Shown here: positions 1-64,000 of the stretch, piece after piece
Position numbering within the stretch: the stretch's first letter is position 1
Layout: every line of letters begins with the position of its first letter
Assembly: GCA_041666185.1 (NCBI GenBank)
Contig: JBAYHL010000003.1
Span: 935-64,934 of the forward strand
Direction: 5' to 3'
DNA from: Patescibacteria group bacterium
GTDB lineage: Bacteria; Patescibacteriota; UBA1384; UBA12157; JAENIV01
Length of the DNA: 64,000 bases
Translations under genes and position numbers: made by a program
Notes under the pieces: model-generated
What the model was told of the DNA's origin: nothing
The model's database searches: none
What the model saw: only the letters and a program-made list of their open reading frames with translations

Positions 1-1170
1 GACGAAATTAGACCTATAAGTATCGAAACTGGTCTTTTGCCACGAACTCATGGTTCTGGTCTTTTTTCACGTGGTCAAACTCAGGTTTTATCAATTGTAA
101 CTTTAGGGCCACCTTCAGAAGAACAAATTATTGAAACAATGGAAGAAGAAGGCACAAAGCGTTATATGCATCACTATAACTTCCCGCCATTTTCGACTGG
201 TGAAGTTAGGCCAATGAGATCGGTTTCAAGAAGAGAAATTGGTCACGGTGCTTTAGCTGAACGGGCTTTAATTCCAGTTTTGCCATCAAGAGAAGATTTT
301 CCTTATACGATCCGAGTAGTTTCGGAAGTTCTTTCTTCGAATGGTTCTAGCTCAATGGCTTCAACTTGCGGTTCAACTTTGGCCTTAATGGACGCTGGTG
401 TACCAATTAAATCACCGGTAGCTGGTATTGCCATGGGGTTAATGACTTCGGAAGATGGTAAAAATCATAAAATTTTAACTGATATTGCTGGGATTGAAGA
501 TTTTGCTGGTGATATGGATTTCAAAATTACAGCAACCAAAAAAGGTATTACAGCCATTCAGCTTGATACTAAACTTAAAGGTATAAAAGCGGAAATTTTA
601 GAAGAAGCCTTGGTTAGGGCACGCAAAGCCAATGATGAAATTTTGGCTAAAATTACTAAAGTAATTGAAGCGCCTCGTAAAGAACTTTCGTTATATGCTC
701 CACGAATTAAATCAATTACAATTTCTCAAGATAAAATTGGGGAAATTATTGGGCCGGGTGGTAAAACAATTCGTAAAATTATTGAAGAATGTGGCGGTAA
801 AGAAGTTACTTCGATTGACATTGATGATAATGGCACTGTCACAGTTGCCTCAACTGATGCTAAGATGGGAGAGAAGGCAATGGCTTGGGTTGAAGGTGCT
901 ACCAGAGAAGCGAAAGTTGGCGAAGTGTTCGAAGCTCCTGTGACAAATATTGTTAAGGATCGAAACTCGGGTAAAGAAATTGGTGCTATTGTTCAAATTT
1001 TGCCTAATCAGGACGGATTGGTCCACATCTCTCAGATCTCGAACGAACATGTTAATAAAATCGAAGATGTTTTAAAAATTGGTCAAACTGTCAAAGTGAA
1101 AGTCATGGAAGTTGACAGAGAACGTGGTAGAGTAAGTCTTTCGATTAAAGCAGCAAACGATCAAAATTAG
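1..1170 (+). CDS. pnp: Polynucleotide phosphorylase (PNPase), C-terminal part (second RNase PH domain, KH, S1); 5' end lies outside the window
   Basis: The frame is open from base 1. The translation carries PNPase motifs ([21 protein letters not shown]-like [11 protein letters not shown]-terminal S1 domain). Confidence 0.85.
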
Positions 1171-1204
1171 TCTTCGGCGTTTTTAAAATTTCTCTTGGAG
1201 GGGT

Positions 1205-4200
1205 ATGGATTTTAGTTTTTTTAAACTGCCAAGAAAAAAACAGCGGAAAACAAATGCGGAAAACGATTTTTTGTTACCTAAAGATAAAGAAAAAATCGAA
1301 AAGCTAACTAGGACTAAAACAAAATATTTTAAAAATATTAAAAAAATTAATTATCAAATTGATCTTGTTCGTGACTCAACTAAAACATTATTACCAAAAT
1401 TTGCTGGTCTTCACCATGGTTTACGTAAGAAATATTATTGGTATTATAATTGGCACACCAGACCTTATACTAAAAGCATCCATTGGTTAGTTTTGTTACT
1501 CTATATTATTTCTTTGCCTTTGGTTTATTTTTATTTGTCACCTTATACTGATAAAACCAAAGCCACTACTTACGATTTTCCCAGGTGGGAATGGGTAAAT
1601 CCAACGCCGACAGGTGATGATTTAGAAAACGTTATTGCTTGTCCGGACAATCAGACACTTTGGGCGTCTGGTGTAGGTGGGACAACTATTAGATCTACTG
1701 ATGCAGGGGTTAATTGGGAAACTGTTTACAGCACCGCTCAATCAAATTTAAGCATGGTCTGTCTTGACGCTAGTAACGCCTTTGCTGTTGGTGCTCAAGG
1801 TTTAATCATGCAATACAATGGTATTTCTTGGTCAAGTCGTACTAGTGGCACAATCTACGATCTCTCAAAAATTATTTCGCTTGGAAATAATAATCTTATA
1901 GTTATCGGTGCTCATGGAACTATTTTAAAATCAACCGATGGTGGCATAACTTGGAGCGCTAAGGACAGCAAAACAACAGATCCTTTGGGTGATATTTCTT
2001 ATTATAATTCAACCATGATTGTCGGTGGGGAGATGTCTGGTAATATATCTATTTCTCATGACGGGGGTGAAACGTGGACTCTAAATAGCAGTAGCTTCTT
2101 TTTGACAACAAAAGTTTTTGCTTTAAGTGATACGAATTTTTTGGTTTATAATGGTTCAATGTCAATTTCGACTGATGCAGGAGAAACTTGGGATACCAAA
2201 GCTGATTCCGGTGGTATTAACGTCGCCAATATTAGTCAAAATAATTTTGTGACGGCAAATGGTTTAAATGGGTTTGGTGTTTCTCATGATAATGGAAATA
2301 CTTGGAGTATTAAGGCGTGTGATGATCCTGCGAGCTGCCAGTATCTAAGTACGGTTTCTGGCACAGGAGATAATGTTATTGCTACTGGTAGTTATGGTGA
2401 GGTTTATGTTTCTCATAATAGTGGAGACACTTGGGTTAACGAAAGTATTGCTGTTCAGTCTACTTTTTATCCTCCTCTATTTCTTACCGCTAGCAGTGTT
2501 GTTATGGTAGGCGACAATGGGAAAATCTATACCTCTTCCGACGCGGGAGACAACTGGACGGAAATAAATACAGGTTCAATTACCAGTATTTATGGTATGA
2601 CTACTTTTGGGACCAATGATGTTGTTGCTGTGGGTTTGTCTGGTTATCTTGGTGTATCTCACGACAAAGGAGAAGCTTGGACAGTAGAAACTGATGGGAC
2701 AACCAATGGTTTTAGAGCTGTTGCCGCTTGTGGAACTAGTGTTGTCGCTGTGGGCATAAATAATAGCGATGGATGGTCTGCGGCGGTGGCTTACTCGTCA
2801 GATTCTGGGAATACATGGCATTCTGGGACATTTGATTCAGTAAGAAATCTTTTAGGTGTAACTTGTTTTGATGCTAATAATTTTATTGCTGTTGGAGATT
2901 CAGGAGCGATAGCGGTTTCTTCCAATGGTGGCAGCACTTGGACTGCTAAAACTAGTGGCACTGTTCAAACTCTTAAAAAAGTAATAGCTTTTAACACTAC
3001 TTATCTTGTGGCTATTGGCAATAACGGGATGATTGCTAATTCAGTTGATAGTGGTCAAACATGGACACCACAGACCAAGGGTGCTCAAAGTTTTAATGAC
3101 GTTAAAAATTTTGATAACGATTATGCAGTGGCGGTTGGAAATTCTGGCACAATTTATAATAGCTACGACGGAGGAATTAGCTGGTGGGCTACCGGTAAAA
3201 GTGCTGGGACAACATCGCATTTATTGAGTATTACTGTTTTTGATTCATCTCATGGGGTTGTAGTTGGTGGGCCGACAAGCTATTACACTGTCGAGAGGGG
3301 GGAATATTGGTTTAAAAATGCAGATCTAAGTGGTGTTAACCTAACTAGTGTTCATGCATTAGACTCAAGTAATGCTATAGCTGTTGGTAGAAGTGGGGTA
3401 ATTTACACAACGACTAATTATGGTGTGTCTTGGATACAGCAAGCCGTTAATGCTAAAAAAGATTTTAATTATGTTACTAGTTTCGATCCCCTTAATATTT
3501 TTGCTTACAGTTTTAGCATTAGCGGTAGTGGAATAATAAGATACCATAGTCCCGCCAATGCGACGGCAACCAAACTTTTAGTTAAGCTTCCGGGACAATC
3601 TTTTGTTGATGGAGTAGGGGTAAGTGGAACACCAGATGCCGTTCAGGCTGGTGACACAGTTACAGCAACTATTTACGCGGTTGATGATAATAATAATTTA
3701 GATAAAGGTAATGCTTCTTATGCTGGTTTTACCACCACTGATCCGGGGGATACTAATCCTGGAACAATTCAACTCACTCAAGGAGGCACCTGTGTTCAAA
3801 CTGATCGCCAGCCAGGAGATCCCGAATGTGGTATTGGTACGGCAAACTTCATCTTTCACACTGCTGGTGCTTGGACTGTTAGCGCTAATGATGTTTACAG
3901 CATTCTTTCTTCTGGAACTTCCTCGAGTATTACTGTTGATCCGGGTGATCCGGCAAAATTATATCTTTCAAGCCTTCCGGCAACTCTAGATATGGGCTCT
4001 GCTTCAAGTGCGGTTACGGTTGGTATCACAGATGTTTATGGTAACGACACGACTGTTAGTAGCAGTAAAACTATTCGTCTTTCAACTACCTCTTCTGACG
4101 GTCGATTTTCTGCTAGCTCTAATGGTCCTTGGACCAGAAGTCAGCTTGACGTTAATATTTTAAGTGGTTATGGAACGACAACTTTTTATTATTTGGATTT

Positions 4201-6028
4201 TCATACCGGTTCGTCGGTTGTAACAGCATCAGAGACACCTGACATTGGTTGGACTGATACTAGCGGGACGATTACTATTAATTCTGGTGCGCTTTCTTTG
4301 TCATCTTTAGGTGTATCAAGTAATTCCTTGACTGCTTGCGGGGGAACGCTGACAGTTACAGCAATTTTAAAAAATAGCGAGGGTCTTGCTCTGGCTAGCA
4401 GAACCGTTCAGCTTCAATCGTCTAGAAACACAAACGATACTACCTATGATACAATTTCTTCTTCTGTTATCACGGATTCTTCTGGTGTAGCTAGCTTTAC
4501 GGTTGATTCAAGCAATCCTGGTGATTTTACCCTTACAGCTTACGATCAAACAGATGATCTGTATATTCCTCAAAGCCAGGATATTAGTGTAGCGAGTAGT
4601 AGTTTGGGAAGGATTAGTCTTGTAAGCAGTTTAAGTACTGTTAGTGTTGGTTCGCCTTTTGAACTTACCACTACCATGTACAACACTTGTGACAGTGTAT
4701 TTTCTGATTATACGGGGGAAATTATTTTTTCTTCGTCAGATGACGGTGCTAAATTTAACGAAAAAAATTATACTCTTTCGACCGGAGAGGGTGGTAAATA
4801 TACCCAATCAGTTATTTTAGAAAAAGAAGGTGAGCAAACTATTAGTGTTTTAGCCGGCAGCATGACAGCAACAACTTATGTGACCGTTGTACCTGTAAAT
4901 GTTACAACAACTGTTTCAACGCCAACGGCCGTTCCTTCAGCAATTGTTACAACTCCATCGCCAATTTATACCGAACCAGCAAAATCCCTTATCGAGACTT
5001 TTCAGGAATCACCAACTTTGCAAAAAATTTCTAAAGTCTTAACGCCGGTAACGGCAACGGTGGCTACTTTGGGGCTTTTCCCCTTGTTAGTTCAAGCTTT
5101 CCCGCAAGGTTTTCAGGCATTAGCTTCATTATTTCCAGCAATTTTTACCGCGGCGGCTGTTAGGCGTCGTCGCAAACCATGGGGAATTGTTTACGATTCG
5201 TTAACTGGTAAACCAGTTGATTTGGCGATTATTAGAGCCTTTGATGTAAAAACCAAGCGACTTGTTGCCACTAAAGTCACTAATGAAAATGGTCGTTTCC
5301 ATTTTCTTCTTTCCAAAGGCAACTATTATGTAACTGTTACCAAAGCTGGTTATACTTTCCCGCCTAAAATTTCTAAATTTAAAGCCAGTCAACTTGCGAC
5401 TAGGTTTGGTCCACAAGGCGATATTTATTTTGGCCAATCATTTGTTATTGAAAGTGATGATACTAATATTAATTTAAGCATTGGCCTTGAACCTAAAATA
5501 TCAACTTTATCATTTAAGCTTAAATTAGCTATTTGGTTAAAAAATGGTACAGATTGGTTTTTAATTGCTCTTTCTTATTTCGCTGTTCCTTTAATGATTA
5601 TAGGAGCAATTTTAACCAGTTTGACAGTGGTTGTTATTCAATCGAAATTCAATTTATATTTATCTGGATTTTATGCGATTCTTTTGATCGCGTATCTTGT
5701 TAGCAGTCGAATTCGGGCTACGAGATTAGGTCTTATTTTCGATTCTAGAACTCGAGAACCGATTGCCGGAGCAACAGTTCTAATTATTGATAAAGAATAC
5801 GATGTTATTAGAGAAATTAAGACCACTGATCAGTCTGGTCATTTTGCAATTTTAGCCCAACGTGGCCAATATCGTTTAACTGCCTATGCCTCTGGTTATA
5901 AATTTCCAGCCAAGGAGTTCAAGCTTCAAAAAAGTGATAAACGCTTGGGAACTATTTATTTTGGCCAAACAGTTAATAATAAGAAAGCAGGCTTTGTTAA
6001 TGTTGGTATACCTCTTGATAGATTTTAA
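1205..6028 (+). CDS. Large membrane-anchored surface protein. N-terminal signal anchor, 13 or more BNR/Ycf48-like S-x-D-x-G-x-T-W repeats (beta-propeller), Ig-like region, Thr/Pro stalk, and a C-terminal cassette of CarboxypepD_reg-like domain, several TM helices and a second such domain.
   Basis: RBS ggagggg precedes the ATG. Repeats such as STDAGVNWE, STDGGITWS, SHDGGETWT and SSDSGNTWH are visible. The C-terminal part carries RRRRKPWGIVYDSLTGKPVDLAIIRAFD...GNYYVTVTKAGYTF, hydrophobic stretches, then a second similar domain. Confidence 0.8.
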   Translation: MDFSFFKLPRKKQRKTNAENDFLLPKDKEKIEKLTRTKTKYFKNIKKINYQIDLVRDSTKTLLPKFAGLHHGLRKKYYWYYNWHTRPYTKSIHWLVLLLYIISLPLVYFYLSPYTDKTKATTYDFPRWEWVNPTPTGDDLENVIACPDNQTLWASGVGGTTIRSTDAGVNWETVYSTAQSNLSMVCLDASNAFAVGAQGLIMQYNGISWSSRTSGTIYDLSKIISLGNNNLIVIGAHGTILKSTDGGITWSAKDSKTTDPLGDISYYNSTMIVGGEMSGNISISHDGGETWTLNSSSFFLTTKVFALSDTNFLVYNGSMSISTDAGETWDTKADSGGINVANISQNNFVTANGLNGFGVSHDNGNTWSIKACDDPASCQYLSTVSGTGDNVIATGSYGEVYVSHNSGDTWVNESIAVQSTFYPPLFLTASSVVMVGDNGKIYTSSDAGDNWTEINTGSITSIYGMTTFGTNDVVAVGLSGYLGVSHDKGEAWTVETDGTTNGFRAVAACGTSVVAVGINNSDGWSAAVAYSSDSGNTWHSGTFDSVRNLLGVTCFDANNFIAVGDSGAIAVSSNGGSTWTAKTSGTVQTLKKVIAFNTTYLVAIGNNGMIANSVDSGQTWTPQTKGAQSFNDVKNFDNDYAVAVGNSGTIYNSYDGGISWWATGKSAGTTSHLLSITVFDSSHGVVVGGPTSYYTVERGEYWFKNADLSGVNLTSVHALDSSNAIAVGRSGVIYTTTNYGVSWIQQAVNAKKDFNYVTSFDPLNIFAYSFSISGSGIIRYHSPANATATKLLVKLPGQSFVDGVGVSGTPDAVQAGDTVTATIYAVDDNNNLDKGNASYAGFTTTDPGDTNPGTIQLTQGGTCVQTDRQPGDPECGIGTANFIFHTAGAWTVSANDVYSILSSGTSSSITVDPGDPAKLYLSSLPATLDMGSASSAVTVGITDVYGNDTTVSSSKTIRLSTTSSDGRFSASSNGPWTRSQLDVNILSGYGTTTFYYLDFHTGSSVVTASETPDIGWTDTSGTITINSGALSLSSLGVSSNSLTACGGTLTVTAILKNSEGLALASRTVQLQSSRNTNDTTYDTISSSVITDSSGVASFTVDSSNPGDFTLTAYDQTDDLYIPQSQDISVASSSLGRISLVSSLSTVSVGSPFELTTTMYNTCDSVFSDYTGEIIFSSSDDGAKFNEKNYTLSTGEGGKYTQSVILEKEGEQTISVLAGSMTATTYVTVVPVNVTTTVSTPTAVPSAIVTTPSPIYTEPAKSLIETFQESPTLQKISKVLTPVTATVATLGLFPLLVQAFPQGFQALASLFPAIFTAAAVRRRRKPWGIVYDSLTGKPVDLAIIRAFDVKTKRLVATKVTNENGRFHFLLSKGNYYVTVTKAGYTFPPKISKFKASQLATRFGPQGDIYFGQSFVIESDDTNINLSIGLEPKISTLSFKLKLAIWLKNGTDWFLIALSYFAVPLMIIGAILTSLTVVVIQSKFNLYLSGFYAILLIAYLVSSRIRATRLGLIFDSRTREPIAGATVLIIDKEYDVIREIKTTDQSGHFAILAQRGQYRLTAYASGYKFPAKEFKLQKSDKRLGTIYFGQTVNNKKAGFVNVGIPLDRF

Positions 6029-6120
6029 TCGCGAGTATTTGACAAATTTATATATTTGTGTTACCATGTAATTAACATCAAAAAAAAGACCTCTTTAAAT
6101 TAAAGGAATTTTTGACTTAA

Positions 6121-6681
6121 ATGAGCTTAGATGAAATTGCGAGCGAAGTTCGCAAATGTACTAAATGTGCCCTTTCTAAGAATAGAAAAAATGCTGTCCC
6201 AGGTGAAGGAAATCCTAAGACAGAGATTCTTTTTATTGGTGAAGGTCCTGGTCAAAACGAAGATATTCAAGGCAAGCCTTTTGTTGGTGAAGCGGGTAAA
6301 TTTTTAGAAGAAATGCTTTCTTTAATTAACCTTAAAAGGGAAGATATTTTCATTGCTAATGTTGTTAAATGTCGACCACCAAACAATAGAGATCCTTTAG
6401 AAGAAGAAGTTGATGTTTGTACACGTAGCTATTTATATGCCCAAATTAAAGAAATTAAACCTAAATTAATAGTTACTTTAGGTCGTCATTCGATGAGGGT
6501 CTTTTTCCCTCAAATTAAGGCGATTTCCTCGGTTCATGGCAAAGCTTACAAAAAAGCTGGTCAGGTTTACTTAATTTTGTACCATCCAGCGGCAGCTTTG
6601 TATCAACGAAGCTTAAAAGAACAAATGAAAGAAGATTTTCTTCAGATCCCCGAAATACTTAAAAAGATAAACAATAACTAA
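6121..6681 (+). CDS. udg: Uracil-DNA glycosylase, family 4 (Fe-S type)
   Basis: CTKCALSK...VPGEGNPKTEILFIGEGPGQNEDIQGKPFVGEAGKFL is the family-4 UDG signature. Confidence 0.8.
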   Translation: MSLDEIASEVRKCTKCALSKNRKNAVPGEGNPKTEILFIGEGPGQNEDIQGKPFVGEAGKFLEEMLSLINLKREDIFIANVVKCRPPNNRDPLEEEVDVCTRSYLYAQIKEIKPKLIVTLGRHSMRVFFPQIKAISSVHGKAYKKAGQVYLILYHPAAALYQRSLKEQMKEDFLQIPEILKKINNN

Positions 6682-6745
6682 CAACTTACAATTTATAACT
6701 TTATAGTTGTTAGTTGGTAATTGTTAGTTAGGAGTTAACAAACAT

Positions 6746-8464
6746 ATGAACATTACTACTTTACCCAGTAACGGGTTACAAACAAAACCACAGAAAGTTT
6801 TTCCAGCTTTTACCCCACGCTTGAGGATCATTCCTTTAGGTGGTAACGGTGAAATTGGCAAAAATATGATGATTTACGAATATGGCGATGATATTATTAT
6901 TGTCGACTGCGGAATCATGTTTCCTCGTGGTGAAATGCTTGGGATTGATTTTATTATTCCCAATATTTCTTATTTAGAAGAACGTAAAGACAAAATCAGA
7001 GGAATTGTTTTTACTCATGGTCACGAAGACCATATTGGCGCTATTCCTTTTATTTGGCCAAAACTTCAAGCACCAATTTTTGCGACTAAGCTAACAGCTG
7101 GTTTTATTGAAGCGAAAATGACCGAAGCTGGTCAGTCGCCTAATATTCGTTTAGTCAAAGCTGGTGACAAGATTCAACTAGGAGTTTTTAAAATTGAATT
7201 TATTCCATTCTCACACACCTTTTTAGATGATGTTGGTTTGGCTATTGATACTCCGGAAGGGCTAGTGATTCACATTGCCGACTTTAAGTTAGATCAAGAA
7301 AAGTTAGAATCGAAAAAAGTTATTGAAAAATTGGCTCAACTTGGTTCCCAAGGTGTAAAATGTTTGATGCTAGAGTCCACTAATGTGGAATACAAAGGTA
7401 CACCTGTTTCGGAAAATATTATTCATGATACAATTTCATCGATTTTTAAACGGGCTAAAGGCCGATTGATTGTAACTTCTTTTGCTTCTTCATTAGATCG
7501 TATTCAAGGAGTTCTAAATTCAGCCGCGCGAGTTCATAAGAAAGTTGCGATTGCCGGTCGTTCGATGGAAAAAGCCATCAATATTGCTACAAATTTAGGA
7601 TATTTGAAATTACCCCAAGGTGTGATAATCGATTTAAGAAGAATCGAACATATTCCTGATAATGAATTAATTATTTTGTGCACCGGTTCTCAGGGAGAAG
7701 AATATTCTGCTTTAGTTCGAATGGCCAGTGGTGAACACCGCCAAGTCAAAATTAAAAAAGGCGACACGGTGGTTATTTCAGCTTCAGCTATTCCTGGTAA
7801 CGAACGAACTATTTCCGATACAGTAAATAATTTATTTAAAGAAGGAGCAGATGTTTTTTATGGGGGTGAAGCTCAAAGAATTCACTCTTCAGGACATGCT
7901 AAGCGCGATGAATTACAATTGGTTATTGAAACTGTTAAACCAGAATACTTTATTCCAATTCATGGTGAATATCGTCATTTAGTTTTGCATACCAGGTTGG
8001 CGGAATCTTTAACTGTTAAAGAAGGTAACGCTATTGTTTTAGAAGACGGTCAAATTTTTGAAATTCAAAATGGAACCGGACGTATTGCCAAAGAAAAAAC
8101 CGATGCCTCATATGTCTTAGTTGATGGTTTGGGTGTTGGTGATGTAGGTAATATTGTCCTTCGTGATCGTCAAGCAATGGCCAAGGACGGCATTTTTGTC
8201 GTTATCCTTACCATTGATCACGAAAACGGTAAAATCGTTACCTCGCCTGATATAATTTCTCGTGGTTTTATTTACATGCGTGAACGAGAAGATTTAGTTT
8301 ATAAAGCTCGTCAGGAAGTAAGACGAATGTTTTCTCGTCATAACGAAAAATATCCAGCTAACTGGGATTTCATTAAAAAAGCCATTCGTCAGGAAATGGG
8401 TGAATTTCTTTTTAAAGAAACTCAACGCCGTCCAATGATTATCCCGGTCATTATCGAGGTTTAA
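6746..8464 (+). CDS. rnj: Ribonuclease J (metallo-beta-lactamase/beta-CASP RNase)
   Basis: HGHEDHIGAIPF motif and an RNase J-like length of 572 aa. RBS aggag lies upstream. Confidence 0.8.
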   Translation: MNITTLPSNGLQTKPQKVFPAFTPRLRIIPLGGNGEIGKNMMIYEYGDDIIIVDCGIMFPRGEMLGIDFIIPNISYLEERKDKIRGIVFTHGHEDHIGAIPFIWPKLQAPIFATKLTAGFIEAKMTEAGQSPNIRLVKAGDKIQLGVFKIEFIPFSHTFLDDVGLAIDTPEGLVIHIADFKLDQEKLESKKVIEKLAQLGSQGVKCLMLESTNVEYKGTPVSENIIHDTISSIFKRAKGRLIVTSFASSLDRIQGVLNSAARVHKKVAIAGRSMEKAINIATNLGYLKLPQGVIIDLRRIEHIPDNELIILCTGSQGEEYSALVRMASGEHRQVKIKKGDTVVISASAIPGNERTISDTVNNLFKEGADVFYGGEAQRIHSSGHAKRDELQLVIETVKPEYFIPIHGEYRHLVLHTRLAESLTVKEGNAIVLEDGQIFEIQNGTGRIAKEKTDASYVLVDGLGVGDVGNIVLRDRQAMAKDGIFVVILTIDHENGKIVTSPDIISRGFIYMREREDLVYKARQEVRRMFSRHNEKYPANWDFIKKAIRQEMGEFLFKETQRRPMIIPVIIEV

Positions 8465-8484
8465 GATTAACTTATCGTTATACT

Positions 8485-8512
8485 AAAAAAGCCCCATTAC
8501 GGGGCTTTTTTA
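8485..8512 (+). terminator. Rho-independent terminator after rnj
   Basis: Stem GCCCC/GGGGC (8491-8495 / 8501-8505) followed by a T-run. Confidence 0.7.
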
Positions 8513-8520
8513 GTATCAAA

Positions 8521-8715
8521 AAAGCGCAATCGGAAGTCGGCCCAAATTTACTTTAAATTATTGACCGTTCGTTGCGCTTTTTCTGTTAAAGACTTGAGTT
8601 CTTTCCTACCGTCCTGGCTGACCGGGAAAGTAAGAAAAAAGTCTTTTGTCGCCCTAGGCGGATAATCCCTCTCCTTGTAAAGTGCTTGGACAACCAGCGA
8701 TTGCGAGTTATCCAC
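8521..8715 (+). ncRNA. Candidate structured small RNA or regulatory region. Nested stems in an intergenic stretch more GC-rich than its surroundings. Family not recognised.
   Basis: Stem AAAGCGCAAUCG...CGUUGCGCUUU (8521-8579) plus a U-run. Nested stems AAGACTT/AAGTCTT with inner CTTTCC/GGAAAG. Palindrome CGCCCTAGGCGG. Stem GGATAA...TTATCC (8660-8714). Confidence 0.3.
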
Positions 8716-8802
8716 AATTTGTTAAGGGATTGTATTATCATAATACATATAAAATCATTTGTCAAGTGTTTAACCTTATTGGCATGTTTTTTGAATAAAT
8801 TT

Positions 8803-8832
8803 TTGTTAGTAAATTGTTACTTTGTCTTGACT
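8803..8832 (+). promoter_or_regulatory. Direct-repeat boxes TTGTTAGT-aaa-TTGTTACT next to a TTGACT -35-like element upstream of the LuxR-type gene
   Basis: Read directly from the sequence. The same box family occurs at 6676..6729 and 14748..14815. Confidence 0.4.
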
Positions 8833-8904
8833 TTTATGAAATTTTAGTATAAACTTATAAATTGTCTGTATGCTTTCAAAGAAGAGCTTAAGGAGGTCAG
8901 AAGG

Positions 8905-9117
8905 TTGCCAGAATTAACAAGGACAGAGAAAAAAGTACTAAAATATGCTGTAAAAGGAGTGAGTAGTAAAGAAATAGCTGATGCGATGTATGTGAGTAAG
9001 AGGACGGTTGATTTTCATTTTAGTAATATTTACCAAAAACTCAAGGTAAGGAATCGCGCAGGTGCTTTAGGTAAGGCGTTTACACTCGGGATTATCTCAG
9101 TGACAACCAATTCGTAA
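8905..9117 (+). CDS. LuxR/GerE-type HTH transcription regulator (HTH domain only, 70 aa), TTG start
   Basis: SKEIADAMYVSKRTVDFHFSNIYQKLKVRNRAGA is a LuxR-type HTH. RBS aaggagg precedes the start. Confidence 0.65.
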   Translation: MPELTRTEKKVLKYAVKGVSSKEIADAMYVSKRTVDFHFSNIYQKLKVRNRAGALGKAFTLGIISVTTNS

Positions 9118-9186
9118 AGTTACAGATAAAAATCTTGATTCCCGCCCTTTTTATTATGAGGGGCGGGATATTTTTTTATGTTGGCA

Positions 9187-9215
9187 TTGACTTAAGCATA
9201 AATTTGTGATACAAT
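9187..9215 (+). promoter_or_regulatory. Sigma-70-like promoter TTGACT-17-TACAAT
   Basis: ttgact at 9187-9192, 17-nt spacer, tacaat at 9210-9215. It sits about 60 nt upstream of the small ORF. Confidence 0.5.
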
Positions 9216-9276
9216 AGTTTAATATCTCAAGAAAGATAATAAATCTTAAAAGAAAAACAAAAACAAAGGAGAGGGT

Positions 9277-9417
9277 ATGACAACTGAATGTATTGGAGAA
9301 ATTTCTCGCGAGATCAATCAAGAAGCTGTAGCCGAAGTAATCGAGGTTCAAACAGATCCAGAAACTGGTAAATTGGTTGAATTCCACCGAGAATCTTTAG
9401 AAGATGAAACCGCTTAA
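9277..9417 (+). CDS. Small acidic protein, 46 aa (MTTECIGEISREINQEAVAEVIEVQTDPETGKLVEFHRESLEDETA); not in the ORF track
   Basis: RBS aaggagaggg, an ATG, its own promoter upstream and a terminator immediately downstream. Confidence 0.45.
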   Translation: MTTECIGEISREINQEAVAEVIEVQTDPETGKLVEFHRESLEDETA

Positions 9418-9433
9418 ATAAGGCGGTTTTTTC
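9408..9433 (+). terminator. Rho-independent terminator
   Basis: Stem AACCGC/GCGGTT followed by TTTTTT. Confidence 0.6.
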
Positions 9434-9489
9434 TTATGCTAAAAATGATATACTATAAGTAACTTAACTTATTTTTAAGGAGCGGATTA

Positions 9490-11667
9490 ATGGCCAAAAG
9501 GAAGTATCGTCGCAAGGGTCAGCGACTTTCTATTTGGGAAGAATTAGATTGGACAATGAACCCCGACACTACTCGTGATGTGGTGGCGGTAGTTTTACTT
9601 ATTTTAGGATTTATTATTTTCTTAGGGATGTTTAATTTAGCTGGTTCTTTTGGCCGCTTTTTTATTAGACTTTCAGCCAATTGGTGGGGAATAATTGGTT
9701 ATATTATTCCTTTTATTTTCTTGGGTTATGGTGCAGTTTTGCTTTTTCCAAATCGTTTTCAACTCAAACCAACATCTTTAGTCGGCGTCGTTTTTTCTTT
9801 AATTTTTGTCCCAGCCATGATTAGTCCTTGGGGAGGAACTATTGGTGGTGGTATTCGGGCTCTTTTTGCTAGTTTTCTTGGTCCTTATGCTTCATTAATT
9901 TTAGTATTTGCTTTAGCAATTGCTTCAATATTAGTTACTTTTAACACTTCCATCAGGGCTTTGTGGCAAAAACTTGGTCCAGGAGCAACTGAAGCAGGTG
10001 TTAAAATTAACGAACCACGAGCTTCAGTTTTTACAACTTTAGGTCGTAAGAATATGCCAGCAACTTACCCTCAGACTTCTGCTAGTGCTGGGGATATTGC
10101 CTGGGAATATCCGCCAGTGGATTTATTAGACGACAATGCTTCCAAAGCAACTCCTGGTAATATTGCTAAAAATGTTGAGATTACTCAAAAAACTCTTAAA
10201 GATTTTGGAATAGAAGTCACAATGGGTGATGTTAATGTTGGCCCAACCGTGACTCAGTACACTTTAAAACCTGGTTTGTCGGTAAAATTAAATCAAATTA
10301 CTGCTCGAGCAAACGATCTTTCTTTGGCTTTGGCTCAGCATCCAATTAGAATTGAAGCGCCAATCCCGGGAAAATCAGCCGTAGGGATTGAAATTCCAAA
10401 TAAAGTCGGGGCAGTTGTTTCGATGAAAGAAATTTTAAATGCTGATGAATTTAAGGCTAAGAAATCTAATCTTGTTCTACCATTAGGTAGAGATGTTGCT
10501 GGCATACCTTATGCGGCTGATCTTAAAAATATGCCCCATCTTTTAATTGCGGGGGCGACCGGTTCGGGTAAGTCAGTTTGTATAAACAGTATAATTACCG
10601 CTCTTTTGTATCAGAATTCTCCTCAAGATTTAAGATTAATTTTAGTTGACCCGAAAAGGGTTGAATTTACTCACTATAATGGCATCCCCCATCTTTTAGC
10701 ACCAGTTGTTTTCGATGTCGATAAAACTATTTCGGCTCTAAAATGGACGGTGGCAGAAATGGATCGTCGTTTTCGACTTCTTCAGGAAACTAATCGTAGA
10801 AATATTGAAGCTTACAATGCTAACCCGCCAAACGGTCGTTTACCTTATATTGTAGTTGTTATTGACGAGTTAGCTGATTTAATGGCTCAGGCGGCTAATG
10901 AAGTTGAAGCGGCAATTGTTCGTTTAGCGCAAATGGCCAGAGCCGTTGGTATTCACTTGATAATGGCAACTCAGCGTCCTTCAGTGGATGTTATCACTGG
11001 TTTAATTAAAGCTAATATCACTAATCGAATTGCTTTTGCCGTTGCTTCTCAAGTTGACTCTAGAACGATTTTGGATTTGTCGGGTGCTGAACGTTTACTT
11101 GGTAATGGAGATATGCTTTATGTTGGCAATGAACTTGGCAAACCTAAACGTATTCAGGGTGTTTTAATTACTGATAAAGAAATCACCAAAGTTGCTGAAT
11201 TTCTAAAATCCAAAAGTACCCCTCAATACGATGAGACAATTTTAAATTATAGGCCCAGTACTGACCGTGGAGCAACAGGTGAACTTTTGGCAGAAGACGA
11301 ACTTTATGAAGATGCTAAGGAAACTGTTGTTATGGCTGGTAAAGCCTCGGCTTCACTACTGCAAAGACGGCTTCGTGTTGGTTATGCCAGAGCAGCTCGG
11401 CTTTTAGATATTTTGGAACAAGAAGGGATTATCGGACCACCTGATGGGGCAAAACCAAGAGACGTTTTGATAGATGCAATTTCCTTAGATCATGAGCGCC
11501 TTCAGGCGAAGGTGCCTATGAATCAAGCTCAACCTCCTATGTCATCACCAAATCCGTCTTATCAAGCTTTTCCTCAGAGTCCAAATTATCCACCTTCTAC
11601 CCCTCCACCTTATCAAAATCCTTACCCACCAAGTCAGGATCAAGATATAGATAACCAAGCTCAATAA
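9490..11667 (+). CDS. ftsK: DNA translocase FtsK/SpoIIIE
   Basis: N-terminal TM helices, Walker A GATGSGKS and the FtsK gamma-like C-terminus. Confidence 0.85.
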   Translation: MAKRKYRRKGQRLSIWEELDWTMNPDTTRDVVAVVLLILGFIIFLGMFNLAGSFGRFFIRLSANWWGIIGYIIPFIFLGYGAVLLFPNRFQLKPTSLVGVVFSLIFVPAMISPWGGTIGGGIRALFASFLGPYASLILVFALAIASILVTFNTSIRALWQKLGPGATEAGVKINEPRASVFTTLGRKNMPATYPQTSASAGDIAWEYPPVDLLDDNASKATPGNIAKNVEITQKTLKDFGIEVTMGDVNVGPTVTQYTLKPGLSVKLNQITARANDLSLALAQHPIRIEAPIPGKSAVGIEIPNKVGAVVSMKEILNADEFKAKKSNLVLPLGRDVAGIPYAADLKNMPHLLIAGATGSGKSVCINSIITALLYQNSPQDLRLILVDPKRVEFTHYNGIPHLLAPVVFDVDKTISALKWTVAEMDRRFRLLQETNRRNIEAYNANPPNGRLPYIVVVIDELADLMAQAANEVEAAIVRLAQMARAVGIHLIMATQRPSVDVITGLIKANITNRIAFAVASQVDSRTILDLSGAERLLGNGDMLYVGNELGKPKRIQGVLITDKEITKVAEFLKSKSTPQYDETILNYRPSTDRGATGELLAEDELYEDAKETVVMAGKASASLLQRRLRVGYARAARLLDILEQEGIIGPPDGAKPRDVLIDAISLDHERLQAKVPMNQAQPPMSSPNPSYQAFPQSPNYPPSTPPPYQNPYPPSQDQDIDNQAQ

Positions 11668-11685
11668 ATAAAAATAGAAAAAAGG

Positions 11686-13767
11686 ATGGAAGAAACTCAA
11701 ATACAATCAAATTTAGAGGATTTGTATTCAATTTCTCAAATTGCGGCTTCGGCTAAAGATTTACCTAGTATGTGGGGACCGCTGCTGGAAGAAGTTTTAG
11801 CTGTTTTAAAAGTTGATGCCGGATCTCTCATGATTTTAGAAGGCAATGCTCTGGTGAGAAAAGCCGCTCGTGGTTTAGGTGACATTATGGAAGAACCACC
11901 AATTCCTGCATCTTCTGGTGGTGTTTCTTGGAAAGTGGTCAAAAGTCGTAAACCGGTCGTAATTACTGATTTAAGTAAAGAAAAAGTTGCTTCTAAATTT
12001 GTTGAAGAAAATTTTCGTTCTTTAGTGACAGTGCCAATGATGGTTCGCGATCAAGTAATTGGTGTTATGAGTATTTTTACTCGTGAAAAACATCAGTTTT
12101 CTCTAGACGATCTTAACTTTTTTGCAATTATTGCTAATCAGGCGGCTTTAGCAATAATTTCCATTCAATTATCGGAGATTTTGAAAGAAAATCGTCAGCG
12201 GCTTTCAGAATTGGAGGCTCTTAATCAAGTCTCAAAAAGTGTTGCGACGGTTTTTGATTTTGAGGAAACTCTTGATTCAATCTTGGATTCAATTACGACA
12301 ATGTTTTCAAGTGATATTGGTTTAGTAACTTTGTTTGATGGTGAAACTCATCTTCTTTTAGGCAAAAAACCAGCTTACGGTTTAAGCGAACGACAAATTA
12401 ATGATTTTCGATCACGAACAGACGAGGGGGTAATGGGTGAAGCCTTCTGTAAAGGTGTGCCAATTATGGTGGGAAAAATTGATAAGGAAACGGAAGAAGT
12501 TTTAAAAAGAGCCCGTATTACTGGAATTAAAAGTATAATTGCCGCACCCTTAAAGGTTAAGTCTCAAACTTTGGGTGTAGTTCAAATTTTTTCTTCAAAA
12601 GAAAATAATTTTCATTCAAAAGATTTACGTTTATTTTCAATTCTTGCCTCACAAGCGGCTATTGTTGTTAATTCCTCGACAATGTATCGAGAGATTGAAG
12701 AAGAACGTAAAAAAGACGAAGCCCTTTTAACTTCTATTGGCGATGGGGTAATAGCAATAGATAAAAATCAAAAAATAATTCATTTTAATAAAGCGGGTGA
12801 AAAAATTACCGGTTATTTGGCAGAAGAATTACTTGGTGGCGCATTCTTGGAAACCCTAGGTATTTTTAATAAAGAAAAATTACCAGTTGAAGCAAAAGAC
12901 TCTCCTCTTGCAAAGATTTTAAAAGACGGTAATCAAATTATTTCAAAAGATTATTTTTTACGTAAAAGAAATGGTTCTCTTTTTCCGGCTTATCTTTCGT
13001 TGGCAGCCATTTGTGATATTAAAGATGACATTGTTGGGGCGATTGTTGTTTTTCGTGATATTACTTATGAATTTGAGTTGGAGCAAATGAAACAAGAGTT
13101 AATTTCCTTGTCTACTCACGAATTACGAGCGCCTATTACAGCTATTAAAGGTTATTTAGACATGATTTTGTCAGGTGATACAGGTGTTATTAATGAAGAA
13201 ACTAAAGAAACGATTGAGGAAGTCGTCGGTATTAACCGGAGATTAGCTGATTTAGTAGATGATTTATTAAACGTTGGCCGGATCGAACAAGGTAAAATAA
13301 CTATCAAACCAGAACAAATTGATCTTACGAGTTTAATTAGTCAAACGGTTCGTGAATATCAGCCGCAAGCTAAAAATAAAAAACTTGAAATTATTTTTCA
13401 TGATAAATCAATTCCGAAAATTAAAGCCGATTCGGTTCGTGTCCGTCAGGTTTTAAACAATTTAATAAGCAATGCAATCAAATACACTATGCAAGGTTCA
13501 ATCGAAATCAGCGTTCAAGCCAGTGACAAGGAAGTTACTTGTCAAGTGAAAGACACTGGTATTGGTATTAGTAAAGATGCTCAAAAAAAGCTTTTTGGTA
13601 AATTTTATCGAGTTAAAAATGCAAAAACGGTCCAAATTACTGGTACTGGATTAGGACTTTGGATCACCCAAAAACTTTTAGAAATGATGGGCGGGAAGGT
13701 TTGGTTGGAATCAGTTGAAAATAAAGGTTCAACATTTTACTTTACTTTACCTGTTTACACTGCTTGA
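11686..13767 (+). CDS. Cytoplasmic sensor histidine kinase (GAF-GAF-PAS-HisKA-HATPase_c)
   Basis: H-box HELRAPITAIKGY, G2 box GTGLGLWITQKLLEMMGG, no TM segments. Confidence 0.8.
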   Translation: MEETQIQSNLEDLYSISQIAASAKDLPSMWGPLLEEVLAVLKVDAGSLMILEGNALVRKAARGLGDIMEEPPIPASSGGVSWKVVKSRKPVVITDLSKEKVASKFVEENFRSLVTVPMMVRDQVIGVMSIFTREKHQFSLDDLNFFAIIANQAALAIISIQLSEILKENRQRLSELEALNQVSKSVATVFDFEETLDSILDSITTMFSSDIGLVTLFDGETHLLLGKKPAYGLSERQINDFRSRTDEGVMGEAFCKGVPIMVGKIDKETEEVLKRARITGIKSIIAAPLKVKSQTLGVVQIFSSKENNFHSKDLRLFSILASQAAIVVNSSTMYREIEEERKKDEALLTSIGDGVIAIDKNQKIIHFNKAGEKITGYLAEELLGGAFLETLGIFNKEKLPVEAKDSPLAKILKDGNQIISKDYFLRKRNGSLFPAYLSLAAICDIKDDIVGAIVVFRDITYEFELEQMKQELISLSTHELRAPITAIKGYLDMILSGDTGVINEETKETIEEVVGINRRLADLVDDLLNVGRIEQGKITIKPEQIDLTSLISQTVREYQPQAKNKKLEIIFHDKSIPKIKADSVRVRQVLNNLISNAIKYTMQGSIEISVQASDKEVTCQVKDTGIGISKDAQKKLFGKFYRVKNAKTVQITGTGLGLWITQKLLEMMGGKVWLESVENKGSTFYFTLPVYTA

Positions 13768-13809
13768 CCAAGTTTTTGTGAAAGTTTATGATTAAGAGAG
13801 AGGTTTATT

Positions 13810-14193
13810 ATGCCAAGCAAAGGAAAGATTCTTCTTATTGAAGATGACGCAACTTTATCTCGAATGTATGAAAAAAAATTTGTTACCGATGGTTATGAAG
13901 TGGTAACAGCTTATGATGGTTGGGATGGTTTAAAAAAAACAACTAGCGCAAAGCCTGATTTGGTTTTGTTAGATATTTTAATGCCAGGCTTAGATGGTCT
14001 AGCGGTTTTTAAAAAAATGCGATCGCAGACAGCGACTTTTAATACGCCGGTTATTCTTTTAACAAATATTGGTGACGAAAACGCTATTTACGAATCTTTT
14101 AAGCTTGGGGCGGTTGACTACTTAGTTAAATCTGAAGTTACACCAGCTTTGGTGGTAGAAAAAGTAGAAAGTTTCTTGGCCGAACGAAGATAA
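13810..14193 (+). CDS. Response regulator, receiver domain only (CheY-like)
   Basis: ILLIEDD...DLVLLDILMPGLDG is a receiver fold. There is no output domain. Confidence 0.8.
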   Translation: MPSKGKILLIEDDATLSRMYEKKFVTDGYEVVTAYDGWDGLKKTTSAKPDLVLLDILMPGLDGLAVFKKMRSQTATFNTPVILLTNIGDENAIYESFKLGAVDYLVKSEVTPALVVEKVESFLAERR

Positions 14194-14218
14194 TAATTTA
14201 AAATGCTCAAGGAGGATT

Positions 14219-14731
14219 TTGTTTAAAGGGCAAAGGGGAGGATTTAGTTTTATCCAAATTCTAATTATTTTAGCTCTTATTGCGATGTTGGGTGGGGCTA
14301 TTATTTACATTTTGAAACCTTCAAAAGTTTTGGAAAAATCTCGAGATGCGAAACGTTTTGCTGACATAAAAGAACTCTCAATGGCTGTTAACCAATATTT
14401 GGCTGATAAGCACGATTTTCAAGGTTTGGTGGGACCTTATTCTTCGATTGATACTGGTTTTTTTGACGATGCGACTCGTGAAAAGATTGATAGCAAGGGT
14501 TGGATCCCTTTAGATTTTACAATTATCTCGACTGGCGCTTCTTTTAACTCGTTACCAATAGATCCTCTTAATAACTCAACTTATAATTATCGTTTAGGAG
14601 TTTCTGTTAATAATAAGACTTATGAATTTAATTGTGTCTTTGAGCGACCAGAAAATATTACCAAGCACTCAACCGATGGTGGTAACGATCCTAATGTTTA
14701 TGAGCTCGGTACTGATTTGACAATTTTGTAA
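14219..14731 (+). CDS. Type IV pilin or pseudopilin-like protein (class III signal peptide); TTG start with uncertain RBS spacing
   Basis: Leader MFKGQRGG, then the mature N-terminus FSFIQILIILALIAML, a prepilin-like hydrophobic helix. Confidence 0.55.
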   Translation: MFKGQRGGFSFIQILIILALIAMLGGAIIYILKPSKVLEKSRDAKRFADIKELSMAVNQYLADKHDFQGLVGPYSSIDTGFFDDATREKIDSKGWIPLDFTIISTGASFNSLPIDPLNNSTYNYRLGVSVNNKTYEFNCVFERPENITKHSTDGGNDPNVYELGTDLTIL

Positions 14732-14747
14732 ATAACTGACAATCTAT

Positions 14748-14815
14748 AACTAACAAACGACAACTGATTAAAAAACTATTAATATTTTCTAATTGTTAGT
14801 TGGCGATTGTTGGTT
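14748..14815 (+). promoter_or_regulatory. Box triad: AACTAACAA (inverted) ... TTGTTAGTT-N5-TTGTTGGTT upstream of CDS 14843
   Basis: Same architecture as 6676..6729, upstream of rnj. Confidence 0.4.
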
Positions 14816-14842
14816 GTAAATTAAATTTATGAGGTAAATTTT

Positions 14843-15445
14843 ATGAATTGGCTTTTTACTTTATTATTTTGGGTACCATTAGTTTTTTCTTGTGTGGTTG
14901 TTCTTTGGCTTTTCTATTTGACGTTGGTAGGTAAAATTTCTTCTAAAGCTGCTCGTCGAGCATTAATTGCTGTAATCGTGATCTATTTTTTACAGATTGC
15001 CGTCAATATAACTTATTTTTATTTTCGTTTAAAAGGTGATGAGTTTGGAAAATATCTTTTACCACCAAATAGTAATTATTTATATCAAGCCGCTTGGGCG
15101 ATGAGTTCACCTAGCGTTTGGGCTTTAGCGATTGGTATTGGTTTGGTTTTGATTTTGTTGCTCTTGAGAAAAATTTTTCATTCGGAGATTCTTGATCGTT
15201 CAGATTTTTATATTTTGTTATTAACAATTTTTCTTGTTGGGCCATCGAGCGTTTTAGTCCTGGTTTTAGTAAGTTTTCTTCTAATGATTTGTTTCTTAAT
15301 CGGTTTTAGTTTTAAGCAAAAAAAGGTTGATTACAGGGCGAAACTGATTTTATCGCCTTTCTTATTAATCGTTGCTTTTATAATTTTAATTTTAAACAAT
15401 TTTGAATTTTATTTTAAATTTTTAGAAATGCTTCGTTTGACCTAA
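14843..15445 (+). CDS. Polytopic membrane protein, function unknown
   Basis: Several hydrophobic helices. No recognisable motif. Confidence 0.5.
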   Translation: MNWLFTLLFWVPLVFSCVVVLWLFYLTLVGKISSKAARRALIAVIVIYFLQIAVNITYFYFRLKGDEFGKYLLPPNSNYLYQAAWAMSSPSVWALAIGIGLVLILLLLRKIFHSEILDRSDFYILLLTIFLVGPSSVLVLVLVSFLLMICFLIGFSFKQKKVDYRAKLILSPFLLIVAFIILILNNFEFYFKFLEMLRLT

Positions 15446-15471
15446 TCTGGTCTCTTTGTTTTAATTAAAAC

Positions 15472-16137
15472 GTGGCAAGATTTATTAGTAAAAAAATTTT
15501 AACAGAAAAAACTCTAGGCGAGAAATTGCGCGCTTTTCGTAAACGTAAACATCTGAGCTTAGAACAAGCCGAAGAAGAAACAAAAGTAAGAGTTAAATAT
15601 CTTGACGCGCTAGAGCGGGGCTCTTATGGAGAATTGCCGGCCGATGTTTATGTTTTAGGTTTTTTGGCTAAATACGCAGAATTTTTAGGTGCGCCAAAAG
15701 AAGAACTGATTGATTGTTTTCATCACGAAAGAGGAACAAACAATTTACCTAAAAATATTGCTCCCGAGGTTCAGATAAAAGAAAGAAAAGCTTATCTTAC
15801 ACCTAGAATTATTGTTTTAATTTTAGTTTTTTTAGGGATTGTTGGTTTTTTGGGTTATATTTTTTATGCGATCAAAAATTTTACAGCTCCGCCTAATTTG
15901 GAAATTCGGTCCCCTTCAGCTGAGACCGTTATTCATCAAGATAGGGTAGAAGTTATTGGTAAAACTGATGAAGGGTCTTCTTTGAAAATTAATGACCAAG
16001 TGGTATTTTTAGATGACAAAGGTAATTTTAAAGAAACAGTTAAGCTTCAAACAGGATTAAATAATATCGAGATTAGGGCAACTAATCGCGTTCAAAAGGA
16101 GACTGTAAAAGTAATAAAAATTTTAGCTGAGTATTAA
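15472..16137 (+). CDS. RodZ-like cytoskeleton/morphogenesis protein (XRE-type HTH, TM segment, extracytoplasmic domain); GTG start
   Basis: N-terminal HTH (LGEKLRAFRKRKHLSLEQAEEETKVRVKYLDALE), one central TM segment. Confidence 0.55.
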   Translation: MARFISKKILTEKTLGEKLRAFRKRKHLSLEQAEEETKVRVKYLDALERGSYGELPADVYVLGFLAKYAEFLGAPKEELIDCFHHERGTNNLPKNIAPEVQIKERKAYLTPRIIVLILVFLGIVGFLGYIFYAIKNFTAPPNLEIRSPSAETVIHQDRVEVIGKTDEGSSLKINDQVVFLDDKGNFKETVKLQTGLNNIEIRATNRVQKETVKVIKILAEY

Positions 16138-16169
16138 AATAAATTGCTTGCCAATATCCATCAAAGTAC

Positions 16170-16262
16170 CGGACTCAAAATTCCCAGCGAGAATTTTGGT
16201 CCTAAGCGCTCGCCTCGCTCGTTCACTGCGTTCACACCTGCCCGCTCGGCTGCGCGATTTAC
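16170..16262. promoter_or_regulatory. GC-rich structured element upstream of recA. Hairpin CAAAATTC-ccagcgag-GAATTTTG and direct repeat GTTCACtgcGTTCAC.
   Basis: Local GC is far above the window average. A possible operator or leader RNA. Confidence 0.3.
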
Positions 16263-16342
16263 TTTGATAGATATATGGCTCGCTTGGGTCTGGTTTAAAA
16301 ATTAAATCATTGAAAATTATTAGGAGGGATAGAAGGGAAAAA

Positions 16343-17371
16343 ATGGCAACTCACAGTGAAGGGGCAAACAAAGGAAAACAAGAAGCTCTCGAGATGGCTC
16401 TAGGGCAAATCGAGCGACAATTTGGTACGGGGGCAATCATGCGTTTCGGTCAAAAAGAAAGATTACAGGTTGCTTCGATTCCTAGCGGTTCAATTTCTCT
16501 AGATTTAGCTTTAGGTGTTGGCGGTTTTCCTCGCGGGAGAATTATTGAAATTTTTGGACCTGAATCAACTGGTAAATCAACCTTGGCAATGCATGCTATT
16601 GCTGAAGCTCAAAAACAGGGTGGTATTGGTGCTTTCATTGACGCTGAACACGCTTTCGATCCTGACTATGCAAGAAAAATAGGTATTAATGTTGAAGAAT
16701 TATTAATTTCCCAACCAGATACAGGCGAACAAGCTTTAGAAATTGCTGAAACGTTGGTTCGTTCTAATGCAGTTGATGTAATTGTTGTTGATTCAGTAGC
16801 TGCTTTGGTTCCACGAGCAGAAATTGAAGGTGAGATGGGTGACGCTCAAATGGGTATGCAAGCCAGGTTGATGTCACAAGCGTTAAGAAAACTTACTGGG
16901 GCAATTTCCCGTTCTAAAGCGGTGGTAATTTTTATCAATCAGCTTCGAATGAAAATTGGAGTAATGTTTGGTAATCCTGAAACAACTGCTGGCGGTATGG
17001 CTTTGAAGTTTTATTCTTCAATTCGTCTTGATATTCGTCGAACAGAACAAATTAAAGAAGGTGATATTCCTATTGGCAATAGGGTTAAAGTAAAAATTGT
17101 TAAAAATAAAGTTGCCCCGCCTTTTCGGACGGCCGAATTTGACTTAATGTTTAGTGAAGGTATTTCTAAAGAAGGCGATTTATTAGATATAGCAGTTAAA
17201 ATGGGAATAATTAGTAAGGCTGGTTCTTGGTATCAAATGGGTGCTCAGAAATTGGGTCAAGGTCGTGAAGGTGTCAAGCAATTTTTAAGAGAAAATCCTA
17301 AAATTGCCAAATCGATTGAAGAAAAAGTAATGGTCAAAGATGAGAAAGAAGAGAAGGCGGATAAGGAGTAA
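16343..17371 (+). CDS. recA: Recombinase RecA (an alternative TTG start lies at 16310)
   Basis: Walker [10 protein letters not shown] and the highly conserved RecA core. RBS aggagg lies upstream. Confidence 0.9.
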
Positions 17372-17586
17372 GAAGAGATAGCAGCAATCAATGATAGGTC
17401 CTCGGGTCGCTACGCTCGCATTCAGCCACCCTATCCAACCTACTCGTCGCTTCCGATTTTGCCTCATCGCCAAGCTTCGGCAAATCGGAGCGTTCCTCGA
17501 CCGGCTTCGCTCGGTAGCTTCCCTCGGTTCTAAATTTTGTTTAAATAGATACATGGTTTGTTTAAAAATTAGGAATTTGTCATTGT

Positions 17587-18009
17587 ATGCTCGATCCATT
17601 AAAGATTGCTCTTAATTATTTAAAATTTCGTCCGCGAAGTATTTTTGAGGTAACGGAAAAACTCAAAGCGAAGAAAATTTCCGATAAAGAAATAAAAAAG
17701 ACGATCGATGTTTTGGAAAAGAATAAATTGTTGGACGATAAAAAATTTGCTAAAATGTGGGTAGCGGATCGTAATCTTTTGAAACCAGAGGGATCTTATC
17801 TTTTAAAGTTGGAATTAAAAAAGCTAGGAATTTCAGAAGATATTATCGAGGCTGTTTTAATTGGTCAAAACGAAGAAAAGCTAGCCAAGACTGCCCTTGA
17901 TAGTAAAAGTCGGTTAAACGATGCAGACTTTCACAAAAAAGCTAATTTCTTACAACGCCGTGGTTTTAAAATAGAAACAATATATAAGATTTTAAGAAAA
18001 TCACAATAA
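17587..18009 (+). CDS. recX: RecX-like regulatory protein
   Basis: 140-aa helical-repeat protein sitting after recA in the canonical RecX position. Confidence 0.6.
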   Translation: MLDPLKIALNYLKFRPRSIFEVTEKLKAKKISDKEIKKTIDVLEKNKLLDDKKFAKMWVADRNLLKPEGSYLLKLELKKLGISEDIIEAVLIGQNEEKLAKTALDSKSRLNDADFHKKANFLQRRGFKIETIYKILRKSQ

Positions 18010-18042
18010 TGGCCCGTATTAAAAATTTATCAAGGAGGGATT

Positions 18043-20376
18043 TTGTCAAATATTCTTTGGTTTCGAGACGTTTCAAAGGAAGACATTGCTGTTGCCGGCG
18101 GCAAAGGAGCTAATTTAGGTGAACTAACACGAGCAGGATTACCAGTACCACCTGGTTTTATTATAACTTCAACGGCTTATTTTGATTTCTTGAAAAATAC
18201 AGGTTTAAACAAGAAGATAAAAAAAATTATAAGTGGTCTGGATGTTGATGATAGCAAAAGATTAAACGCTATTGCTTTAGAACTCCAAAAAGAAATTTTA
18301 TCAAAACCCCTACCGAGTAGTTTGGCTAAGGAAATAATTGCTGCTTATCAAAAACTTTACACAACGTCGTCTTCGGCGATTTTTGTGGCCGTTCGTTCTT
18401 CCGCTACCGCAGAAGATTTACCAACAGCTTCTTTTGCCGGTCAACAAAAAACCTTTTTAAATGTTTCTGGTTCCGATGGAGTGATTAAAGCTGTTCGTCA
18501 AGCATGGGCGTCTCTGTTTGAACCGCGGGCAATTTATTATCGTAAAATAAATAACTTCGATGATTTAAAAGTTGGTATTGCTGTGCCGGTCCAAAAAATG
18601 ATACAGTCCGAAAAATCGGGCATTATGTTTACGATCGAGCCAGTGAGCTCGGACATGGAAAAAACTGTTATCGAAGGCGGCTGGGGGTTGGGAGAAGCCA
18701 TTGTTAGTGGTAGTGTCACCCCGGATCGTTATGTAGTTAGAAAAAAAGATTTAGAAATTTTGGAACGAAATATTGAACCACAAGCTTGGAAAATTATTAA
18801 GGTTGGTAAAGAAAACAAACATATTACTTGTACTAAAAAAGAACGAGAAGAGCAAAAATTAACTGATGAGGAAATTAAGAAATTAGCTGAATTTGGTGTA
18901 AAAATTGAGGAACATTACGATGCTCCTCAAGATACCGAATGGGCAATTGAGGGTGGTAATATTTATTTTGTTCAATCAAGACCAGTGACGACGATAAAAA
19001 AAACAACAACTGACAATCAACAACCGACAACTAATGAAGCTCGGCAAGAGGGAGAGTCGTCAGCTGGCGATGGTAAGTTGGAAGTTATTCTCAAAGGTAT
19101 TGCCGCTTCTTTGGGAATTGCTTCTGGTCCAGTTAAAATTATTCACTCACCATCAGAGATTGATAAAGTTTTAGAAGGCGAAGTTTTGGTAACGGAAAAA
19201 ACTAGTCCAGATTTTGTGCCGGCCATGAAGAAAGCGGCGGCAATTATTACTGAAACTGGAGGACAAACTTCTCATGCGGCAATTGTTTCACGTGAGTTAG
19301 GTATTCCTTGTGTTGTTGGTACAGGAACGGCGACCCATGTGTTGAAAACTGGTCAAGTTGTTTCTGTTGATGGCGCCAAAGGTTTTGTTTATAAAGGTAA
19401 AATAACACGTACAGAGGCACCGGCGGCTCATGATGATCATGGTGGTTTTGCTGAGGAAGTGCCAATTACGGCGACCAAAGTTTATGTTAATTTGGGTGAG
19501 CCTTCGGTGGCGGAAAAAGTTGCTCAACTACCAGCCGATGGTGTTGGTTTAATGCGAGCAGAATTTATGATTGCCGAAATTGGTGAACATCCCCGCGCTT
19601 TAGTGAAAGCTGGTAAAAGCGAAGAATATGTCAAAAAAATTGTTGATGGATTAACGGATGTATGCAAAGCTTTTTCTCCTCGACCGGTAGTTTACAGGGC
19701 AACTGATTTTAAAACTAATGAATATAGAAATTTAAAAGGTGGCGAAGCTTTTGAGCCTCAAGAAAATAATCCGATGATTGGTTATCGAGGAGCTTATCGT
19801 TATCTTAAAGAACCGGATTTATTCAAACTAGAACTAGAAGCTATTAAGAGTGTAAGGGGAATGTATGAAAATTTATGGTTGATGATTCCTTTTGTTAGAA
19901 CTATTGCCGAATTTAGAAAAGTAAAAGAATTAATTGATGAGTCAGGTTTACGTCGTGGACCAGACTTTAAGCTTTGGATGATGGTTGAGATTCCTTCAAA
20001 TGTTATTTTGATTAATGAATTTTGCCAGGAAGGTATTGATGGAGTTTCGATCGGTTCAAATGATTTAACACAATTAACTTTAGGAATAGATCGTGATAAC
20101 GAAGTTTTGGCGGAGGAATTTGATGAAAGAGATGAGTCTGTCAGGATTAGCATTGCCCATGTAATTAAAACTTGTCGTAGACACCATATCAGTGTCTCTA
20201 TTTGTGGTCAGGCGGCAACAACTTATCCGGAAATTGCTGAGTTAATGGTCAAAGAAGGAGCAACTTCAGTTTCAGTTTCACCTGATTCGGTGGTGGCAAC
20301 GCGAAAATTAATTGCTTCAGTAGAGAAAAAAATAATGCTTTCAAAAATTATTGACGATGAAGAACAGGTTGGTTAA
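18043..20376 (+). CDS. ppsA: Phosphoenolpyruvate synthase (pyruvate, water dikinase); TTG start
   Basis: GGKGANLGEL ATP-grasp motif, phospho-His motif GGQTSHAAIVSRELGIPCVVG, C-terminal PEP-utilising TIM domain. Confidence 0.85.
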   Translation: MSNILWFRDVSKEDIAVAGGKGANLGELTRAGLPVPPGFIITSTAYFDFLKNTGLNKKIKKIISGLDVDDSKRLNAIALELQKEILSKPLPSSLAKEIIAAYQKLYTTSSSAIFVAVRSSATAEDLPTASFAGQQKTFLNVSGSDGVIKAVRQAWASLFEPRAIYYRKINNFDDLKVGIAVPVQKMIQSEKSGIMFTIEPVSSDMEKTVIEGGWGLGEAIVSGSVTPDRYVVRKKDLEILERNIEPQAWKIIKVGKENKHITCTKKEREEQKLTDEEIKKLAEFGVKIEEHYDAPQDTEWAIEGGNIYFVQSRPVTTIKKTTTDNQQPTTNEARQEGESSAGDGKLEVILKGIAASLGIASGPVKIIHSPSEIDKVLEGEVLVTEKTSPDFVPAMKKAAAIITETGGQTSHAAIVSRELGIPCVVGTGTATHVLKTGQVVSVDGAKGFVYKGKITRTEAPAAHDDHGGFAEEVPITATKVYVNLGEPSVAEKVAQLPADGVGLMRAEFMIAEIGEHPRALVKAGKSEEYVKKIVDGLTDVCKAFSPRPVVYRATDFKTNEYRNLKGGEAFEPQENNPMIGYRGAYRYLKEPDLFKLELEAIKSVRGMYENLWLMIPFVRTIAEFRKVKELIDESGLRRGPDFKLWMMVEIPSNVILINEFCQEGIDGVSIGSNDLTQLTLGIDRDNEVLAEEFDERDESVRISIAHVIKTCRRHHISVSICGQAATTYPEIAELMVKEGATSVSVSPDSVVATRKLIASVEKKIMLSKIIDDEEQVG

Positions 20377-20385
20377 CGCAGGGTA

Positions 20386-20414
20386 TTGACAAGCGGTTTT
20401 CGTTTCGTCATAAT
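20386..20414 (+). promoter_or_regulatory. Sigma-70-like promoter TTGACA-17-CATAAT
   Basis: ttgaca at 20386-20391 and cataat at 20409-20414. A leader hairpin follows at about 20487-20530. Confidence 0.45.
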
Positions 20415-20540
20415 CAATAACATAGAATTATACATACCTCACAGGAAGGGGGTGGGTAGTTTGTTAAACAGTAGTTGAAGTACTCTTGTTCTTGGTAACG
20501 ACGACCATTGTAAGTAAACAAGAACAGGAGGAGTAGTAAA

Positions 20541-20822
20541 ATGTCTGTTATGTTTGTAACTGAAGGAAGGATAGAGAAGGTATTCGGTGTCGAGCTTGGG
20601 TTGTCCAACGGAGAAATGAATAAATTGGACAGTATGGCAGCCAAAGGCTCGGAAGGTGAATTGAAGGCATTGAATAGGCTGGTTCGTAAGGCTGAGAAAA
20701 TCAGTGCGTCCCCTCCTAACGGGAATGGCCATAATGGTCATGGCCATCGGAGTAAGAAACCGTCTAAGGCACCTGCCACTATGCGCGTGTCTCGCGTTGT
20801 TGTCGCGTGTATGTGCCGGTAA
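20541..20822 (+). CDS. Small His/Gly-rich protein (NGNGHNGHGH, C-terminal CMCR), 93 aa, GC-rich relative to the window
   Basis: RBS aggagg 8 nt upstream, its own promoter, and terminator GGCCGCC..GGCGGCC at about 20851-20880. Confidence 0.45.
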   Translation: MSVMFVTEGRIEKVFGVELGLSNGEMNKLDSMAAKGSEGELKALNRLVRKAEKISASPPNGNGHNGHGHRSKKPSKAPATMRVSRVVVACMCR

Positions 20823-20921
20823 CTTGCCTGCGATCTATGTTTTTATGTCGGCCGCCTTTTTTATCAGGCGGCCTTTTAAGTTACAGGAATAATTGGTATA
20901 ATAAGATTAAATTTTAAATTT

Positions 20922-21167
20922 ATGAATTATACATATCTTATTAAAAGTAAAATTAAAGAATGGGTTTATATTGGTTCAACGAAAGATCTTGTTAAGCGTT
21001 TTAGTGAACATAACAATGGTAAAGTCAGAAGTACAAAAGGGTTGATTCCATTTGAGCTGATTTATTACGAAGCATATCAAACTTATCATTTGGCAAGGAA
21101 ACGAGAGGTTGAGTTAAAAAAGCAAGGTCAACAGAAAGAAATATTGTTTAATAGATTAGGATTATGA
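20922..21167 (+). CDS. GIY-YIG nuclease family protein (small, YhbQ/UPF0213-like)
   Basis: WVYIGSTKDLVKRFSEHN...PFELIYYE shows the GIY-YIG motif pattern. Confidence 0.65.
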   Translation: MNYTYLIKSKIKEWVYIGSTKDLVKRFSEHNNGKVRSTKGLIPFELIYYEAYQTYHLARKREVELKKQGQQKEILFNRLGL

Positions 21168-21186
21168 GTTTTATTCTTTGTTGAGC

Positions 21187-21273
21187 GGAGAGGTCGCATA
21201 GAGGCCGAGTGCGTTCGCTTGGAAAGCGAATAGGTTCGTAAGAGCCTCGCGAGTTCGAATCTCGCCCTCTCCG
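21187..21273 (+). tRNA. tRNA-Ser (anticodon GGA), class II with a long variable arm
   Basis: Acceptor GGAGAGG/CCTCTCC. D-stem GCA/TGC. Anticodon stem TTCGC/GCGAA with loop TTGGAAA. T-arm GCGAG-TTCGAAT-CTCGC. CCA is not encoded. Confidence 0.75.
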
Positions 21274-21391
21274 CTTAGTAAAGAATAAGGGTTCTGACCC
21301 TGCGGGTCATCAACCGTAGGTTGAGAATCCCTGCCTCTCCGTTTATCCTGACTTGTCCCGAGTGTAATCGAAGGACCATTTCAGTAAACTT

Positions 21392-21658
21392 TTGGTGAGT
21401 CGTATGAATAAAAAATGGTTTTTTTATATTGTAAGGTGTAGTGATAATTCGCTGTATTCTGGAATAACGAATAACATTAACGAAAGGATATCCAAGCATA
21501 ATAAAGGAAAGGGTGCAAAATATACATCCTGTAGAAGGCCTGTTAAGCTTGTTTATAGTGAAGAGTGTGAGGATATTTCTAGTGCAAGAAAAAGGGAAGA
21601 GCAGGTAAAAAGGTGGAAAAAGGAAAAGAAAGAAGTGTTAATAAAGGATTTCTCTTGA
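21392..21658 (+). CDS. GIY-YIG nuclease family protein (second, diverged paralogue)
   Basis: FFYIVRCSDNSLYSGITNNINERISKHN...PVKLVYSE. Confidence 0.65.
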   Translation: MVSRMNKKWFFYIVRCSDNSLYSGITNNINERISKHNKGKGAKYTSCRRPVKLVYSEECEDISSARKREEQVKRWKKEKKEVLIKDFS

Positions 21659-21686
21659 CTACGTTTAGGGTAAACGAATCCGCGGT

Positions 21687-21715
21687 TGATACTTTTCGAC
21701 AGTAATGTTATAGTG
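21687..21715 (+). promoter_or_regulatory. Promoter TTGATA-17-TATAGT for the RRM gene
   Basis: Seen directly in the sequence. Confidence 0.4.
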
Positions 21716-21822
21716 AGCATGTTAATTTACTTAAGTACTAAAGCAAACATACCGATGTAAGCTGAACTATTAAGAAATTAGGTCGGTTTACAATTAAATG
21801 TTAATTAAAAAGAAAGAAAAAA

Positions 21823-22095
21823 ATGGCTAAAAAATTATTTGTTGGTGGCTTGTCTTACAACATGACAGAAGACACTTTACGAGAAACTTTTACTAAAGTT
21901 GGTACAGTTGAATCCGCAGTTATTATTAACGATAAAATGACCGGGCAATCAAAAGGTTTTGGTTTTGTTGAAATGGCAACTGAAGAAGAAGCGAAAAAAG
22001 CAATCGAAACACTTAACGGGTCAGAATTAGATGGAAAAAAACTTACCGTTAATGAAGCACGTCCAATGGAAGATCGTCCACGAAGAAGTTTCTAA
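21823..22095 (+). CDS. RNA-binding protein with a single RRM domain
   Basis: RNP-2 LFVGGL and RNP-1 KGFGFVEM. Confidence 0.8.
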   Translation: MAKKLFVGGLSYNMTEDTLRETFTKVGTVESAVIINDKMTGQSKGFGFVEMATEEEAKKAIETLNGSELDGKKLTVNEARPMEDRPRRSF

Positions 22096-22123
22096 TTGAA
22101 AAAAATAAACTAAAAAGACGGCG

Positions 22124-22150
22124 TTTTCGCCGTCTTTTTAGTTTCTATCC
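22124..22150. terminator. Bidirectional rho-independent terminator
   Basis: Stem AGACGGCG-tttt-CGCCGTCT flanked by A-runs and T-runs. Confidence 0.7.
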
Positions 22151-22357
22151 GACCAATCCTGCTAGGTGCAGGAGGTAAAGAAATAGGCCTAATGGAATTA
22201 TGAATAGTGCCCAGCCAAGACTTAGTCCAACTGGTGAGCCCCATTCATCCCATCTTGATCTTCGCCATAACGGGTATGGTTCTTCTAGAACTTGCTTCTG
22301 AACCGATTCCTCCATGGCTTTGTTAAACTCTTTTTTGTCCATGATTTCTCCAATCAA
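22145..22357 (-). CDS. Small membrane protein, 70 aa, hypothetical
   Basis: C-terminal hydrophobic helix. RBS ggag. Convergent with the RRM gene, sharing its terminator. Confidence 0.35.
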   Translation of the reverse strand: MIGEIMDKKEFNKAMEESVQKQVLEEPYPLWRRSRWDEWGSPVGLSLGWALFIIPLGLFLYLLHLAGLVG

Positions 22358-22569
22358 GTTAGGTTTATAAAGCTATTCAATTCGACCGTATTTGAATAGT
22401 TGGGGCCCTTAAGTTCTCATGTTTGGACTCCTTTTGGTGTCCCAAGGGTAGGACAGGAGTATCTTATCCAACAGCCGTATTATATCTTAATTTAGATCTA
22501 ATTGTCCATTGACCATGACTTATATAAAAAATCCGTCGTAGAGAAACGACGGAAGAAAACTAGTGGCAA

Positions 22570-22683
22570 TTAACCCAATCTCGGCGCCAACCACCGACGT
22601 GATAGAAAAGAAGTGTAAAGAAAGGGATAGCTAAAAAAAAGAGAAGAGCGGCAATAGGTAAATAGAACAGTGCAATCAACCAT
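22570..22683 (-). CDS. Possible 37-aa hydrophobic peptide (MVDCTVLFTYCRSSLFFSYPFLYTSFLSRRWLAPRLG), speculative
   Basis: The ORF is followed 17 nt downstream by a minus-strand terminator (stem CCGTCGT/ACGACGG, 22533-22552, plus T-run). RBS is weak. Confidence 0.2.
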   Translation of the reverse strand: MVDCTVLFTYCRSSLFFSYPFLYTSFLSRRWLAPRLG

Positions 22684-22832
22684 GACCTTTTTAGCATCTC
22701 AGCCTACCTCGTTTCGTCTTGGTTTTATTATCATATACTAATTTTATTGTCTTTGTCACCTTTTCTGCCTGACCGCCATTGCAAGCCCAAAACTTGCTTC
22801 AGGCGTAGTAGGCGGGGTATATTGAAAATACT

Positions 22833-24575
22833 ATGAATGACCAAGTCGAAGAGATAAAAAAAAGAATTGATGTTGTTGATCTAATTTCAAATTATTTAAC
22901 CCTAAAAAAAGCTGGGGTTAATTATAGAGCAGTTTGTCCTTTTCATAATGAAAAAACACCTTCTCTAATGATATCCCCAGAAAAACAAATTTGGCATTGT
23001 TTTGGTTGCTCTGAAGGTGGTGACATCATTACTTTTATAATGAAGATGGAAAATTTAGAATTTCCAGAAGCTTTAAAAATGTTAGCTGACCGAGCAGGGG
23101 TGATTTTAAAACGCCGAACTCAAGACGAGATCTCCCAAGTGCAACCTGATAAAAAAAGTCGGCTTTTTACTGTCAACGCATTTGCTGCGAAAGTTTTTAA
23201 TAAAATTTTAATTACTCATCCGGCGGGAAAAATAGCCTTAGAATACTTAAAAAAAAGAAAACTAACAGATTTAACTATTAAAGAATTTATGATTGGTTAC
23301 GGGCCTTCATCGCGAGCGATGATGCAATTATTAAAGAAGCATGGTTTTTCCGACCAAGAGCTTCAGGGTGCTGGTAACCCCGATAAGTTTTACAAAAGAA
23401 TTATTTTTCCCATTCGTGATGTTATGGGTAATACAATTGCTTTTACTGGTCGTGTGTTAGATTCTAATCAAGAACCAAAATATTTAAACACTCCCGAGAC
23501 GGTAATTTTTCATAAGAGTCGAGTTCTTTATAATCTTGAGAAAGCCAGAGGAGCAATCAGAACCGAGAAGGCTACTGTTGTTGTCGAAGGTCAAATGGAT
23601 GTAATCGCTTCTTGGCAGTCAGGGGTTAAAAATGTTGTTGCTACTTCTGGGACAGCTTTAACTCCCGATCATTTGCAAATTCTTTATCGTTACAGCCCAA
23701 ATATTATTTTCGCTTTTGATTCTGATACAGCCGGTCTTACAAGTGCCAAAAAAGCATACGAGATGGCAATTAGTGAAAGTTTTAATGTTAAAATGGTAAC
23801 TTTGGGTGAGTTTAAAGATCCGGGAGAAATGATTGCTGAAGATCCCAAGCTTTGGTTGGAAGCTGTCAAAAATGCTCGATCAATTATAGATTGGTATTTC
23901 GAATTAGCCTTAAAAAATCATCCGTCAGGTCTTGAAGCAACCGACAAGAAAGAAATTGCTAAAGAAGTTTTGCCAATTTTGAAAAAAATTCCTGATACAA
24001 TTGAGCAGGCTCATTATGTTGGGCTTTTAGCCAAAAAATTGGCAGTTTCTGAGCAAATTATTTTCGATGCTCTGACAAAAGTTACTCCCGAAAAGTCGAA
24101 AAAACAAAAAGAAATCACGCAAGAAAAAAAACCGAAAATATCCGCTCAAGAATTGCTTTTGTCAATTTTATTTAAAAATCCGGTTAAAATTAAAGAAGCC
24201 GGAAAAGCACTTCAGGCAGAAGACTTCCAAGACACTGATTTGAAAATGATTTACAATTATCTCTTGGAATGGTATAATAAAAATAATCAAAGAACCGATA
24301 TTCAGTTAACTGAAAAAGAACTTAAAGAGTCTTTGCGAAAAGATCTTAATCGTCAATTGCAGATTAAAATTGACGAACTTATTTTGATTACCAATGAACA
24401 GGTAGATGATGATCTTATGGAGGATTGGCAAGTAGTTTTAGAAAAAGTCCAAAGCGATAAGAAAGAAGCCTTAAAAGATTATTATTCTCAAGAAATTAAA
24501 AAAGCTGAAATATCTAACGATCTCGAACGGCTAAAAAAATTAATTAAGGAGTTCCAGGATGCCATATCAAAGTAA
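22833..24575 (+). CDS. dnaG: DNA primase DnaG
   Basis: CHC2 zinc finger [25 protein letters not shown] and a TOPRIM region. Confidence 0.85.
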
Positions 24576-25758
24576 TTACAAAACTTCTCGGGCGGCTAAA
24601 TCTTCTAGGGACAGACAAGACAAATCTTCAAAAGAAAGATTGAGCTTGAAGGCAAAAATGAGCAAGAAAAAAGTTTCGCCTTCAAAACGCAAAAAGGAAG
24701 TTGAAATTAAGTTTCCAGAAAACTTAAAAAAGCTTTTGGAAAAAGGTCATCAGGCAGGCTTTGTTACTTACCAAGAAATTTTACAAGCTTTTGAAGAACC
24801 GGAAAAAAAGGTTCCTCTTTTAGATGCTTTGTATGATGAATTTTTTCTTCAAGGAATTGATGTTAAAGAAGGCCGAAAGTTATTGGAAATTGAAGACGAG
24901 CCAACCCAAAAAGTTGGTGAGCTAAAAGATATTTCCGATGATTCAGTAAGAATGTATTTGCGAGAAATTGGCCGAATTCCTCTTTTAAAACCGGATGAAG
25001 AGGTTCGTTTAGCCAAACGTATCGAAGCAGGTGACGAAACGGCTAAGAAAAAATTAGCTGAGGCCAATCTACGATTGGTAGTTTCGATTGCTAAAAAATA
25101 TATTGGCCGCGGACTTTCACTTCTAGATTTGATCCAAGAAGGAAACACCGGACTTTTACGAGCAGTTGTTAAATTTGATTATCATAAAGGTTATAAATTT
25201 TCGACTTATGCAACCTGGTGGATTAGGCAAGCAATTACCAGGGCAATTGCTGATCAAGCCAGAACTATTAGAATTCCTGTTCATATGGTTGAGACAATCA
25301 ACAAGCTTATTCGTACCCAAAGACAATTAGTTCAAGATTTGGGTCGAGAGCCATTACCTGAAGAAATTGCGGCGGAAATGGAAATACCGGTTGAAAAAGT
25401 TGAACATATTATAAAAATTTCTCAAGAAACAGTTTCTTTAGAAACACCAGTTGGTGAAGAAGATGATTCGCGTTTGGGTGATTTTATTGAAGACAAAGAA
25501 TCTCTTTCACCTGAAGAAAATGCTATTTATCAATTAATGAAAGGCCACGTTGGTGAATCGTTAATTTTTCTTTCACCAAGAGAACAAAAAATTCTTAAAA
25601 TGAGATTTGGTTTAGAAGACGGTCGCACCCATACTTTAGAAGAAGTTGGTAAAGAATTTGGTGTGACTCGAGAACGTATTCGTCAAATTGAAGCTAAGTC
25701 TTTACAGAAGCTCAAGAAAAATGAGCAATCTCAAAAACTAAAAGATTACTTAAGATAA
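24559..25758 (+). CDS. rpoD: RNA polymerase sigma factor RpoD (sigma-70)
   Basis: Regions 2 to 4 are recognisable ([18 protein letters not shown]...[18 protein letters not shown]). It overlaps dnaG by 17 nt, the classical dnaG-rpoD arrangement. Confidence 0.85.
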
Positions 25759-25780
25759 ATAACAAAATTAAGTCCTAATT

Positions 25781-26446
25781 TTATTTGTATTTTTGTAATA
25801 TAACTTCTTTAACGTCTGGTTTTAGGTAATCAAGAGGTTTAACAATTACTCCTGAAGAAAATGAACTCTTGGTTCCTTCTGTAAGATTCTCATCAGCAAT
25901 CGAGAAAGCTAATAAATTACTATCTGGTTGACTGCCAATTAAGCCAGTGCCAATTGGTTGGCCTTCTCTGACCAAGTCACCCTCTTTAGCTAAAGGCTTT
26001 TCAATTGCTAAATATCTTCCCCATAAACCATAGGAAAAATTAACAATTACTTCGTATTCTCCTAAGCCTTTTCGATTAACTTTTTCAACTTTACCAGAAG
26101 CTAAGCTGTTGATTTGGGTGCCTTCTTTAATATCCATCCAAACAAAATCGTAAACCTTGGGGTCGTCAGTTTGGACACCTAAACCCCCTAACCCTTTTTT
26201 CTGAGAAATCATTAATTTACTAATTGAGGTAGGCAGGTTAAGGCGAACAGTCGAGGCATTAGTTGGTAGGTCACTAACAATATCATCCTTTTTCTCAAGA
26301 TTTTTATCTTTTTCATCTAGCCAACTAGAATTTGACAAATTAACAGAAGGTAAATAATTAGTTCTATATAGTGCGTATAAACCACCGGCGATAACAATGA
26401 CAGCTAAAATTATAACTATTAAAATAATTTTTGCTCGATGACTCAT
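25781..26446 (-). CDS. Membrane-anchored LytM/M23-like protein with degenerate catalytic motifs
   Basis: N-terminal TM helix. The C-terminal beta-domain resembles peptidase M23 but lacks the HxxxD and HxH motifs. Confidence 0.5.
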   Translation of the reverse strand: MSHRAKIILIVIILAVIVIAGGLYALYRTNYLPSVNLSNSSWLDEKDKNLEKKDDIVSDLPTNASTVRLNLPTSISKLMISQKKGLGGLGVQTDDPKVYDFVWMDIKEGTQINSLASGKVEKVNRKGLGEYEVIVNFSYGLWGRYLAIEKPLAKEGDLVREGQPIGTGLIGSQPDSNLLAFSIADENLTEGTKSSFSSGVIVKPLDYLKPDVKEVILQKYK

Positions 26447-26550
26447 AAAATCCTCCTTTTAAGCTTTCTATATTTAGAATAAAACAAAATTTGAATAAAT
26501 ACAAATATGTGTTTACTTTGCTTGCTTAAAATGATAAAATAACTTTGTAT

Positions 26551-26625
26551 TCCCCGGTAGCTCAACGGTAGAGCAAATCGCTGTTAACGATTAGGTTGTC
26601 CGTTCGAATCGGACCCGGGGAGCCA
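26551..26625 (+). tRNA. tRNA-Asn (anticodon GTT), CCA encoded
   Basis: Acceptor TCCCCGG/CCGGGGA. D-arm GCTC-AACGGTA-GAGC. Anticodon loop CTGTTAA. T-arm GTCCG-TTCGAAT-CGGAC. Confidence 0.85.
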
Positions 26626-26714
26626 TCAAAAAATACGGTTTAAAGCCGTCTTTTTTGTGTTTAAGATCACAGAGTTTTTAAAAATATTAAACACCCAATT
26701 AAAAGAGCGCACCG

Positions 26715-26752
26715 TCCCTAATAACCAAGTTAAGGAAATTTTGTGGTATAAT
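26715..26752 (+). promoter_or_regulatory. Putative promoter with an extended -10 (TGgTATAAT) for the ytxG-to-giant-gene cluster
   Basis: tataat at 26747-26752 with TG at -14. The -35 is weak. Confidence 0.35.
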
Positions 26753-26775
26753 AATATTGAGTTGAAAGGATTTTT

Positions 26776-27072
26776 ATGAATTTAAATAGTTTTTTCCAGG
26801 TTTCTGTCAGTATCTTTTGTCTTGTGGGCACAATTTTTATGATCATTCTCTTTATTTGGGCGGTAATAATTCGTATCCAAATCAATAAATTAATCAGGAA
26901 GTTTGAAGAAATTGCTATTACAGCCAAAACTACCACAGGGGAATTCAAGGATTTTATCGAACGAACAATTACTTCATTGGAAAAATTTAAAGACAGCATT
27001 TTAACATTTGAATTTATCCGTAAAATGACTTCCGAAGTAATTACCTTAATAAAAAGTAATAAAAAGGAGTAA
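26776..27072 (+). CDS. DUF948 (YtxG-like) general-stress membrane protein
   Basis: N-terminal TM helix followed by a coiled coil. Paired with a YtxH-like gene as in Firmicutes. Confidence 0.5.
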   Translation: MNLNSFFQVSVSIFCLVGTIFMIILFIWAVIIRIQINKLIRKFEEIAITAKTTTGEFKDFIERTITSLEKFKDSILTFEFIRKMTSEVITLIKSNKKE

Positions 27073-27074
27073 CC

Positions 27075-27416
27075 ATGACAATGGACAAAACAACAAAAGG
27101 AATAATCATTGGAGCATCGGTTGGTGTGCTTGCAGGGGCAATCGCCGGCATTTTATTTGCACCGCAATCCGGCAAAGAAACACGGGAGGATATTAAAAAA
27201 TATCTTCATGAAATCAAAGAAAAAATTGCCGAAGAGCTATCACTGGTTGGAGATATCACCAAAGAAAAGTATGATGAGGTTGTTGGTAAAGTGGTAAAAA
27301 TTTACGAAACGGAAAAAAAGATTACCAGTGAAGATGCCACTGACATTAAAGACAAGCTAAAAAATAACTATCACGAAGTAGTAAAAATTGCCACCGAAAA
27401 AACAGACAAAAAGTAA
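27075..27416 (+). CDS. YtxH-like protein
   Basis: GASVGVLAGAIAGILFAPQSGKETREDI is the YtxH signature. Confidence 0.6.
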   Translation: MTMDKTTKGIIIGASVGVLAGAIAGILFAPQSGKETREDIKKYLHEIKEKIAEELSLVGDITKEKYDEVVGKVVKIYETEKKITSEDATDIKDKLKNNYHEVVKIATEKTDKK

Positions 27417-27452
27417 TTAAAAATGTTTAAATAAAAGAAGGAGGTGATTATT

Positions 27453-27926
27453 ATGTCAGAAATTATTAAAGAGACAACAACAACACAGGACAACACTAAC
27501 ACTGTTGCAACAAACCCTGCTAGTAGTGGGACGGCTGATAGCCAGTCAAGTCAAACAACAACGACTCAGCGAAACATTAATCCGGCGGTGGATAATCAGG
27601 GTAATAGGCAAGCAAGTGGTTCTCAGACGGCTACGTATTTCGTCTATTTCTTGTTCGGAGTGCTGGAAATACTATTAGCTTTCCGTTTTGTTTTGAAGCT
27701 TGCGGGAGCAAGTCATACAAGTGGTTTTGTCAATTTCATTTATGGTTTAAGTGGAGTTTTTGTGGCGCCTTTTAATGGAATATTTCATACGAGTTTAGCC
27801 CAAGGAGCCGAAACAACCTCAATTTTTGAGCCATCAGCATTAGTTGCGCTGATTGTTTACGCTTTGGTGGCTTGGGGGATTGTTAAACTTATACAAATAT
27901 CCTCTGGTAAACAGCAAGCCGAATAG
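27453..27926 (+). CDS. Membrane protein with a Ser/Thr/Gln-rich N-terminus (ATG at 27453 preferred over GTG at 27444)
   Basis: RBS aaggagg sits 9 nt upstream of the ATG. Two or three hydrophobic helices. Confidence 0.5.
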   Translation: MSEIIKETTTTQDNTNTVATNPASSGTADSQSSQTTTTQRNINPAVDNQGNRQASGSQTATYFVYFLFGVLEILLAFRFVLKLAGASHTSGFVNFIYGLSGVFVAPFNGIFHTSLAQGAETTSIFEPSALVALIVYALVAWGIVKLIQISSGKQQAE

Positions 27927-27940
27927 TTTAAAATAAAAAT

Positions 27941-28306
27941 ATGAAGAATATTTTAATTATTGAAGACGATGAATTATTGAGCAAAATTTTGTTTGATTCT
28001 TTTGCAAAGGCTGGTTTTAATACAACTAAAACAGTTGACGCTCTACAGGGTCAGCAAGCAGTTTTTTCTCTTAAGCCAGATGTGGTAATTTTAGATTTAA
28101 TGTTACCAGCGGGCAACGGGGTTGTGCTTTTAAGAAATTTACGTGCTTCGGCTCAGACTCAGGCAATTCCAATTATTGTTATGACTTCTTATCGCGATGA
28201 GGAAGTTCGTAAAGAAATGGAAGAAGTTGGTGTTCATGGTTATTTTCATAAACCATTTGAACCTGATGAAATGATTCAAAAAATTAATAGTATTCTAAAT
28301 TCATAA
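27941..28306 (+). CDS. Orphan response-regulator receiver domain protein
   Basis: ILIIEDDELL...DVVILDLMLPAGNG. Receiver only. Confidence 0.75.
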   Translation: MKNILIIEDDELLSKILFDSFAKAGFNTTKTVDALQGQQAVFSLKPDVVILDLMLPAGNGVVLLRNLRASAQTQAIPIIVMTSYRDEEVRKEMEEVGVHGYFHKPFEPDEMIQKINSILNS

Positions 28307-28666
28307 ATGGCTGATTTACAAAAATATGAGGAAACTTTTTTAAGGCAAACGAGAGATATTGCCGGTAAGCTTCAAGAAGTTTTGAAAATTTTAATTTCTG
28401 ATTTAAAAAACGAAGTAGCTTTAAGAGAAGGTGAGCGTTTAGCCCATGTTCTTAAGGGTAGTGCAGCTTTAATGAGGTGCGAAAATTTATCTAAATTAGC
28501 AGAAAAAATAGAAGAGTTTTTCCGTAAATCTCTAGAAAATACTTTAGAAATTAATCAAGATATTTTAAAAGAAATAGAGAATTTTTGTTTAGTGCTTTTA
28601 CGAACATCAAATTTTGAAGAGTTACAGAGTGTAAATTTCAAAATTAAAGACTTAAATACCATTTAA
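28307..28666 (+). CDS. Histidine phosphotransfer (HPt) domain protein
   Basis: AHVLKGSAALM matches the HPt HxxKG motif. Its start codon abuts the receiver gene's stop. Confidence 0.6.
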   Translation: MADLQKYEETFLRQTRDIAGKLQEVLKILISDLKNEVALREGERLAHVLKGSAALMRCENLSKLAEKIEEFFRKSLENTLEINQDILKEIENFCLVLLRTSNFEELQSVNFKIKDLNTI

Positions 28667-28676
28667 TATTTTTTCT

Positions 28677-28706
28677 TTGGATTTTTAAGTTTTTATAATA
28701 TATAAT
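28677..28706 (+). promoter_or_regulatory. Possible internal promoter TTGGAT-18-TATAAT ahead of the giant gene, followed by a leader hairpin AAGAGT/ACTCTT
   Basis: Seen directly in the sequence. Confidence 0.3.
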
Positions 28707-28774
28707 ATAGTAGGAATTTATTTTTCTAAAAAGAGTGGGAAACTCTTAGGTTTTGTGTAGCAGGAGGGGTTTTA

Positions 28775-31700
28775 ATGAACCAAGATGAGGTAAATGAAGC
28801 GAAGTCTTTAGATGCCGAAATTTCTAAAATTACAAAAAGCACTCGAGCGACCGTGCCGGCAATGACGCCGTTGCACGATATTTTGCGTCAAAAATATCCT
28901 TGGTATTACAGGTGGCACTTAAATCCTTTGAGTAAAGTTGTCCATACCTTAGTTTTGGGTTTGTGGATAGTTTTAGTTACGGGAACAGTTGTCTATAGTA
29001 ATGTTTATCAGGCGCCAACGGCTAAAGCCGCCGCTGATTTTACTTGTACTTGGGACGGAACAACTGGTAACTGGTCGGATACGGCTAAGTGGGGTGGTTG
29101 TAACAGTGAATATCCAGGGCAAACTGGGACTACTACTTACGATGTTTCGATCCCTTCAGGGTCAGTGACTTTGGATGTTGCTAGCGTCGATATCACCGCT
29201 GCCGGAACAACTGCAGGGGATATTTCTGTGGTTGGAACTTTAAATACAAATGGCAATGCTCTTACCTTACATTCAATGTTGGTTGATACTGGAGGAACTC
29301 TTGTAGCTGGGATTTCTACTTTTACTGTAAAAAGTAACTGGAATCATTCCGCGGGAACATTTATTCACAATACTTCTACCATTGCAATGACAGGAGCTAC
29401 AGGTTCGATCACCACAGGTACAGATTTAAAATATGTATATAACTTAACAACAACTACTGCTGGCCAAACCATTACTTTTGCCAATAGAACTGGCATCAAA
29501 GGAGTGCTAACAGTAGGTAATGCCTCTAGTGCGGTTACATTAAATGGTAATCAACTTATAGATTTGTACGACAATACTACACCGCTTTCTTTGACTGGAT
29601 TGTATAGCATAACATCAGTACAAATGACCTTCAGGGCAACATCTCCTTTGTCTATACCGGCTGCAACCTATGGAGTAGTTTATATATTTCTTAATGCCAC
29701 CAATACCATATCTTTAAGTGGAACAACTACTTTTAGTGCACTTGATATTTACTCTGCTGTGGACAGCGCTACGTCTACACTTGACACTGCCGGCTACACT
29801 GTAAATACTGTCAATCTTTCGATAGGATCAGCTAGTGGAACTAGTCATTGTGGCAAATTTATTGCCAATAACTCAACAGTAAATGTTAGTGGAAATGTTC
29901 TTATTCGCGCTTGTGGTGCAGGGACTGCTGAACTTGATGCTGGAAGTTCTACTATTAATGTTGGTGGAGATTACACTAATAATAGTACTTTCACTGCCAG
30001 TACCTCGACCATTAATTTTAATAAAACTTCCGGTACACAAACTCTTACTTCAGGTGGTACGGGAACAGGAAAATTATTTAATAATCTTACTCATTCTGGT
30101 GCGGGAATTTTGAGGTTAGCCACCAACGATATTGATGTGAATGGCACTTTCACTAATTCTGCCGGAACTTTTGATGCTGATACAAACGATAAAAGTATGA
30201 ATTTTGCTGGAGCTTGGAACAATACTGGGTCGGCGACATTTTCAAGAGGATCTGGGATGTTATATTTTGATGGAGCAACAACATTGACTGACTCTTCTTC
30301 CAACGCCGGCGATTTGGGGGTGGTATATATAACCCCTACATGTGTCTTAACTCTTGGGTCGAATGCCAAAATGACCTCTGTTACTAGTGTGGTTTTCTTA
30401 GGAAATCTCAACATGGGAAGTGGAAATACTTTGACGCTTACTGGCACTGGAACGCCCATGTCGTGGTTTGATACAACAACCTTTCAAAAAGGTACCAATT
30501 CGACTGTAACTTATACTGGCACAACCACGGCGACAAATGTTGCAACAGTTGCCTACAACAATCTAACCTTAACTCCAACAGCCGCTACTACTTACAGCTT
30601 AGCCGGTAATTTAACTGGTGCTAGTGCGATGAGTGGGAATTTGACTATTAATGCAAACGCTACTTTAAATACAACAACCTCAAATTACGGAATATCTACA
30701 ATAAATTTAACTATTAATGGAACTCTTTCCGCCAATGCTTCAGCAATTACTTTATCGGGTTCATGGAATAGCACTACTGGCCATTATAATAGGACAAGCG
30801 GCTCAAGCGGCTCTCATGTTACAATGACTGGCACAACAGGGACAGCCTCTATTAATTTTAATCCGGCTGATTTTTGGACCAGCACAACATCTTTTAACTA
30901 TCTAGAAATTAATGCGCCGGGTAACACAGTTACTTTGTCGAGTGACATTACTTTTTGGTATGATTGTCAATTAAATCTTCAAAGTGGCACAATAAATGGT
31001 AGCCGGTATATTACTTTTGCTTATCCTAATAACTCGTCTCCATATATTAATACTGCTGCCTCTTTTGGTGCTTCTTTGCCGACAGTCAGCTATATTATTG
31101 GCACTTCAAATCCTGCCTCTCCTACAATTGTATCGAGCGAAATTTATCCCAATTTAACTATCACTACTGGTAGCGCATGTCCAGCCGGCACCGAATGTTA
31201 TGCTAAATTATCCAGCGGTATTTCTGCTAACAACCTTATAGTCTCTGGTCAGACTGGTAAAAAAGCAACTTTAAATGCCGACATTCACGATATATCTGTA
31301 GGTAATGCTTTAATTATGGGAACAGCAGGTGGTTATTATGGCGAATTGGATATAAATAGCTCTTTAACTGTTAACAATTATGTCAGCATAGTTAATTCTG
31401 GTGTCGCCTTTTCAAACAAGCTCGTTGCTGGCACAGGCACATCTATCTCTGTCGCTAATGATTTCATGAACTATGACACCTTTGAGGCCGGCACTTCGAC
31501 AATCACCTTTAACGGATCAACAACAAATAGAGGCATTACGACTAATGGGGATGCTTTTTATAATTTAACCATTGACGGAGCTGGTGGTGGTTGGATAGCC
31601 CAAAGTGCAGTTAATGTAACCCATGACTTTAATATTACTAATGGTACATTTGATCTTAAGAGCGGCAGTAATTATGCCTTAAATGTTGGTAACGATTTTA

Positions 31701-34700
31701 TTGGTAACAATGGCACTTGGACATTTGAAATGAGGGCTTCAACCATTACAGTTTCCGGTAACTGGAATACTTCAGCTAAAGCATGGGATAGCACAAACAA
31801 CAATGCTCTTAAAACAGGGACTTCAACTGTTGTAATGAATGGAACAGGTACTAAAACAATTACAACTGGTGTCACAAATGCCTGGGAATCAAGATTTTAT
31901 AATTTAACTGTTGGCCAAAGTGGTAACACCACCAGCCTTGCACAAGCAGTTGGGACTGATGGGGTTCTGACAGTCGGGACAGGGACTTTTTCAATTGCGA
32001 CTGATAAAACCATTTATCTCAAAAAACCAACTGGCGATGTTTTATCACTTGATCCGGCTGCGGTTTTAGTAGGAGTAGGTACTGGCCATCTCAGTCTTCA
32101 CAGTAATGGTACGAGCGGTACTTTAAATCTGCCAGCACACACTTATGATATGTCAATATGGCTAAGTGGTGGTGGTTTTACTGTGGCTCAAACTGGTGAC
32201 GTAATTATAAATGGTAATTTAATGGTAAATGGAGATCAGCAAGCTAGCAGAGTTGCTAATTACAACACAGGCAATCATTCTTTAACCATTTCTGGCAATC
32301 TTCAAGTTGGTTACAATACTACTACTTACGATGCTAATAAGACTTTCACTGCTGGTAGTTCGACTGTTACGGTTGGTGGCAATATGACTCAATATGGTAT
32401 TCTAACCGCCGGTAGTTCTACCTTTGATTTTAATTCTGCAAGTAGCCGAACCTTAGACTCTGGTGGCACAGGTGCCAATCAAACATTTAATAATCTTACT
32501 CACTCAGGTAATAATACTTTGCAGCTTGTGACCAACTCTATTAATATTAATGGTAATCTTACTAATTCTGCCGGCGAATTTGATGCTAATGGGCTAAATG
32601 TTGATGTTGCTGGTAATTGGGATGTTGCCGGTGGAGGTTTTTATGCCGGGGCGACTCCTGGAACGCAAACAGTCACTTTGGATGGCGCAGGAGGATCCAC
32701 TCAAGCAATTTCTGGTTCAACAACTTTTAATAATTTAACGGCGACAACTGCAACTGCTAGAACTCTACAATTTGCTGCGGCATCGACTACGGTTGTAGAA
32801 GGTGTTTTGACAATGGACGGTGCGGCAGGACAACTGCTTTCCTTACGTTCGTCTTCTTCTGGTTCTTGGTGGTATTTTGGTACTCTTAATCCAGCCGAAA
32901 CCTCTTACCTAGATATTCAGGATTCAGACGCTTCTTTGGGTGCCACCAATACGGCTAACACTTCTAATGATTCTGGTAATAATCAAAATTGGGTTTTTGG
33001 TGGGGGAGTTACTTATATTTCCGGAACGGTCTATACTAATGAAAACAAATCCACCAACGTTGGTGCGGGAATAACGGTGGCTATTTCAGTTAATGGTGGA
33101 GCAAAGAATACAATAACAACGACTGCCGGCGGGGTATTTAGCTTTAATTCTGTGGGAGTAGCCGCTAACAACACTCTTACTATTTTTACTGATGATGTTA
33201 CCTATAAATCAAATCTTGTTACCCAAGTTTTAAATACGGTAGATGACATTACGGGCTTGGAAATGTACACCGGAGATATTTCGCTTCGTCATGAAACTGC
33301 GGGACCCTTAACTAACACATTACTTGCAACAGCTGATAATCTAGCTGACCCTAATATGTTTTTCTCGGTTGATGGTTCTAATAACGCAACTTTTTCCAAA
33401 AAACTCTGGGTAGAAAGTGGTTACAACTATACACCAGGAGGTAACGTTACGGTTAACGATAGTACGGAAATTAGAAGTCTTGCTACTTTAAACCTGGGTT
33501 CTTCTGGTTATATTTTAACCTTGGGTGGTACATCAGCTACACCATTAGTGGTTTCTGGGACGCTTTCAACTGGCAGTAGTTCAACTGTTAAATACACAGC
33601 TGTTAATGCTGGGAGCAATGTCAGTGTTGTCGCTACTCCTTACAACAATCTTCAATTTTCACCTGCCTCGGCTGAAAGCTATGATTTAGCTGGTAACCTT
33701 ACTGTTGCTAATGCCATGACGGGCAGTTTAACAGTTGATGCTAATGCAACGCTTAATACCTACGTTGGAACTACAAGTTACAACATTTCTTGTGTAAATG
33801 GAACTGTTAATGCTAGTGGAACTCTTTATGCTGGCGCAAATGGCAGCACTGGCACGTCAACTTTTACGGCTTCTGGTAACTGGGACACCTCCAATGGTAC
33901 ATTTACTTACGGGACTTCAACAGTTGTTCTTACGGGTACAGCAAATTTAGGTGCTGGATCGTCTGCTTCTCATTCACTGTACAATTTGACAATGACTACT
34001 CCCGGTCAAATTGTAACTTTGTCTAGCATTGCTACAAAAGTTTACGGTACTTTTACAGTTGGTAGTACCTCGGGTGCTAAAGTTACTCTACAGAGAGGTG
34101 GTGGGAATGCATGGTTTTATTTGTACAACAATACTACCCCGTTAGTTTTCAACGGAACTTACAATGGGAGCCCTGGGTATAATATTGATGATTTAAATAC
34201 AGTATATAATCCTACATTAGACACATCTTTTGTTGGTGGTCATTTTGGGAATTTATATTTTACTTGTAACAACAAGACTATCACACTTGCTAATGCTGTT
34301 ACCGCAACTGGTAATCTTTTTATTTATAGCTCCAATAGCACTTATCGCTCAACCGTTGATACGGCAAGTAATGCAGTTACTGCTGGGACTTTAAATCTTG
34401 GCCAGGCTAGCTATACGTCAAATTACGCTACTTTATTAGCCAATGCTTCAACTATTACGGCGGCGAATGTTGTTATAAGAACCGGAGCTTTGGCAAACAA
34501 TATTTTAAACGCTGGTTCGGCAACTATTAATGTTTCTACCAACTGGACAAATGCTGACACATTTACAGCCGGAACTTCAACAGTTAATTTCAATGGTACG
34601 ACAACCCAAACTATTACCGGTGCTAATACTTGGTATAATTTGACGATCGCCAATACCGCTGGTACACCAAGTGATACTTACGATGTTGACCCAACTGCTG

Positions 34701-37700
34701 CTCAAACTGTGACTAATACTTTTAATATTAACGATGGCCAATGGAGCGGTTTTAATGGCGACACCTATAACAATATTAATATTAATTATACTAACGGCAC
34801 TGTTAATGGCATTTTTAAACCAGACGCAGGTGCTAATATTAATATTTCTAGCAACTGGACACAAGCGCTTAATTCCGTTTTTACTTATGGTACGAGTACA
34901 ATTACTTTTACTGGTAGCGGCAAAACTATTGGTGGAACAGCAAGCTACAGTATTTTTTATAATATAACAATAAATCCAGGTGCGTCAGTTACCAATAATC
35001 TTCCTTATGTGTATAACTTTGGTCCTAATTTTACGGCTAATGGTACCTTTACAGTTGGGGATGGTAAATATGTAGGTCTTTATTATGTTGGTGGGTCAAC
35101 GGTTTCTATCGGTGATGGTGGTTTAATTCAAGGAATTGATGTTGCCGATTCCATTTTTAACGTAGAAGATCTTGCGCCAACGGTTAATTTAACTGGTACA
35201 GGAAATTTTGGTTCTAATCTTTATTTAAGGTTTATGTTTGTCGATAGTAATGGCACACTGCCTTCTCTCAATTATAAAGCAGGAAAAGTAGAAGCTTATG
35301 GTTTATATTTTACAAGTGGTACTTATACTATCACACCAACAGCCGGGACATTAGATATTGATGGTGATTTTTCTATCATGGGCGAAGAGTACGATCAAAT
35401 GACTTCTACTATCGACTTTAATAATTCCAACAATACGACGATTAATATTGGTGGAAGTTTTTCTAGGACAGATGCCTTTGGCGTTCCTGAAATTAAATAT
35501 ACCAAGGGTACGACTGATACAGTCACTTTTGATGCCGCTGCAGGTACAAAAACTTTTGATCCAGGCACAACATCCGTTTTCAATAATCTTACTCACTCTG
35601 GTGCGGGAACTTTACAACTTGCTAATACTGCCTTAAATATTGATGGCAACTTTTCTAACTCAGAATCTGCGGGAGAATTTGATGCCAATGGTTTAAATAT
35701 TAATGCCGCTGGCAATTGGGACGTTGCCGGTGGAGGTTTTTATGCCGGGGCGACTCCTGGAACGCAAACAGTCACTTTAGATGGTGCAGGAGGATCCACT
35801 CAAGCAATTTCTGGTTCAACAACTTTTAATAATTTAACAGCAACAGCTGCTACTGCCCGGACTTTACAGTTTGAAGGTGGTCAATTAAATATGGTTTCTG
35901 GTACTTTAACCATGAATGGCGCGGCAGGACAACTGCTTTCTTTGCGCTCATCTTCTCCTGGTACTACTTGGTATTTTGCCACTTCCGGCACGCCAACAAC
36001 TTCTTATCTAGATGTTAAGGACTCCGATGCTACTTTGGGAGCAACAATTAGCGCTAGCAATTCATTAAATTCTGGTAATAATTACAACTGGAGTTTTGGT
36101 GGCGGTGTAAATTATATGTCTGGTACGGTCTATACCAATGAAAACAAATCCACCAACGTTGGTGTTGGTGTTACGGTGGCAGTTTCAGTTAACGGTACGG
36201 CTAAACAGACAACGACAACCACGGCTGGCGGAGTATTTAGTTTTAACTCTGTTGGGGTTGCCGCTAACGAAACTTTAACCTTTTTCACTGACGATGTAAC
36301 TTACAAATCAAACCTTGTTACACAAGTTTTAAATACGGTAGATGACATCACGGGATTGGAAATGTACACCGGAGATATTTCACTTCGTCACGAAACCGCC
36401 GGGCCAATAACCAACACCTTGCTTGCAACAGCTGATAATCTGGCTGACCCTAATATGTTTTTCTCGGTTGATGGTTCTAATAACGCAACTTTCTCAAAGA
36501 AACTTTGGCTAGAATCAGGTTACACTTACACGCCAGGAGGAAATGCTACGGTTAATGACAATACTGAAGTTAGATCAACTGCTACCTTAAATCTAGGTTC
36601 GTCTGGTTACATCTTAACTTTAGGTGGTACATCAGCCACACCATTAGTGGTTTCTGGGACGCTTTCAACTGGCAGTAGTTCAACTGTTAAATACACAGCT
36701 GTCAATGCCGGCGGCAATGTTAATGTGACAACTGTACCTTACAACAACCTCCAATTCACACCGGCGTCAGCTGAAAGCTACGATTTAACCGGTAATCTTA
36801 CTGTTGCTAATGCTATGACAGGGAGTCTTACAATTGATACTAACGCAACCTTTAGCACAACAGCTTCTAACTACAATGTCGCTGGGATTAATGCGACGAT
36901 CGTGGGTACTTTAACGCCAAATGCTTCAACTATTACTCTTTCCGGTAACTGGGATTCGTCGACAGGGACTGTTAATATGACTGGGAATACTTCGACCGTT
37001 GAAATTACCGGTAATAGCTCAATTAATGGTAAAAGCTGGGTTAATACTTTTTATAATCTAAAAACAGCTTATACCGACAAAAATGTTAGCTGGACAAATA
37101 ATAGTGCCATAATTAATCAGCTTACGTTGATGGGGACCAATCCAAGTACCTCTCATATTACTGGAGTTGCTAGTCAATATGGTCCTAATTTGAATGTTAG
37201 CGGGTCTAATTTAGTTGTTTCTAACGGTGCCAATATGGTGAACTTGACAATTCTTTATACTGGTTCGGGAGCAACGACTATTACTCCCGGTACTTTTTAC
37301 TCTATTTTGGCGGTTGCTCCATCTTCATCAACTCAGACTTTAGGTGGCGATGTTACCTGTGATTATGTTAGAGTTTTTGGTTCTTCTGGGCAAACAGCCA
37401 CATTGGATTTGAATGGTTACACCTTAAATTCTGTTTCAAGCACTGGTTTTAACCAAATTGGTTGGGATGGTGACAACACGCGTTATGGCAAAATTATCAA
37501 TAGCTCTCAGACAACTGACGCGACAATTAATGCTAATGGCGGTGGTAGTGGTGGTATAAAAATTAGTACCTCCAATACAGGTGGTAAAAATATTCTTGAT
37601 GCCAGCGGCGTTGGTCCTGCTAATCATACGATTAATGTTAATATGGCTGGTAACTGGACGAATAACGATCAATTTATATACAGTAATTCAACAGTTAAAT

Positions 37701-40700
37701 TTACCGGTACGGGAGCGATCGACAATACTGCTAGTTGGGGTGATAACAATAAGCGTATGCACAGCCTAATCATTGAAGCCGGTGCTGGTACGGTGACTCT
37801 AACAAACGGAGCCTATTTAATGGGCACAGGAACTTTAACTTTAAATAGCGGCATTCTTACTGGTAATAAAAATATCTATGTAAATGCATTTAATGGGTCG
37901 TATGTTAATAACGGTATTAGTAATTTTGGCGCCTCAAAACCAGTTATTACCATGATGGTTAGTTCGACTAACCCAGCTTCGCCAGATATTATCTCTGGGG
38001 CTTCAGCAACCTATCCTTATCCTTATCTAGAAACCCGTGGCGGAATTAGCAGCGCGACTGTTTATGGCAAAATGGGTGGCAATATCACCAGCTCTAGTTT
38101 TACTATTGCCCCTTGGCAAACTAACGATACCTTAGAAGTTGACACCGACAATTATTCTATTACTGTTAACGGTTGGATGTTTGTTGGCGCTAACTGGGCA
38201 ACTTCCCATGCCTCAATTTTGAATGCTCGTCACTCAACAATCACTGTTACTGGTGAAGTTGGTATATATTCTCACGATACTAATCCTACTCCAAGCGAGC
38301 TTCGTTTTGATGACACTGGTGGTAGCCTTTCGGTGATGGGCAATTTTAACTTTGATACTGCAGGTGGCTCAGTAAGAGGCATTTTCACACCAGGTCACTC
38401 AACAGTTACCTTTAATGGAGCCAATACCCAAGCCATTATCGGTGCCAACACTTGGTATAACTTAACGATTGCCAATACTGCTGGTTCACCAAGCGACACT
38501 TACGACGTTGATCCAACGGCGGCTCAAACAGTTACTAACACTTTCAATATTAACGACGGTCAATATAGCGCTTTTAATGGTGACAGTTACAATGACATTA
38601 ATATTAATTATACCAGTAGTACTGTTAAGGGTATATTTAAACCAGATGCGGCAGCAAGTGTTACTGTTTCTGGCAACTGGTCTCTAGCAACTAGCGCTAC
38701 CTTTACTTATGGTACAAGTACAATCATCTTTACTGGTAGTGGTAAAACTATTGGGGGGACGTCGCTTAGTTGGTCTCTTTATAGTCTCGTAATTAATCCA
38801 GGCGCTTCTATTACAAGCAATACAGCTTATATATATGTTTATGGCACTACTTTTACAGTTAATGGTACATTTAGTGTAAATAATATAAGTGTTTATGCTC
38901 CTACTGTTACGGTCAACAGTACCCTGACTGTTGGTGATGCTAAGATGTTGTATTGGTCGAACTCTAACCAAACGCTTAACATTGGTGACGGTGGCTTGAT
39001 TCAAGGAGTCGATGTTGCAGATTCTGTGTTTAGAATAATTGGTGACGCAACACCAACTATCAATTTAACCGGAACGGGAAATTTTGGTTCCAGTCTTTAT
39101 TTACAGTTTATGATTTATTATGGTGATTTAGCGCTGCCTTCTTTAAATTATCAAGCTGGTAAGGTTGAAGTGTTTGGCTCTTTTGCATTTGAAAGTATTG
39201 TTCATAATATTGTACCAACAGCTGGAAATTTAGATATTGATTGGGACCTTAGTATCAAATGTGAATTGATATTTGGAACGGGCACTCCTACTATGAATCT
39301 TTATAACTCCAATAACACACCCATTAATATTGGTGGAAGTTTTACAAGGGCAGAGATTGGTGCTGTTGGTGCCATTGCTAAATACACTAAAGGCACAACT
39401 GACACGGTTACTTTTGATGCTGCTTCTGGGACAAAAACTTTTGATCCAGGGTCATTATCTACCTTCAATAATGTTACTCACTCTGGTGCAGGAACACTTC
39501 AGCTTGCTAATACTGCTCTAAATGCTGATGGTAACCTTACTAACTCTGCCGGAACTTTTGATGCTAACGGTTTAAATATTAATGTCGCTGGTAACTTTGA
39601 TATTTCTGGTGGGTCATTTTCTGCCGGAACTGTTCCTGGAACCCAAACAGTCACTTTAGATGGTGCGGGAGGATCTACTCAGGCAATCTCTGGCTCAACG
39701 ACCTTTAATAATTTGACGGCGTCAGCAACGGCGGCTAGAACTTTACAATTTGCGGCTTCGTCAACAACCGCTGTTTCTGGTACTCTAACAATGAATGGCG
39801 CGACTAGTCAACTGATAAGTTTACGCTCATCATCTTCTGGCACTGCTTGGAATCTTAACGCCACTAATGCGCCAACTCTTACCTATGTTGATGCCCAAGA
39901 TTCTAACGCTTCTGGTGGAGCGCTAATTACTGCTAATAACTCTAACGACTCTGGTAATAACACAAATTGGACTTTTGGCGGGGGAGTAACCTATATTTCC
40001 GGGACAGTCTATACAAATGAAAATAAATCCACCAATGTTGGTGCCGGTATCACTGTGGCGATCTCTGTTGATGGTGAGGCTAAACAAACAACCACGACGA
40101 CAACTGGTGGAGTCTTTGCCTTTAATTCTGTTGGTGTTGCCGCTAACAATACTTTAACTCTCTTTACAGATGATGTTACTTATAAAGGTAACTTAATTAC
40201 TCAAGTTTTAAATACCACCAACGACATTACTGGTTTAGAAATGTATACCGAAGATATTGTTATTCGTCATGAAACTGTAGGACCAATGACCAATACCTTA
40301 CTTGCAACAGCGGCTACCCTTGCCGATCCCAATATGTTTTTCTCGGTTAGTGGTGGCAACGCGACATTTACGAAAAAACTTTGGTTGGAAAGTGGCTTTA
40401 ATTACACATCGGGAGGGCAGGCATCAGTCACCGACTTAGAGACAAGAGGTACTTCGACTTTTGCTCCGCAAGCTAATAGTGTTTTTGCGTCTGGTAACTG
40501 GACAATCTCGGCGACTGGAATTTTGACAACTTCAGGAACAATTGATTTTACTAAATTATCTGGGACACAAACATTAAACTCTGGTGGTACTGATTCAAAT
40601 CATCAGCTTTATGGTCTTACTCACTCTGGTGCTGGTACTTTACAATTGACTTCCAATGCCATTGTTGAGAATAATACCTTTACTAACTCTGATGGCACTT

Positions 40701-43700
40701 TTGATACTAATAACTTAAATACATTTTTCCTTGGTGATTGGAATAATACTGGTGATGCGATTTATTCTAGAGGTAGTGGTATTTTAGATTTTGTTGGTAC
40801 TTCGATTATTACTAATACTTCAACTAATGCAGAAAGTTTGGCAGGTGTTATTATTATTGGGACTGCTACTCTTAACTCTAATCTGACAATTCAGTCAGTT
40901 ACTGGTTCAGGTACTTTAAATCTTGGTAGTGGTTCGTACACCCTTACGGTAACAAGCACTGGATCAGGTTTAGGCGTGACCAATTTCAACAAAGGTACTG
41001 GTTCAACAGTTGTTTTTACTGGTACTGGTGCCAGTGTTAACATTGCTACTTTTGCTTATAATAATTTAACTTTGTCACCGGCAACATCGGCAACTTACAG
41101 TTTAACTGGTAATCTTACGGGTGCCAATGCTATGAGCGGCAATCTTACTATTAATACTAACGCGACTTTAGACCTGCGGCCTTCAACAACCGATTATAGT
41201 CTGACGGCAGTTAATGTGACTGTTGGCGGAGTTTTGGATGCTGGCAGTTCGTCGTCTACTGTTACGGTTGGTGGTAACTGGGATGTTTCTACTGGTACTT
41301 TCACAAGGGGAACCAGCATAGTTGCTTTCACTGGGAGTTCGGCTTCTATAAATTGTGGTGCTGCTTATTGGAACAATCAGTTTTGGACAATCAACTTTCC
41401 TTCAGCCGGAACAACAACTACTACTTTAACGAATTCTATTTCGGTCAGAAATACTTCTTTAGGAAGTTCTACAAATACAATTACTAGTGCAACCAATTTA
41501 TCTATTGAGGTTTGGAACAGTGGTACACCGGTAACTAATAATAACGCTGTTTTAAGTAATGTTCAGCTAACATATAACGCAAGTGGGGCTACTAATGTGG
41601 CCGCCGGAAATTCTTTTGGTAATGTTAAGTTTTTTTCAGATACCAATAGTGTTACTTACACTTTGCAAGGTGACATTAACGCCGCTGTGGTTACTGTTTA
41701 TTCCAGTAACGACAACAGAACTGCGACACTTGATTTAGATGGCCACAACTTAACTCTTTCTAGTAGTCTTTCCGTTGGTTTAACTGGGAACACTATTAGA
41801 AATGGTGTTATCCAAAATACTAATGTAACAACTAAATCGACAATCACGTCAACCGACCTAACAATCTATAACGGTGCCGGTAATAACAAGATTTTAGCTA
41901 ATGGCACTCAAACTATTGACTTCAATGTTGCTGGCAACTGGACCAATTCTGACACATTTACTGCTGGTGCTTCGACAGTGACTTTCAATGGCACGACAAC
42001 CCAAACTATCACTGGCGCTAATACTTGGTACAACTTAACCATTGCTAACACCTACGTGACCCCAAGTGACACTTATGACGTTGACCCAACGGCGGCTCAA
42101 ACTGTTACTAACACTTTCAATGTTAACGACGGGCAATACAGCGCTTTCAATGGTGACAGCTACAATGATATTAATATTAATTATACCAGCAGCTCCGCTA
42201 AGGGTATTTTAAAACCAGACGCGGCGGCGAGCATCACTGTTTCTGGTAACTGGACATATATGTCTGGTGCTACTATTACTACTGGCACAAGTACATTCAC
42301 CTTTACTGGTAGTGGTAAGACTATTGGAGGAACTGGATCTTCATCTTTCTACAATTTTGTAATTAATCCAGGGGCATCTATTACAGGTAATGCAACCTCT
42401 TTATATGTGTACGGTCCAACATTTACAGTTAATGGCACATTTAACATTAATTCTGTATATTTTTATGGTGCTACCCTCACAGTTAATAGCACATTAACTG
42501 TTGGAGATGGAAAGATTTTTTATTGGTCATATCCAGACCTAACACTTTCTATTGGTGATGGTGGATTAATTCAAGGAGTAGATGTTAATGATTCTATATT
42601 TGAAATAAGCAATGATTCAACGCCTACTATTAATTTGGCTGGAACAGGAAATTTTGGTTCTAATCTTTATTTGCAGTTTTATCTTTATTCTGGCAGTCTT
42701 TCTATTCCTTCCTTGCATTACCAAGCCGGTAAGGTTGAGGTATATGGTTCTTTCGCGTTCGAAAGTTCTACTCACACTGTTGTACCGACAGCTGGGACAT
42801 TAGACATTGACGGAAATTTCAGTCTTAAAAGTGAGGTTTTCATTTCAGGTACTCCTGTTATTGACTTCAATAACTCCAATAATACGACTATTAATATTGG
42901 TGGAAATTTTTCCAGAACAGAGATAGGGGGTGCTGTTGCTAAATACACTAAAGGTACAACCGATACAGTTACTTTTGACGCTGCTTCTGACACAAAAACT
43001 TTTGATCCTGGTTCTACCTCAGTTTTCAACAATGTTACTCACTCTGGTGAAAGTACTTTGCAGCTTGTTAATACTAATCTAAACGTCGATGGCAACTTCA
43101 CTAATTCGGCTGGTACTTTTGATGCTAATGGTCGTGATATAACTGTTGCGGGATCGTGGAGCAACACGGCTACTTTTGACAAAGAAACGAGGACAGTCAC
43201 TTTCGATGGTGGTGCAACCGGAAAAACAATTAATGGTGGTGCCTCCGGATTTTATAATTTAACAATCAATGGAGCCGGTGGAGGATGGACTTTAGATACT
43301 AGTAACTTAACCACTGTTACAAACATTAGCATTAATTCCGGAACATTAAACACTGGCACTCTTTCTCTGGGAACAGCTTCCAGCACGGTTTTGAATGTTG
43401 ATGGAGGAAACTTAAATGGTGGAAGTAACACAATTAATGCTAAAACTTTTAATGTGTTAAGTGGTGCTTTTGTGTCTGGTAGCGGGCAAGTTAATTTAGG
43501 GACAAACTCGTCTTGGGGTTATTATGGACACACTAGCGGAACCGCTGATTGGACTACTAACAACACAACACTTTATATCTATTCAAATAGTGAGAGGACT
43601 TTACCTCCAGATACGTATCATCATCTTACCTTAGCAGCTGTTATAATTCCTTTTTCTGGTGATCCAATCTATAGTTTAACCGGGGCAACTGTGTTGGAAG

Positions 43701-46700
43701 GGAATCTAGAGATTTTAGGAGTTACTGGTCTTTCTTCGGCGCAACTTTCTGTTACCAGTAATGATTTAACTGTTTACGGTAATTTAACTATCGGTGATGT
43801 GGCCACTCTTTCGGCGACGACAGCTAATATTTTAGTTGGTGGTGACTGGACTAACTCCAATACGTTTACTCCTGGTACTTCGATAGTTGATTTTACTAAA
43901 TCGGTTGGTGCTCAGACATTGAACTCGGGTGGTACTGGGACAGGCAAAGCCTTTAACAACCTTACTCACTCAGGGGCTGGAACTCTTCAACTTTCAACTA
44001 ATGCAATTAATATTGATGGTAATTTTACAAACTCTAATGGGGTTTTCAATGCCAATGGTTTAAACGTTAATGTTGCTAAAGATTGGAATATTTCTGTCGG
44101 TTCTTTTTCTGCAGGAGCAACCCCAGGTGATCAAACAGTTACTTTTGATTCAACTAGCCCAACAGTAATTTCTGGTTCGACAGATTTCAATAACTTAACC
44201 ATGGATGCTTCGGTTGATGGAGCTAAAACTATTACCTTTGAAGCTGGTTTTGTCCAGACAATCGCTGATGGAAAGACTTGGGATCTAAATGGTGGCAGCG
44301 GTAAGGTTTTAACTCTTCGTAGTTCAATACCTGATACTGCTTGGGAATTTGTAATTCCAGCTGATATGACTTCAGGGGAGTATATTGATGTTAAAGACAG
44401 CCAAAATAATACCAATGAGTTTAGAATTACACCTGGAGCAAATTGTATTGACTCTGGTAATAACGTTCCTGGTTGGTTGTTGTTCCCAGATGCGCCGACA
44501 ATTGGCACTCCACAAGCAATTTCGACAACGGCTGTTCGTTGGACATTTACAGACACTTCTTACAACGAAATTGGTTTTAAAGTTTACGATGCAGGCGATA
44601 ATTTGAAGGCAACTTGCCCAGGCGTGGATTTGACTTATTGCGATGAGGTTGGACTTTCAACAAACACTCAGTACTCTGGTCGCTACGTTGTTTCTTACAA
44701 CATGGCTGGTCAATCATCGCATTCAGGTACAGCGGCTTCAACTTACACTTTAGCCGACACGCCTTTAGCGCCAACCCTTCAGCAGTCATCTAGTACCTCT
44801 CTTAAGGTGATCGTCAATGTTAATGGTAACCCTTCTCCAACTCAATTTGCTATTTCCAACGAAAGTTTGGGTAAATATGTCCAGGCCGATGGCAGTAATG
44901 GCGATACCGCCGTTTGGCAAGATTATGCTACTTGGGGTGGAGAAAATGGTATTACCAACACTGGTTTAGTTCATTCAACAAATTATACTTATAGAGTTAA
45001 AGCTAGAAATGGCGATAATATTGAAACGGCAGTTTCTCCGTCGAACTCAGAGACGACACTGTCCCAAGGTCATGGTGACAAGCCTCCTTCACCGACACTA
45101 TCATCAACAGAGTCGCCAACAACATCTCCGGGCGCAACTCCTTCAGGTGGGGTAACAACGTCTCCAGGCGCAAGCCCTGTGCCAACTTCTTCGTCGGCCG
45201 ATGTTCAAGCGCCAACCGTGCCATCGAATTTACGAGCAACTAAGCTAGGAGCGATTACCTTAACTTTAGCTTGGGATAGTTCTTCAGATGACATTAGTGT
45301 TCAAGGGTACGAAATTTATAATCCTACTACCAATATTTTAGTTGGCACAACAGCAAATAACTTCTTTGATTTTTCAGGGCTTTTACCTAACACAACTTAC
45401 AAGTTTTACGTTCGGGCTTTTGATGGCGCTAACCATTACAGTCCAAACTCGGAAGTTTTAACGATTACTACCTTGGAAAGTCGTACAGAAGAGGAAAAGG
45501 CGATTGAAAAGCAGGGTGGGGTAGTTGCCTTCTTGATTATGGGTAATATGCCGCAATCAAGAAATGCCGGACAAAGTTTCCCAGCAGTTAAACTAACAGC
45601 CGCTGATGTTGGTGGTAATGTAGTTAAAGGCTACGATAAATCAGTTTATTTTACCTCTAGCGATACTCAAGCCAAGCTAACTTATGATGAATCTCATCCT
45701 TATACATTCCAAAGCTCCGATAATGGTGTTCATACATTTGCCCCTCGTGATTTTATTCTCAACACTCCTGGTCGTCAGCAAATTGCCGTAAGTGATAATT
45801 CAACAAAATCAACGGCTGAAATTCAAGTGAATTCGACAACTTCGGCGGTTTTACAGCGATCAGCTATTTATGTTGCAGGATTCTTAAATAGTCCTGAACA
45901 GGTTTCTAAGGCAAATCTAGTAGTGGCAGTTTTGATTGCCGGCGCTTTGCTTATGCCAACACTGGTTAATGCTTTTTCTAACGTAAATAATTTATGGCCA
46001 CAGCTTATTTATGGGTTTACTTATCTTTCGCAAATGCTTGGCCTTTCTAAGAGGCGACGTAAAACTTGGGGAGTGATTTTTAACTCTCAAACTGGTCAAC
46101 CAATACCATTTTCAATAGTAAAACTTCTTGATAAGAATAATCATTTAGTAGAGCTTGCTATTTCTGACAAGCAAGGAAGATACACTTTTGCTATGAAAGA
46201 GGGTACTTTTACCTTGAAAGTAAGTCGGGCTGATTTTGTTTTTCCTTCAAGTGAAAAGGCATCTAGTTTTTACGAGAAAGTTTACACTGGTTCAGAAATT
46301 AAAATTGCCGATGTAAATCAAAGCATTTTCTTTAACATACCTCTTGATCCACACGCCAAATCAACGTTTGGCTTAGGTTTGTGGATCTTTGTCATCAGAT
46401 TAAATCATTTTACTCAACAGATTCGTTTACCGCTTTTTGCTTTAGGAATGATTTTTGCGATTATGATGTTGGTGATTAATTTTAATCCGGTTTATATTAT
46501 CTTCTTAGCATTTTGTGCCCTGATGATTGTTCTTGATGTTACGCGCTTTGGGAGGGTTGTCGCCGCAGGTATGGTCTCTGACACCTACTCACGTCCTTTA
46601 CCTAAAGCGATTGTTCGTATTTACCATAAAGAAGATAACCGATTGATTAGCACGGATATTTCTAATAAATCTGGTCGGTTTAAGTTTAAAGTAAATCCTG

Positions 46701-46831
46701 GAGTTTACTATCTTGTGGCGACAAGACCACAATATGTTGATTTTAAAACTCACCTTATGTATCTTGAAAAAGATCAGAAGAAGGGGATTGCCACATCGAT
46801 TAATATTGAGCTTAGAAAAGAAACAAAGTAG
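28775..46831 (+). CDS. Giant cell-surface protein (6018 aa). N-terminal signal anchor, very long T/G/N/S-rich beta-helix-like repetitive region built from about 3.5-kb super-repeats, two FN3 domains, an Ig-like region, and a C-terminal cassette of CarboxypepD_reg-like domain, TM helices and a second such domain.
   Basis: Uninterrupted 18-kb ORF with RBS aggagggg. Motif N-L-T-H-S-G recurs. FN3 at PSNLRATKLGAITLTLAWD...YKFYVRAFD. C-terminus KRRRKTWGVIFNSQTGQPIPFSIVKLLD..., hydrophobic helices, then a second similar domain. Confidence 0.8.
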   Translation: MNQDEVNEAKSLDAEISKITKSTRATVPAMTPLHDILRQKYPWYYRWHLNPLSKVVHTLVLGLWIVLVTGTVVYSNVYQAPTAKAAADFTCTWDGTTGNWSDTAKWGGCNSEYPGQTGTTTYDVSIPSGSVTLDVASVDITAAGTTAGDISVVGTLNTNGNALTLHSMLVDTGGTLVAGISTFTVKSNWNHSAGTFIHNTSTIAMTGATGSITTGTDLKYVYNLTTTTAGQTITFANRTGIKGVLTVGNASSAVTLNGNQLIDLYDNTTPLSLTGLYSITSVQMTFRATSPLSIPAATYGVVYIFLNATNTISLSGTTTFSALDIYSAVDSATSTLDTAGYTVNTVNLSIGSASGTSHCGKFIANNSTVNVSGNVLIRACGAGTAELDAGSSTINVGGDYTNNSTFTASTSTINFNKTSGTQTLTSGGTGTGKLFNNLTHSGAGILRLATNDIDVNGTFTNSAGTFDADTNDKSMNFAGAWNNTGSATFSRGSGMLYFDGATTLTDSSSNAGDLGVVYITPTCVLTLGSNAKMTSVTSVVFLGNLNMGSGNTLTLTGTGTPMSWFDTTTFQKGTNSTVTYTGTTTATNVATVAYNNLTLTPTAATTYSLAGNLTGASAMSGNLTINANATLNTTTSNYGISTINLTINGTLSANASAITLSGSWNSTTGHYNRTSGSSGSHVTMTGTTGTASINFNPADFWTSTTSFNYLEINAPGNTVTLSSDITFWYDCQLNLQSGTINGSRYITFAYPNNSSPYINTAASFGASLPTVSYIIGTSNPASPTIVSSEIYPNLTITTGSACPAGTECYAKLSSGISANNLIVSGQTGKKATLNADIHDISVGNALIMGTAGGYYGELDINSSLTVNNYVSIVNSGVAFSNKLVAGTGTSISVANDFMNYDTFEAGTSTITFNGSTTNRGITTNGDAFYNLTIDGAGGGWIAQSAVNVTHDFNITNGTFDLKSGSNYALNVGNDFIGNNGTWTFEMRASTITVSGNWNTSAKAWDSTNNNALKTGTSTVVMNGTGTKTITTGVTNAWESRFYNLTVGQSGNTTSLAQAVGTDGVLTVGTGTFSIATDKTIYLKKPTGDVLSLDPAAVLVGVGTGHLSLHSNGTSGTLNLPAHTYDMSIWLSGGGFTVAQTGDVIINGNLMVNGDQQASRVANYNTGNHSLTISGNLQVGYNTTTYDANKTFTAGSSTVTVGGNMTQYGILTAGSSTFDFNSASSRTLDSGGTGANQTFNNLTHSGNNTLQLVTNSININGNLTNSAGEFDANGLNVDVAGNWDVAGGGFYAGATPGTQTVTLDGAGGSTQAISGSTTFNNLTATTATARTLQFAAASTTVVEGVLTMDGAAGQLLSLRSSSSGSWWYFGTLNPAETSYLDIQDSDASLGATNTANTSNDSGNNQNWVFGGGVTYISGTVYTNENKSTNVGAGITVAISVNGGAKNTITTTAGGVFSFNSVGVAANNTLTIFTDDVTYKSNLVTQVLNTVDDITGLEMYTGDISLRHETAGPLTNTLLATADNLADPNMFFSVDGSNNATFSKKLWVESGYNYTPGGNVTVNDSTEIRSLATLNLGSSGYILTLGGTSATPLVVSGTLSTGSSSTVKYTAVNAGSNVSVVATPYNNLQFSPASAESYDLAGNLTVANAMTGSLTVDANATLNTYVGTTSYNISCVNGTVNASGTLYAGANGSTGTSTFTASGNWDTSNGTFTYGTSTVVLTGTANLGAGSSASHSLYNLTMTTPGQIVTLSSIATKVYGTFTVGSTSGAKVTLQRGGGNAWFYLYNNTTPLVFNGTYNGSPGYNIDDLNTVYNPTLDTSFVGGHFGNLYFTCNNKTITLANAVTATGNLFIYSSNSTYRSTVDTASNAVTAGTLNLGQASYTSNYATLLANASTITAANVVIRTGALANNILNAGSATINVSTNWTNADTFTAGTSTVNFNGTTTQTITGANTWYNLTIANTAGTPSDTYDVDPTAAQTVTNTFNINDGQWSGFNGDTYNNININYTNGTVNGIFKPDAGANINISSNWTQALNSVFTYGTSTITFTGSGKTIGGTASYSIFYNITINPGASVTNNLPYVYNFGPNFTANGTFTVGDGKYVGLYYVGGSTVSIGDGGLIQGIDVADSIFNVEDLAPTVNLTGTGNFGSNLYLRFMFVDSNGTLPSLNYKAGKVEAYGLYFTSGTYTITPTAGTLDIDGDFSIMGEEYDQMTSTIDFNNSNNTTINIGGSFSRTDAFGVPEIKYTKGTTDTVTFDAAAGTKTFDPGTTSVFNNLTHSGAGTLQLANTALNIDGNFSNSESAGEFDANGLNINAAGNWDVAGGGFYAGATPGTQTVTLDGAGGSTQAISGSTTFNNLTATAATARTLQFEGGQLNMVSGTLTMNGAAGQLLSLRSSSPGTTWYFATSGTPTTSYLDVKDSDATLGATISASNSLNSGNNYNWSFGGGVNYMSGTVYTNENKSTNVGVGVTVAVSVNGTAKQTTTTTAGGVFSFNSVGVAANETLTFFTDDVTYKSNLVTQVLNTVDDITGLEMYTGDISLRHETAGPITNTLLATADNLADPNMFFSVDGSNNATFSKKLWLESGYTYTPGGNATVNDNTEVRSTATLNLGSSGYILTLGGTSATPLVVSGTLSTGSSSTVKYTAVNAGGNVNVTTVPYNNLQFTPASAESYDLTGNLTVANAMTGSLTIDTNATFSTTASNYNVAGINATIVGTLTPNASTITLSGNWDSSTGTVNMTGNTSTVEITGNSSINGKSWVNTFYNLKTAYTDKNVSWTNNSAIINQLTLMGTNPSTSHITGVASQYGPNLNVSGSNLVVSNGANMVNLTILYTGSGATTITPGTFYSILAVAPSSSTQTLGGDVTCDYVRVFGSSGQTATLDLNGYTLNSVSSTGFNQIGWDGDNTRYGKIINSSQTTDATINANGGGSGGIKISTSNTGGKNILDASGVGPANHTINVNMAGNWTNNDQFIYSNSTVKFTGTGAIDNTASWGDNNKRMHSLIIEAGAGTVTLTNGAYLMGTGTLTLNSGILTGNKNIYVNAFNGSYVNNGISNFGASKPVITMMVSSTNPASPDIISGASATYPYPYLETRGGISSATVYGKMGGNITSSSFTIAPWQTNDTLEVDTDNYSITVNGWMFVGANWATSHASILNARHSTITVTGEVGIYSHDTNPTPSELRFDDTGGSLSVMGNFNFDTAGGSVRGIFTPGHSTVTFNGANTQAIIGANTWYNLTIANTAGSPSDTYDVDPTAAQTVTNTFNINDGQYSAFNGDSYNDININYTSSTVKGIFKPDAAASVTVSGNWSLATSATFTYGTSTIIFTGSGKTIGGTSLSWSLYSLVINPGASITSNTAYIYVYGTTFTVNGTFSVNNISVYAPTVTVNSTLTVGDAKMLYWSNSNQTLNIGDGGLIQGVDVADSVFRIIGDATPTINLTGTGNFGSSLYLQFMIYYGDLALPSLNYQAGKVEVFGSFAFESIVHNIVPTAGNLDIDWDLSIKCELIFGTGTPTMNLYNSNNTPINIGGSFTRAEIGAVGAIAKYTKGTTDTVTFDAASGTKTFDPGSLSTFNNVTHSGAGTLQLANTALNADGNLTNSAGTFDANGLNINVAGNFDISGGSFSAGTVPGTQTVTLDGAGGSTQAISGSTTFNNLTASATAARTLQFAASSTTAVSGTLTMNGATSQLISLRSSSSGTAWNLNATNAPTLTYVDAQDSNASGGALITANNSNDSGNNTNWTFGGGVTYISGTVYTNENKSTNVGAGITVAISVDGEAKQTTTTTTGGVFAFNSVGVAANNTLTLFTDDVTYKGNLITQVLNTTNDITGLEMYTEDIVIRHETVGPMTNTLLATAATLADPNMFFSVSGGNATFTKKLWLESGFNYTSGGQASVTDLETRGTSTFAPQANSVFASGNWTISATGILTTSGTIDFTKLSGTQTLNSGGTDSNHQLYGLTHSGAGTLQLTSNAIVENNTFTNSDGTFDTNNLNTFFLGDWNNTGDAIYSRGSGILDFVGTSIITNTSTNAESLAGVIIIGTATLNSNLTIQSVTGSGTLNLGSGSYTLTVTSTGSGLGVTNFNKGTGSTVVFTGTGASVNIATFAYNNLTLSPATSATYSLTGNLTGANAMSGNLTINTNATLDLRPSTTDYSLTAVNVTVGGVLDAGSSSSTVTVGGNWDVSTGTFTRGTSIVAFTGSSASINCGAAYWNNQFWTINFPSAGTTTTTLTNSISVRNTSLGSSTNTITSATNLSIEVWNSGTPVTNNNAVLSNVQLTYNASGATNVAAGNSFGNVKFFSDTNSVTYTLQGDINAAVVTVYSSNDNRTATLDLDGHNLTLSSSLSVGLTGNTIRNGVIQNTNVTTKSTITSTDLTIYNGAGNNKILANGTQTIDFNVAGNWTNSDTFTAGASTVTFNGTTTQTITGANTWYNLTIANTYVTPSDTYDVDPTAAQTVTNTFNVNDGQYSAFNGDSYNDININYTSSSAKGILKPDAAASITVSGNWTYMSGATITTGTSTFTFTGSGKTIGGTGSSSFYNFVINPGASITGNATSLYVYGPTFTVNGTFNINSVYFYGATLTVNSTLTVGDGKIFYWSYPDLTLSIGDGGLIQGVDVNDSIFEISNDSTPTINLAGTGNFGSNLYLQFYLYSGSLSIPSLHYQAGKVEVYGSFAFESSTHTVVPTAGTLDIDGNFSLKSEVFISGTPVIDFNNSNNTTINIGGNFSRTEIGGAVAKYTKGTTDTVTFDAASDTKTFDPGSTSVFNNVTHSGESTLQLVNTNLNVDGNFTNSAGTFDANGRDITVAGSWSNTATFDKETRTVTFDGGATGKTINGGASGFYNLTINGAGGGWTLDTSNLTTVTNISINSGTLNTGTLSLGTASSTVLNVDGGNLNGGSNTINAKTFNVLSGAFVSGSGQVNLGTNSSWGYYGHTSGTADWTTNNTTLYIYSNSERTLPPDTYHHLTLAAVIIPFSGDPIYSLTGATVLEGNLEILGVTGLSSAQLSVTSNDLTVYGNLTIGDVATLSATTANILVGGDWTNSNTFTPGTSIVDFTKSVGAQTLNSGGTGTGKAFNNLTHSGAGTLQLSTNAINIDGNFTNSNGVFNANGLNVNVAKDWNISVGSFSAGATPGDQTVTFDSTSPTVISGSTDFNNLTMDASVDGAKTITFEAGFVQTIADGKTWDLNGGSGKVLTLRSSIPDTAWEFVIPADMTSGEYIDVKDSQNNTNEFRITPGANCIDSGNNVPGWLLFPDAPTIGTPQAISTTAVRWTFTDTSYNEIGFKVYDAGDNLKATCPGVDLTYCDEVGLSTNTQYSGRYVVSYNMAGQSSHSGTAASTYTLADTPLAPTLQQSSSTSLKVIVNVNGNPSPTQFAISNESLGKYVQADGSNGDTAVWQDYATWGGENGITNTGLVHSTNYTYRVKARNGDNIETAVSPSNSETTLSQGHGDKPPSPTLSSTESPTTSPGATPSGGVTTSPGASPVPTSSSADVQAPTVPSNLRATKLGAITLTLAWDSSSDDISVQGYEIYNPTTNILVGTTANNFFDFSGLLPNTTYKFYVRAFDGANHYSPNSEVLTITTLESRTEEEKAIEKQGGVVAFLIMGNMPQSRNAGQSFPAVKLTAADVGGNVVKGYDKSVYFTSSDTQAKLTYDESHPYTFQSSDNGVHTFAPRDFILNTPGRQQIAVSDNSTKSTAEIQVNSTTSAVLQRSAIYVAGFLNSPEQVSKANLVVAVLIAGALLMPTLVNAFSNVNNLWPQLIYGFTYLSQMLGLSKRRRKTWGVIFNSQTGQPIPFSIVKLLDKNNHLVELAISDKQGRYTFAMKEGTFTLKVSRADFVFPSSEKASSFYEKVYTGSEIKIADVNQSIFFNIPLDPHAKSTFGLGLWIFVIRLNHFTQQIRLPLFALGMIFAIMMLVINFNPVYIIFLAFCALMIVLDVTRFGRVVAAGMVSDTYSRPLPKAIVRIYHKEDNRLISTDISNKSGRFKFKVNPGVYYLVATRPQYVDFKTHLMYLEKDQKKGIATSINIELRKETK
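32340..43200 (+). repeat. Intragenic super-repeats within the giant gene. Block A (about 1.4 kb) lies at about 32380, 35480, 39380, with partial copies at 42950 and 43880. Block B (about 1.05 kb) lies at about 34560, 38390, 41950. Block C at about 30000-30680 repeats at about 40560-41180.
   Basis: Example: 32622-32760 and 35722-35860 are near-identical DNA, with 2 mismatches in about 115 bp. Peptide ANTWYNLTIANTAGTPSDTYDVDPTAAQTVTNTFNINDGQ occurs three times. Peptide SGTVYTNENKSTNVG occurs three times. Confidence 0.85.
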
Positions 46832-46854
46832 GGGGTACAAACAATCGCGGGTAA

Positions 46855-46894
46855 CAAAAAAGACTCCTGGAGGGGCTCTAGGAGTCTTTTTTGA
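46855..46894. terminator. Bidirectional terminator (AGACTCCT...AGGAGTCT plus T-run), followed by a second perfect 11-bp stem GAACCTGTCTT/AAGACAGGTTC (46893-46932)
   Basis: Seen directly. It lies between the convergent giant gene and the ldt gene. Confidence 0.7.
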
Positions 46895-46952
46895 ACCTGT
46901 CTTTATCATATTCGTGATAGCAAGACAGGTTCAACTCAAATTAAATCTTCTG

Positions 46953-48437
46953 TTAATAATGAATGTAGACCGGTGTACCAACGTCATCCCAGTTAAAGAT
47001 CCATTCAGCGTCAGAAGTGGCCATATTAACACAACCATGAGACATTGGGTGACCAAAATTACTGTGCCAATAGGTACCATGAATAGAATAATCACCAGAA
47101 AACCAACTAATGTAAGGAACACCTGGTAGATAGTAGTCAGGTCCATCCATTAAAGCTGCACGATCTTTACCATAAACACTAAATTCGCCTGTAGGAGTCG
47201 CGTAACCGCTTTTACCAGTCGAGACTAAGAACTGGTTAACCAAAGTGCTGCCTTCGAAAGCGTATAAAGTTTGTTCAGAAAGATTAATATCAATATATTT
47301 ACTACCATAACGACCTGGTTGAGCGTGAGGATATATAGTTTTTTGTCCTCGTGGAATAGTAGAAGTGACCATTGCAAAACTGCTACTTTGTGAGCGAGCT
47401 AAAGCGTCTCTGATTTGAGCTGTTAAGGTGTCAGTATCGACTCCACGGCCATCTTGGCCCTCGGAAATAACATTGCCAGTACCATCTTCAACTTCACGAT
47501 CAGTGGCAGGAACTTCAACTTGCTCGGCTACCCAATTAACAAAAGCATTTGGTGAAATGGAAGTAGCAAGTTTATCACCATCTTCATTAAATTTAATCCA
47601 AGAGCTGATTTCTCTGCTTCCTGCTGACCAAGAAGAGGTGTCAAAAGTCACGGTAATAGGCGCAGCCGTGAGATATTTTTCTGCTTGAGATTTGGCTTCA
47701 GTAGTGCCCTCGTCGTTTATAGCTGGTTCTAAATCGGAAGTTTGCATAACAATAGATCCTGAAATATTACCAGAATTAATAAGGGCAGTTAAATCATTCT
47801 TTAATTGATCCTTATTTAACCCGCGGCCTTTTTCAGAAGGAGTAAGGTTAACTTGACCATTTTCAATTGAAAGAGTTGCATTTTTTGGTTCTTTTTCGAC
47901 AACAGAAGATAATTGTGATAAATACTCATTAAACTTTACTTCATCAATTTGAGGTTTAATCTCTAAAACAAAACCACTAATTGCTAATTGATAATTTTCT
48001 TGTAATTTTTCTTTAAGACTCTCTCCACGGCCATAATTAAAAGCTTGGTCTAAAATTTTATCTGTATCAAAAGTAATTCCCATCTCAGAAAGGGTAGGTT
48101 TTACGGTCTGATCGTTATAAGTGATTTCTGGACCATTATTTTCTAAAATTTTAATTTTTTCTTCAACTTGGGTTTTAGCTTGTTCGTGAGTTAGGCCGCC
48201 AACTTTAATGCCGGCAACCATTACCTTAGGGTAAATTTTATCAGCGTAAGCACGATTAAAATACCAAACACCGCTGATTAGAGTAGTAATTACCAAAAAA
48301 CTTATACCAATTTTAATATAAGTTTGTTTAGAAATTACCAAAGATTTCTTTTTGGTTGTAGCTTTTGATTGTTTAGTTTTTGTTTTACCACTAGGCAAAA
48401 TGTTTAATTTTGTCGCGGTAGTTGTTAAGTTGTTCAT
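46953..48437 (-). CDS. L,D-transpeptidase (YkuD family), membrane anchored
   Basis: C-terminal YkuD domain with the catalytic ...SHGCVNM... motif. N-terminal TM helix. Confidence 0.8.
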   Translation of the reverse strand: MNNLTTTATKLNILPSGKTKTKQSKATTKKKSLVISKQTYIKIGISFLVITTLISGVWYFNRAYADKIYPKVMVAGIKVGGLTHEQAKTQVEEKIKILENNGPEITYNDQTVKPTLSEMGITFDTDKILDQAFNYGRGESLKEKLQENYQLAISGFVLEIKPQIDEVKFNEYLSQLSSVVEKEPKNATLSIENGQVNLTPSEKGRGLNKDQLKNDLTALINSGNISGSIVMQTSDLEPAINDEGTTEAKSQAEKYLTAAPITVTFDTSSWSAGSREISSWIKFNEDGDKLATSISPNAFVNWVAEQVEVPATDREVEDGTGNVISEGQDGRGVDTDTLTAQIRDALARSQSSSFAMVTSTIPRGQKTIYPHAQPGRYGSKYIDINLSEQTLYAFEGSTLVNQFLVSTGKSGYATPTGEFSVYGKDRAALMDGPDYYLPGVPYISWFSGDYSIHGTYWHSNFGHPMSHGCVNMATSDAEWIFNWDDVGTPVYIHY

Positions 48438-48477
48438 TGCCCCTCCACTCCGTGTTTTGTGTTCCTTTTTATTTTTT

Positions 48478-48552
48478 GTTTTAAGGTATCTGTTTTTATG
48501 ACATTAAGACAGTATATCAAAAAAATCGTCTTCTGTCAAGATGGAAGACGAA
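48478..48552 (-). promoter_or_regulatory. Consensus promoter TTGACA-17-TATACT and conserved leader for ldt (minus strand). The -35 lies in the loop of the tRNA operon terminator CGTCTTC...GAAGACG.
   Basis: On the minus strand: TTGACA (plus 48534-48539), 17-nt spacer, TATACT (plus 48511-48516). The leader is nearly identical to the one at 50732..50790. Confidence 0.55.
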
Positions 48553-48555
48553 AAT

Positions 48556-48589
48556 TGGTGCGCGGAGCAGGATTCGAACCTGCAACCGG
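48556..48589 (-). pseudogene. tRNA 3' fragment (variable region, T-arm GCAGG-TTCGAAT-CCTGC, acceptor 3' strand, CCA) lacking a 5' half
   Basis: Minus strand reads CGGTTGCAGGTTCGAATCCTGCTCCGCGCACCA. No complementary acceptor 5' strand or D/anticodon arms lie upstream. Confidence 0.5.
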
Positions 48590-48615
48590 GCGTGTATGGT
48601 TATCTTTTTTGCTTT

Positions 48616-48690
48616 TGGTGGGCGCGGATGGATTCGAACCATCAACCGATCGGATATAAGCCGATTGCTCCGCCGTTGAGCTACGCGCCC
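48616..48690 (-). tRNA. tRNA-Ile with anticodon TAT (UAU), CCA encoded
   Basis: Acceptor GGGCGCG/CGCGCCC. D-arm GCTC-AACGGCG-GAGC. Anticodon stem ATCGG/CCGAT with loop CTTATAT. T-arm GATGG-TTCGAAT-CCATC. Discriminator A, then CCA. Confidence 0.7.
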
Positions 48691-48733
48691 ACCAGCAACA
48701 AAAAAGAAAAGACGCCTGTTGAAATCTACTAAC

Positions 48734-48762
48734 ATTTTATCCTGTTTTTCTAATAATTTCAA
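48734..48762 (-). promoter_or_regulatory. Promoter for the minus-strand tRNA-Ile transcript (TTGAAA-17-TAAAAT on the minus strand)
   Basis: Plus strand shows tttcaa at 48757-48762 and atttta at 48734-48739. Confidence 0.35.
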
Positions 48763-48777
48763 TCATTTTACTGTTTT

Positions 48778-48878
48778 GTCCTGTGCTACTCGGCACAGGA
48801 CTTGACCCCCACACCTATTGTCGATTTGGTTGTTTTGGATCACAAAACAAAGTTTGTTGATGAAATAGGTGTGGGGGT
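48778..48878. repeat. Two adjacent long palindromes: perfect 9-bp hairpin GTCCTGTGC-tactcg-GCACAGGAC, and 15-bp inverted repeat ACCCCCACACCTATT / AATAGGTGTGGGGGT separated by 44 nt
   Basis: Seen directly. The right arm abuts the -35 of the promoter at 48878. Confidence 0.6.
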
Positions 48879-48906
48879 TGACATTGATTGTCCTTGCCAC
48901 TAATAT
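48878..48906 (+). promoter_or_regulatory. Consensus promoter TTGACA-17-TAATAT, followed by a structured leader of about 160 nt ahead of CDS 49072
   Basis: ttgaca at 48878-48883 and taatat at 48901-48906. Confidence 0.5.
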
Positions 48907-49071
48907 CTGTTATTTTTGATTTGCTATAGTTTTACGCAAAAATCTTCAGGGACGATCTTACGCACAAATTTAGGGTCCGCCTTGGCTTGACGCCAGGCGA
49001 GATGGGTAGGGTCACCAGTCCGGATTATGGCACAGTTAATAGTAGCTTAAAAATTTATTATAAGGAGTAAA

Positions 49072-50187
49072 ATGAAAAGAAACATATCGAAAATGTTAAA
49101 ACGCTGTTTGATTTATAGTTTGATTTTGATTTTTGGTTTGCCATTTGGAGCAATTGCTTTCGGTGCGGATAAGGCTTCGGCATCAGAAAAAAAGGTCAGT
49201 GTATCGAAAGCCGAGTTTTCAAAAAAAACCACTTCCGAACCAGAGAAAGCAATAGTTCAAAAAGACATTACATCTCCACTGCCTCCAAAAATCGAAGGTT
49301 TTGCACAAGATAGAGTTTATCTTCAAGGCCAAAAAATTGATTTAAACATGTTCTTCAAAGGAGAGAAAAATTTGGACGTTTGGGCAAATACAAGTGTCCT
49401 TGATCCAAGTTTTCCAGAAAAATTAAATGCCTTACCTGTTGGAGATGGTATTTGGCACCTTGAAACACCAAAATTGACCGAAAATCTAAATATAAAAACT
49501 TCTGGTTTTACGATTTATGCCACAGATCCAAGTGGTAATAGTATTAATCAACAGGTTAAAATTGTCTTAAAACAGTCGCCAAAGATGGCAAATGTTACCC
49601 ACAGTCTTTCAACTGACAACGAGTTAACTCTTAGTTGGAATTATTCTAAATTAGTTGAGCAGTATTTGGTTGAATGGAATATTTATGGCGAAAGTAATGT
49701 TTCACAAAAAGTTTTAAATGGTAATTTAACTGGCACGAAGATTAATAATCTCCAATCAGGAACATCTTATGTTGTTAAGGTTTTGATTCTAAAAAAAGGT
49801 GAAAAGGGGAGAGTTACAGAGCTTAATGTAAAAACTTCCGGAATTTCACCAAAAAGTGTTATTGGAACTTCGTCTATTAATAACACATTAACAACAAAGA
49901 CCACGCCTTCAATTGGAAACGGTGTTGCGACGACTAAAAGAGTTGCTCAAACACCAAAATCTGATGCAAATGTAACGCCAGAGGCTACTACTAGCCCCAC
50001 TCCTAGCCCGACACCTTCCGAAAAAGGTGCGGCAGCAGGTGGTTGGAGTAAACTCTTGGTTGCTTTAAGTATTTTAATTATTGCTGCTGGCGCAGCTCTT
50101 GGTGGGTATTATGGTTATGAATGGTTAATGCTTCGTTCGAAAGACAAAGAAGATAGAGAACCACCAGAATCAAACAGTCGTTGGTGA
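49072..50187 (+). CDS. Secreted/surface protein with an N-terminal signal, an FN3-like domain, an S/T/P-rich linker and a C-terminal TM anchor
   Basis: Signal-like N-terminus. C-terminal hydrophobic helix LLVALSILIIAAGAALGG followed by a charged tail. Confidence 0.55.
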   Translation: MKRNISKMLKRCLIYSLILIFGLPFGAIAFGADKASASEKKVSVSKAEFSKKTTSEPEKAIVQKDITSPLPPKIEGFAQDRVYLQGQKIDLNMFFKGEKNLDVWANTSVLDPSFPEKLNALPVGDGIWHLETPKLTENLNIKTSGFTIYATDPSGNSINQQVKIVLKQSPKMANVTHSLSTDNELTLSWNYSKLVEQYLVEWNIYGESNVSQKVLNGNLTGTKINNLQSGTSYVVKVLILKKGEKGRVTELNVKTSGISPKSVIGTSSINNTLTTKTTPSIGNGVATTKRVAQTPKSDANVTPEATTSPTPSPTPSEKGAAAGGWSKLLVALSILIIAAGAALGGYYGYEWLMLRSKDKEDREPPESNSRW

Positions 50188-50209
50188 TCACTCACATTGT
50201 ATGTAAACA

Positions 50210-50240
50210 AAAGCCCCGTAATTTGACGGGGTTTTTGTTT
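50210..50240 (+). terminator. Rho-independent terminator
   Basis: Stem CCCCGT/ACGGGG plus T-run. Confidence 0.7.
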
Positions 50241-50277
50241 ATTATATAGTATACTATATATAGTAGGTGCATAGTTA

Positions 50278-50700
50278 ATGATGAAATTTAATCAAAATAA
50301 AATATTGTCTAAAATTACTAAGGTAGGGGTTTATCTTGGAGTTTTTTGGGTGCTTTTTTTGTTGGGCCGGGCTATTTGGCAAAATTGGGATTTAAAACAT
50401 TCAATTTACAAGTTAAATGAACAAATTGTGATTCTGAACCAACAAAAAAAAGATTTAGAAAATCTTAATTTATATTATCAGTCGGATTCTTTTAAAGAAT
50501 TAGAGGCGCGTAAACTATTGGGACTTAAAAAATCAGGAGAAAAACTGGTTATTTTACCAATAGAAACTCCTAAAGCAGAATCATCGGCTGCTAATAGTTT
50601 TCCGGAACAACTCAATAAAGAAAAAGAAACAGTGGCGGGAGTAACAGCGCCAACAAGAATTCCTAACTGGCTTTTATGGTGGCAATACTTTACTAAGTAA
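50278..50700 (+). CDS. FtsB/DivIC-like septum formation initiator
   Basis: N-terminal TM helix, a coiled coil, and the ELEARKLLGLKKSGEKLVIL motif. Confidence 0.55.
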   Translation: MMKFNQNKILSKITKVGVYLGVFWVLFLLGRAIWQNWDLKHSIYKLNEQIVILNQQKKDLENLNLYYQSDSFKELEARKLLGLKKSGEKLVILPIETPKAESSAANSFPEQLNKEKETVAGVTAPTRIPNWLLWWQYFTK

Positions 50701-50731
50701 AAATCCTTAAGTTCTCTCGAATATCGCAACA

Positions 50732-50790
50732 TTGACAGGCGGTCTTTTTTGTGATATACTGTCTTAATGTCATAAAAAGACACCTTAAAA
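50732..50790 (+). promoter_or_regulatory. Consensus promoter TTGACA-17-TGaTATACT (extended -10) and conserved leader for the CAP-domain gene. Inverted copy of the ldt promoter module.
   Basis: ttgaca at 50732-50737 and tatact at 50755-50760. Leader GTCTTAATGTCATAAAAAGACACCTTAAAAC. The RBS/start context GGAGGGGCAATGAA is shared with ldt. Confidence 0.55.
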
Positions 50791-50874
50791 CAAAAATAAA
50801 AGGAAAGCGTCCCCCTACGCCCTGACGGGCTTCGGAGGGACTTCCCCGATATTGCATCGGGGAGCGGAGGGGCA

Positions 50875-51942
50875 ATGAATAAAATTCAATTCAAAGCAAT
50901 TAAATATATATTTGGTCTTGTTGTTTTTATTAGTACTCTTATTTTTAATATTTCTTTTGCGAGCGCGGCAACTTATTCAGCTGATACCTTAGTTAGTTTA
51001 ACTAATGAATCTAGATCTCAAAACGGATTAGGCAATCTATTAGCAAATTCTAAATTATCTAATGCTGCTTATGCGAAAGCTCAAGACATTTTAGCTAAAG
51101 ATTATTTTGCTCACAATTCCCCAGATGGTAAAACCCCTTGGGATTTTATTAATGAATCTGGTTATGTTTATACTTATGCTGGCGAAAACTTAGCAATTGG
51201 TTACAGTGACGCTAATGAACTTTTTACAGCTTGGATGAATTCACCAACTCATAGAGAAAATATCTTAGGTCCAAACTATCGTGAAATTGGTATTGCGGTG
51301 GTTTCTGGTGAATTTCAAGGTGCTGAGACGATTGTTGCTGTTCAGGAATTTGGTACGGCTGCAGAAGGAAATTTAGCTGAACAACAAGTTGCTGCTCAGC
51401 TTTCAACACCAACACCTTCGCCATCAGTTACTGCTTCGCCAACATCTATTCCAACAGGAGCAAAAAGTTTTGAATTTATTAAAGATAAAACCGCTTTTAC
51501 TCCTAACAGCATTTTTTCTGGTGAGGAAGTAGAATTTAAAGTTACAATTTCTGGTGAAGTTAAATCTCTTGAAGCTCAGGTATTTGATAAAAAATATAAT
51601 CTCTTAGAAGCAGCTAGCGTAACTGGTTCTGGTAAAGAAAAAACATATACTTTAGATCAAAAAATTGAAAATAATGGCACTTCCGAAGTTAAGATTTTGG
51701 CGACTGATAATAATGGTAATTCGGACACTTTAAGTTTCGGTACTTTAAATGTTAAAGAAACGGTGATTAGTAAAGATCAGCCTGAAAAAATTAGTTTAAT
51801 TGCCGGTTTTAAGCAATCTTTCAAATTGTACTGGTTTGTTTATTTAGCAGTTTCAGTTTTAATTGCTTTAGCAATTGCTTTTTACTTTATTTCAAAAAGA
51901 AGCAGATTTAATGGTGGTCTTCTTACTTCTTGGCGTTTCTAA
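50875..51942 (+). CDS. CAP/SCP (YkwD-like) domain secreted protein with a C-terminal membrane anchor
   Basis: CAP motifs ...KDYFAHNSPDGKTPWDFI...GENLAIGY...WMNSPTHRENIL. C-terminal TM helix. Confidence 0.65.
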   Translation: MNKIQFKAIKYIFGLVVFISTLIFNISFASAATYSADTLVSLTNESRSQNGLGNLLANSKLSNAAYAKAQDILAKDYFAHNSPDGKTPWDFINESGYVYTYAGENLAIGYSDANELFTAWMNSPTHRENILGPNYREIGIAVVSGEFQGAETIVAVQEFGTAAEGNLAEQQVAAQLSTPTPSPSVTASPTSIPTGAKSFEFIKDKTAFTPNSIFSGEEVEFKVTISGEVKSLEAQVFDKKYNLLEAASVTGSGKEKTYTLDQKIENNGTSEVKILATDNNGNSDTLSFGTLNVKETVISKDQPEKISLIAGFKQSFKLYWFVYLAVSVLIALAIAFYFISKRSRFNGGLLTSWRF

Positions 51943-52045
51943 GACAATACACACCTTGATTTTACAAGCTCTCTTTGCTAAAATAACTATAGAGCTAAAT
52001 TTCTTGAGGCTTTTTGAGTAAGATTAGCTTCAAGTTTTTTAATAT

Positions 52046-52120
52046 CGCGGGGTGGAGAAGTAGTATCTCGTCAGGCTCATAACCTGAAGATCAGCGGTGC
52101 AATTCCGTTCCCCGCTACCA
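52046..52120 (+). tRNA. Initiator tRNA-fMet (anticodon CAT), CCA encoded
   Basis: Close similarity to bacterial tRNA-fMet. CGCGGGG acceptor with an unpaired 1:72 position (C:U). Anticodon loop CTCATAA. Confidence 0.7.
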
Positions 52121-52170
52121 AATTATCTTTAAAGACGGCCCAAGTGAGTTTACTCTGAGGATAACGAAGG

Positions 52171-52245
52171 GGCTGAGTAGCTCAGTGGTAGAGCGAGGTC
52201 TTCATAAGGCCGAGGTCGCAGGTTCGAATCCTGCCTTAGCCACCA
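52171..52245 (+). tRNA. tRNA-Met (anticodon CAT; elongator type by acceptor similarity, but an Ile2/lysidine tRNA cannot be excluded)
   Basis: Acceptor GGCTGAG/CTTAGCC (one G:U pair). D-arm GCTC-AGTGGTA-GAGC. Anticodon loop TTCATAA. T-arm GCAGG-TTCGAAT-CCTGC. Ends ACCA. Confidence 0.65.
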
Positions 52246-52275
52246 TTTCAAAATTTTTAAATAAAACTTTTTATC

Positions 52276-54069
52276 ATGAATATAAATTTAAAATCAAGTT
52301 GTTTTCGAAATATTTTTTATTTAATTACTGTTGTTGTCTTTGCCTTAATTATTTATTCTTTAGTTGTGCCACTCAACCGCTCAGAAACAAAAGAAGTGCC
52401 AGTTTCTCAAATTGCTAAAGAGGTGAGTGATAATCAAGTTTCTTCTATTACGGTTGATCAAAATCAAATAACTGCTAAGTTAAAAGACGGCACAGAAATT
52501 AAATCTTATAAAGAATCCGGAGTCGGTCTAAAAGACTACGGTATTACCTCCGACAAGGTGAGTATTGATGTTAAAAATCCTGATCGAGGGAATTTTTGGT
52601 CCTCATTTTTATCAATTATTTTACCTTTTCTTTTGATTGGCGGTATTTTATATTTTATGCTTCGTCAGGCCCAGGTTGGCAACAATAAGGCTATGTCTTT
52701 TGGTCAATCGAGAGCCAGACTTTTTACCCCAGGAGCTAAGAAAACTACATTTAAAGATGTTGCTGGTCTGATTGAGCCAAAACAAGAGCTACAAGAAGTA
52801 GTAGAATTTTTAAAAACCCCAGCTAAATTTAAAAGTCTTGGCGCAGAAATTCCTAAAGGTGTTTTGCTAGTTGGTCCACCAGGTTGTGGTAAAACACTTT
52901 TAGCCAGAGCGGTTGCCGGAGAGGCTAATGTGCCATTTTTCTCAATCTCTGCTTCTGAATTTGTCGAAATGTTTGTTGGGGTTGGGGCTGCAAGAGTTAG
53001 GGATTTGTTTTTAAAAGCTAAAAGAAATTCCCCGGCAATTTTATTTATCGATGAACTAGATGCCATTGGGCGACAACGTGGGTCAGGTCTTGGTGGTTCT
53101 CATGACGAAAGAGAACAAACTTTAAACCAAATCTTGGTTGAAATGGATGGTTTTGAAACAGATACTCGGGTAATTGTTATGGCAGCAACCAATCGGCCAG
53201 ATGTTTTAGATCCGGCTTTACTTCGACCGGGTCGGTTTGATAGACGAATTGTCATTGACCTACCCGATATTAAAGAAAGAGAAGCAATTTTAAAAATTCA
53301 TTCTCACGGCAAACCTTTTGCCAAAGATGCTGATTTAGAAAAACTTGCTCGCTCAACCGTTGGTCTTTCAGGAGCTGATTTAAGAAATGTTGTTAATGAA
53401 GCGGCTATTTTAGCAGCTAGAAATGGCTTAAAAGAAATCAGACAAGATGAATTAAATTCATCGATTGAAAAAGTTATTCTCGGACCAGAGAGAAAATCAC
53501 ATCTTCTTTCGGAGCAAGAGAAAGAAATTTCCGCCTTTCATGAGGTAGGCCATGCAATTATTGGCAAAAGTTTACCTAACTGCGATCCTATTCACAAAGT
53601 TTCTATTGTTTCTCGCGGAATGGCTTTAGGGTACACTTGGTCTTTACCAACAGAAGATAAGAAACTTTATTCAAGAGCTAAGTTCCAAGATGAAGTCGCT
53701 CAATTATTGGGTGGTTATGTAGCCGAAAAAATAATTTTTGGTGATGTAACAACCGGTGCTCAAAACGATTTAAAGAGGGCAACACAAATTGCTCGTGATA
53801 TGGTAATGGTTTACGGAATGTCAGATAAAATTGGGCCAATTGTTTTAGGTGAAAAAGAAGAAATGATCTTTTTAGGCCGAGAGATTTCCGAACAAAGAAA
53901 CTATTCAGAAAGCAAAGCTGCTCAAATTGACGAAGAAGTAGCTAAAATTATTACCGATGCGCAGAAAGTGGCGGCAAAGATTTTACAAAATAAAAAAGTA
54001 TCTTTAAAAAGAATAACAAAAGATTTAATTAAATTGGAAACTATTGAAGGCGACAAGCTAAAAATTTAA
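52276..54069 (+). CDS. ftsH: ATP-dependent zinc metalloprotease FtsH
   Basis: Walker A GPPGCGKT, second region of homology (SRH), and HEVGHA zinc motif. Confidence 0.9.
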
Positions 54070-54078
54070 GGAGGGAAA

Positions 54079-54201
54079 ATGATAGAAGTTGCAGGGATTA
54101 CTATTACACCAAAATTTATTTGGCTTGTTTATCTAATTATCTCTTTGAGTGTTACTGGTATAGTTGGTTATTTCTGGTTTTGGCGTAAACGTAAATCTTA
54201 A
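54079..54201 (+). CDS. Small hydrophobic peptide, 40 aa (MIEVAGITITPKFIWLVYLIISLSVTGIVGYFWFWRKRKS); not in the ORF track
   Basis: RBS aaggaggg sits 7 nt upstream of the ATG, directly after the ftsH stop. One TM helix and a basic tail. Confidence 0.4.
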   Translation: MIEVAGITITPKFIWLVYLIISLSVTGIVGYFWFWRKRKS

Positions 54202-54245
54202 ATTTAAACCTTGTTTTAAGTGTTTAAATCTCGTAGAATGGACTT

Positions 54246-55844
54246 ATGAGAAAATTTTTAAGCTTTTTGGGAGGCAAGAATTCTTATCTTAGCGCTTCCC
54301 TAATTCTTATCGTAACCCTTTTTTTGTCAAATGTTTTAGGAGTGTTGCGAGACCACTATTTGACTCAAAAAATTCCTACAGATATTTTATCGACTTACTA
54401 TGCTGCTTTCAGGATTCCTGATCTCTTGTTTAATGTTCTAATTTTAGGCGCAATATCGTCAGCTTTTATTCCGGTTTTTTCGAGTCTTGTTTATCAAAAA
54501 AAAGAAAGTGAGGCTTGGAAAGTTGCTAGCTCGGTTATTAACATTGCTATTTTAAGCTTAATAATTTTTTGTTTGATTTTAGGCGTTTTAATGCCATATA
54601 TTGCTCCAGTATTTGTGCCAGGGTTCAATCAAGAAGAACTTTCGCTTACAGTTAAATTAACTCGAATAATGTTGGCTTCGCCAATCTTTTTTGGTCTTTC
54701 TTATATCTTTGGAGCTATTCTAAATTCTTATAAAAGATTTTTAGTTTATTCTCTAGCGCCTCTTATTTATAATTTATCAATTATTTTGGGAACATTATTT
54801 CTTTCGCCACGCATTGGTGTTGTGGGGGTAGCAATTGCCGTTGTTGTGGGTGCTTTTCTACATATGTCAATCCAAATTCCAGTTGCTATAAGGCTTGGGT
54901 TTAAATGGGAGATGGTGGCTGATTTTAAAAATAGTTTTGTTAGAAAAATTGGTATCTTGATGTTTCCGCGAGCAATTGGCTTGGGCGCTAATCAAATAAT
55001 GCTTTTGTTTTTTACTAGCATTGCTTCTGTTTTAGGTGGTTCGGCAATTGCGATTTATAATTTGGCTGATAATATTCAAACCATGCCAATGGTAGTTTTT
55101 GGAACTTCTTTTGCAATGGCAATTTTTCCAACTCTTTCAGAAAAAATTTCTCATAATGATTGGCAAGGTTTTAGAAACGATTTTACTAAAACTCTGCGAT
55201 CAATTCTTTTTTTCATTGTTCCGATGGTTTTTGGTATTATTCTTCTTAGAGCGCAAATAGTAAGAATTATTTTAGGTTCTGGTCATTTTGGTTGGCAACA
55301 AACCATCGATACCGCTAACACTTTAGGTTATTTTGCTCTCTCCCTTGTTTTTACAAGCACAGTTCCGCTCCTTGCTAGGGCATCTTACGCTTTACATAAT
55401 ACTAAAATACCTATGATGGTAACGGTTATTACGGTTATTATCTCAGTAATTACTGGTAAAATTTTAGCAGGTTCAATGGGCGTTCTTGGTCTAGCATTAG
55501 CGTATTCCATTGGTTCATTTTTTAATGCTTCAATTTTATATTTACTTTTAAGAAAAAAAATACAAATAACAGAATGGCCAGTGGTGGCATTCTTTTTAAA
55601 AGTTCTTTTAGCTTCACTTATTATGGCGGTTGCCTTGCAAGAGACAAAGTTTGTAATGGCGATTTTTGTTGACATGACTCGTTTTTGGGGAGTGCTAATT
55701 CAAACGTTGGCAAGCACCGCGATAGCAGTTTTGATCTATTTAGTTTTAACTTGGATATTTGGTTGCGAAGAAACTTCTTCTATAAAAGTGATTTTTGGTC
55801 GTTTTCGAGGAAAGGTGGTTAGAGATGAAGAACCAGGAAGATGA
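54246..55844 (+). CDS. murJ: Lipid II flippase MurJ (MviN)
   Basis: 532-aa polytopic protein with a MurJ-like N-terminus. Confidence 0.75.
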   Translation: MRKFLSFLGGKNSYLSASLILIVTLFLSNVLGVLRDHYLTQKIPTDILSTYYAAFRIPDLLFNVLILGAISSAFIPVFSSLVYQKKESEAWKVASSVINIAILSLIIFCLILGVLMPYIAPVFVPGFNQEELSLTVKLTRIMLASPIFFGLSYIFGAILNSYKRFLVYSLAPLIYNLSIILGTLFLSPRIGVVGVAIAVVVGAFLHMSIQIPVAIRLGFKWEMVADFKNSFVRKIGILMFPRAIGLGANQIMLLFFTSIASVLGGSAIAIYNLADNIQTMPMVVFGTSFAMAIFPTLSEKISHNDWQGFRNDFTKTLRSILFFIVPMVFGIILLRAQIVRIILGSGHFGWQQTIDTANTLGYFALSLVFTSTVPLLARASYALHNTKIPMMVTVITVIISVITGKILAGSMGVLGLALAYSIGSFFNASILYLLLRKKIQITEWPVVAFFLKVLLASLIMAVALQETKFVMAIFVDMTRFWGVLIQTLASTAIAVLIYLVLTWIFGCEETSSIKVIFGRFRGKVVRDEEPGR

Positions 55845-56442
55845 ATTCTATTCTGAGCTAGATAAAAAAGCGCTCCATAAAAGTTGTTGTACTTTTCAAA
55901 CAATGATTCTCTTTTTTGTTGGTTTATTGGTGCTGGCAATTATTGGTACGTTTTATTGTTATAATCAAATCAAAAAAATAAACTTTCCTTCTAAGATTGT
56001 CGCCTCAACGTTTCAAGATAAAGATAGTTTTTACGAAAAAATAAAATCCTCGGATTTGCAAGAAAATATTGAAATAACCATAACACAAGAAGAATTAACT
56101 GCTGTAACTTCAGGGGGGTTATCGGGCAGGAATTTTATTATTAAGAATACCCAAGTTATTATTAATGAAAATAGTGTTGATATTTTTGGAACATTAACAA
56201 AACCATTAAGTTCTCAAATAAAAATTGTTACAGTTCCAAAAGTAAATAGTGGTAAAGTTAAATTTGAAGTTCAAAAATTTACTGCTGGTAATCTTTCCAT
56301 GCCAAAATTTATTAGTGATAAAATAGCAGAATCTATTAGCAAGACGATGGATGAAAATTTCTCAGAATTCTATACAAATTATGAAGTTGAAAACATCAAT
56401 CTTTTTGATGGTAAAATGATCATAAGTGGAAAATTAAAATAA
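55795..56442 (+). CDS. Membrane-anchored hypothetical protein
   Basis: One TM helix. Overlaps the murJ 3' end. Confidence 0.45.
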   Translation: MVVFEERWLEMKNQEDEFYSELDKKALHKSCCTFQTMILFFVGLLVLAIIGTFYCYNQIKKINFPSKIVASTFQDKDSFYEKIKSSDLQENIEITITQEELTAVTSGGLSGRNFIIKNTQVIINENSVDIFGTLTKPLSSQIKIVTVPKVNSGKVKFEVQKFTAGNLSMPKFISDKIAESISKTMDENFSEFYTNYEVENINLFDGKMIISGKLK

Positions 56443-56466
56443 TAAAGCGACTGAAGGGAGCGTTTC

Positions 56467-56727
56467 ATGCAGCAAGCTTTTTTGCTAATCATTTCAATTT
56501 TAGGGGCAATTTATTCTTTTACAACACATCAAACAAAAATTGGTTTCGGGCTTTTAATTATTGGTATTTCTTTTATTTTTTCAATTCCTGGTTTAGTTAC
56601 TGGTGTTTGGGCTGATGTTTTTGAGGCGATTACAATGGTTGTTTTCGCTCTAGGGGTCTTTGTGATTGTTTTTCAAAAAAAAGTGGTTGGCAAGAAAGAA
56701 GAATCGTCTAAGCAAGAAAATGAATAA
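56467..56727 (+). CDS. Small membrane protein, hypothetical
   Basis: Two hydrophobic helices. Confidence 0.45.
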   Translation: MQQAFLLIISILGAIYSFTTHQTKIGFGLLIIGISFIFSIPGLVTGVWADVFEAITMVVFALGVFVIVFQKKVVGKKEESSKQENE

Positions 56728-57655
56728 AGATAAAATTTTAGTCACAAGTAATGCCAATCCCGATTTAGATGGCTACGCCTCAGCCATTGGCTACACGGAT
56801 TTACTTAAAAAACAAGGGAAAAATGCTCAGGCAATTTTATTGGGTAATTTTTCCGATGAAATTATTTTTGTTGCTAATTATCTTAAAGAAAAGGTTTTAC
56901 CAGTTTTCGAAGGTAATTTAGATCAATTTGATCAAATTATTATGGTGGACACAAGTTTTTTAGGAACTTTAGGGAAAGAAATTAGTCCTCAAAAACTTAA
57001 GGAAATTATTGATCATCGAATAGCTAATGAGTCTCATCTTTATCCATGGGCAAAAGTTCAAATTGAGCTCGTTGGTTCTTGCGCAACTTTAATTGTCGAA
57101 AAATATAAAAAAACAAAAATTGAACCCAGCAAAGAAATAGCAGTTTATCTTTATGGAGCGATTGCTTCTAATACGATTAATTTTAAAAGTAATCTTACAA
57201 CCAAAAGAGATATTGTGGCTGCCAACTATCTTAAGAAACTGACAAAAATTCCGGATAATTTTATCAATCAAATGTTTGTCTTTAAATCTGATCTAACTGG
57301 TGAAAAACTTTTTAAACAAATGACACACGATGTTCTTGATCACTTAGAGTTTAATAATAAAAAAATTTTTATTTTTCAAATAGAGTCTGCTAATTGCAAA
57401 GATTTGATTGAAAATAGAATTAATGAAATTAACAACTTTGTTTTTAAAAGTCTCAAAGGTAAAAATATTGATTTCGTTTTTACTAATATTATAGATATTG
57501 TCGAAGGATATAATTATATTATTTCAATGGATGAGAAAACAAGAAAATTTTTAGAAGATGTTTTGGGGTTAGAATTTAATAATAATGTAGCAAAAACAGA
57601 CAGTATTATTATGCGTAAAGAAATAGTTGCAAAAATAAAAGATTATTTTTGTTAA
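56720..57655 (+). CDS. DHH-family protein resembling family II inorganic pyrophosphatase (PpaC) with substituted active-site motifs
   Basis: NANPDLDGYASAIGY, IMVDTS and IIDHRIANE align to PpaC motifs H-x-PD-x-D, DHN and DHH. The start overlaps the upstream stop (ATGAATAA). Confidence 0.5.
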   Translation: MNKDKILVTSNANPDLDGYASAIGYTDLLKKQGKNAQAILLGNFSDEIIFVANYLKEKVLPVFEGNLDQFDQIIMVDTSFLGTLGKEISPQKLKEIIDHRIANESHLYPWAKVQIELVGSCATLIVEKYKKTKIEPSKEIAVYLYGAIASNTINFKSNLTTKRDIVAANYLKKLTKIPDNFINQMFVFKSDLTGEKLFKQMTHDVLDHLEFNNKKIFIFQIESANCKDLIENRINEINNFVFKSLKGKNIDFVFTNIIDIVEGYNYIISMDEKTRKFLEDVLGLEFNNNVAKTDSIIMRKEIVAKIKDYFC

Positions 57656-57711
57656 CCCTAAATTTACTAAGCAGTCTCGCTAACAGAAGAAAAATGTGCT
57701 AAAATTAGAGT

Positions 57712-59100
57712 ATGGAAAAAATTAATTTTGAAATTGAACGTAAAATAACTCCTTTAGAAGAAGCGGCCTTTGGTATTGTTAGAGTTTTGCAAGAAAAAGG
57801 ATTCGAGGCCTATATTGCCGGTGGGGCAGTTAGAGATTTTTATTTAGGAAAAGATCCTCATGATATTGATATTGCCACTTCAGCAAAACCAGAAGAAGTT
57901 AAGGAAATATTTCCGTCTAGTTACGATCGAGGTAAAGCTTTTGGTGTAATGGCAGTTAATATAGAAGATTTCGAATTTGAAGTTGCAACTTTCCGTAGCG
58001 ATATTGGTATCGCTGATCATCGCCGCCCAGAGAAAATAGAATTCACAACGGCAGAGAAAGATGCTCAAAGGCGTGATTTTACTATCAACGCTCTTTTTTA
58101 CGATCCGGAAAAATTGCAAATTATCGATTTTGTTGATGGTATAAAAGATTTGGAAAATAAAATTGTTCGGTTTGTTGGAATCCCAGAAGAAAGAATCGAA
58201 GAAGATTATTTAAGAATGCTTAGAGCAATAAGATTTACCTATCGATTTGAGTTTAGCTTAGAAGAAAAAACTCAAAAAGCGATTATTAAAAATGCTTCGA
58301 AAATTGGAGAAATTTCTATTGAAAGAATCCGTGAAGAATTGACATTAATTATAACTGGTTTAAATAGGAAAGAAGCTTTAATTAAATTGTTAGAATCAGG
58401 TTTGGTAAAAACTATACTTCCGGAATTAGAAAAATTAAAAGGTGTAGAGCAACCACCAGAATTTCATAGTGAAGGTGATGTTTTGGCTCATACTTTAATG
58501 GCGATGGAGTCTTTAGAAAATCCATCAGCCGAGCTTGCTTGGACAGTTTTGCTCCACGATATCGGAAAGCCTGACACTCAAGGTTTTCGTGATCATCCTA
58601 AAAGTAAAATTACTTTTTTTGAACATGACATCTTGAGTGCTAAAATGACGAATGAAATTTTGCAGAGATTAAAGTTTTCTAATGAATTTATTGATTCGTG
58701 TGTTTGGGCAATCACGCAGCACATGCGGATTGTTCATGCTTTTCAGGGAATGTCAGAAAGAAAACAAAAAAAACTTTTTACTAATTCACATATTCAATTA
58801 TTGTTAGATCTAACAAAGGCTGATTTGGGCTCATCAATTAGACCTGATGGCCAACCAGAAATAGGGATGTATTTTGAAGCCTTAAAGAAAAAAGAGCAGT
58901 TTGAAAAGCAGGCCAATGAAGAAGAAAAAGAACAATTGAAAAAATTTACATTAATTACCGGTCAAGATATTATAGAAATTTTAAATATTACTGCTGGTCC
59001 TAAAGTGGGGGAGATAAAAAAGAAAATTGAAGAAGCCTTTTTAGAAGGTACGATTTCTACTCGTGAAGAAGCCCTGAAAATGATAGAGGATTTAAAATAA
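57712..59100 (+). CDS. cca: CCA-adding tRNA nucleotidyltransferase with an HD domain
   Basis: GGAVRDFYLGKDPHDIDIAT head domain. HD motif ...LLHDIGK. Confidence 0.8.
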   Translation: MEKINFEIERKITPLEEAAFGIVRVLQEKGFEAYIAGGAVRDFYLGKDPHDIDIATSAKPEEVKEIFPSSYDRGKAFGVMAVNIEDFEFEVATFRSDIGIADHRRPEKIEFTTAEKDAQRRDFTINALFYDPEKLQIIDFVDGIKDLENKIVRFVGIPEERIEEDYLRMLRAIRFTYRFEFSLEEKTQKAIIKNASKIGEISIERIREELTLIITGLNRKEALIKLLESGLVKTILPELEKLKGVEQPPEFHSEGDVLAHTLMAMESLENPSAELAWTVLLHDIGKPDTQGFRDHPKSKITFFEHDILSAKMTNEILQRLKFSNEFIDSCVWAITQHMRIVHAFQGMSERKQKKLFTNSHIQLLLDLTKADLGSSIRPDGQPEIGMYFEALKKKEQFEKQANEEEKEQLKKFTLITGQDIIEILNITAGPKVGEIKKKIEEAFLEGTISTREEALKMIEDLK

Positions 59101-60837
59101 ATGAAGTTTGAAAATATTAGAAATTTTTGTATTATTGCCCACATTGATCATGGAAAATCGACATTAGCTGATAGAATGTTAGAGGTGACTGGAACAATTT
59201 CAAAAGATAAAATTAAGCCACAAATGTTAGACACGATGGATTTGGAGCGCGAACGAGGTATAACAATTAAACTACAGCCAGTAAGAATGGAATATGAAAT
59301 TGCTGGTTTGGTATATACTCTAAACTTAATTGATACTCCTGGTCATGTAGATTTTTCTTATGAAGTTTCTCGTTCATTAGCGGCTGTTGAGGGGGCGATT
59401 TTATTAGTTGATGCAACGAAAGGTATTCAGGCCCAAACTTTAGCAAACTTACATTTAGCCCAGGCTCATAATTTAACAATCATTCCGGTGATAAATAAAA
59501 TTGATTTAGTAAATGCTGAGGTTGAGAGGGTAGAGGAAGAGATTGAAGAACTGCTGCAAATCGATAGAAATGAAATTATAAAAGTTTCTGCTAAAACTGG
59601 TGAGGGAGTGGAAAAAGTTTTGAAAGAAGTTGTTGAAAAGATTCCGGCACCAAAAAAAGAAGTAGGGGATAAATTTAAAGCATTAATTTTCGATTCTGTT
59701 TATGATTCTTTTCGTGGAGTTATTGCTTACGTTAGGGTTTTCGAAGGTGCGATTAAAAAGGGAAGCAAGATTGAATTTTTGGCTAATCAAAAAACCGAGG
59801 ACACAATCGAAGTGGGGGAATTTAAACTTAAATATTTGCCAAAGGACACATTGGAGGCGGGGGAGATAGGTTATATTATTACCGGCGCTAAAAATCTAAG
59901 TGAGGTCCAAGTTGGTGACACGATTACTTCAGAATCCCCTGTTAATGTCTCCCCTATTGCCGGTTTTAAAAAATTGCAACCAATGGTTTTCGCTAACTTT
60001 TTTATGCAGGGTGAGGATACTAGTTCCCTTCGCCAAGCATTAGAAAAACTTCAACTTAATGATTCTAGTTTGACTTTTTTGCCAGAAAATTCCGAAGCTT
60101 TTGGCCAAGGTTTTAGATGTGGTTTTTTGGGATTATTGCATTTAGAAATTATTAAAGAACGTTTAGAGCGTGAATACGATCTTGATTTAATTGTTACTCA
60201 GCCTTCGGTAATGTATAAAACACATGAAGTTAATGGAAAAATTGAATACGAAGAGCCTTGGGTTGATTTAGAGATAATCACACCACCTCAACATATGGGG
60301 GCGATAATGGAGCTTGTTCAATCAAAGAGAGGTGTTTATAAAAATACTCATTATATTGGTGATCGGACTTTGCTTGATTACGAAGTGCCGCTTTCAGAAA
60401 TAATTGTTGATTTTTATGATAAATTAAAGTCTGGCAGTTCTGGTTATGCGTCGCAAAATTATGAATTGATTGGCTGGCGGCCAGGTGATCTTGTCAAGCT
60501 TGATGTAATGATTGCCGGCGATGTGATTTCTGAATTTAATCGCATTGTCCCCCGCTCGCGCGTTCAGAGTGAGTCTCAAAGTCTAGCTTTAAAATTAAAA
60601 GATTTAATTCCACGGCAAATGTTTGAAGTTGCTATTCAAGTTGCGGTTGGTGGTAAAATTTTGGCTCGTGAAAATATTTCTGCTATGAAAAAAGATGTTA
60701 CGGCTAAACTTTATGGCGGTGATGTTACTCGTAAGAATAAACTACTTAAAAAACAGGCTAAAGGTAAGAAGAAGATGAAGAGCTTAGGTCGAGTTGAAAT
60801 TCCTAGCAATGTTTTTATCGATATTTTAAAGTCCTAA
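59101..60837 (+). CDS. lepA: Elongation factor 4 (LepA)
   Basis: NFCIIAHIDHGKSTLADR G-domain and a LepA-specific C-terminal domain. Confidence 0.85.
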   Translation: MKFENIRNFCIIAHIDHGKSTLADRMLEVTGTISKDKIKPQMLDTMDLERERGITIKLQPVRMEYEIAGLVYTLNLIDTPGHVDFSYEVSRSLAAVEGAILLVDATKGIQAQTLANLHLAQAHNLTIIPVINKIDLVNAEVERVEEEIEELLQIDRNEIIKVSAKTGEGVEKVLKEVVEKIPAPKKEVGDKFKALIFDSVYDSFRGVIAYVRVFEGAIKKGSKIEFLANQKTEDTIEVGEFKLKYLPKDTLEAGEIGYIITGAKNLSEVQVGDTITSESPVNVSPIAGFKKLQPMVFANFFMQGEDTSSLRQALEKLQLNDSSLTFLPENSEAFGQGFRCGFLGLLHLEIIKERLEREYDLDLIVTQPSVMYKTHEVNGKIEYEEPWVDLEIITPPQHMGAIMELVQSKRGVYKNTHYIGDRTLLDYEVPLSEIIVDFYDKLKSGSSGYASQNYELIGWRPGDLVKLDVMIAGDVISEFNRIVPRSRVQSESQSLALKLKDLIPRQMFEVAIQVAVGGKILARENISAMKKDVTAKLYGGDVTRKNKLLKKQAKGKKKMKSLGRVEIPSNVFIDILKS

Positions 60838-60872
60838 ATTTTAAAAAACCCGAGAATAATTCCCGGGCAAAG
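60838..60872 (-). terminator. Terminator for the minus-strand lipoprotein gene (hairpin CCCGGG..CTCGGG plus T-run on the minus strand)
   Basis: Seen directly in the sequence. Confidence 0.4.
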
Positions 60873-60878
60873 ATGCGC

Positions 60879-61220
60879 TCAAAAGCGGTAAAGTTTTATG
60901 TTAGCATCTGTTGTGAGGTGGTAATCCCCTGCATAAATCGATGGCTCGATATTGTCGACTTTGTAACCCCAGTTACCAGTAAGCCCGTTGATGGTAGTTT
61001 TCTTATCCCCTTTTTGGTATGGGAAGGCGGTTTTGATAGCATCGACAACCGTACTATTGGGTTCGAGAGTTACAATCTTGCTGGTCTGTCCCTCTAGGTC
61101 AACCTTGACCTTGATGCTGGGATTTGGTGTTTGATTTTCTCCGCTGCCGCCACCGCAGCCAGCGATTAAAACACTAATTAGCAAAGCACCCGTAAATTTC
61201 AGAAATTCTCGTCTTTTCAT
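60879..61220 (-). CDS. Tat-signal lipoprotein, hypothetical (the ORF extends to 61289, but the ATG at 61220 has an RBS)
   Basis: RREFLKF twin-arginine motif, lipobox LIAGC, RBS ggaggag. Confidence 0.5.
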   Translation of the reverse strand: MKRREFLKFTGALLISVLIAGCGGGSGENQTPNPSIKVKVDLEGQTSKIVTLEPNSTVVDAIKTAFPYQKGDKKTTINGLTGNWGYKVDNIEPSIYAGDYHLTTDANIKLYRF

Positions 61221-61329
61221 CGTCTCCTCCATCACAGACATTACAGAATTAACATAAACTAATATTAACCTAATTTTTCTCTTTTTCAAGGGTTTTGGGT
61301 GAGGATTTAAATTATGTTACAATTAGATT

Positions 61330-62502
61330 ATGATCATACATAAAATATATATTGGTGGTTGGTTTCAGAGGACAACTCTGCATCTCACCGAAGTTTGGGA
61401 TTTTTTAAAAAGTGGAAAAACAGATCTGTCTTTTGATGCGGAGGAATTTAAATTAGCTCGAGAAAGACTTGATGTCAAAGATATTTCTAGACAAAATAAT
61501 TTTTTAGAATACGTTTTTGTTAACACAAATGATAAAATAGATTATCGAATATACGAAGATGGTTTAATCGTATTAGAAAAAGAATTTGAAGATTTAGAAA
61601 AAGATTTTAAAGCAATTAAAGATTATTATGACAGCAAACTTTCTAAGAGTTTATCATATTTATTTAGCAAAGGTGCGCCCGTACCTAAAGAATTAGCCAA
61701 TATTAAGACAATTTTGCCGTATATTGTTATGGTAAGTGATGCAACTAAGCAAGAGGCTCAAGAATTATTTAATGATCATAATGAAGAAGTCTACTCAATG
61801 TTGTCTACTGGGAAAATTGAAGTTTATCGTAGCCCAGGCATCATTTTAATTAATAATTTAGAAAGCGATAAATTAGCTAGGGAAATAATTGAAGCAGAAA
61901 TATTCTTTCGTGAGTATAAGACACAACTACATAGGTATTTATCGATTCATCGAACTATTTGGGAGAAAATAGAAAGAATTAAAGAGTTGGACGAAATTAA
62001 GGGTAGTGAGATTGAAAAGTATAGAAACGAACTATCGATTTATCAAAAAACCATTACTTTAATAGACGCTAGAATAGAACAAATGGATACCTATATTCAA
62101 ACTAGGCAAAAAATTGTAAATTTACAGCAAATTGACGAAAAGCTCAAGCCATTATTTGATTTTAAGTATGAAACTTTACAAGATACTCATGAATATATTA
62201 AAGATTTGTGGTTAATGACTAAGGATTATCTTGATTCAGCCATACAAATGCTTGAAGAATTACAATCTCAAAGTACGGTTAGTGCAATTTCTTCCTTGAG
62301 ACTAATCACTAGTATCGGGGTTGTTGCTGGTGTTGTCGGCTATTTAGAAGTTAAAAAAATACCTAAATTTACTCTTGAAGGAATATTTTATTTTATCATT
62401 CTTTTGGTGGCAGCGATTGCTGTTAATCAGTTAATTACAAAATTTTATTTGACAAAAAAATATCGTATTGATGATCAAGAAATCGATAAGAACATTAAAT
62501 AA
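61330..62502 (+). CDS. Hypothetical coiled-coil protein with a C-terminal TM anchor
   Basis: 390-aa ORF. No recognisable domain. Confidence 0.4.
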   Translation: MIIHKIYIGGWFQRTTLHLTEVWDFLKSGKTDLSFDAEEFKLARERLDVKDISRQNNFLEYVFVNTNDKIDYRIYEDGLIVLEKEFEDLEKDFKAIKDYYDSKLSKSLSYLFSKGAPVPKELANIKTILPYIVMVSDATKQEAQELFNDHNEEVYSMLSTGKIEVYRSPGIILINNLESDKLAREIIEAEIFFREYKTQLHRYLSIHRTIWEKIERIKELDEIKGSEIEKYRNELSIYQKTITLIDARIEQMDTYIQTRQKIVNLQQIDEKLKPLFDFKYETLQDTHEYIKDLWLMTKDYLDSAIQMLEELQSQSTVSAISSLRLITSIGVVAGVVGYLEVKKIPKFTLEGIFYFIILLVAAIAVNQLITKFYLTKKYRIDDQEIDKNIK

Positions 62503-62576
62503 ATTATTATATAAGTATTGAAAAGAGTGTATTTGTATACATCGAGATTGGGATTTTAAATTACAAAAGGAGGATT

Positions 62577-63161
62577 ATGTCTCGATCGAAAGGGATGAGC
62601 ACTATTTGGGTGGTTTTAATTTCAGTTGGAGCAACATTGTTGTTCCTTGGGGTTATTGGTCTCGTTTGGTATAGCACGTCTCAGCTTAAAAAAGCATCAG
62701 AGATTACTAAAAACCAAACTCCAACTCTTTCTGCTAGCCCTTCAGCTAGCCCGTCTTCAAAAGCTCCTGTTGAGGAACCGGCTCAAATTGCCGAGAATTT
62801 TCAAAAAAGTATTTTTGATACATTTTCCGGTTCCAGTATTGATTTAACTAAGGCTAAAAGCTATCTCACACAAGAACTTCAAGCAAAAGTTGATGACACG
62901 AAAGAATCATATTGGGATTTACATAATGTTTACATTGTCGCCGGTCCTTGTCGAATAAGTACTGAAGAGCTAGACAAGACCAGTACCACGGCAACGGCTC
63001 AAGTTAGCGCTGAATGGGGAATAGGTACGTGTAATATTACATCGATGCAACCAGAATTTCAATACAAGATGGTAAATGACAACGGTCAGTGGAAAATTTC
63101 TCAAATTGTACCGCTTCATCCTGATACAGAAGGTCAAGAAAACGTTCCTAGAGGTTTTTGA
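62577..63161 (+). CDS. Membrane-anchored hypothetical protein (N-terminal TM helix, S/P linker, small globular domain)
   Basis: RBS aaggagg. N-terminal hydrophobic helix. Confidence 0.45.
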   Translation: MSRSKGMSTIWVVLISVGATLLFLGVIGLVWYSTSQLKKASEITKNQTPTLSASPSASPSSKAPVEEPAQIAENFQKSIFDTFSGSSIDLTKAKSYLTQELQAKVDDTKESYWDLHNVYIVAGPCRISTEELDKTSTTATAQVSAEWGIGTCNITSMQPEFQYKMVNDNGQWKISQIVPLHPDTEGQENVPRGF

Positions 63162-63202
63162 GTTTACTAAAAAAGTGGACTTTCGTCCACTTGATATGTG
63201 AT

Positions 63203-63865
63203 TTAAAGATAAGATGTTAGCTTTTCGGCTATTTCTTTAAGCCATTCATAAGGGTTATCAGGTCTTTGATTGATTTGACTTGTAATTTGGATAATGGCTT
63301 TTTCTTGTCTATCCATCATGTAAAAAATATCTGTAGTGTCATTTTCCGGACGATAAGTATGATATAGCTCTTTGCACAAACGAACAATGGCTTCTTTGCC
63401 TGGCATTTTGAGGTTATCAAGTTTAACATCTTCCCCTTGTTGGTGGCATTCTGTAAACAGAAAATAACCATAACTACCATTGCCGTCTTTTGCCAAATCA
63501 GTAAAGAAAGTAATACATTCAACATAATCTTTGGAAATCTTTGTTTCGTTTAGTGAAAGTGTAAGGTCAACTGTAAAATCTCCAAATCCCGTTGGGTCCA
63601 TGCCATCGGCAAAATGGTTTTCACTTATCCATTTCTGCTTTGGATCAAAAAGGTCCTCATTCCACGTTTGTGCCTGTCTAGCTGAATATTCATCGGTCAG
63701 GTCAAGATGAGCGCTAGAATAGGTTGGACTAAATGTTATTATTCCTAGATTGCCGACTAAATAACTGCGTTGAGCTGGCCGTTGCGCCCGCTCTGCCTCT
63801 TCTTGAGCTTGCCGCTTAATATAATTGGCTTGTATTTCTTCTATTGATTGCAGTTGACCTAGCAT
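63203..63865 (-). CDS. Hypothetical cytoplasmic protein
   Basis: 220-aa ORF. RBS aaggagg on the minus strand. Confidence 0.4.
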   Translation of the reverse strand: MLGQLQSIEEIQANYIKRQAQEEAERAQRPAQRSYLVGNLGIITFSPTYSSAHLDLTDEYSARQAQTWNEDLFDPKQKWISENHFADGMDPTGFGDFTVDLTLSLNETKISKDYVECITFFTDLAKDGNGSYGYFLFTECHQQGEDVKLDNLKMPGKEAIVRLCKELYHTYRPENDTTDIFYMMDRQEKAIIQITSQINQRPDNPYEWLKEIAEKLTSYL

Positions 63866-64000
63866 AAGTATTCCTCCTTTTTAAGGTACAAGTTCAAACT
63901 CAGATTTTAATATAGCACTCGGTAAAATTTCTGGCAACAATTCTTGCGGTGACCTGATTGAAATAAAAATATTGTTATGTTACCTTAAAAGAGAAAAAGA

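Follow-up and report, generated by a model that had tools for sequence, protein, structure and literature searches.

Two large surface proteins of a Patescibacteria group bacterium share an N-terminal leader and a C-terminal membrane cassette around unrelated passengers

The window, that is, the whole stretch of 64,000 nucleotides analysed here, contains two genes on the forward strand whose products begin and end alike. Gene A (positions 1205 to 6028), established by ORF call, translation and Pfam, encodes a surface protein of 1607 aa, identical to P0004, in which a leader is followed by a passenger with Ycf48/BNR propellers and Big_1 Ig-like domains recognised by Pfam and then by a C-terminal cassette. 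Gene B (28775 to 46831), established by ORF call and Pfam, encodes a giant surface protein of 6018 aa, identical to P0016, with the same order of leader, passenger and C-terminal cassette, its passenger consisting of three to four repeats of about 1,000–1,250 aa together with fn3 domains identified by Pfam. The motif KKYYWYYNWHTRPYTKSIHWLVLLLYII was found in the 1607-aa ORF and QKYPWYYRWHLNPLSKVVHTLVLGLWIV in the 6018-aa ORF. An earlier note on this DNA had described features of both proteins, but the positions assigned to them (1205–6028) cover only A and leave B out. None of the other ORFs of the window, in all six frames, carries the leader or the cassette. Gene B is located downstream of dnaG-rpoD, a synteny that is kept in related Saccharibacteria contigs, and rpoD showed 76–88% identity to its homologues in the collected loci, including L001 (Candidatus Saccharibacteria). 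The source cell of A and B is probably a Saccharibacteria-like member of the CPR with a single membrane, and the two proteins are probably large surface adhesins or enzymes.

The start motif that the earlier note had seen in both proteins was confirmed by a gapless alignment of residues 46–125 of A with residues 10–89 of B (36% identity, BLASTP E=9e-17), and the C-terminal cassette proved to be common to both as well (27% identity over 330 aa, E=2e-27), whereas their passengers showed no similarity to each other at E<=0.01. Both alignments being significant, the termini are true homologous modules placed around unrelated passengers, as had been supposed. A recent gene conversion between A and B as the source of the common ends was rejected because the modules share just these 36% and 27% of identity at protein level. 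The Thr/Pro stalk attributed to both proteins can be seen clearly in A, whereas that of B is weak.

The leader comprises about 75 residues, with a conserved n-region of 45–50 aa, a hydrophobic helix of 20–25 aa and a site with Pro at −6, a small residue at −3 and Ala at −1; these signal-peptide features were judged by alignment. In A, the conserved cytoplasmic motif (aa 46–93, ..IDLVRDSTKT..P....LHHGLRKKYYWYYNWHTRPYTKSIH) is encoded at 1340–1483 and the h-region (aa 94–112) with the c-region PYTDKTKA (aa 113–120) at 1484–1564, both on the forward strand. Signal peptidase I is predicted to cut after Ala120, and the mature protein would start with TTYDFPRWEW. In B, the aligned leader (aa 10–85; 28802–29029, forward strand) contains the cytoplasmic motif, the h-region and the c-region YQAPTAKA, with the predicted cut after Ala85. 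The consensus of the n-region is LDxxIxxIQKSTRTxxPxxxPLHxxLRxKxxWYYxWHxxPxxKxxH; among 33 aligned sequences H24, Y34, Y35, W37 and H47 were invariant and I, Q, S, T, T and R near-invariant. Mpo1-like Pfam matches to the leader appeared in 2 of the 33 members (E=0.011–0.039) and were discarded as due to chance. The column of putative cleavage holds Ala in 33 of 35 leaders, with T, V, I or A at −3 and, in 19 of the 35, Pro at −6. An independent metagenome set gave a small-x-Ala site in 78 of 79 distinct leaders, its commonest positions being 41–43 residues past the Trp of WYY.

With its basic LRxK flank, a helix of that length and small residues at −3 and −1 of the c-region, the leader has the layout of a substrate of Sec and signal peptidase I. 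As the signal-peptidase-I-type site is strongly conserved, the leader would probably be cut off by this enzyme rather than act as the N-terminal anchor that the earlier note had seen in it. Most likely it functions in the manner of YSIRK or ESPR leaders, as a cleavable Sec signal peptide of extended length. However, the conservation of the n-region, which extends over 48 aa and includes invariant His, Tyr and Trp, far exceeds the needs of a signal peptide and counts against a plain signal-peptide reading. Together with the existence of stand-alone ORFs that contain only the leader and end just past the helix, ahead of the Ala site, this excess of conservation suggests that the leader has its own function in the membrane.

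The cassette of A starts with a membrane entry (aa 1263–1324; 4991–5176, forward strand) made of a pre-helix segment (..ESP..KISK), a first helix (H1) which in A is a weakly hydrophobic TM, a Pro turn, an amphipathic second helix (H2) and the basic cluster RRRRK. H1 and H2 have about 25 and 17 aa, with mean hydropathies of 1.58 and 1.23, respectively, and H2 bears a conserved polar stripe and a Glu. The first beta-sandwich (aa 1325–1430; 5177–5494, forward strand), a CarboxypepD_reg domain (PF13620, 59.5 bits against a cut-off of 32.3), begins two residues past RRRRK at a WG which is invariant, both residues being present in 73 of 73 aligned cassettes. It is followed by a middle part (aa 1431–1507; 5495–5725, forward strand) with an amphipathic segment, a TM hairpin formed by TMb (1451–1478) and TMc (1482–1501) and the basic cluster RIRATR, and by the second beta-sandwich (aa 1508–1607; 5726–6025, forward strand), which matches CarbopepD_reg_2 (PF13715, 46.3 bits against 32.2). 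The cassette of B (aa 5700–6018; 45872–46828, forward strand) presents the pre-helix segment, H1, H2, KRRRK and sandwich 1 (5764–5860) and, in its second half, the amphipathic segment with the TM hairpin (5861–5922), TRFGR and sandwich 2 (5928–6018); its sandwiches reach 58.3 and 32.3 bits, the Pfam gathering cut-offs being 32.3 and 32.2. The junction reads RRRRKPWGIV in A and KRRRKTWGVI in B. Two to four TM helices had been counted between the sandwiches, a region that is better read as one amphipathic stretch plus the two-helix hairpin.

Sandwich 1 cross-matches sandwich 2, and the cassette consists of an internally duplicated unit, each copy comprising a hydrophobic segment, a basic cluster and a transthyretin-like beta-sandwich. 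The AF2 secondary structure of residues 1121–1607 of A displays two sandwiches with a helical hairpin between them; the model itself was poor (5-sequence alignment, pLDDT 52.8, pTM 0.27), so that only its secondary structure was used and the matches of any fold search with it would be meaningless. In one subclass of cassettes, sandwich 2 is followed by a tail rich in E and K that has no TM segment and terminates with [SN]I[FW]G, and the relative P0003 has a single hydrophobic stretch of 25 aa ahead of KRRRK.

A profile search with the cassette in 1.84 billion cluster representatives gave 8,663 matches at E<=1e-3 and 1,145 at E<=1e-30. Among the best 150 matches, 81 had the full cassette at the extreme C-terminus, in proteins of 300–6018 aa, and 21 had close relatives of its sandwiches in long tandem arrays of giant proteins. 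The leader was located at the N-terminus in 35 of the best cassette matches and was present in 34 of the 64 complete cassette proteins found among these matches. Metagenomes were scanned with a 9-sequence leader alignment; one peptide pattern of the leader matched 125 metagenome loci, and 9 of the 16 informative leader ORFs ended in the cassette. The cassette was also found behind ordinary signal peptides (14/28 and 14/17 in its two subclasses), and the leader on proteins ending in a simple TM anchor, in an amphipathic helix or without any anchor. Leader and cassette are thus two common elements from which surface proteins are built, each used independently of the other. The linked pair proposed before does occur frequently, but each of its members is also used alone. 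Both are widespread; about half of the complete cassette proteins bear the leader, and about half of the complete leader proteins finish with the cassette. Word-indexed homologue searches, a method that cannot reach such families, gave no match with the leader (2, then 33 sequences) and three close relatives with the cassette of A, and a two-sequence leader profile run against genome contigs detected at least one locus, L001.

No curated family covers either module according to the Pfam and NCBIfam scans, in agreement with the earlier note, in which no described system was recognised, and no description of leader or cassette appeared in the literature searched. PDB profile searches with leader and cassette gave no match. 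Neither did any sorting-signal model in an NCBIfam scan of the whole of A, residues 1–200 of B and the last 500 of B (E<=1), nor PF04650, TIGR03715 and PF13018 in A, B or the 33 leaders scanned singly (E<=1). The nearest NCBIfam match was the MXAN_2561 family, at chance level (E=0.17). Both sandwiches of A and B exceed the gathering cut-offs of PF13620 or PF13715, of transthyretin-like fold; however, these families describe the isolated sandwich only, whereas the cassette adds H1–H2, the basic clusters, the TM hairpin and the invariant RRRRKxWG junction.

The reading that we favour, with a probability of about 0.55, is that A and B combine three independently exchangeable parts: a cleavable Sec leader, a variable passenger and a polytopic membrane anchor with cytoplasmic sandwiches. 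Homology, modularity, distribution, the conservation of the motifs and the asymmetry of charge are observations, from which cleavage, topology and function are inferred. The n-region of the leader would be read before or during translocation and may help to target very long chains for export, to pace their export or to control where it takes place, comparable to the proposals made for YSIRK/GXXS and ESPR. The leader would then be cut off at the Ala site and the variable passenger would leave through Sec. The cassette of about 330 residues would stay behind as a polytopic anchor of the cytoplasmic membrane: H1 would stop the transfer and leave RRRRK, together with the first transthyretin-like sandwich, in the cytoplasm; the two-helix hairpin would re-enter the membrane, and the second basic cluster and the second sandwich would then be cytoplasmic too. 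As a speculation, the cassette could act like a 'rivet', fixing giant adhesins to the membrane non-covalently and with no need of a sortase, with its cytoplasmic domains free to contact internal partners.

Over the 73 cassettes the charge is +4.4 after H2, +2.1 before TMb and +2.2 after TMc; the two 3-residue turns have about 0, and the stretch before H1 has +0.3. This pattern obeys the positive-inside rule only with both sandwiches on the cytoplasmic side, where we therefore infer them to lie. The single stretch of P0003 ahead of KRRRK points to one membrane pass, and the TM-free tail ending in [SN]I[FW]G suggests a cytoplasmic short linear motif, of which it would be more typical. However, CarboxypepD_reg/transthyretin-like domains are usually extracytoplasmic, and H1 and H2 are jointly long enough for two passes. 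If both helices spanned the membrane, the two sandwiches would be outside the cell, where they could bind wall or glycan or act as spacers, with the TM segments as a staple; the tandem arrays of extracellular type in which closely related sandwiches occur would also be consistent with this. We consider such an arrangement doubtful, as it would place about +8.7 of net charge outside and about 0 inside, reversing the positive-inside rule, and as P0003, the polar stripe and Glu conserved in H2 and the charged tail with its terminal motif, which points to the cytoplasm, all argue against it.

Unlikely, too, is a loop anchored at both ends, in which the leader would persist as an uncleaved signal anchor and its N-terminal motif would contact the cytoplasmic sandwiches or another partner. 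Such a loop would suit the long h-region (20–25 aa), which opens with conserved His/Trp, the strong conservation of the cytoplasmic part of the leader and the resemblance of the leader-only ORFs to small membrane proteins; under the preferred topology, moreover, both conserved ends would be on the cytoplasmic side. However, the near-invariant Ala(−1), small −3 residue and Pro(−6) at a fixed distance past the helix would have no evident purpose in an uncleaved leader, and leader and cassette occur independently of each other.

The earlier note had instead proposed a dedicated sorting and anchoring system like LPXTG/sortase or PEP-CTERM/exosortase, in which leader and/or cassette would be tags for a specific enzyme or secretion factor that processes, attaches or localises the proteins. 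This we judge quite improbable. It is consistent with a cytoplasmic leader motif conserved beyond any Sec requirement, with modules that co-occur far above chance and with a sortase gene that adjoins the leader gene in L003, L005, L017 and L040 and lies near it in L046 and L055. In addition, LPXTG, PEP-CTERM, PGF-CTERM/archaeosortase and GlyGly-CTERM/rhombosortase signals likewise have a linker, a hydrophobic helix and a basic cluster past the passenger, the last two parts resembling the helix and RRRRK of the cassette, and they too recur, within one lineage, on numerous surface proteins that are not related to one another. However, the 73 aligned cassettes have no signature motif upstream of the helix: an LPXTG-like pentapeptide is absent and only a loose ..(N/S)P..AK.IAK.. 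can be seen. Whereas the helix and basic tail of LPXTG signals sit at the extreme C-terminus, here the chain runs on past RRRRK for about 290 residues that include two folded domains and a further pair of TM helices; the cluster is therefore not terminal, and the cassette, too large and reaching too far from the terminus for an LPXTG- or PEP-CTERM-type tag, is better taken as an integral anchor domain. Sorting-signal models of NCBIfam and Pfam were unmatched, and leader and cassette are each used without the other.

The genomic context also speaks against a sorting system. The neighbourhoods of about 80 loci belong to several unrelated housekeeping synteny groups, without a conserved neighbour and, in particular, without a conserved protease or transpeptidase. 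About 5–6 of these 80 loci have a sortase-like gene (LMTCWP motif) next to the module gene or close by; a sortase as general cognate enzyme was rejected, since the few loci with an adjacent sortase belong to one synteny group and the LPXTG motif is lacking. The window has no sortase, rhomboid or peptidase candidates beyond general M23, FtsH and L,D-transpeptidase genes. There is thus no sign of a dedicated sorting enzyme in the window or in the about 80 loci.

As regards the favoured reading, the YSIRK/GXXS (PF04650) and KxYKxGKxW (TIGR03715) signals of Gram-positive bacteria likewise carry a conserved n-region motif in a cleavable Sec signal peptide and are present on a subset of large surface proteins with different C-terminal anchors. 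Such motifs have been proposed to work ahead of translocation or while it proceeds (J Bacteriol papers). The analogy with the leader is only functional, and there is no sequence similarity; the conserved region of the leader has about 48 aa, with invariant His, Tyr and Trp, against about 10 in YSIRK, and unlike those proteins it belongs to the CPR lineage and is partnered with an anchor other than LPXTG. ESPR (PF13018, in autotransporters and TPS proteins) likewise lengthens the signal peptide at its N-terminus, with a preference for very large secreted or surface proteins, but it is present in diderm Proteobacteria with type V secretion, has about 25 aa and is unrelated in sequence. With respect to the cassette, giant surface proteins of Gram-positive bacteria such as Ebh of S. 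aureus have a non-covalent C-terminal TM anchor and a basic cytoplasmic flank. In another Saccharibacterium, which has no outer membrane, C-terminal TM helices are reported to tether surface structures, and the saccharibacterial Pam pilus (PamC, PamD, PamR) is likewise anchored non-covalently by C-terminal TM helices with a basic cytoplasmic flank (preprint, bioRxiv 10.64898/2026.03.03.709456). The Ebh-type and Pam anchors each consist of one helix with a short or unstructured tail, whereas the cassette is polytopic and has two conserved beta-sandwiches.

The lifestyle of Saccharibacteria and other CPR bacteria is one of attachment to host cells, and their large surface proteins are prime candidates for host recognition. 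To our knowledge, almost nothing is known about how single-membrane CPR cells export and retain such proteins. Leader and cassette can be searched with HMMs, so a likely surface proteome, with passengers that range in length from a few hundred residues to over 6000, could be listed from metagenomes, and both modules would point to lineage-specific export and anchoring biology. Genetically tractable strains exist, allowing tests of leader and anchor (Cell 2023, PMC10633639). A cytoplasmic position of the sandwiches, if correct, would be unusual for the fold and would offer a possible signalling route from surface to cytoplasm. A further idea, which we put forward as a long shot, is that of a CPR-specific pathway for giant adhesins, in which a dedicated factor of the cytoplasm or the membrane would read the invariant His/Tyr/Trp motif of the leader and the paired cytoplasmic sandwiches, some with [SN]I[FW]G tails, would couple the adhesin to intracellular partners; the small proteins that consist of the leader alone may also belong to such machinery. 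If this were true, contact with the host would be connected straight through the membrane to the cytoplasm of the epibiont.

Gene A (1205–6028, + strand) encodes a surface protein of 1607 aa and gene B (28775–46831, + strand) a giant surface protein of 6018 aa, identical to the database proteins P0004 and P0016, respectively. As the earlier note had proposed, both proteins share an N-terminal module, here called the leader (A residues 46–125 versus B 10–89, aligned without gaps; 36% identity, E=9e-17), and a C-terminal cassette formed by their last ~330 residues (27% identity, E=2e-27). Its description of two CarboxypepD_reg-type domains in each protein was also borne out, all of them being above the Pfam thresholds, and the passengers between leader and cassette were indeed unrelated, with no BLASTP match between them at E<=0.01. 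The passenger of A contains Ycf48/BNR propellers and Big_1 domains (Pfam), and that of B is composed of 3–4 repeats, each of about 1,000–1,250 aa and 50–85% identical to one another, together with fn3 domains. The large repeats, spanning residues ~1090–5240, would fit a recent internal duplication. Examination of the six frames identified neither leader nor cassette in further ORFs of the window.

As a bacterial chromosome segment, the window is gene-dense and low in GC (about 30–42% in 2-kb windows), and contains five tRNAs and genes including those for PNPase, UDG, RNase J, FtsK, RecA, PPDK, DnaG, RpoD, FtsH, MurJ and LepA. When the genome collection was searched with the leader, the sole match was L001, an uncultured Candidatus Saccharibacteria contig in which the orthologous giant gene is also present. 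The RpoD of the window shares 88% identity with that of L001 and 76–87% with those of other leader loci and, as a consequence of both results, the organism is a Saccharibacteria-like member of the CPR/Patescibacteria. Gene A is located between pnp and udg, and was also found with the same flanking genes on a 71-kb ENA metagenome contig. Gene B is flanked by a response-regulator/Hpt pair on one side and by a convergent L,D-transpeptidase gene on the other. The position of a giant leader gene downstream of dnaG-rpoD is kept in the window (22833–28666) and in L001, L010, L018, L024, L038, L049 and L050, so that B has the appearance of a core gene inherited vertically. The small genes in between vary among Saccharibacteria-like contigs, those of the window encoding an M23 peptidase, a tRNA, YtxH, a YGGT-like protein, the response regulator and Hpt.

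The leader was detected at the N-terminus of 35 cassette-profile matches (E 1e-9 to 1e-44). Its consensus, LDxxIxxIQKSTRTxxPxxxPLHxxLRxKxxWYYxWHxxPxxKxxH(W), in which H24, Y34, Y35, W37 and H47 are invariant, is followed by a hydrophobic helix of 20–25 aa and by an alignment position occupied by Ala in 33 of the 35 sequences, position −3 being T/V/I/A and position −6, in 19 of them, Pro. A scan of JGI metagenomes with one back-translated peptide pattern (R[MQA][KRH][YFM]xWYYxW) gave 125 confirmed leader loci. A small-x-Ala site was present in 78 of the 79 distinct leaders of this independent metagenome set, most commonly 41–43 residues past the Trp of WYY. Read from sequence, these features are those of a signal peptide of the kind that signal peptidase I removes, with a long conserved n-region, the predicted cuts being after Ala120 in A (TKA↓TTYDFPRWEW) and after Ala85 in B (AKA↓AADF). 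Four ORFs of 83–109 aa (L012, 771–1088; L013, 4318–4644; L060, 9959–10207; L076, 1366–1656) consist of motif and hydrophobic helix only, stop ahead of the predicted cleavage site and lie immediately 5' of a large leader gene. Such ORFs may encode small membrane proteins with a function or be remnants of recombination.

The cassette is a widespread module. An exhaustive search of 1.84 billion representatives with profile A2, built from five cassettes, yielded 8,663 matches at E<=1e-3, 4,283 at E<=1e-10 and 1,145 at E<=1e-30. Among the best 150, 81 matched the entire cassette without interruption, right at the C-terminal end of proteins of 300–6018 aa; in 23 a full-length match ended short of the C-terminus, about 18 of these having a tail after the second beta-sandwich, and 21 were unrelated tandem arrays of the beta-sandwich. 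The consensus of 73 cassettes begins with a loosely conserved helix (..(N/S)P..AK.IAK..), followed by H1 (about 25 aa, weakly hydrophobic, Ala/Thr/Val/Gly-rich, with a central Pro), a Pro-containing turn, H2 (about 17 aa, amphipathic, ..Y..SL.LEALGI) and an R/K cluster. An invariant WG (73/73) and V-[YF]-[DN]-S run directly into sandwich 1, which is separated from sandwich 2 by an amphipathic stretch, two hydrophobic helices (TMb and TMc) with a 3-residue turn, and a second basic cluster. The cross-match of sandwich 1 of A to sandwich 2 of B shows the cassette to be a duplicated unit of hydrophobic segment, basic cluster and sandwich. In one subclass (P0092, P0097, P0098, P0107, P0113, P0118, P0121, P0125, P0135, P0139, P0146 and P0151), most of whose proteins begin with ordinary signal peptides, the tail after sandwich 2 is of 70–200 aa, Pro-rich and then E/K-rich, and coiled-coil-like.

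Over the 73 cassettes the net charge was +4.4 in the 8 residues after H2, +2.1 before TMb and +2.2 after TMc, about 0 in both 3-residue turns and +0.3 before H1. According to the positive-inside rule, this pattern would place both sandwiches in the cytoplasm and the TMb–TMc turn outside, with H1 as a single stop-transfer pass and H2 as an interfacial amphipathic helix. We give this cytoplasmic topology a probability of roughly 60–70%. It is favored by P0003, in which one continuous hydrophobic stretch of 25 aa lies ahead of KRRRK, by the polar stripe and conserved Glu of H2, and by the tail subclass, whose TM-free extension past sandwich 2 closes with a conserved [SN]-I-[FW]-G as the last residues of the protein. 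Counting against it are the possibility of two membrane passes by H1 plus H2 and the usually extracytoplasmic location of beta-sandwiches of this type. An AF2 model of the cassette (pLDDT 52.8) was too poor to decide between them.

Leader and cassette are linked but separable. Among the best 150 matches, 34 of the 64 complete proteins ending in the cassette had the leader, and an ordinary signal-peptide-like N-terminus was seen in 14 of 28 leaderless proteins with a C-terminal cassette and in 14 of 17 with an internal one (P0029, P0130 and P0100 are examples of such a start). On the leader side, 89 ORFs were collected in 81 loci, 21 of them complete; 7/21 ended in the cassette, two further ORFs being cut by the contig end inside it, and 7/21 were large and lacked it, ending in a single TM plus KKH (2), a conserved amphipathic helix (3) or no visible anchor (2). 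The cassette-less giant leader proteins of L059, L060 and L067 (2018, 2523 and 3296 aa) end in similar short amphipathic helices after an fn3-like domain (...SILEQIIQALTKVFRMFEGWINK; ...SLFEIIINALESAFAGLSKIGK), which may be a different C-terminal membrane-association module. Some leader genes stand in tandem: L013 (1515–8252) has three in succession, the two large paralogues with near-identical C-terminal regions, and L044 (4868–12288) has two. In L067 they form a convergent pair.

Although the earlier note was right about a shared leader and a shared anchor, its analogy to enzyme-mediated sorting systems is unsupported by the available evidence. Ahead of H1, the 73 cassettes show no LPXTG-, PEP- or PGF-like motif, and no NCBIfam sorting-signal model matches. 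The neighborhoods of leader genes form several different synteny groups of housekeeping type (dnaG-rpoD-...-giant gene, prfB-pth and others) and give no sign of a dedicated cognate enzyme; within the 64-kb window there is no sortase, rhomboid or signal peptidase gene. Recurrent neighbors are GIY-YIG proteins, a small four-TM protein, 23S-IVS-like four-helix-bundle proteins and response regulators. Only in L003, L005, L017 and L040 is the giant leader gene adjoined by a sortase-like gene (about 200–240 aa, LMTCWP motif), divergent from it in these four; in L046 and L055 one lies near it. These loci belong to one synteny group, and the window and most other loci lack the sortase-like gene. An ABC pair is next to leader genes in three loci (L028, L039 and L059), as an ATPase gene of about 240–260 aa and a gene of about 400–420 aa between or directly after them.

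In leaderless lineages the cassette gene is directly preceded by a homologous gene for a protein of 311–334 aa (L084, 7069–8004; L085, 5818–6822; L086, 2773–3762), overlapping it in L084 and L085, with a signal peptide, a beta-rich body, a C-terminal TM and a weak, sub-threshold match to the WxL-interacting protein (DUF916; 24.5 bits versus a cut-off of 27.3). Upstream, L085 and L086 further have in common an AI-2E permease gene and two genes, of about 177 and 245 aa. This suggests that these loci encode a Csc/WxL-like or pilus-like surface complex; there are no homologues in the window.

Comparison with Pfam (2025), NCBIfam (June 2026) and PDB sequences gave no match to leader or cassette except the generic sandwich, and no description of either was found in the literature searched. 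The YSIRK/GXXS, KxYKxGKxW and ESPR leaders likewise have a conserved n-region and are carried by some of the large surface proteins, and the present leader would work alike, although Pfam and NCBIfam scans assign it to none of them. In its helix and basic cluster the cassette is similar to the last part of tripartite sorting signals, but it lacks their defining signature motif and terminal position. It compares better with the C-terminal TM anchors seen in giant Gram-positive proteins and in components of the saccharibacterial Pam pilus (bioRxiv 10.64898/2026.03.03.709456), from which it differs in being polytopic and in having two conserved domains. We classified the leader as an extended signal peptide and the cassette as a C-terminal membrane anchor. 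Leader and cassette together offer a useful way into the surface proteome of the CPR.

Follow-up and report, generated by a model that had tools for sequence, protein, structure and literature searches.

A tRNA-Ser(GGA) gene probably invaded by minimal GIY-YIG cassettes beside a lineage-specific gene in a Patescibacteria genome

Introduction

Between positions 20,386 and 21,715 of the window, by which we mean the whole stretch of 64,000 nucleotides analyzed here (Patescibacteria group bacterium, assembly GCA_041666185.1, contig JBAYHL010000003.1), a small GC-rich gene, ORF93, is followed by two diverged GIY-YIG genes, giy1 and giy2, that bracket a tRNA-Ser(GGA) gene. The locus raises the question of whether these neighbors form a single mobile islet with ORF93 as its cargo, as a sequence-only reading had proposed, or have separate histories. 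The features listed by that reading, namely the promoter, hairpin, ORF, terminator, GIY-YIG genes, tRNA-Ser, and a degenerate copy of the tRNA 3′ end, were all found again at the same positions (Table 1). The explanation that we favor, at a probability of roughly 0.6, is that two unrelated things adjoin: a lineage gene, ORF93, and a tRNA-Ser(GGA) gene into which minimal selfish cassettes, with a GIY-YIG gene as their only gene, have inserted at least two times.

Table 1. Features of the ORF93–giy1–tRNA-Ser–giy2 locus, in positions of the window
Feature	Coordinates	Strand	Details
Sigma-70-type promoter of ORF93	20386..20414	+	TTGACA-17-CATAAT, 11/12 matches
ORF93 5′-UTR hairpin	20484..20530	+	arms CTCTTGTTCTTG (20484-20495) / CAAGAACAGGAG (20519-20530)
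ORF93	20541..20822	+	93-aa small protein gene
ORF93 intrinsic terminator	20850..20877	+	stem 20850-20873, 8 bp, 7 GC pairs, plus T run
Extended -10 promoter	20893..20902	+	TGGTATAAT; giy1 lies between promoter and tRNA-Ser
giy1	20922..21167	+	81-aa minimal GIY-YIG gene; Pfam PF01541 E 1e-15
Leader/trailer helix round tRNA-Ser(GGA)	21171..21288	+	16 bp, TTATTCTTTGTTGAGC / GCTTAGTAAAGAATAA
tRNA-Ser(GGA)	21187-21274	+	ARAGORN and Rfam, 53.8 bits
Displaced tRNA-Ser 3′ fragment	21289..21341	+	T arm and acceptor 3′ strand, GGGTTC...GAATCCCTGCCTCTCCG
Double hairpin splitting the fragment's T-loop	21295-21324	+	30 nt, TGACCCTGCGGGTCA TCAACCGTAGGTTGA
giy2 left flank	21342..21403	+	TTTATCCTGA matches TTTACCCTGA, start of left inverted repeat in other giy2-like elements
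giy2	21404..21658 (alternative start 21392)	+	84-aa UPF0213 GIY-YIG gene, GKGAKYT type; Pfam E 9e-22
giy2 right end	21646..21690	+	GGATT + TCTCTTGACTACGTTTAGGGTAAAC + GAATCC..; alignment A8 with L171, L172, L176

Two minimal proteins of the UPF0213 family

Judged by their sequences, giy1 and giy2 encode minimal UPF0213, or bacterial Slx1-like, proteins and are predicted nucleases. Each consists of a single GIY-YIG domain (residues 1-71 of 81 aa in giy1, 8-80 of 84 aa in giy2), and the two are 36% identical. With the UPF0213 members E. coli YhbQ, B. subtilis YazA, EF2693 (PDB 1ywl), and BH0048 (PDB 1zg2) they have in common the GIY and YIG tyrosines, the Arg, and the Glu, as well as the absence of an auxiliary domain. 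By sequence, giy1 matches 1zg2 (E 4.5e-5), and giy2 matches 1ywl (E 3e-15) and 1zg2 (E 3e-13); alignment A4 shows no variation at residues Y5, Y16, R26, and H30 of giy1. The earlier description of both as homing-type nucleases thus gives way to membership in UPF0213. An I-TevI/Seg-type homing endonuclease was rejected on the grounds that the proteins are 81-84 aa long and have no C-terminal DNA-binding region, versus ~200 aa or more in that type; the NCBIfam group I intron endonuclease model reached 22.5 bits versus a cut-off of 56, and I-TevI (1mk0) matched giy1 at only E 0.12.

The UPF0213 family has been described as vertically inherited and as a putative repair factor, and its operons or fusions with a COG4123 methyltransferase and TrmH have been taken to point to RNA metabolism (PMC1564403). 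In eukaryotes, rDNA repeats are maintained by Slx1 (PMC1564403; PMC7017083). In the literature, we found no report of UPF0213 genes inside duplicated tRNA sequence, in arrays, or beside tRNA-Ser or tmRNA genes.

The tRNA-Ser(GGA) site and its two GIY-YIG units

giy1 lacks a Shine-Dalgarno sequence, and its stop codon lies 3 nt ahead of the tRNA leader helix; no tRNA 5′ fragment precedes it in the window. In relatives, the extended -10 promoter directly precedes tRNA-Ser: the motif AATTGGTATnAT is found 13-55 nt upstream of tRNA-Ser or its 5′ fragment in L090, L083, L084, and L087, and promoter and tRNA-Ser follow each other with no GIY gene between them in L087/L088/L089, L090, and L083. A further lineage, L084/L085, carries tRNA fragments and, at 44% identity to giy1, a GIY gene; directly after this ORF its two contigs part, into different tRNAs. 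Assembly contigs also break at GIY genes. Orthologues of giy1 in L091, L092, and L093 (86, 80, and 73% aa identity) each have a tRNA-Ser gene no more than 24 nt downstream, at a gap of 16 nt in L091 and L092, with the contig of L093 stopping inside its tRNA-Ser. Among these orthologues pN is 0.07-0.20 and pS 0.63-0.79, and omega is at most 0.15 where estimable, the other pairs being synonymous-saturated; the comparison indicates that giy1 is maintained by selection.

The tRNA-Ser gene is enclosed by a leader-trailer duplex (-10.7 kcal/mol) that persists in L087, L091, and L092 although its sequence differs there. Directly after it comes the displaced 3′ fragment, homologues of which follow the tRNA in L091 and L092. 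The double hairpin that splits its T-loop is a recurrent module: in the alignment of its copies 98.8% of cells are paired, 6 of 12 pairs show double-sided changes, and none of 500 shuffles matched the covariation score. The model built on these copies gives the window's site 62.8 bits and identifies twelve sites in 337 kb of GIY loci (seven of them training copies), whereas in 943 kb of control loci no site went below E=0.08. Each copy lies in a loop (anticodon, D, or T) of a tRNA fragment. Readings of these loop insertions as group I or archaeal-type tRNA introns were rejected because the interrupted copies are partial, being fragments that adjoin an intact tRNA. No intron family appeared when 20300-21900 was scanned with Rfam at E up to 10, and a group I intron was rejected accordingly.

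The giy2 unit begins with a left flank that was compared, by reading, against L172, L176, L179, and L180, and a ribosome-binding-like GGTGA precedes the giy2 ATG. NCBI holds an identical 84-aa protein (ATG-21404 start) as a Patescibacteria GIY-YIG protein, and the nearest other relatives, among them Dehalococcoidia and Planctomycetota, are ~70% identical; across phyla, giy2 thus retains about 70% identity versus at most 55% for ppsA. The right end in the window comprises a decayed right-end module and a decayed tRNA 3′ fragment (21676-21690). In other genomes, seven distinct giy2-like loci were sampled, and every one of them is located just 3′ of a tRNA-Ser or tmRNA gene. The right-end module is present in all six tRNA-Ser loci, and beyond it five of the six carry a copy of the tRNA 3′ end. 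This copy reproduces tRNA positions 57-76 exactly in three loci (L171, L172, L180) and is partial or decayed in two (L176, L179); L178 lacks it, and the tmRNA locus showed none. The gene is surrounded by imperfect terminal inverted repeats in L172 (30 nt, 73% complementary) and L176 (16 nt, 88%), and none were detected in the window, L171, or L173. As a separate observation, the recA-recX spacer compared with the GIY element ends gave just one weak motif match.

GIY-YIG loci and tRNA genes in metagenomes

The association extends well beyond this contig. A collection was scanned for giy1-like loci with a two-sequence GIY alignment, a five-sequence alignment being too diverse for the purpose. 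A tRNA lies within 100 bp at 19 of 80 such loci, which include several near-duplicates and are not all independent, versus a chance expectation of 0.0099 (binomial P 5e-21). All 22 tRNAs within 200 bp of giy1-like genes are on the same strand as the gene. GIY ORFs are flanked by exact 11-57-nt copies of the adjacent tRNA, and with intact tRNAs masked, tRNA fragments were recovered from 16 of 85 flanks upstream of the ORF and 15 of 90 downstream of it, versus 1 of 400 control segments. The breakpoints of the fragments are concentrated at anticodon positions 34-36 and at positions 56/57 of the T-loop; among the fragments are also 5′ ones, whose breaks fall in the anticodon and D loops. At dozens of loci, the interval from tRNA to fragment contains one ORF of about 250 bp, GIY-YIG, and no integrase. 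L111, L114, L116, and L150 contain tandem arrays with the structure tRNA-(GIY-3′ fragment)n, in which diverged copies each have their own fragment, and the bracket GIY-tRNA-Ser(GGA)-GIY of the window recurs in L092 and L115. At about two thirds of the giy1-like loci, neither a tRNA nor a fragment of one lies nearby; many of these contigs are short, and the tRNA library was small.

The suggestion that GIY-YIG genes beside the tRNA are mobile or formerly mobile is thus supported: giy1 is missing at the site in L087, L090, and L083, and tRNA fragments flank such genes far beyond chance. The presence and absence at the tRNA-Ser site are seen among distant relatives, with ppsA at 75-91% aa identity.

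Selfish cassettes, host factors, or island scars

The pattern is repeated across bacterial phyla and resembles a selfish element, hitherto undescribed, that does without an integrase and has tRNA genes as its targets. For the GIY cassettes we infer a nuclease activity, a cleavage site, a repair route, and co-transcription with the tRNA, as follows. The nuclease would cut the DNA of a tRNA gene at or near a loop-coding position, and the break would be mended from an occupied copy through short tRNA homology, such that the nuclease gene is copied in and an intact tRNA regenerated. What would be left over is a displaced tRNA fragment whose loop bears a short hairpin or a pair of them. Since the cassettes have neither a promoter nor a Shine-Dalgarno sequence of their own and are co-oriented with the tRNA, they would ride on the strong tRNA promoter, as suggested by the location of giy1 exactly between promoter and tRNA in the window. 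There, an older tRNA-Ser with a 3′ giy2 may have been overwritten by a giy1 and tRNA-Ser unit, with the old T-arm/acceptor fragment (21289-21341) as the sole remnant between the two units.

Several points weigh against this selfish reading. UPF0213 proteins have no DNA-binding domain to confer site specificity, and the intact tRNA that adjoins each cassette should still be a target, which leaves immunity to re-cutting unaccounted for. The giy1-like loci with no tRNA sequence close by count against it as well, as do, in the window, the decayed inverted repeats and right-hand tRNA fragment of giy2 and the missing 5′ fragment ahead of giy1. Moreover, the strong purifying selection on giy1 and its lasting pairing with tRNA-Ser, beside which it sits in four lineages over synonymous-saturated distances, would equally fit a partner that benefits the host. 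We nonetheless regard it as unlikely that the GIY-YIG genes work for the host in connection with tRNA genes or tRNAs and that the fragments are recombination by-products at a fragile site. Two variants of this idea, which we hold to be just as doubtful, are an Slx1-like, structure-specific nuclease by which stalled forks or R-loops are resolved at heavily transcribed tRNA genes and an RNA-directed enzyme that acts on tRNA-Ser or tmRNA. Such a role would be in keeping with genes that are co-oriented and probably co-transcribed with the tRNA, with the RNA-metabolism connections of the Slx1-like family, and with the part played by eukaryotic Slx1 at rDNA. However, a host factor has no need to sit within duplicated tRNA sequence, and it is at odds with a presence or absence that differs among relatives at the same site, with diverged copies in tandem arrays that each bear their own tRNA fragment, with a gene flanked by inverted repeats, with a cross-phylum identity above that of a housekeeping gene, and with contigs that break at GIY genes.

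tRNA-Ser and tmRNA genes are favored targets of genomic islands. The tRNA fragments could be old attachment-site scars of deleted tyrosine-integrase islands or prophages, with the GIY-YIG genes as leftover cargo, and a tRNA gene with a displaced fragment is indeed the classical signature of an island (PMC4383910). We find this still less probable than a host factor, given that dozens of independent loci have a single ~250-bp ORF and no integrase between tRNA and fragment, that 5′ fragments broken in the anticodon and D loops occur as well, and that the arrays repeat the GIY gene itself.

Relationship to known mobile systems

Selfish GIY-YIG cassettes of the kind favored here would share some traits with known mobile systems and differ from them in others. 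In T4-like phages, SegB is likewise encoded by a GIY-YIG gene between tRNA genes; by cleaving DNA that is then repaired by recombination, it favors the transmission of its own gene and of the tRNA region on either side (PMC2330249), and free-standing GIY-YIG homing endonucleases can drive the amplification of tRNA loci (PMC13096335). Seg enzymes, however, have at least 200 aa and DNA-binding modules and are encoded in phage, whereas giy1 and giy2 are the catalytic domain alone and lie in a cellular chromosome; the giy loci, unlike those of Seg, have a split and regenerated tRNA, a displaced fragment, and hairpin modules.

Islander islands split their target tRNA or tmRNA gene and restore it with sequence of the element, and they can form tandem arrays at one tRNA (PMC4383910). 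According to the same work, no family other than the tyrosine integrases is known to target tRNA genes, and candidates that lack an integrase are dropped from its search (PMC4383910). Common to both kinds of element is that a regenerated tRNA or tmRNA and a co-oriented displaced fragment bracket the insertion, as the fragment at 21289-21341 and the decayed one at 21676-21690 do in the window. In contrast to these multigene islands with a tyrosine integrase, the GIY "island" measures about 0.3-0.4 kb and holds a GIY-YIG gene only, and it also differs from them in the 5′ fragments broken in the anticodon or D loop.

The giy2-like units of L172 and L176 resemble insertion sequences and miniature inverted-repeat elements in their 16-30 nt imperfect terminal inverted repeats and a flanking direct repeat. 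The latter, however, is 17-20 nt of tRNA sequence and not a short target-site duplication, and GIY insertion, unlike that of insertion sequences, is strictly specific to tRNA genes and to one orientation, with no known transposase family present. To our knowledge, no insertion-sequence family uses a GIY-YIG enzyme.

ORF93, an inherited neighbor of ppsA

The GC-richer stretch at 20400-20900 that had drawn attention to the locus is real: GC in the 300 nt at 20551 is 0.49 versus a mean of 0.373 (sd 0.045) over the 64-kb stretch, a peak among the three highest, together with others, and GC3 is 0.50 in ORF93 versus 0.22-0.28 in neighboring genes. The homologues of ORF93 form four clusters at ~54% identity, and in 5 of the 5 homologous lineages found the gene lies directly 3′ of ppsA, whether GIY genes are present or not. 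The order ppsA-ORF93-tRNA-Ser(GGA) is shared by the window, L087/L088/L089, L090, and L083, while in the fifth lineage, L084/L085, ORF93 still follows ppsA and tRNA-Ser persists only as fragments. These lineages are the distant ones compared above (ppsA 75-91% aa identity). For the interval from ppsA to the RRM gene, which the sequence-only reading had proposed for comparison, 80 reference ppsA loci were fetched and afterwards used as the control set; they had no synteny in common with the window at a best identity of 49-55%, except for ppsA-dgt-dnaG-rpoD in three Chloroflexota contigs.

Frame, start, and Shine-Dalgarno of ORF93 are conserved in the homologues. Mismatches per codon position run at about 0.35/0.30/0.60, and pN is about 0.3 versus a pS of 0.6-0.86; this excess of third-position changes, with pN well below pS, shows that the stretch is coding. 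From these comparisons, ORF93 emerges as a real, lineage-restricted gene under purifying selection. Its control signals recur with it. The -35 box TTGACA is preserved in L083 and L090, degenerate in L084, and falls in a region without alignment in L086 (alignment A2). The leader stem has a 13-bp consensus over five lineages, with double-sided changes in 3 of 13 pairs, an invariant core GTTCTT/AAGAAC, and a loop of 11 to 35 nt; the block CAGGGAAGGnGGTG upstream of it is conserved too. As its 3′ arm overlaps the Shine-Dalgarno AGGAGG (20526-20531), the hairpin may gate translation by sequestering that site. A GC-rich hairpin and T run equivalent to the terminator are found 3′ of ORF93 in L083, L084, L087, and L090. 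Taken together, ORF93 with its promoter, leader hairpin, and terminator appears vertically inherited and specific to a Microgenomates-like lineage, an ordinary neighbor of ppsA and not cargo.

It is thus very unlikely that 20386-21700 is one compositionally deviant mobile islet with ORF93 as a metal-binding or toxin/antitoxin cargo. The local GC peak and GC3, a promoter and terminator of its own, and the orphan status of ORF93 in family libraries had spoken for it. Its main part is refuted by the position of ORF93 behind ppsA in five lineages with or without GIY genes, and the closest giy1 loci, L091-L093, lack ORF93. The GC excess is found in every homologous lineage and is accordingly a trait of the gene or lineage, not a sign of recent transfer; with order and composition conserved, ORF93 counts as core and not accessory.

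Neither proposed function finds support, and no partner gene for a toxin-antitoxin pair accompanies ORF93. A 93-aa ORF does exist, yet the His/Gly-rich protein ending in CMCR that had been described has only four His, in a conserved NGNGHNGHG motif, and its CMCR is not retained among homologues. ORF93 has no Pfam, NCBIfam, PHROG, or PDB match; a Pfam scan of all 5 members at E up to 10 gave zero matches, and a fold search gave no Foldseek match and no PDB sequence match. An AlphaFold2 model of medium confidence (mean pLDDT 67) predicts a beta-hairpin and two helices at residues 9-55, followed by a disordered tail that bears NGNGHNGHG..KKPSK. For a ribbon-helix-helix or other small DNA-binding fold, there is no profile or fold match, the likeness being the beta-alpha-alpha pattern of the model only. 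As a guess of low confidence, ORF93 may be a small nucleic-acid-binding or regulatory protein with a beta-beta-alpha-alpha domain and a basic disordered tail. That the GC-rich 20420-20880 transcript is a structured noncoding RNA and ORF93 a spurious frame is scarcely credible: flat GC over codon positions (0.52/0.45/0.50), a folding z-score of -2.6, and a promoter and terminator of its own would suit it, whereas third positions that vary twice as much as first and second ones, pN well below pS, the conserved frame, start, and Shine-Dalgarno, and the lack of any Rfam match other than the tRNA at gathering and permissive thresholds argue against it.

Implications

The broader proposition, to which we give slightly less than even odds, is that UPF0213 GIY-YIG proteins, an orphan family known for more than 20 years, define a widespread class of minimal, integrase-free mobile elements that home into tRNA and tmRNA genes, restore the target, and leave behind displaced fragments disrupted by hairpins. 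Such an element would consist of a ~250-bp nuclease gene with hairpin or inverted-repeat ends and would occur in Patescibacteria, Dehalococcoidia, and other phyla, with tRNA-Ser as the favored target; this part we hold just as tentatively. Island-finding software, which requires an integrase, would have missed these elements. If the proposition is true, at least part of the UPF0213/YhbQ/YazA family would gain a concrete, testable role, and the splitting and regeneration of tRNA genes would not be confined to tyrosine integrases, a bare GIY-YIG nuclease of about 250 bp being sufficient. It would also account for pseudo-tRNA fragments, tandem small ORFs, and contig breaks in assemblies of candidate phyla and Dehalococcoidia, and it would provide a source of mini-nucleases that are naturally specific for tRNA genes. 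For annotation, the gain is that a lineage-core gene, ORF93, can be told apart from accessory DNA only a few bases away.

The locus and its composition

The window, low in GC at 37%, derives from a Patescibacteria/Microgenomates-like bacterium and has a counterpart in ENA assembly ERZ27249449 (contig k141_1493124). The gene order at the locus is recA, recX, ppsA, the stretch holding ORF93, the GIY-YIG genes and the tRNA, followed by the gene for an RRM protein, dnaG and rpoD. A sequence-only reading had described 20386-21700 as one mini-islet, suggested to be mobile or formerly mobile, with a small His/Gly-rich protein gene (ORF93) as possible cargo and GIY-YIG genes beside tRNA-Ser; all the elements that it listed are present (table below). 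The two GIY-YIG genes share just 36% identity. GC rises to 0.49 over 300 nt, compared to 0.373 ± 0.045 across the whole window, and the source of the rise is ORF93, with a GC3 of 0.50 versus 0.22-0.28 for genes nearby.

Features of the ORF93, GIY-YIG and tRNA-Ser stretch (window coordinates)
Feature	Position	Remark
Promoter TTGACA-17-CATAAT	20386-20414	upstream of ORF93
ORF93 (93 aa)	20541-20822	(+)
Terminator, strong	20850-20873	
Extended -10 promoter (AATTGGTATnAT)	20893-20902	5' of giy1
giy1 (81 aa)	20922-21167	Pfam E 1e-15
tRNA-Ser(GGA)	21187-21274	
Hairpin and look-alike of tRNA 3' end (21289-21341)		3' of tRNA-Ser(GGA)
Two abutting 15-nt hairpins inside this look-alike (TGACCCTGCGGGTCA and TCAACCGTAGGTTGA)	21295-21324	3' of tRNA-Ser
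giy2 (84 aa)	21404-21658	Pfam E 9e-22
giy2 right end, decayed form of right-end module	21646-21690	

Elsewhere in the window, one 6018-aa ORF (28775-46831, +) holds the top GC peak (~0.50, 44900-45300). Three contigs labelled Chloroflexota/Dehalococcoidales (L029, L033, L035) have in common a ppsA-dGTPase-dnaG-rpoD order that echoes the ppsA ... dnaG-rpoD of the window, with a ppsA identity of just ~53%.

ORF93 as a lineage gene

A word-index search with ORF93 matched nothing beyond the query itself; an exhaustive phmmer search recovered four homologous clusters at ~54% identity. On the contigs of all homologues found, ORF93 lies directly 3' of ppsA, which in these relatives is 75-91% identical to that of the window, and one relative, L083, shares the window's order HTH-recA-recX-ppsA-ORF93. 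In every relative the GC of ORF93 exceeds that of ppsA by 10-12 points (GC3 0.58-0.64), and its deviating composition is thus a trait that the gene has kept rather than a mark of recent transfer. Given this and the constant ppsA neighbor, the proposal of a single islet carrying ORF93 as cargo is wrong for this gene.

In the codon alignment, third positions are about twice as divergent as first and second positions and pN is ~0.3 against a pS of 0.6-0.86, and thus the frame is under purifying selection. This rules out the GC-rich transcript as a non-coding RNA; an Rfam search with it gave no match. The promoter boxes are retained in most relatives, and the conserved 5' leader, including the block CAGGGAAGGnGGTG, contains a 13-bp hairpin whose 3' arm extends into the Shine-Dalgarno sequence. 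The conserved N-terminal region is modeled by AlphaFold2 as a beta-hairpin and two helices (pLDDT 73-92), and the disordered tail bears a conserved NGNGHNGHG..KKPSK motif; the CMCR ending is not kept among homologues. Family, profile and fold searches gave no match. Our best guess, of low confidence, is a small regulator that binds nucleic acid and whose own translation the leader would gate.

giy1-like genes and their tRNA neighbors

Past the ORF93 terminator, the relatives L087/L088/L089, L090 and L083 have the same extended -10 promoter and next tRNA-Ser(GGA), with no GIY-YIG gene in the promoter-tRNA interval. In the window, giy1 lies between this promoter and the tRNA, and hence inside the tRNA transcription unit. 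On contigs L084 and L085 there are 5' fragments of tRNA-Ser, a pseudo-tRNA and a GIY gene with 44% identity to giy1; the two contigs match fully through the end of the GIY ORF and beyond it run into different tRNAs, as a multi-copy element does. Separately, a ~70-nt insertion bearing a second tRNA promoter (L083 5366-5470, L084 1190-1275) is bounded by a 13-nt direct repeat corresponding to tRNA-Ser positions 2-14 (GAGAGRTCGCATA); here the 5' end of the same tRNA has been rearranged in another way, and the inserted DNA holds no GIY gene.

Scanning metagenomes with giy1 and the L084 protein as queries yielded 80 loci. A tRNA lies no more than 100 bp away in 19 of these and no more than 200 bp away in 22; all 22 tRNAs share the strand of the gene, and serine is over-represented among many other kinds. 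Control loci totaling 943 kb give a chance of 0.0099 for a tRNA within 100 bp, and thus a binomial P of 5e-21, which overstates the true significance because the loci include near-duplicates; the effect is still very large. The ORFs are flanked by exact 11-57-nt copies of the neighboring tRNA: a 5' fragment sits upstream of the ORF when the tRNA is downstream, and with an upstream tRNA every ORF has a 3' fragment (~positions 60-76) behind it. Tandem tRNA-(GIY-fragment)n arrays are present in L111, L114, L116 and L150. With intact tRNAs masked, fragments occur in 16/85 upstream flanks, 15/90 downstream flanks and 1/400 control segments. The window's bracket of GIY, tRNA-Ser(GGA) and GIY recurs in L092 and L115, and in L152 a GIY gene comes after tRNA-Ser(GGA). 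The closest relatives of giy1 (L091, L092 and L093, at 86%, 80% and 73% amino acid identity) are all located 16-24 nt 5' of a tRNA-Ser gene, in differing upstream contexts that lack ORF93.

GIY-YIG genes adjoin N-masked stretches in two Patescibacteria genomes of the reference set (L076 3549-4193, L082 8667-8849); the L076 gene starts one base past tRNA-Glu, and its frame continues into repeated tRNA-like sequence. Leader/trailer helices of 10-16 bp prolong the acceptor stem of many tRNA genes in the genomes of the window and its comparison loci (L125, L132, L139, L146), including the window's tRNA-Ile (48616-48690, -), close to which there is no GIY gene; they are suggestive of an unusual signal for pre-tRNA processing in the group. 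That tRNA-Ile has a TAT (UAU) anticodon, uncommon in bacteria, which usually use the CAU-plus-lysidine solution.

giy2-like genes and the displaced tRNA fragment

The giy2 product is a typical UPF0213 protein (1ywl, E 3e-15), whose nearest relatives, ~70% identical, are labelled Dehalococcoidia, Planctomycetota and Patescibacteria; the best ppsA identity to reference genomes is at most 55%. All seven distinct giy2-like loci fetched sit just 3' of a tRNA-Ser or tmRNA gene on the same strand, the tRNA-Ser anticodons being GCT, TGA (four times), and CGA with GGA. In 6/6 tRNA-Ser loci the ORF end reads GGGTT plus YCCTCGACnnnGCTCGGAATAAAC, and in 5/6 this right-end module precedes a duplicate of tRNA positions 57-76, an exact one in three of them (L171, L172, L180). 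An inverted, imperfect version of the module starts exactly past the tRNA 3' end in L172 and L176. The spacer from tRNA or tmRNA to the giy2-like gene holds two or three tandem left-end repeats (TTTACCCYGAGCGAAG..CGARGGG; L176 1414-1500, L179 1093-1175, L173 1224-1460), and L173 has 120-nt tandem repeats 3' of its tmRNA gene; both may be remnants of repeated insertions.

The window's double hairpin splits a T-arm between GGGTTC and GAATCCC, after which the acceptor 3' strand CCTCTCCG continues, identifying a displaced tRNA-Ser 3' fragment (21289-21341) with a T-loop insertion. Immediately 3' of this fragment, the left flank of giy2 begins with TTTATCCTGA. Together with the decayed right end, this abutment leads us to read the fragment most simply as what is left of the tRNA-Ser that originally preceded giy2.

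In an alignment of seven double-hairpin copies from four loci plus the window, 98.8% of cells are paired and 6/12 pairs have both-side changes, a covariation reached by 0/500 shuffles; slid controls pair in 18-48% of cells. A covariance model found five more copies at GIY loci (L094, L096, L099, L101, L163) and no match better than E=0.08 among the control loci (943 kb). For most copies the position is 10-25 nt 5' of the GIY start codon, in one of the loops (anticodon, D or T) of a partial tRNA (L091, after G34; L096, between 35/36; L101, D loop; L125, T loop). The module looks alike on either strand, consistent with folding at the DNA level as much as in RNA.

The ~215-nt recA-recX spacer of the window (17372-17586), absent from L083, where the two genes overlap, is GC-rich (0.44-0.45). 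Within it lie a hairpin, CCGATTTTGCC/GGCAAATCGG, and a single CCTCGAC..GCTCGG motif (17495-17514) resembling giy2-type element ends; the spacer had no Rfam match and nothing convincing elsewhere.

Proposed selfish cassettes at tRNA genes

Integrative islands classically leave a signature made up of a regenerated tRNA gene and a displaced fragment of it (PMC4383910). The Islander study regarded tyrosine integrases as the only known tRNA-gene targeters and rejected candidates lacking an integrase (PMC4383910). The same signature is found here, except that the bracketed DNA is a single GIY-YIG ORF. In function, the nearest analogue is SegB of phage T4, a homing endonuclease of the GIY-YIG type within a tRNA cluster (PMC2330249; PMC13096335). 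However, giy1 and giy2 differ in architecture from the SegB family, because they lack its DNA-binding domain, and belong to the Slx1-like stand-alone group, which has been treated as vertically inherited and a putative repair factor (PMC1564403; PMC7017083). Searches of openly available full-text papers turned up no link between the UPF0213/Slx1-like family and tRNA genes, and the comparative pattern appears undescribed.

The main rival explanation, that the GIY-YIG genes benefit their hosts at tRNA genes, draws support from strong purifying selection on giy1 and its relatives L091-L093 (pN 0.07-0.20, pS saturated). On the other hand, the relatives without giy1 and the tRNA fragments uphold, in spirit and for the GIY-YIG genes, the mobility that was proposed for the whole islet. 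Considering an island-like signature around a lone GIY-YIG ORF, our reading of giy1 and giy2 is that they are selfish cassettes of minimal size with tRNA genes as their targets. Such cassettes would spread through nuclease-induced breaks repaired via short tRNA homology, and would be expressed from the tRNA promoter.

Follow-up and report, generated by a model that had tools for sequence, protein, structure and literature searches.

A stand-alone receiver and a stand-alone HPt protein as a predicted phosphotransfer module upstream of a giant surface protein gene in a patescibacterium

Patescibacteria have tiny genomes with few regulators. The literature searches yielded no publication that treats HPt or Rec-only proteins of this group. 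In a stretch of 64 kb from one of these bacteria (the window in the following) a receiver gene and an HPt gene are preceded by three small genes and followed by the gene of a 6018-aa surface protein. This raises the question whether the six genes form one regulated unit, or whether the receiver and the HPt protein belong together irrespective of their neighbours.

Layout of the gene cluster and its boundaries

The following features of the window are relevant here:

8905-9117: free GerE HTH protein of 70 aa
11686-13767, plus strand: soluble GAF-GAF-PAS-HisKA-HATPase_c kinase (Pfam), candidate upstream kinase
13810-14193, plus strand: REC1, second stand-alone receiver, 127 aa (PF00072, E 3e-22)
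26551-26625, plus strand: tRNA-Asn (GTT) (ARAGORN; Rfam tRNA, 68.3 bits), upstream boundary of the cluster
26635-26657, plus strand: terminator-like hairpin and T-run 3' of the tRNA
26744-26752, plus strand: extended -10-like element
26776-27072, plus strand: protein of 98 aa with a long N-terminal hydrophobic helix
27075-27416, plus strand: YtxH-family protein, 113 aa
27453-27926 (27444-27926 with a GTG start), plus strand: weakly YGGT-like membrane protein, 157 aa
27941-28306, plus strand: REC2, stand-alone CheY-like receiver, 121 aa (PF00072, E 7e-23)
28307-28666, plus strand: stand-alone HPt protein of the CheA P1 type, 119 aa (PF01627, E 1.3e-9)
28677-28706, plus strand: promoter-like element
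28775-46831, plus strand: giant surface protein, 6018 aa, rich in T, G, S and N (ORF listing and domain calls)

The arrangement described in the first-pass annotation could be confirmed, i.e., five small open reading frames and the giant gene follow the tRNA-Asn on the same strand with gaps of 0 to 108 bp. Along the cluster from 26776 to 28775 the spacers are 2, 36 (27 if the GTG is the start), 14, 0 and 108 bp, and the largest lies ahead of the giant gene. However, 37 of the 42 genes of the window are on the plus strand, and 22 of the 33 same-strand gaps are 110 bp or shorter, with a median of 64 bp. The co-orientation and the tight spacing are thus the background in this DNA and not above chance.

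The upstream end is marked by the terminator-like hairpin behind the tRNA, the stem of which (26635-26649) was found by the scan and backed by RNA folding. The element TGGTATAAT at 26744-26752, recognized by eye as a consensus match only, lies 23 nt 5' of the first ATG (26776) and is a candidate promoter for the small genes; it has no -35 match and was, therefore, not listed by the promoter scan. An Rfam scan of 26400-29000 matched the tRNA alone and revealed neither a leader nor a riboswitch.

For the first gene, an identity as DUF948/YtxG protein had been proposed, which was not borne out: Pfam had no match to PF06103 even at E<=10, NCBIfam yielded nothing, and the Pfam matches found, DUF4446 and AI-2E, are both sub-threshold. 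The architecture is generic, and hydropathy shows a hydrophobic helix at the N-terminus and two more helices; a single-sequence AF2 model places the three helices at residues 3-50, 55-74 and 78-97 (pLDDT 77). The YtxH call for the second gene held (PF12732, E 2.4e-18, 66.8 bits; cut-off 37.5), and the protein has an N-terminal glycine-zipper transmembrane helix at residues 8-26. In Bacillus subtilis, ytxG-ytxH-ytxJ are general stress genes. The order found here, a gene for a small protein with an N-terminal transmembrane helix and a helical tail ahead of a YtxH-family gene, resembles that arrangement, but the first gene has no DUF948 match and a ytxJ-like gene is missing. The third protein is 157 aa long from the ATG at 27453 and 160 aa from the GTG at 27444; the ATG is preceded by a strong GGAGG ribosome-binding site, and identical contigs are also called at 157 aa. 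It has two transmembrane helices, an N-terminus rich in T, Q, S and N, and a YGGT match that covers profile positions 1-67 of 70 and stays sub-threshold (PF02325, E 4.4e-4, 21 bits; cut-off 27). Because the gaps are 2-36 bp, the three genes are probably co-transcribed with the receiver-HPt pair in this strain.

In the 108-bp spacer ahead of the giant gene no terminator-like site was found by scan and RNA folding; the fold has AU-rich stems only (z -1.76) and contains no convincing terminator or attenuator. The same spacer harbors, as seen by eye, the promoter-like sequence TTGGAT-18 nt-TATAAT, whose -35 box agrees with the consensus at 3 of 6 bases and which is below the scan threshold. Judged from the sequence, transcription in this strain may run on from the pair into the giant gene.

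The receiver and the HPt protein

REC2 scored 81.4 bits with PF00072 (Response_reg; cut-off 30.2), and its residues 4-116 cover the complete profile (1-111 of 111). It ends 5 residues past the receiver domain and has no output domain. The phospho-acceptor aspartate that was to be expected in a functional receiver is present as D52, together with E8, D9, D10, T82, Y101 and K104, which is followed by P105. Orthologues with 55-93% identity were found in 20 clusters. D9, D52, T82 and K104 are invariant in all 20, D10 is nearly so, and the aromatic switch residue is Y or F. The lengths are mostly 120-127 aa (range 104-133), and the family is characterized by the signature motifs DAxQGQQA and LDLMLPAGNG as well as a conserved SxQTQxIP. 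A search of genome contigs with a profile of the orthologue alignment retrieved two species representatives only, and the matches listed in a profile search of metagenome contigs were generic receivers of at most 41% identity, with no orthologues among them. Spo0F was among the best PDB sequence matches (E about 2e-21).

The start codon of the HPt gene directly abuts the TAA stop codon of REC2 (0 nt). The HPt protein scored 38.6 bits with PF01627 (cut-off 24.6). Its relatives were gathered by exhaustive phmmer searches, since a word-indexed homologue search matched the query alone. The histidine of the motif AHVLKGS, singled out from the beginning as the residue to be checked in orthologues, is H47 in a HxxKG context; it is accompanied by K50 and E69, and none of the 21 family sequences deviates at H47, E69 or Y7. 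The length is the same in 17 independent relatives.

Sequence profile and predicted fold agree that the HPt protein is closest to CheA P1 domains. The family profile matched them with E-values of 5e-22 to 1e-14, in contrast to 8e-5 for Ypd1. The AF2 model (pLDDT 90.9) has helices at residues 4-31, 36-55, 59-76 and 84-99, with H47 in the second, and its best Foldseek match was the P1 domain of Thermotoga maritima CheA (1tqg, TM 0.74/0.84). The superposition gave 1.3 A over 94 columns with a TM score of 0.84, compared with 0.35 for the HPt domain of ArcB, and the invariant glutamate of the family aligned with the glutamate of the T. maritima domain. The best profile and fold matches were thus to the CheA P1 and CheY system (T. 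maritima 1tqg/2ld6, Salmonella 1i5n, Rhodobacter sphaeroides 3kyi). The common features are a four-helix bundle with a short C-terminal helix, the H-x-x-K-G phospho-histidine on helix 2, a conserved glutamate on helix 3, and a single-domain receiver as partner. In contrast to CheA, the P1-like domain is here a free protein of 119 aa, and genes for P2-P5, CheW and receptors are not nearby.

One source labels the protein as CheA, and a mis-called CheA fragment was also considered. Both were rejected, because the open reading frame of 119 aa is complete with a stop codon and keeps its length in the 17 independent relatives, and a domain search detected no CheA, CheW or MCP domain in the 64-kb window or in the retrieved loci of relatives.

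The likeness to P1 leads to the alternative that the HPt protein receives its phosphoryl group directly, in trans, from a P1-less kinase of the CheA type (class II) whose gene lies beyond the 64 kb, and hands it on to REC2 in the way P1 serves CheY; such a module might govern type IV pili, by analogy to Pil-Chp-like systems. A precedent is the CheA3/CheA4 pair of R. sphaeroides, and the CheA3-P1/CheY6 structure (3kyi) was among the profile and fold matches. The spacing of the H47, K50 and E69 triad is as in CheA, the best phmmer matches beyond the small family were to HPt repeats in CheA/ChpA-like proteins, which are very large and have several HPt domains, and in one relative pilin-like and PilB/PilC genes adjoin the REC1 orthologue (L102, see below). 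However, the absence of CheA P3-P5, CheW and MCP genes applies to the window and to all retrieved loci, and, to our knowledge, chemotaxis-type kinases are not usual in Patescibacteria. In addition, the likeness to P1 does not name the donor, because a glutamate that tunes the histidine is equally useful for a transfer from Asp to His. We regard this route as very unlikely.

Other stand-alone HPt proteins are Ypd1, LuxU, ShpA and HptB, and in the Vibrio luxO-luxU locus the order is also regulator, then HPt. Like the protein studied here, they are small, monomeric HPt shuttles with a gene beside a receiver-containing gene. In contrast, they are fed by hybrid kinases, and the window contains no hybrid kinase. 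The HPt protein is also much less similar to Ypd1 and HptB than to CheA P1 (E 8e-5 versus 5e-22, TM 0.39-0.55 versus 0.74).

The neighbourhood of the pair in relatives

The REC2 and HPt genes abut in eight of nine independent orthologue contexts, with distances of -1 to +5 nt; the exception is a locus (L012) that has a REC2 orthologue without an adjoining HPt gene. A distant small HPt gene (28% identity) also lies 7 nt from a Rec-only gene. Among all neighbours, REC2 and HPt are the only genes that stay together in relatives. Homologues of the 98-aa, the YtxH and the 160-aa protein were absent from every receiver-HPt locus of relatives that was examined, and the genes downstream of the pair vary (a convergent M23 peptidase gene, miaA, DJ-1, GH130, small membrane proteins).

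This bears on the proposal that trio, pair and giant gene are one operon, which would tie the regulated display of the giant protein to a module for envelope stress and to a branch of a phosphorelay. That protein has an N-terminal transmembrane anchor (residues 55-73), fn3 and CarboxypepD_reg domains and C-terminal transmembrane helices. In favour of the operon are the gaps of 0-108 bp, the spacer free of terminator-like sites, and the finding that a giant-like gene is located downstream on the same strand at 0.1-3.2 kb in four of the nine contexts (the window, L100, L012 and L004). Moreover, genes for envelope functions (sortase, M23 peptidase, small membrane proteins) recur near the pair in relatives. 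Direct adjacency of pair and giant gene, however, is confined to this species; in the three further contexts, the only relatives examined that have homologues of the giant protein downstream, the distance is 0.8-3.2 kb. In L100 and in L004/5/6 a convergent M23 peptidase gene separates the HPt gene from the giant gene, in L004 together with toxin-antitoxin-type genes. The convergent gene rules out co-transcription of pair and giant gene in L004 and L100. In further relatives a giant-like gene does not follow immediately: in L099 (RpoD 87% identical) the pair is followed by GH130 and rpoD, in this order, and not by a giant gene, L007, L009 and L097 also lack a giant-like gene at this position, and in L098 a small membrane protein gene comes next, followed by the contig end. 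Further points against the operon are the TATAAT-bearing element in the spacer, the tight spacing that is the norm in this DNA, and the lack of a DNA-binding or other output domain in REC2 and HPt by which the giant gene could be controlled. A preprint on giant genes made no mention of two-component neighbours.

Close relatives have retained some synteny (DnaG-RpoD-M23), and this accounts for the common neighbourhood of the pair and giant-like genes. A loose functional tie may nevertheless exist, because four of nine contexts are more than random placement would give. Taken together, the regulated surface-display unit suggested by the first-pass annotation did not stand the comparison with relatives and is unlikely. 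The three upstream genes and the giant gene are neighbours specific to this species, without a conserved functional partnership, and the comparative sequence evidence does not support a control of the giant gene by the pair. REC2-HPt is best read as a portable phosphotransfer module of an ordinary kind rather than as a proven controller of the giant gene.

Possible wiring of the relay

REC2 and HPt are fused to neither a kinase nor an output domain, so that they are most naturally read as parts of a multi-step phosphorelay, as had been suggested at the outset; both proteins have the residues of phospho-competent partners. It was shown at the sequence level that the two carry all residues needed for phosphoryl transfer between Asp52 and His47. 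They would thus form a translationally coupled, self-contained module (27941-28306 and 28307-28666), which would act in the middle and/or at the end of a His-Asp-His-Asp relay with a kinase encoded elsewhere.

A six-frame HMM scan of the window detected one HPt, two receivers and no more, and there is only one kinase, so that all parts of a phosphorelay are present within 64 kb: a HisKA kinase, two Rec-only proteins and one HPt protein. The kinase is soluble and non-hybrid, and its H-box, HELRAP, is located at residue 478. Since direct phosphorylation of an HPt protein is beyond a class-I (HisKA) kinase, a receiver must intervene between them. As the sole kinase of the window has its own conserved receiver, REC1 (29% identical to REC2), the most economical wiring would be HK to REC1 to HPt to REC2 on four separate proteins, which is plausible but unproven. 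The adjacency of kinase and REC1 is kept in two relatives (L101 and L103), and in a third (L102) the kinase gene is followed at a distance of 4 kb by a REC1 orthologue with 67% identity, which lies beside the pilin-like and PilB/PilC genes mentioned above.

The distribution of the kinase is broader than that of the pair, with orthologues in at least 68 clusters versus 20 for REC2-HPt. In three relatives the 10-kb surroundings of the kinase gene contained no HPt gene; both results indicate that the kinase works without the pair in many genomes. Kinase and pair could be shown in one genome for this window only, and other kinases, hybrid or CheA-like, may be encoded outside the 64 kb.

A FATGUY motif and an aromatic residue in beta5 have been proposed to separate intermediary from terminal receivers (PMC9981736). 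By these features REC1 and REC2 could not be told apart: the aromatic residue is present in both, and the motif positions are V-M-T-S-Y in REC2 and L-L-T-N-I in REC1.

In the sporulation relay of B. subtilis, KinA, Spo0F, Spo0B and Spo0A carry the successive steps on separate polypeptides. The proposed wiring resembles it in its separate proteins, with a non-hybrid class-I kinase and a Rec-only intermediary, and REC2 shares with Spo0F the motif MT(A/S)Y after beta4. The differences are that Spo0B is a DHp-like dimer, whereas the HPt protein is, according to the model, of the monomeric bundle type, and that Spo0A has a DNA-binding output, while REC1 and REC2 have no output domain. CheY, DivK and CpdR act via phosphorylation-dependent protein-protein contacts, and REC2, which has kept the T82/Y101 switch pair without an output domain, would act in the same way.

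The lack of output domains in both REC2 and HPt would also fit a sink or buffer for phosphate, in which REC2 would compete with REC1 as a second substrate of a kinase (the one at 11686 or another), the HPt protein would store phosphoryl groups or transfer them back, and the pair would tune the duration of the signal and carry no output. Phosphotransfer between Asp and His is reversible, and the narrower distribution of the pair compared to kinase and REC1 is as expected of an accessory modulator. The conserved surfaces of REC2 (DAxQGQQA, SxQTQxIP) together with T82/Y101, however, suggest a specific downstream partner, and we give the buffer only a slim chance.

Overall, the best explanation, which we regard as rather probable, is that REC2 and HPt are a translationally coupled phosphotransfer module in a multi-step relay and that the flanking genes are not conserved partners. 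That a receiver and an HPt protein exchange phosphoryl groups between Asp and His is textbook biochemistry, and both proteins are already annotated accordingly in public databases. A far-reaching extension, to which we attach little probability, is that a Berkelbacteria-like clade has completely unbundled its two-component signalling into single-domain proteins, with a soluble GAF-GAF-PAS kinase, two Rec-only proteins, a free P1-type HPt and the GerE HTH protein. This would be a relay of four or five proteins, with a chemotaxis-type HPt outside a chemotaxis kinase and a Rec-only end whose targets, while the cell attaches to a host cell, would be either type IV pili or giant surface proteins. 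Very few signalling modules can be seen in this DNA, and the receiver-HPt pair, which is conserved and portable, is one of them. Since the same 64 kb also encode the soluble kinase, REC1, a pilin-like protein and giant surface proteins, the pair leads to a short list of proteins for work on phosphotransfer.

The cluster around the receiver and HPt genes

The genes under study lie on one strand behind a tRNA gene, in the following order.

26551-26625, + strand, tRNA-Asn, followed by a terminator-like hairpin
26776-27072, + strand, small protein of 98 aa
27075-27416, + strand, YtxH protein (Pfam)
27444/27453-27926, + strand, third small protein, 160 aa from the earlier start
27941-28306, + strand, REC2, stand-alone receiver of 121 aa (Pfam Response_reg)
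28307-28666, + strand, HPt, histidine phosphotransfer protein of 119 aa (Pfam Hpt)
28775-46831, + strand, giant gene, surface protein of 6018 aa

The successive gaps from the first small gene to the giant gene were 2, 36, 14, 0, and 108 bp, the widest lying just 5' of the giant gene. The tight spacing of the six genes, which had been emphasized in the first-pass annotation, is thus real, but it is not unusual. The window has a low GC content (about 35-41%) and a strong + strand bias (37 of 42 genes), and 22 of the 33 same-strand gaps are 110 bp or shorter (median 64 bp). In a genome as compact as this one, shared orientation and short gaps are the background.

Three of the five earlier domain calls scored above the Pfam threshold, i.e., YtxH (E 2.4e-18), Response_reg (E 7e-23), and Hpt (E 1.3e-9). 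The DUF948 call for the 98-aa protein was not confirmed, as no match to this family was obtained even at E<=10; its architecture is generic, with a long hydrophobic N-terminal helix followed by two helices. The third small protein was YGGT-like below threshold (21 bits, threshold 27).

Co-transcription of the five small genes is likely in this strain, because the gap upstream of the receiver gene is only 14 bp long and contains no Shine-Dalgarno sequence. Their transcription could start at an extended -10-like element, TGGTATAAT (26744-26752). The 108-bp spacer between HPt and the giant gene contained no terminator-like hairpin in a scan and in RNA folding, and transcripts may run on into the giant gene. 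Its TTGGAT-18-TATAAT element (28677-28706), previously named as the promoter position of the giant gene, is putative and only a consensus match in AT-rich DNA.

The receiver-HPt pair

REC2 is an ordinary Rec-only protein with a complete active-site set (E8/D9/D10, D52, T82, Y101, K104-P105). D9, D52, T82, and K104 were invariant across 20 orthologue clusters (55-93% identity), which also have the family-specific motifs DAxQGQQA, LDLMLPAGNG, and SxQTQxIP in common. The Thr/Tyr switch pair and these strongly conserved surfaces fit a CheY-like output by protein-protein contact.

An exhaustive phmmer search with HPt retrieved about 17 small single-domain relatives, and the remaining matches were HPt repeats in very large multi-HPt CheA/ChpA-like proteins. 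The acceptor-type residue His47 sits in AHVLKGS. Loss of this His in orthologues had been put forward as evidence against a phosphorelay, and it was not observed: Y7, H47, and E69 were invariant in an alignment of 21 sequences (H47 in 21/21). On sequence, the proposal that receiver and HPt are a phosphorelay component is supported.

The HPt family profile matched CheA P1 of T. maritima (5e-22) and of Salmonella (8.5e-15) much better than Ypd1 (8e-5). Its invariant Glu lined up with the Glu of CheA P1; Glu70 and Lys51 are residues with a role in CheA. The AlphaFold model (pLDDT 90.9) was best superimposed on T. maritima CheA P1 (1tqg; rmsd 1.3 A, TM 0.74/0.84), while the fold matches to ArcB HPt (TM 0.35) and Ypd1 (TM 0.39-0.55) were weaker. 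In CheA P1, four helices form a bundle and a fifth one is variable; the acceptor in E. coli is His48 (PMC3180615). By profile and model, HPt is thus of the P1 type; it belongs to Pfam Hpt and, within it, to the structural subtype P1.

That HPt is itself a CheA was rejected, because the 119-aa ORF is complete and the 64-kb window contains neither P2-P5 nor a CheW or receptor gene. A split CheA, in which the P1-type protein would be served by a P1-less kinase encoded elsewhere, was regarded as improbable. Both proteins are already in public records, as "response regulator" and "Hpt domain-containing protein".

The gene neighbourhoods of REC2 orthologues were compared in nine independent contexts. 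In eight of them the HPt gene directly followed the receiver gene, the distance between the two being -1 to +5 nt (gene calls and HMM check). The exception was locus L012, where two membrane-protein genes come after the receiver gene and neither gene calls nor HMM scan detected an HPt on the 9-kb contig. The L012 orthologue (region 4242-6038) is 66% identical to REC2, and after it come the genes for the two small membrane proteins, an oppositely oriented sortase gene, and a giant-like gene. The 111-aa 4-TM protein of L012 is 77% identical to the product of the gene directly after HPt in L098. A pair in reversed order, HPt first, was found in L104 (833-1616), where the HPt is small and much more distant (28% identity) and is separated by 7 nt from the Rec-only gene. 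The pairing thus reaches beyond the orthologous clade. A divergent pyruvate phosphate dikinase gene adjoins this L104 pair.

The two genes were thus shown to be co-inherited and coupled in translation, and their products to be phospho-competent, with the activity itself predicted from sequence. Phosphoryl groups would be exchanged between Asp52 of REC2 and His47 of HPt, as in established two-component biochemistry. A role of the pair as a phosphate sink was judged unlikely.

The neighbourhood of the pair in relatives

The genes surrounding the pair all vary between relatives. Upstream, a 211-aa one-TM protein, DUF6580, a 105-aa three-TM protein, a sortase, an alpha/beta hydrolase, or divergent genes were found. 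Downstream, the neighbours were a convergent M23 peptidase (L004/5/6, L100), a convergent miaA, DJ-1/PfpI, GH130, or a small 4-TM protein. Homologues of the 98-aa, YtxH, and 160-aa proteins were not found beside the pair in any relative's locus.

Homologues of the giant gene with the same orientation lie downstream at a distance of 0.8 kb in L100, 1.5 kb in L012, and 3.2 kb in L004. Co-transcription with the pair is impossible in L100 and L004, because the convergent M23 gene lies in between; the L004 interval also contains HEPN/nucleotidyltransferase genes. The L099 locus has no giant gene; its RpoD (87% identical to that of the window) is about equally close as that of L004 (88%). DnaG/RpoD genes lie 1-4 kb from the pair in the window, L004/5, L007, and L099. 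The M23 gene of the window (25781-26446, - strand) is 72-76% identical to those after HPt in L004 (9981-10715) and L100 (1387-2061), but it flanks the cluster on the opposite side, adjoining rpoD, which indicates a local rearrangement. That this neighbourhood recurs is best accounted for by synteny that close relatives have kept in part, with local rearrangements. The giant gene is not a conserved partner of the pair. The six genes had been read as an envelope-stress/adhesin operon for regulated surface display; with the upstream trio absent beside the pair in relatives and the giant gene not kept, the comparison of loci does not support this reading, and it is unlikely.

The giant protein and a 1607-aa BNR-repeat protein (1205-6028, + strand) have in common the N-terminal motif K(K)YxWYYxWHxxP with a TM anchor after it, as well as a C-terminal CarboxypepD_reg block with TM helices. 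Large genes of four related loci (L004 13098-, L100 2194-, L012 6136-, L007 1-1199(-)) encode this N-terminus too. The shared termini look like a lineage-specific anchoring/export module for very large surface proteins.

GIY-YIG nuclease-domain ORFs of 81 aa (20922-21167) and 88 aa (21392-21658), both on the + strand, flank tRNA-Ser (21187-21274). Similar mini-genes, which may be mobile selfish elements, occur near the pair in L004/5/6 and adjoin the kinase in L103. ARAGORN also detected tRNA-Ile with anticodon TAT (48616-48690, - strand) and tandem tRNA-Met(CAT) genes (52046-52120 and 52171-52245, + strand), one of which may be an initiator or lysidine-type tRNA-Ile.

The kinase at 11686 and a possible relay

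The kinase (11686-13767), for which a link to the pair had been suggested, is soluble and has the architecture GAF-GAF-PAS-HisKA-HATPase_c. Its H-box is intact (HELRAP at residue 478), and it lacks a receiver domain. A second Rec-only gene, REC1 (13810-14193), starts 42 bp after it and encodes a protein 29% identical to REC2. With at least 68 orthologue clusters (47-75% identity), the family of the kinase exceeds that of REC2; in public records the relatives of the kinase are named Berkelbacteria, and the window proteins have names such as "Patescibacteria group bacterium". REC1 adjoins the kinase in L101 and L103, and L102 has a 67%-identical orthologue 4 kb downstream. No HPt was found within 10 kb of the kinase in these three loci. 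The kinase thus needs no further partner, and in many genomes it clearly does without REC2-HPt. Kinase and pair together in one genome were established for this window only.

A pilin-like gene (14219-14731, + strand; N-terminus GGFSFIQILIIL; product 52% identical to an N_methyl-domain protein of L102) directly follows kinase-REC1, and next comes a 6-TM protein gene (14843-15445, + strand). In L102 (16746-20965) pilin-like and 6-TM genes follow the REC1 orthologue, and then PilB (T2SSE) and PilC (T2SSF). This order suggests a tie between the kinase-REC1 system and type IV pili. On this 929-kb contig the kinase is preceded by a 246-aa sensor-less HisKA-HATPase_c kinase and two more Rec-only genes, whose products are 46-47% identical to REC1; the region (8357-9993) is a cluster of single-domain signalling proteins. 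A stand-alone 70-aa GerE/LuxR-type HTH without receiver domain (8905-9117, + strand; PF00196, E 3e-19) has a 67-aa homologue at the same place in L101 and L103, with FtsK and the kinase downstream. It could serve the Rec-only proteins as a detached output domain.

A six-frame HMM scan found exactly one HPt and two receivers in the window. HisKA-type kinases phosphorylate receivers, not HPt domains, and input from this kinase must therefore pass via a receiver. Given that the kinase is non-hybrid and that there are two Rec-only proteins and a single HPt, the most parsimonious circuit would lead from the kinase via REC1 and HPt to REC2, and the reverse order of the two receivers would be equally allowed. 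Criteria for intermediary versus terminal receivers have been proposed (PMC9981736), but they did not separate REC1 from REC2. Such a circuit would resemble Spo0F/Spo0B/Spo0A in that the relay is carried by separate proteins. Within the pair, the two proteins would work like CheA-P1 and CheY, but HPt is free here and not part of a CheA. It is conceivable, at low probability, that the clade uses an unbundled single-domain relay with a chemotaxis-type HPt, which would perhaps feed pili or giant surface proteins.
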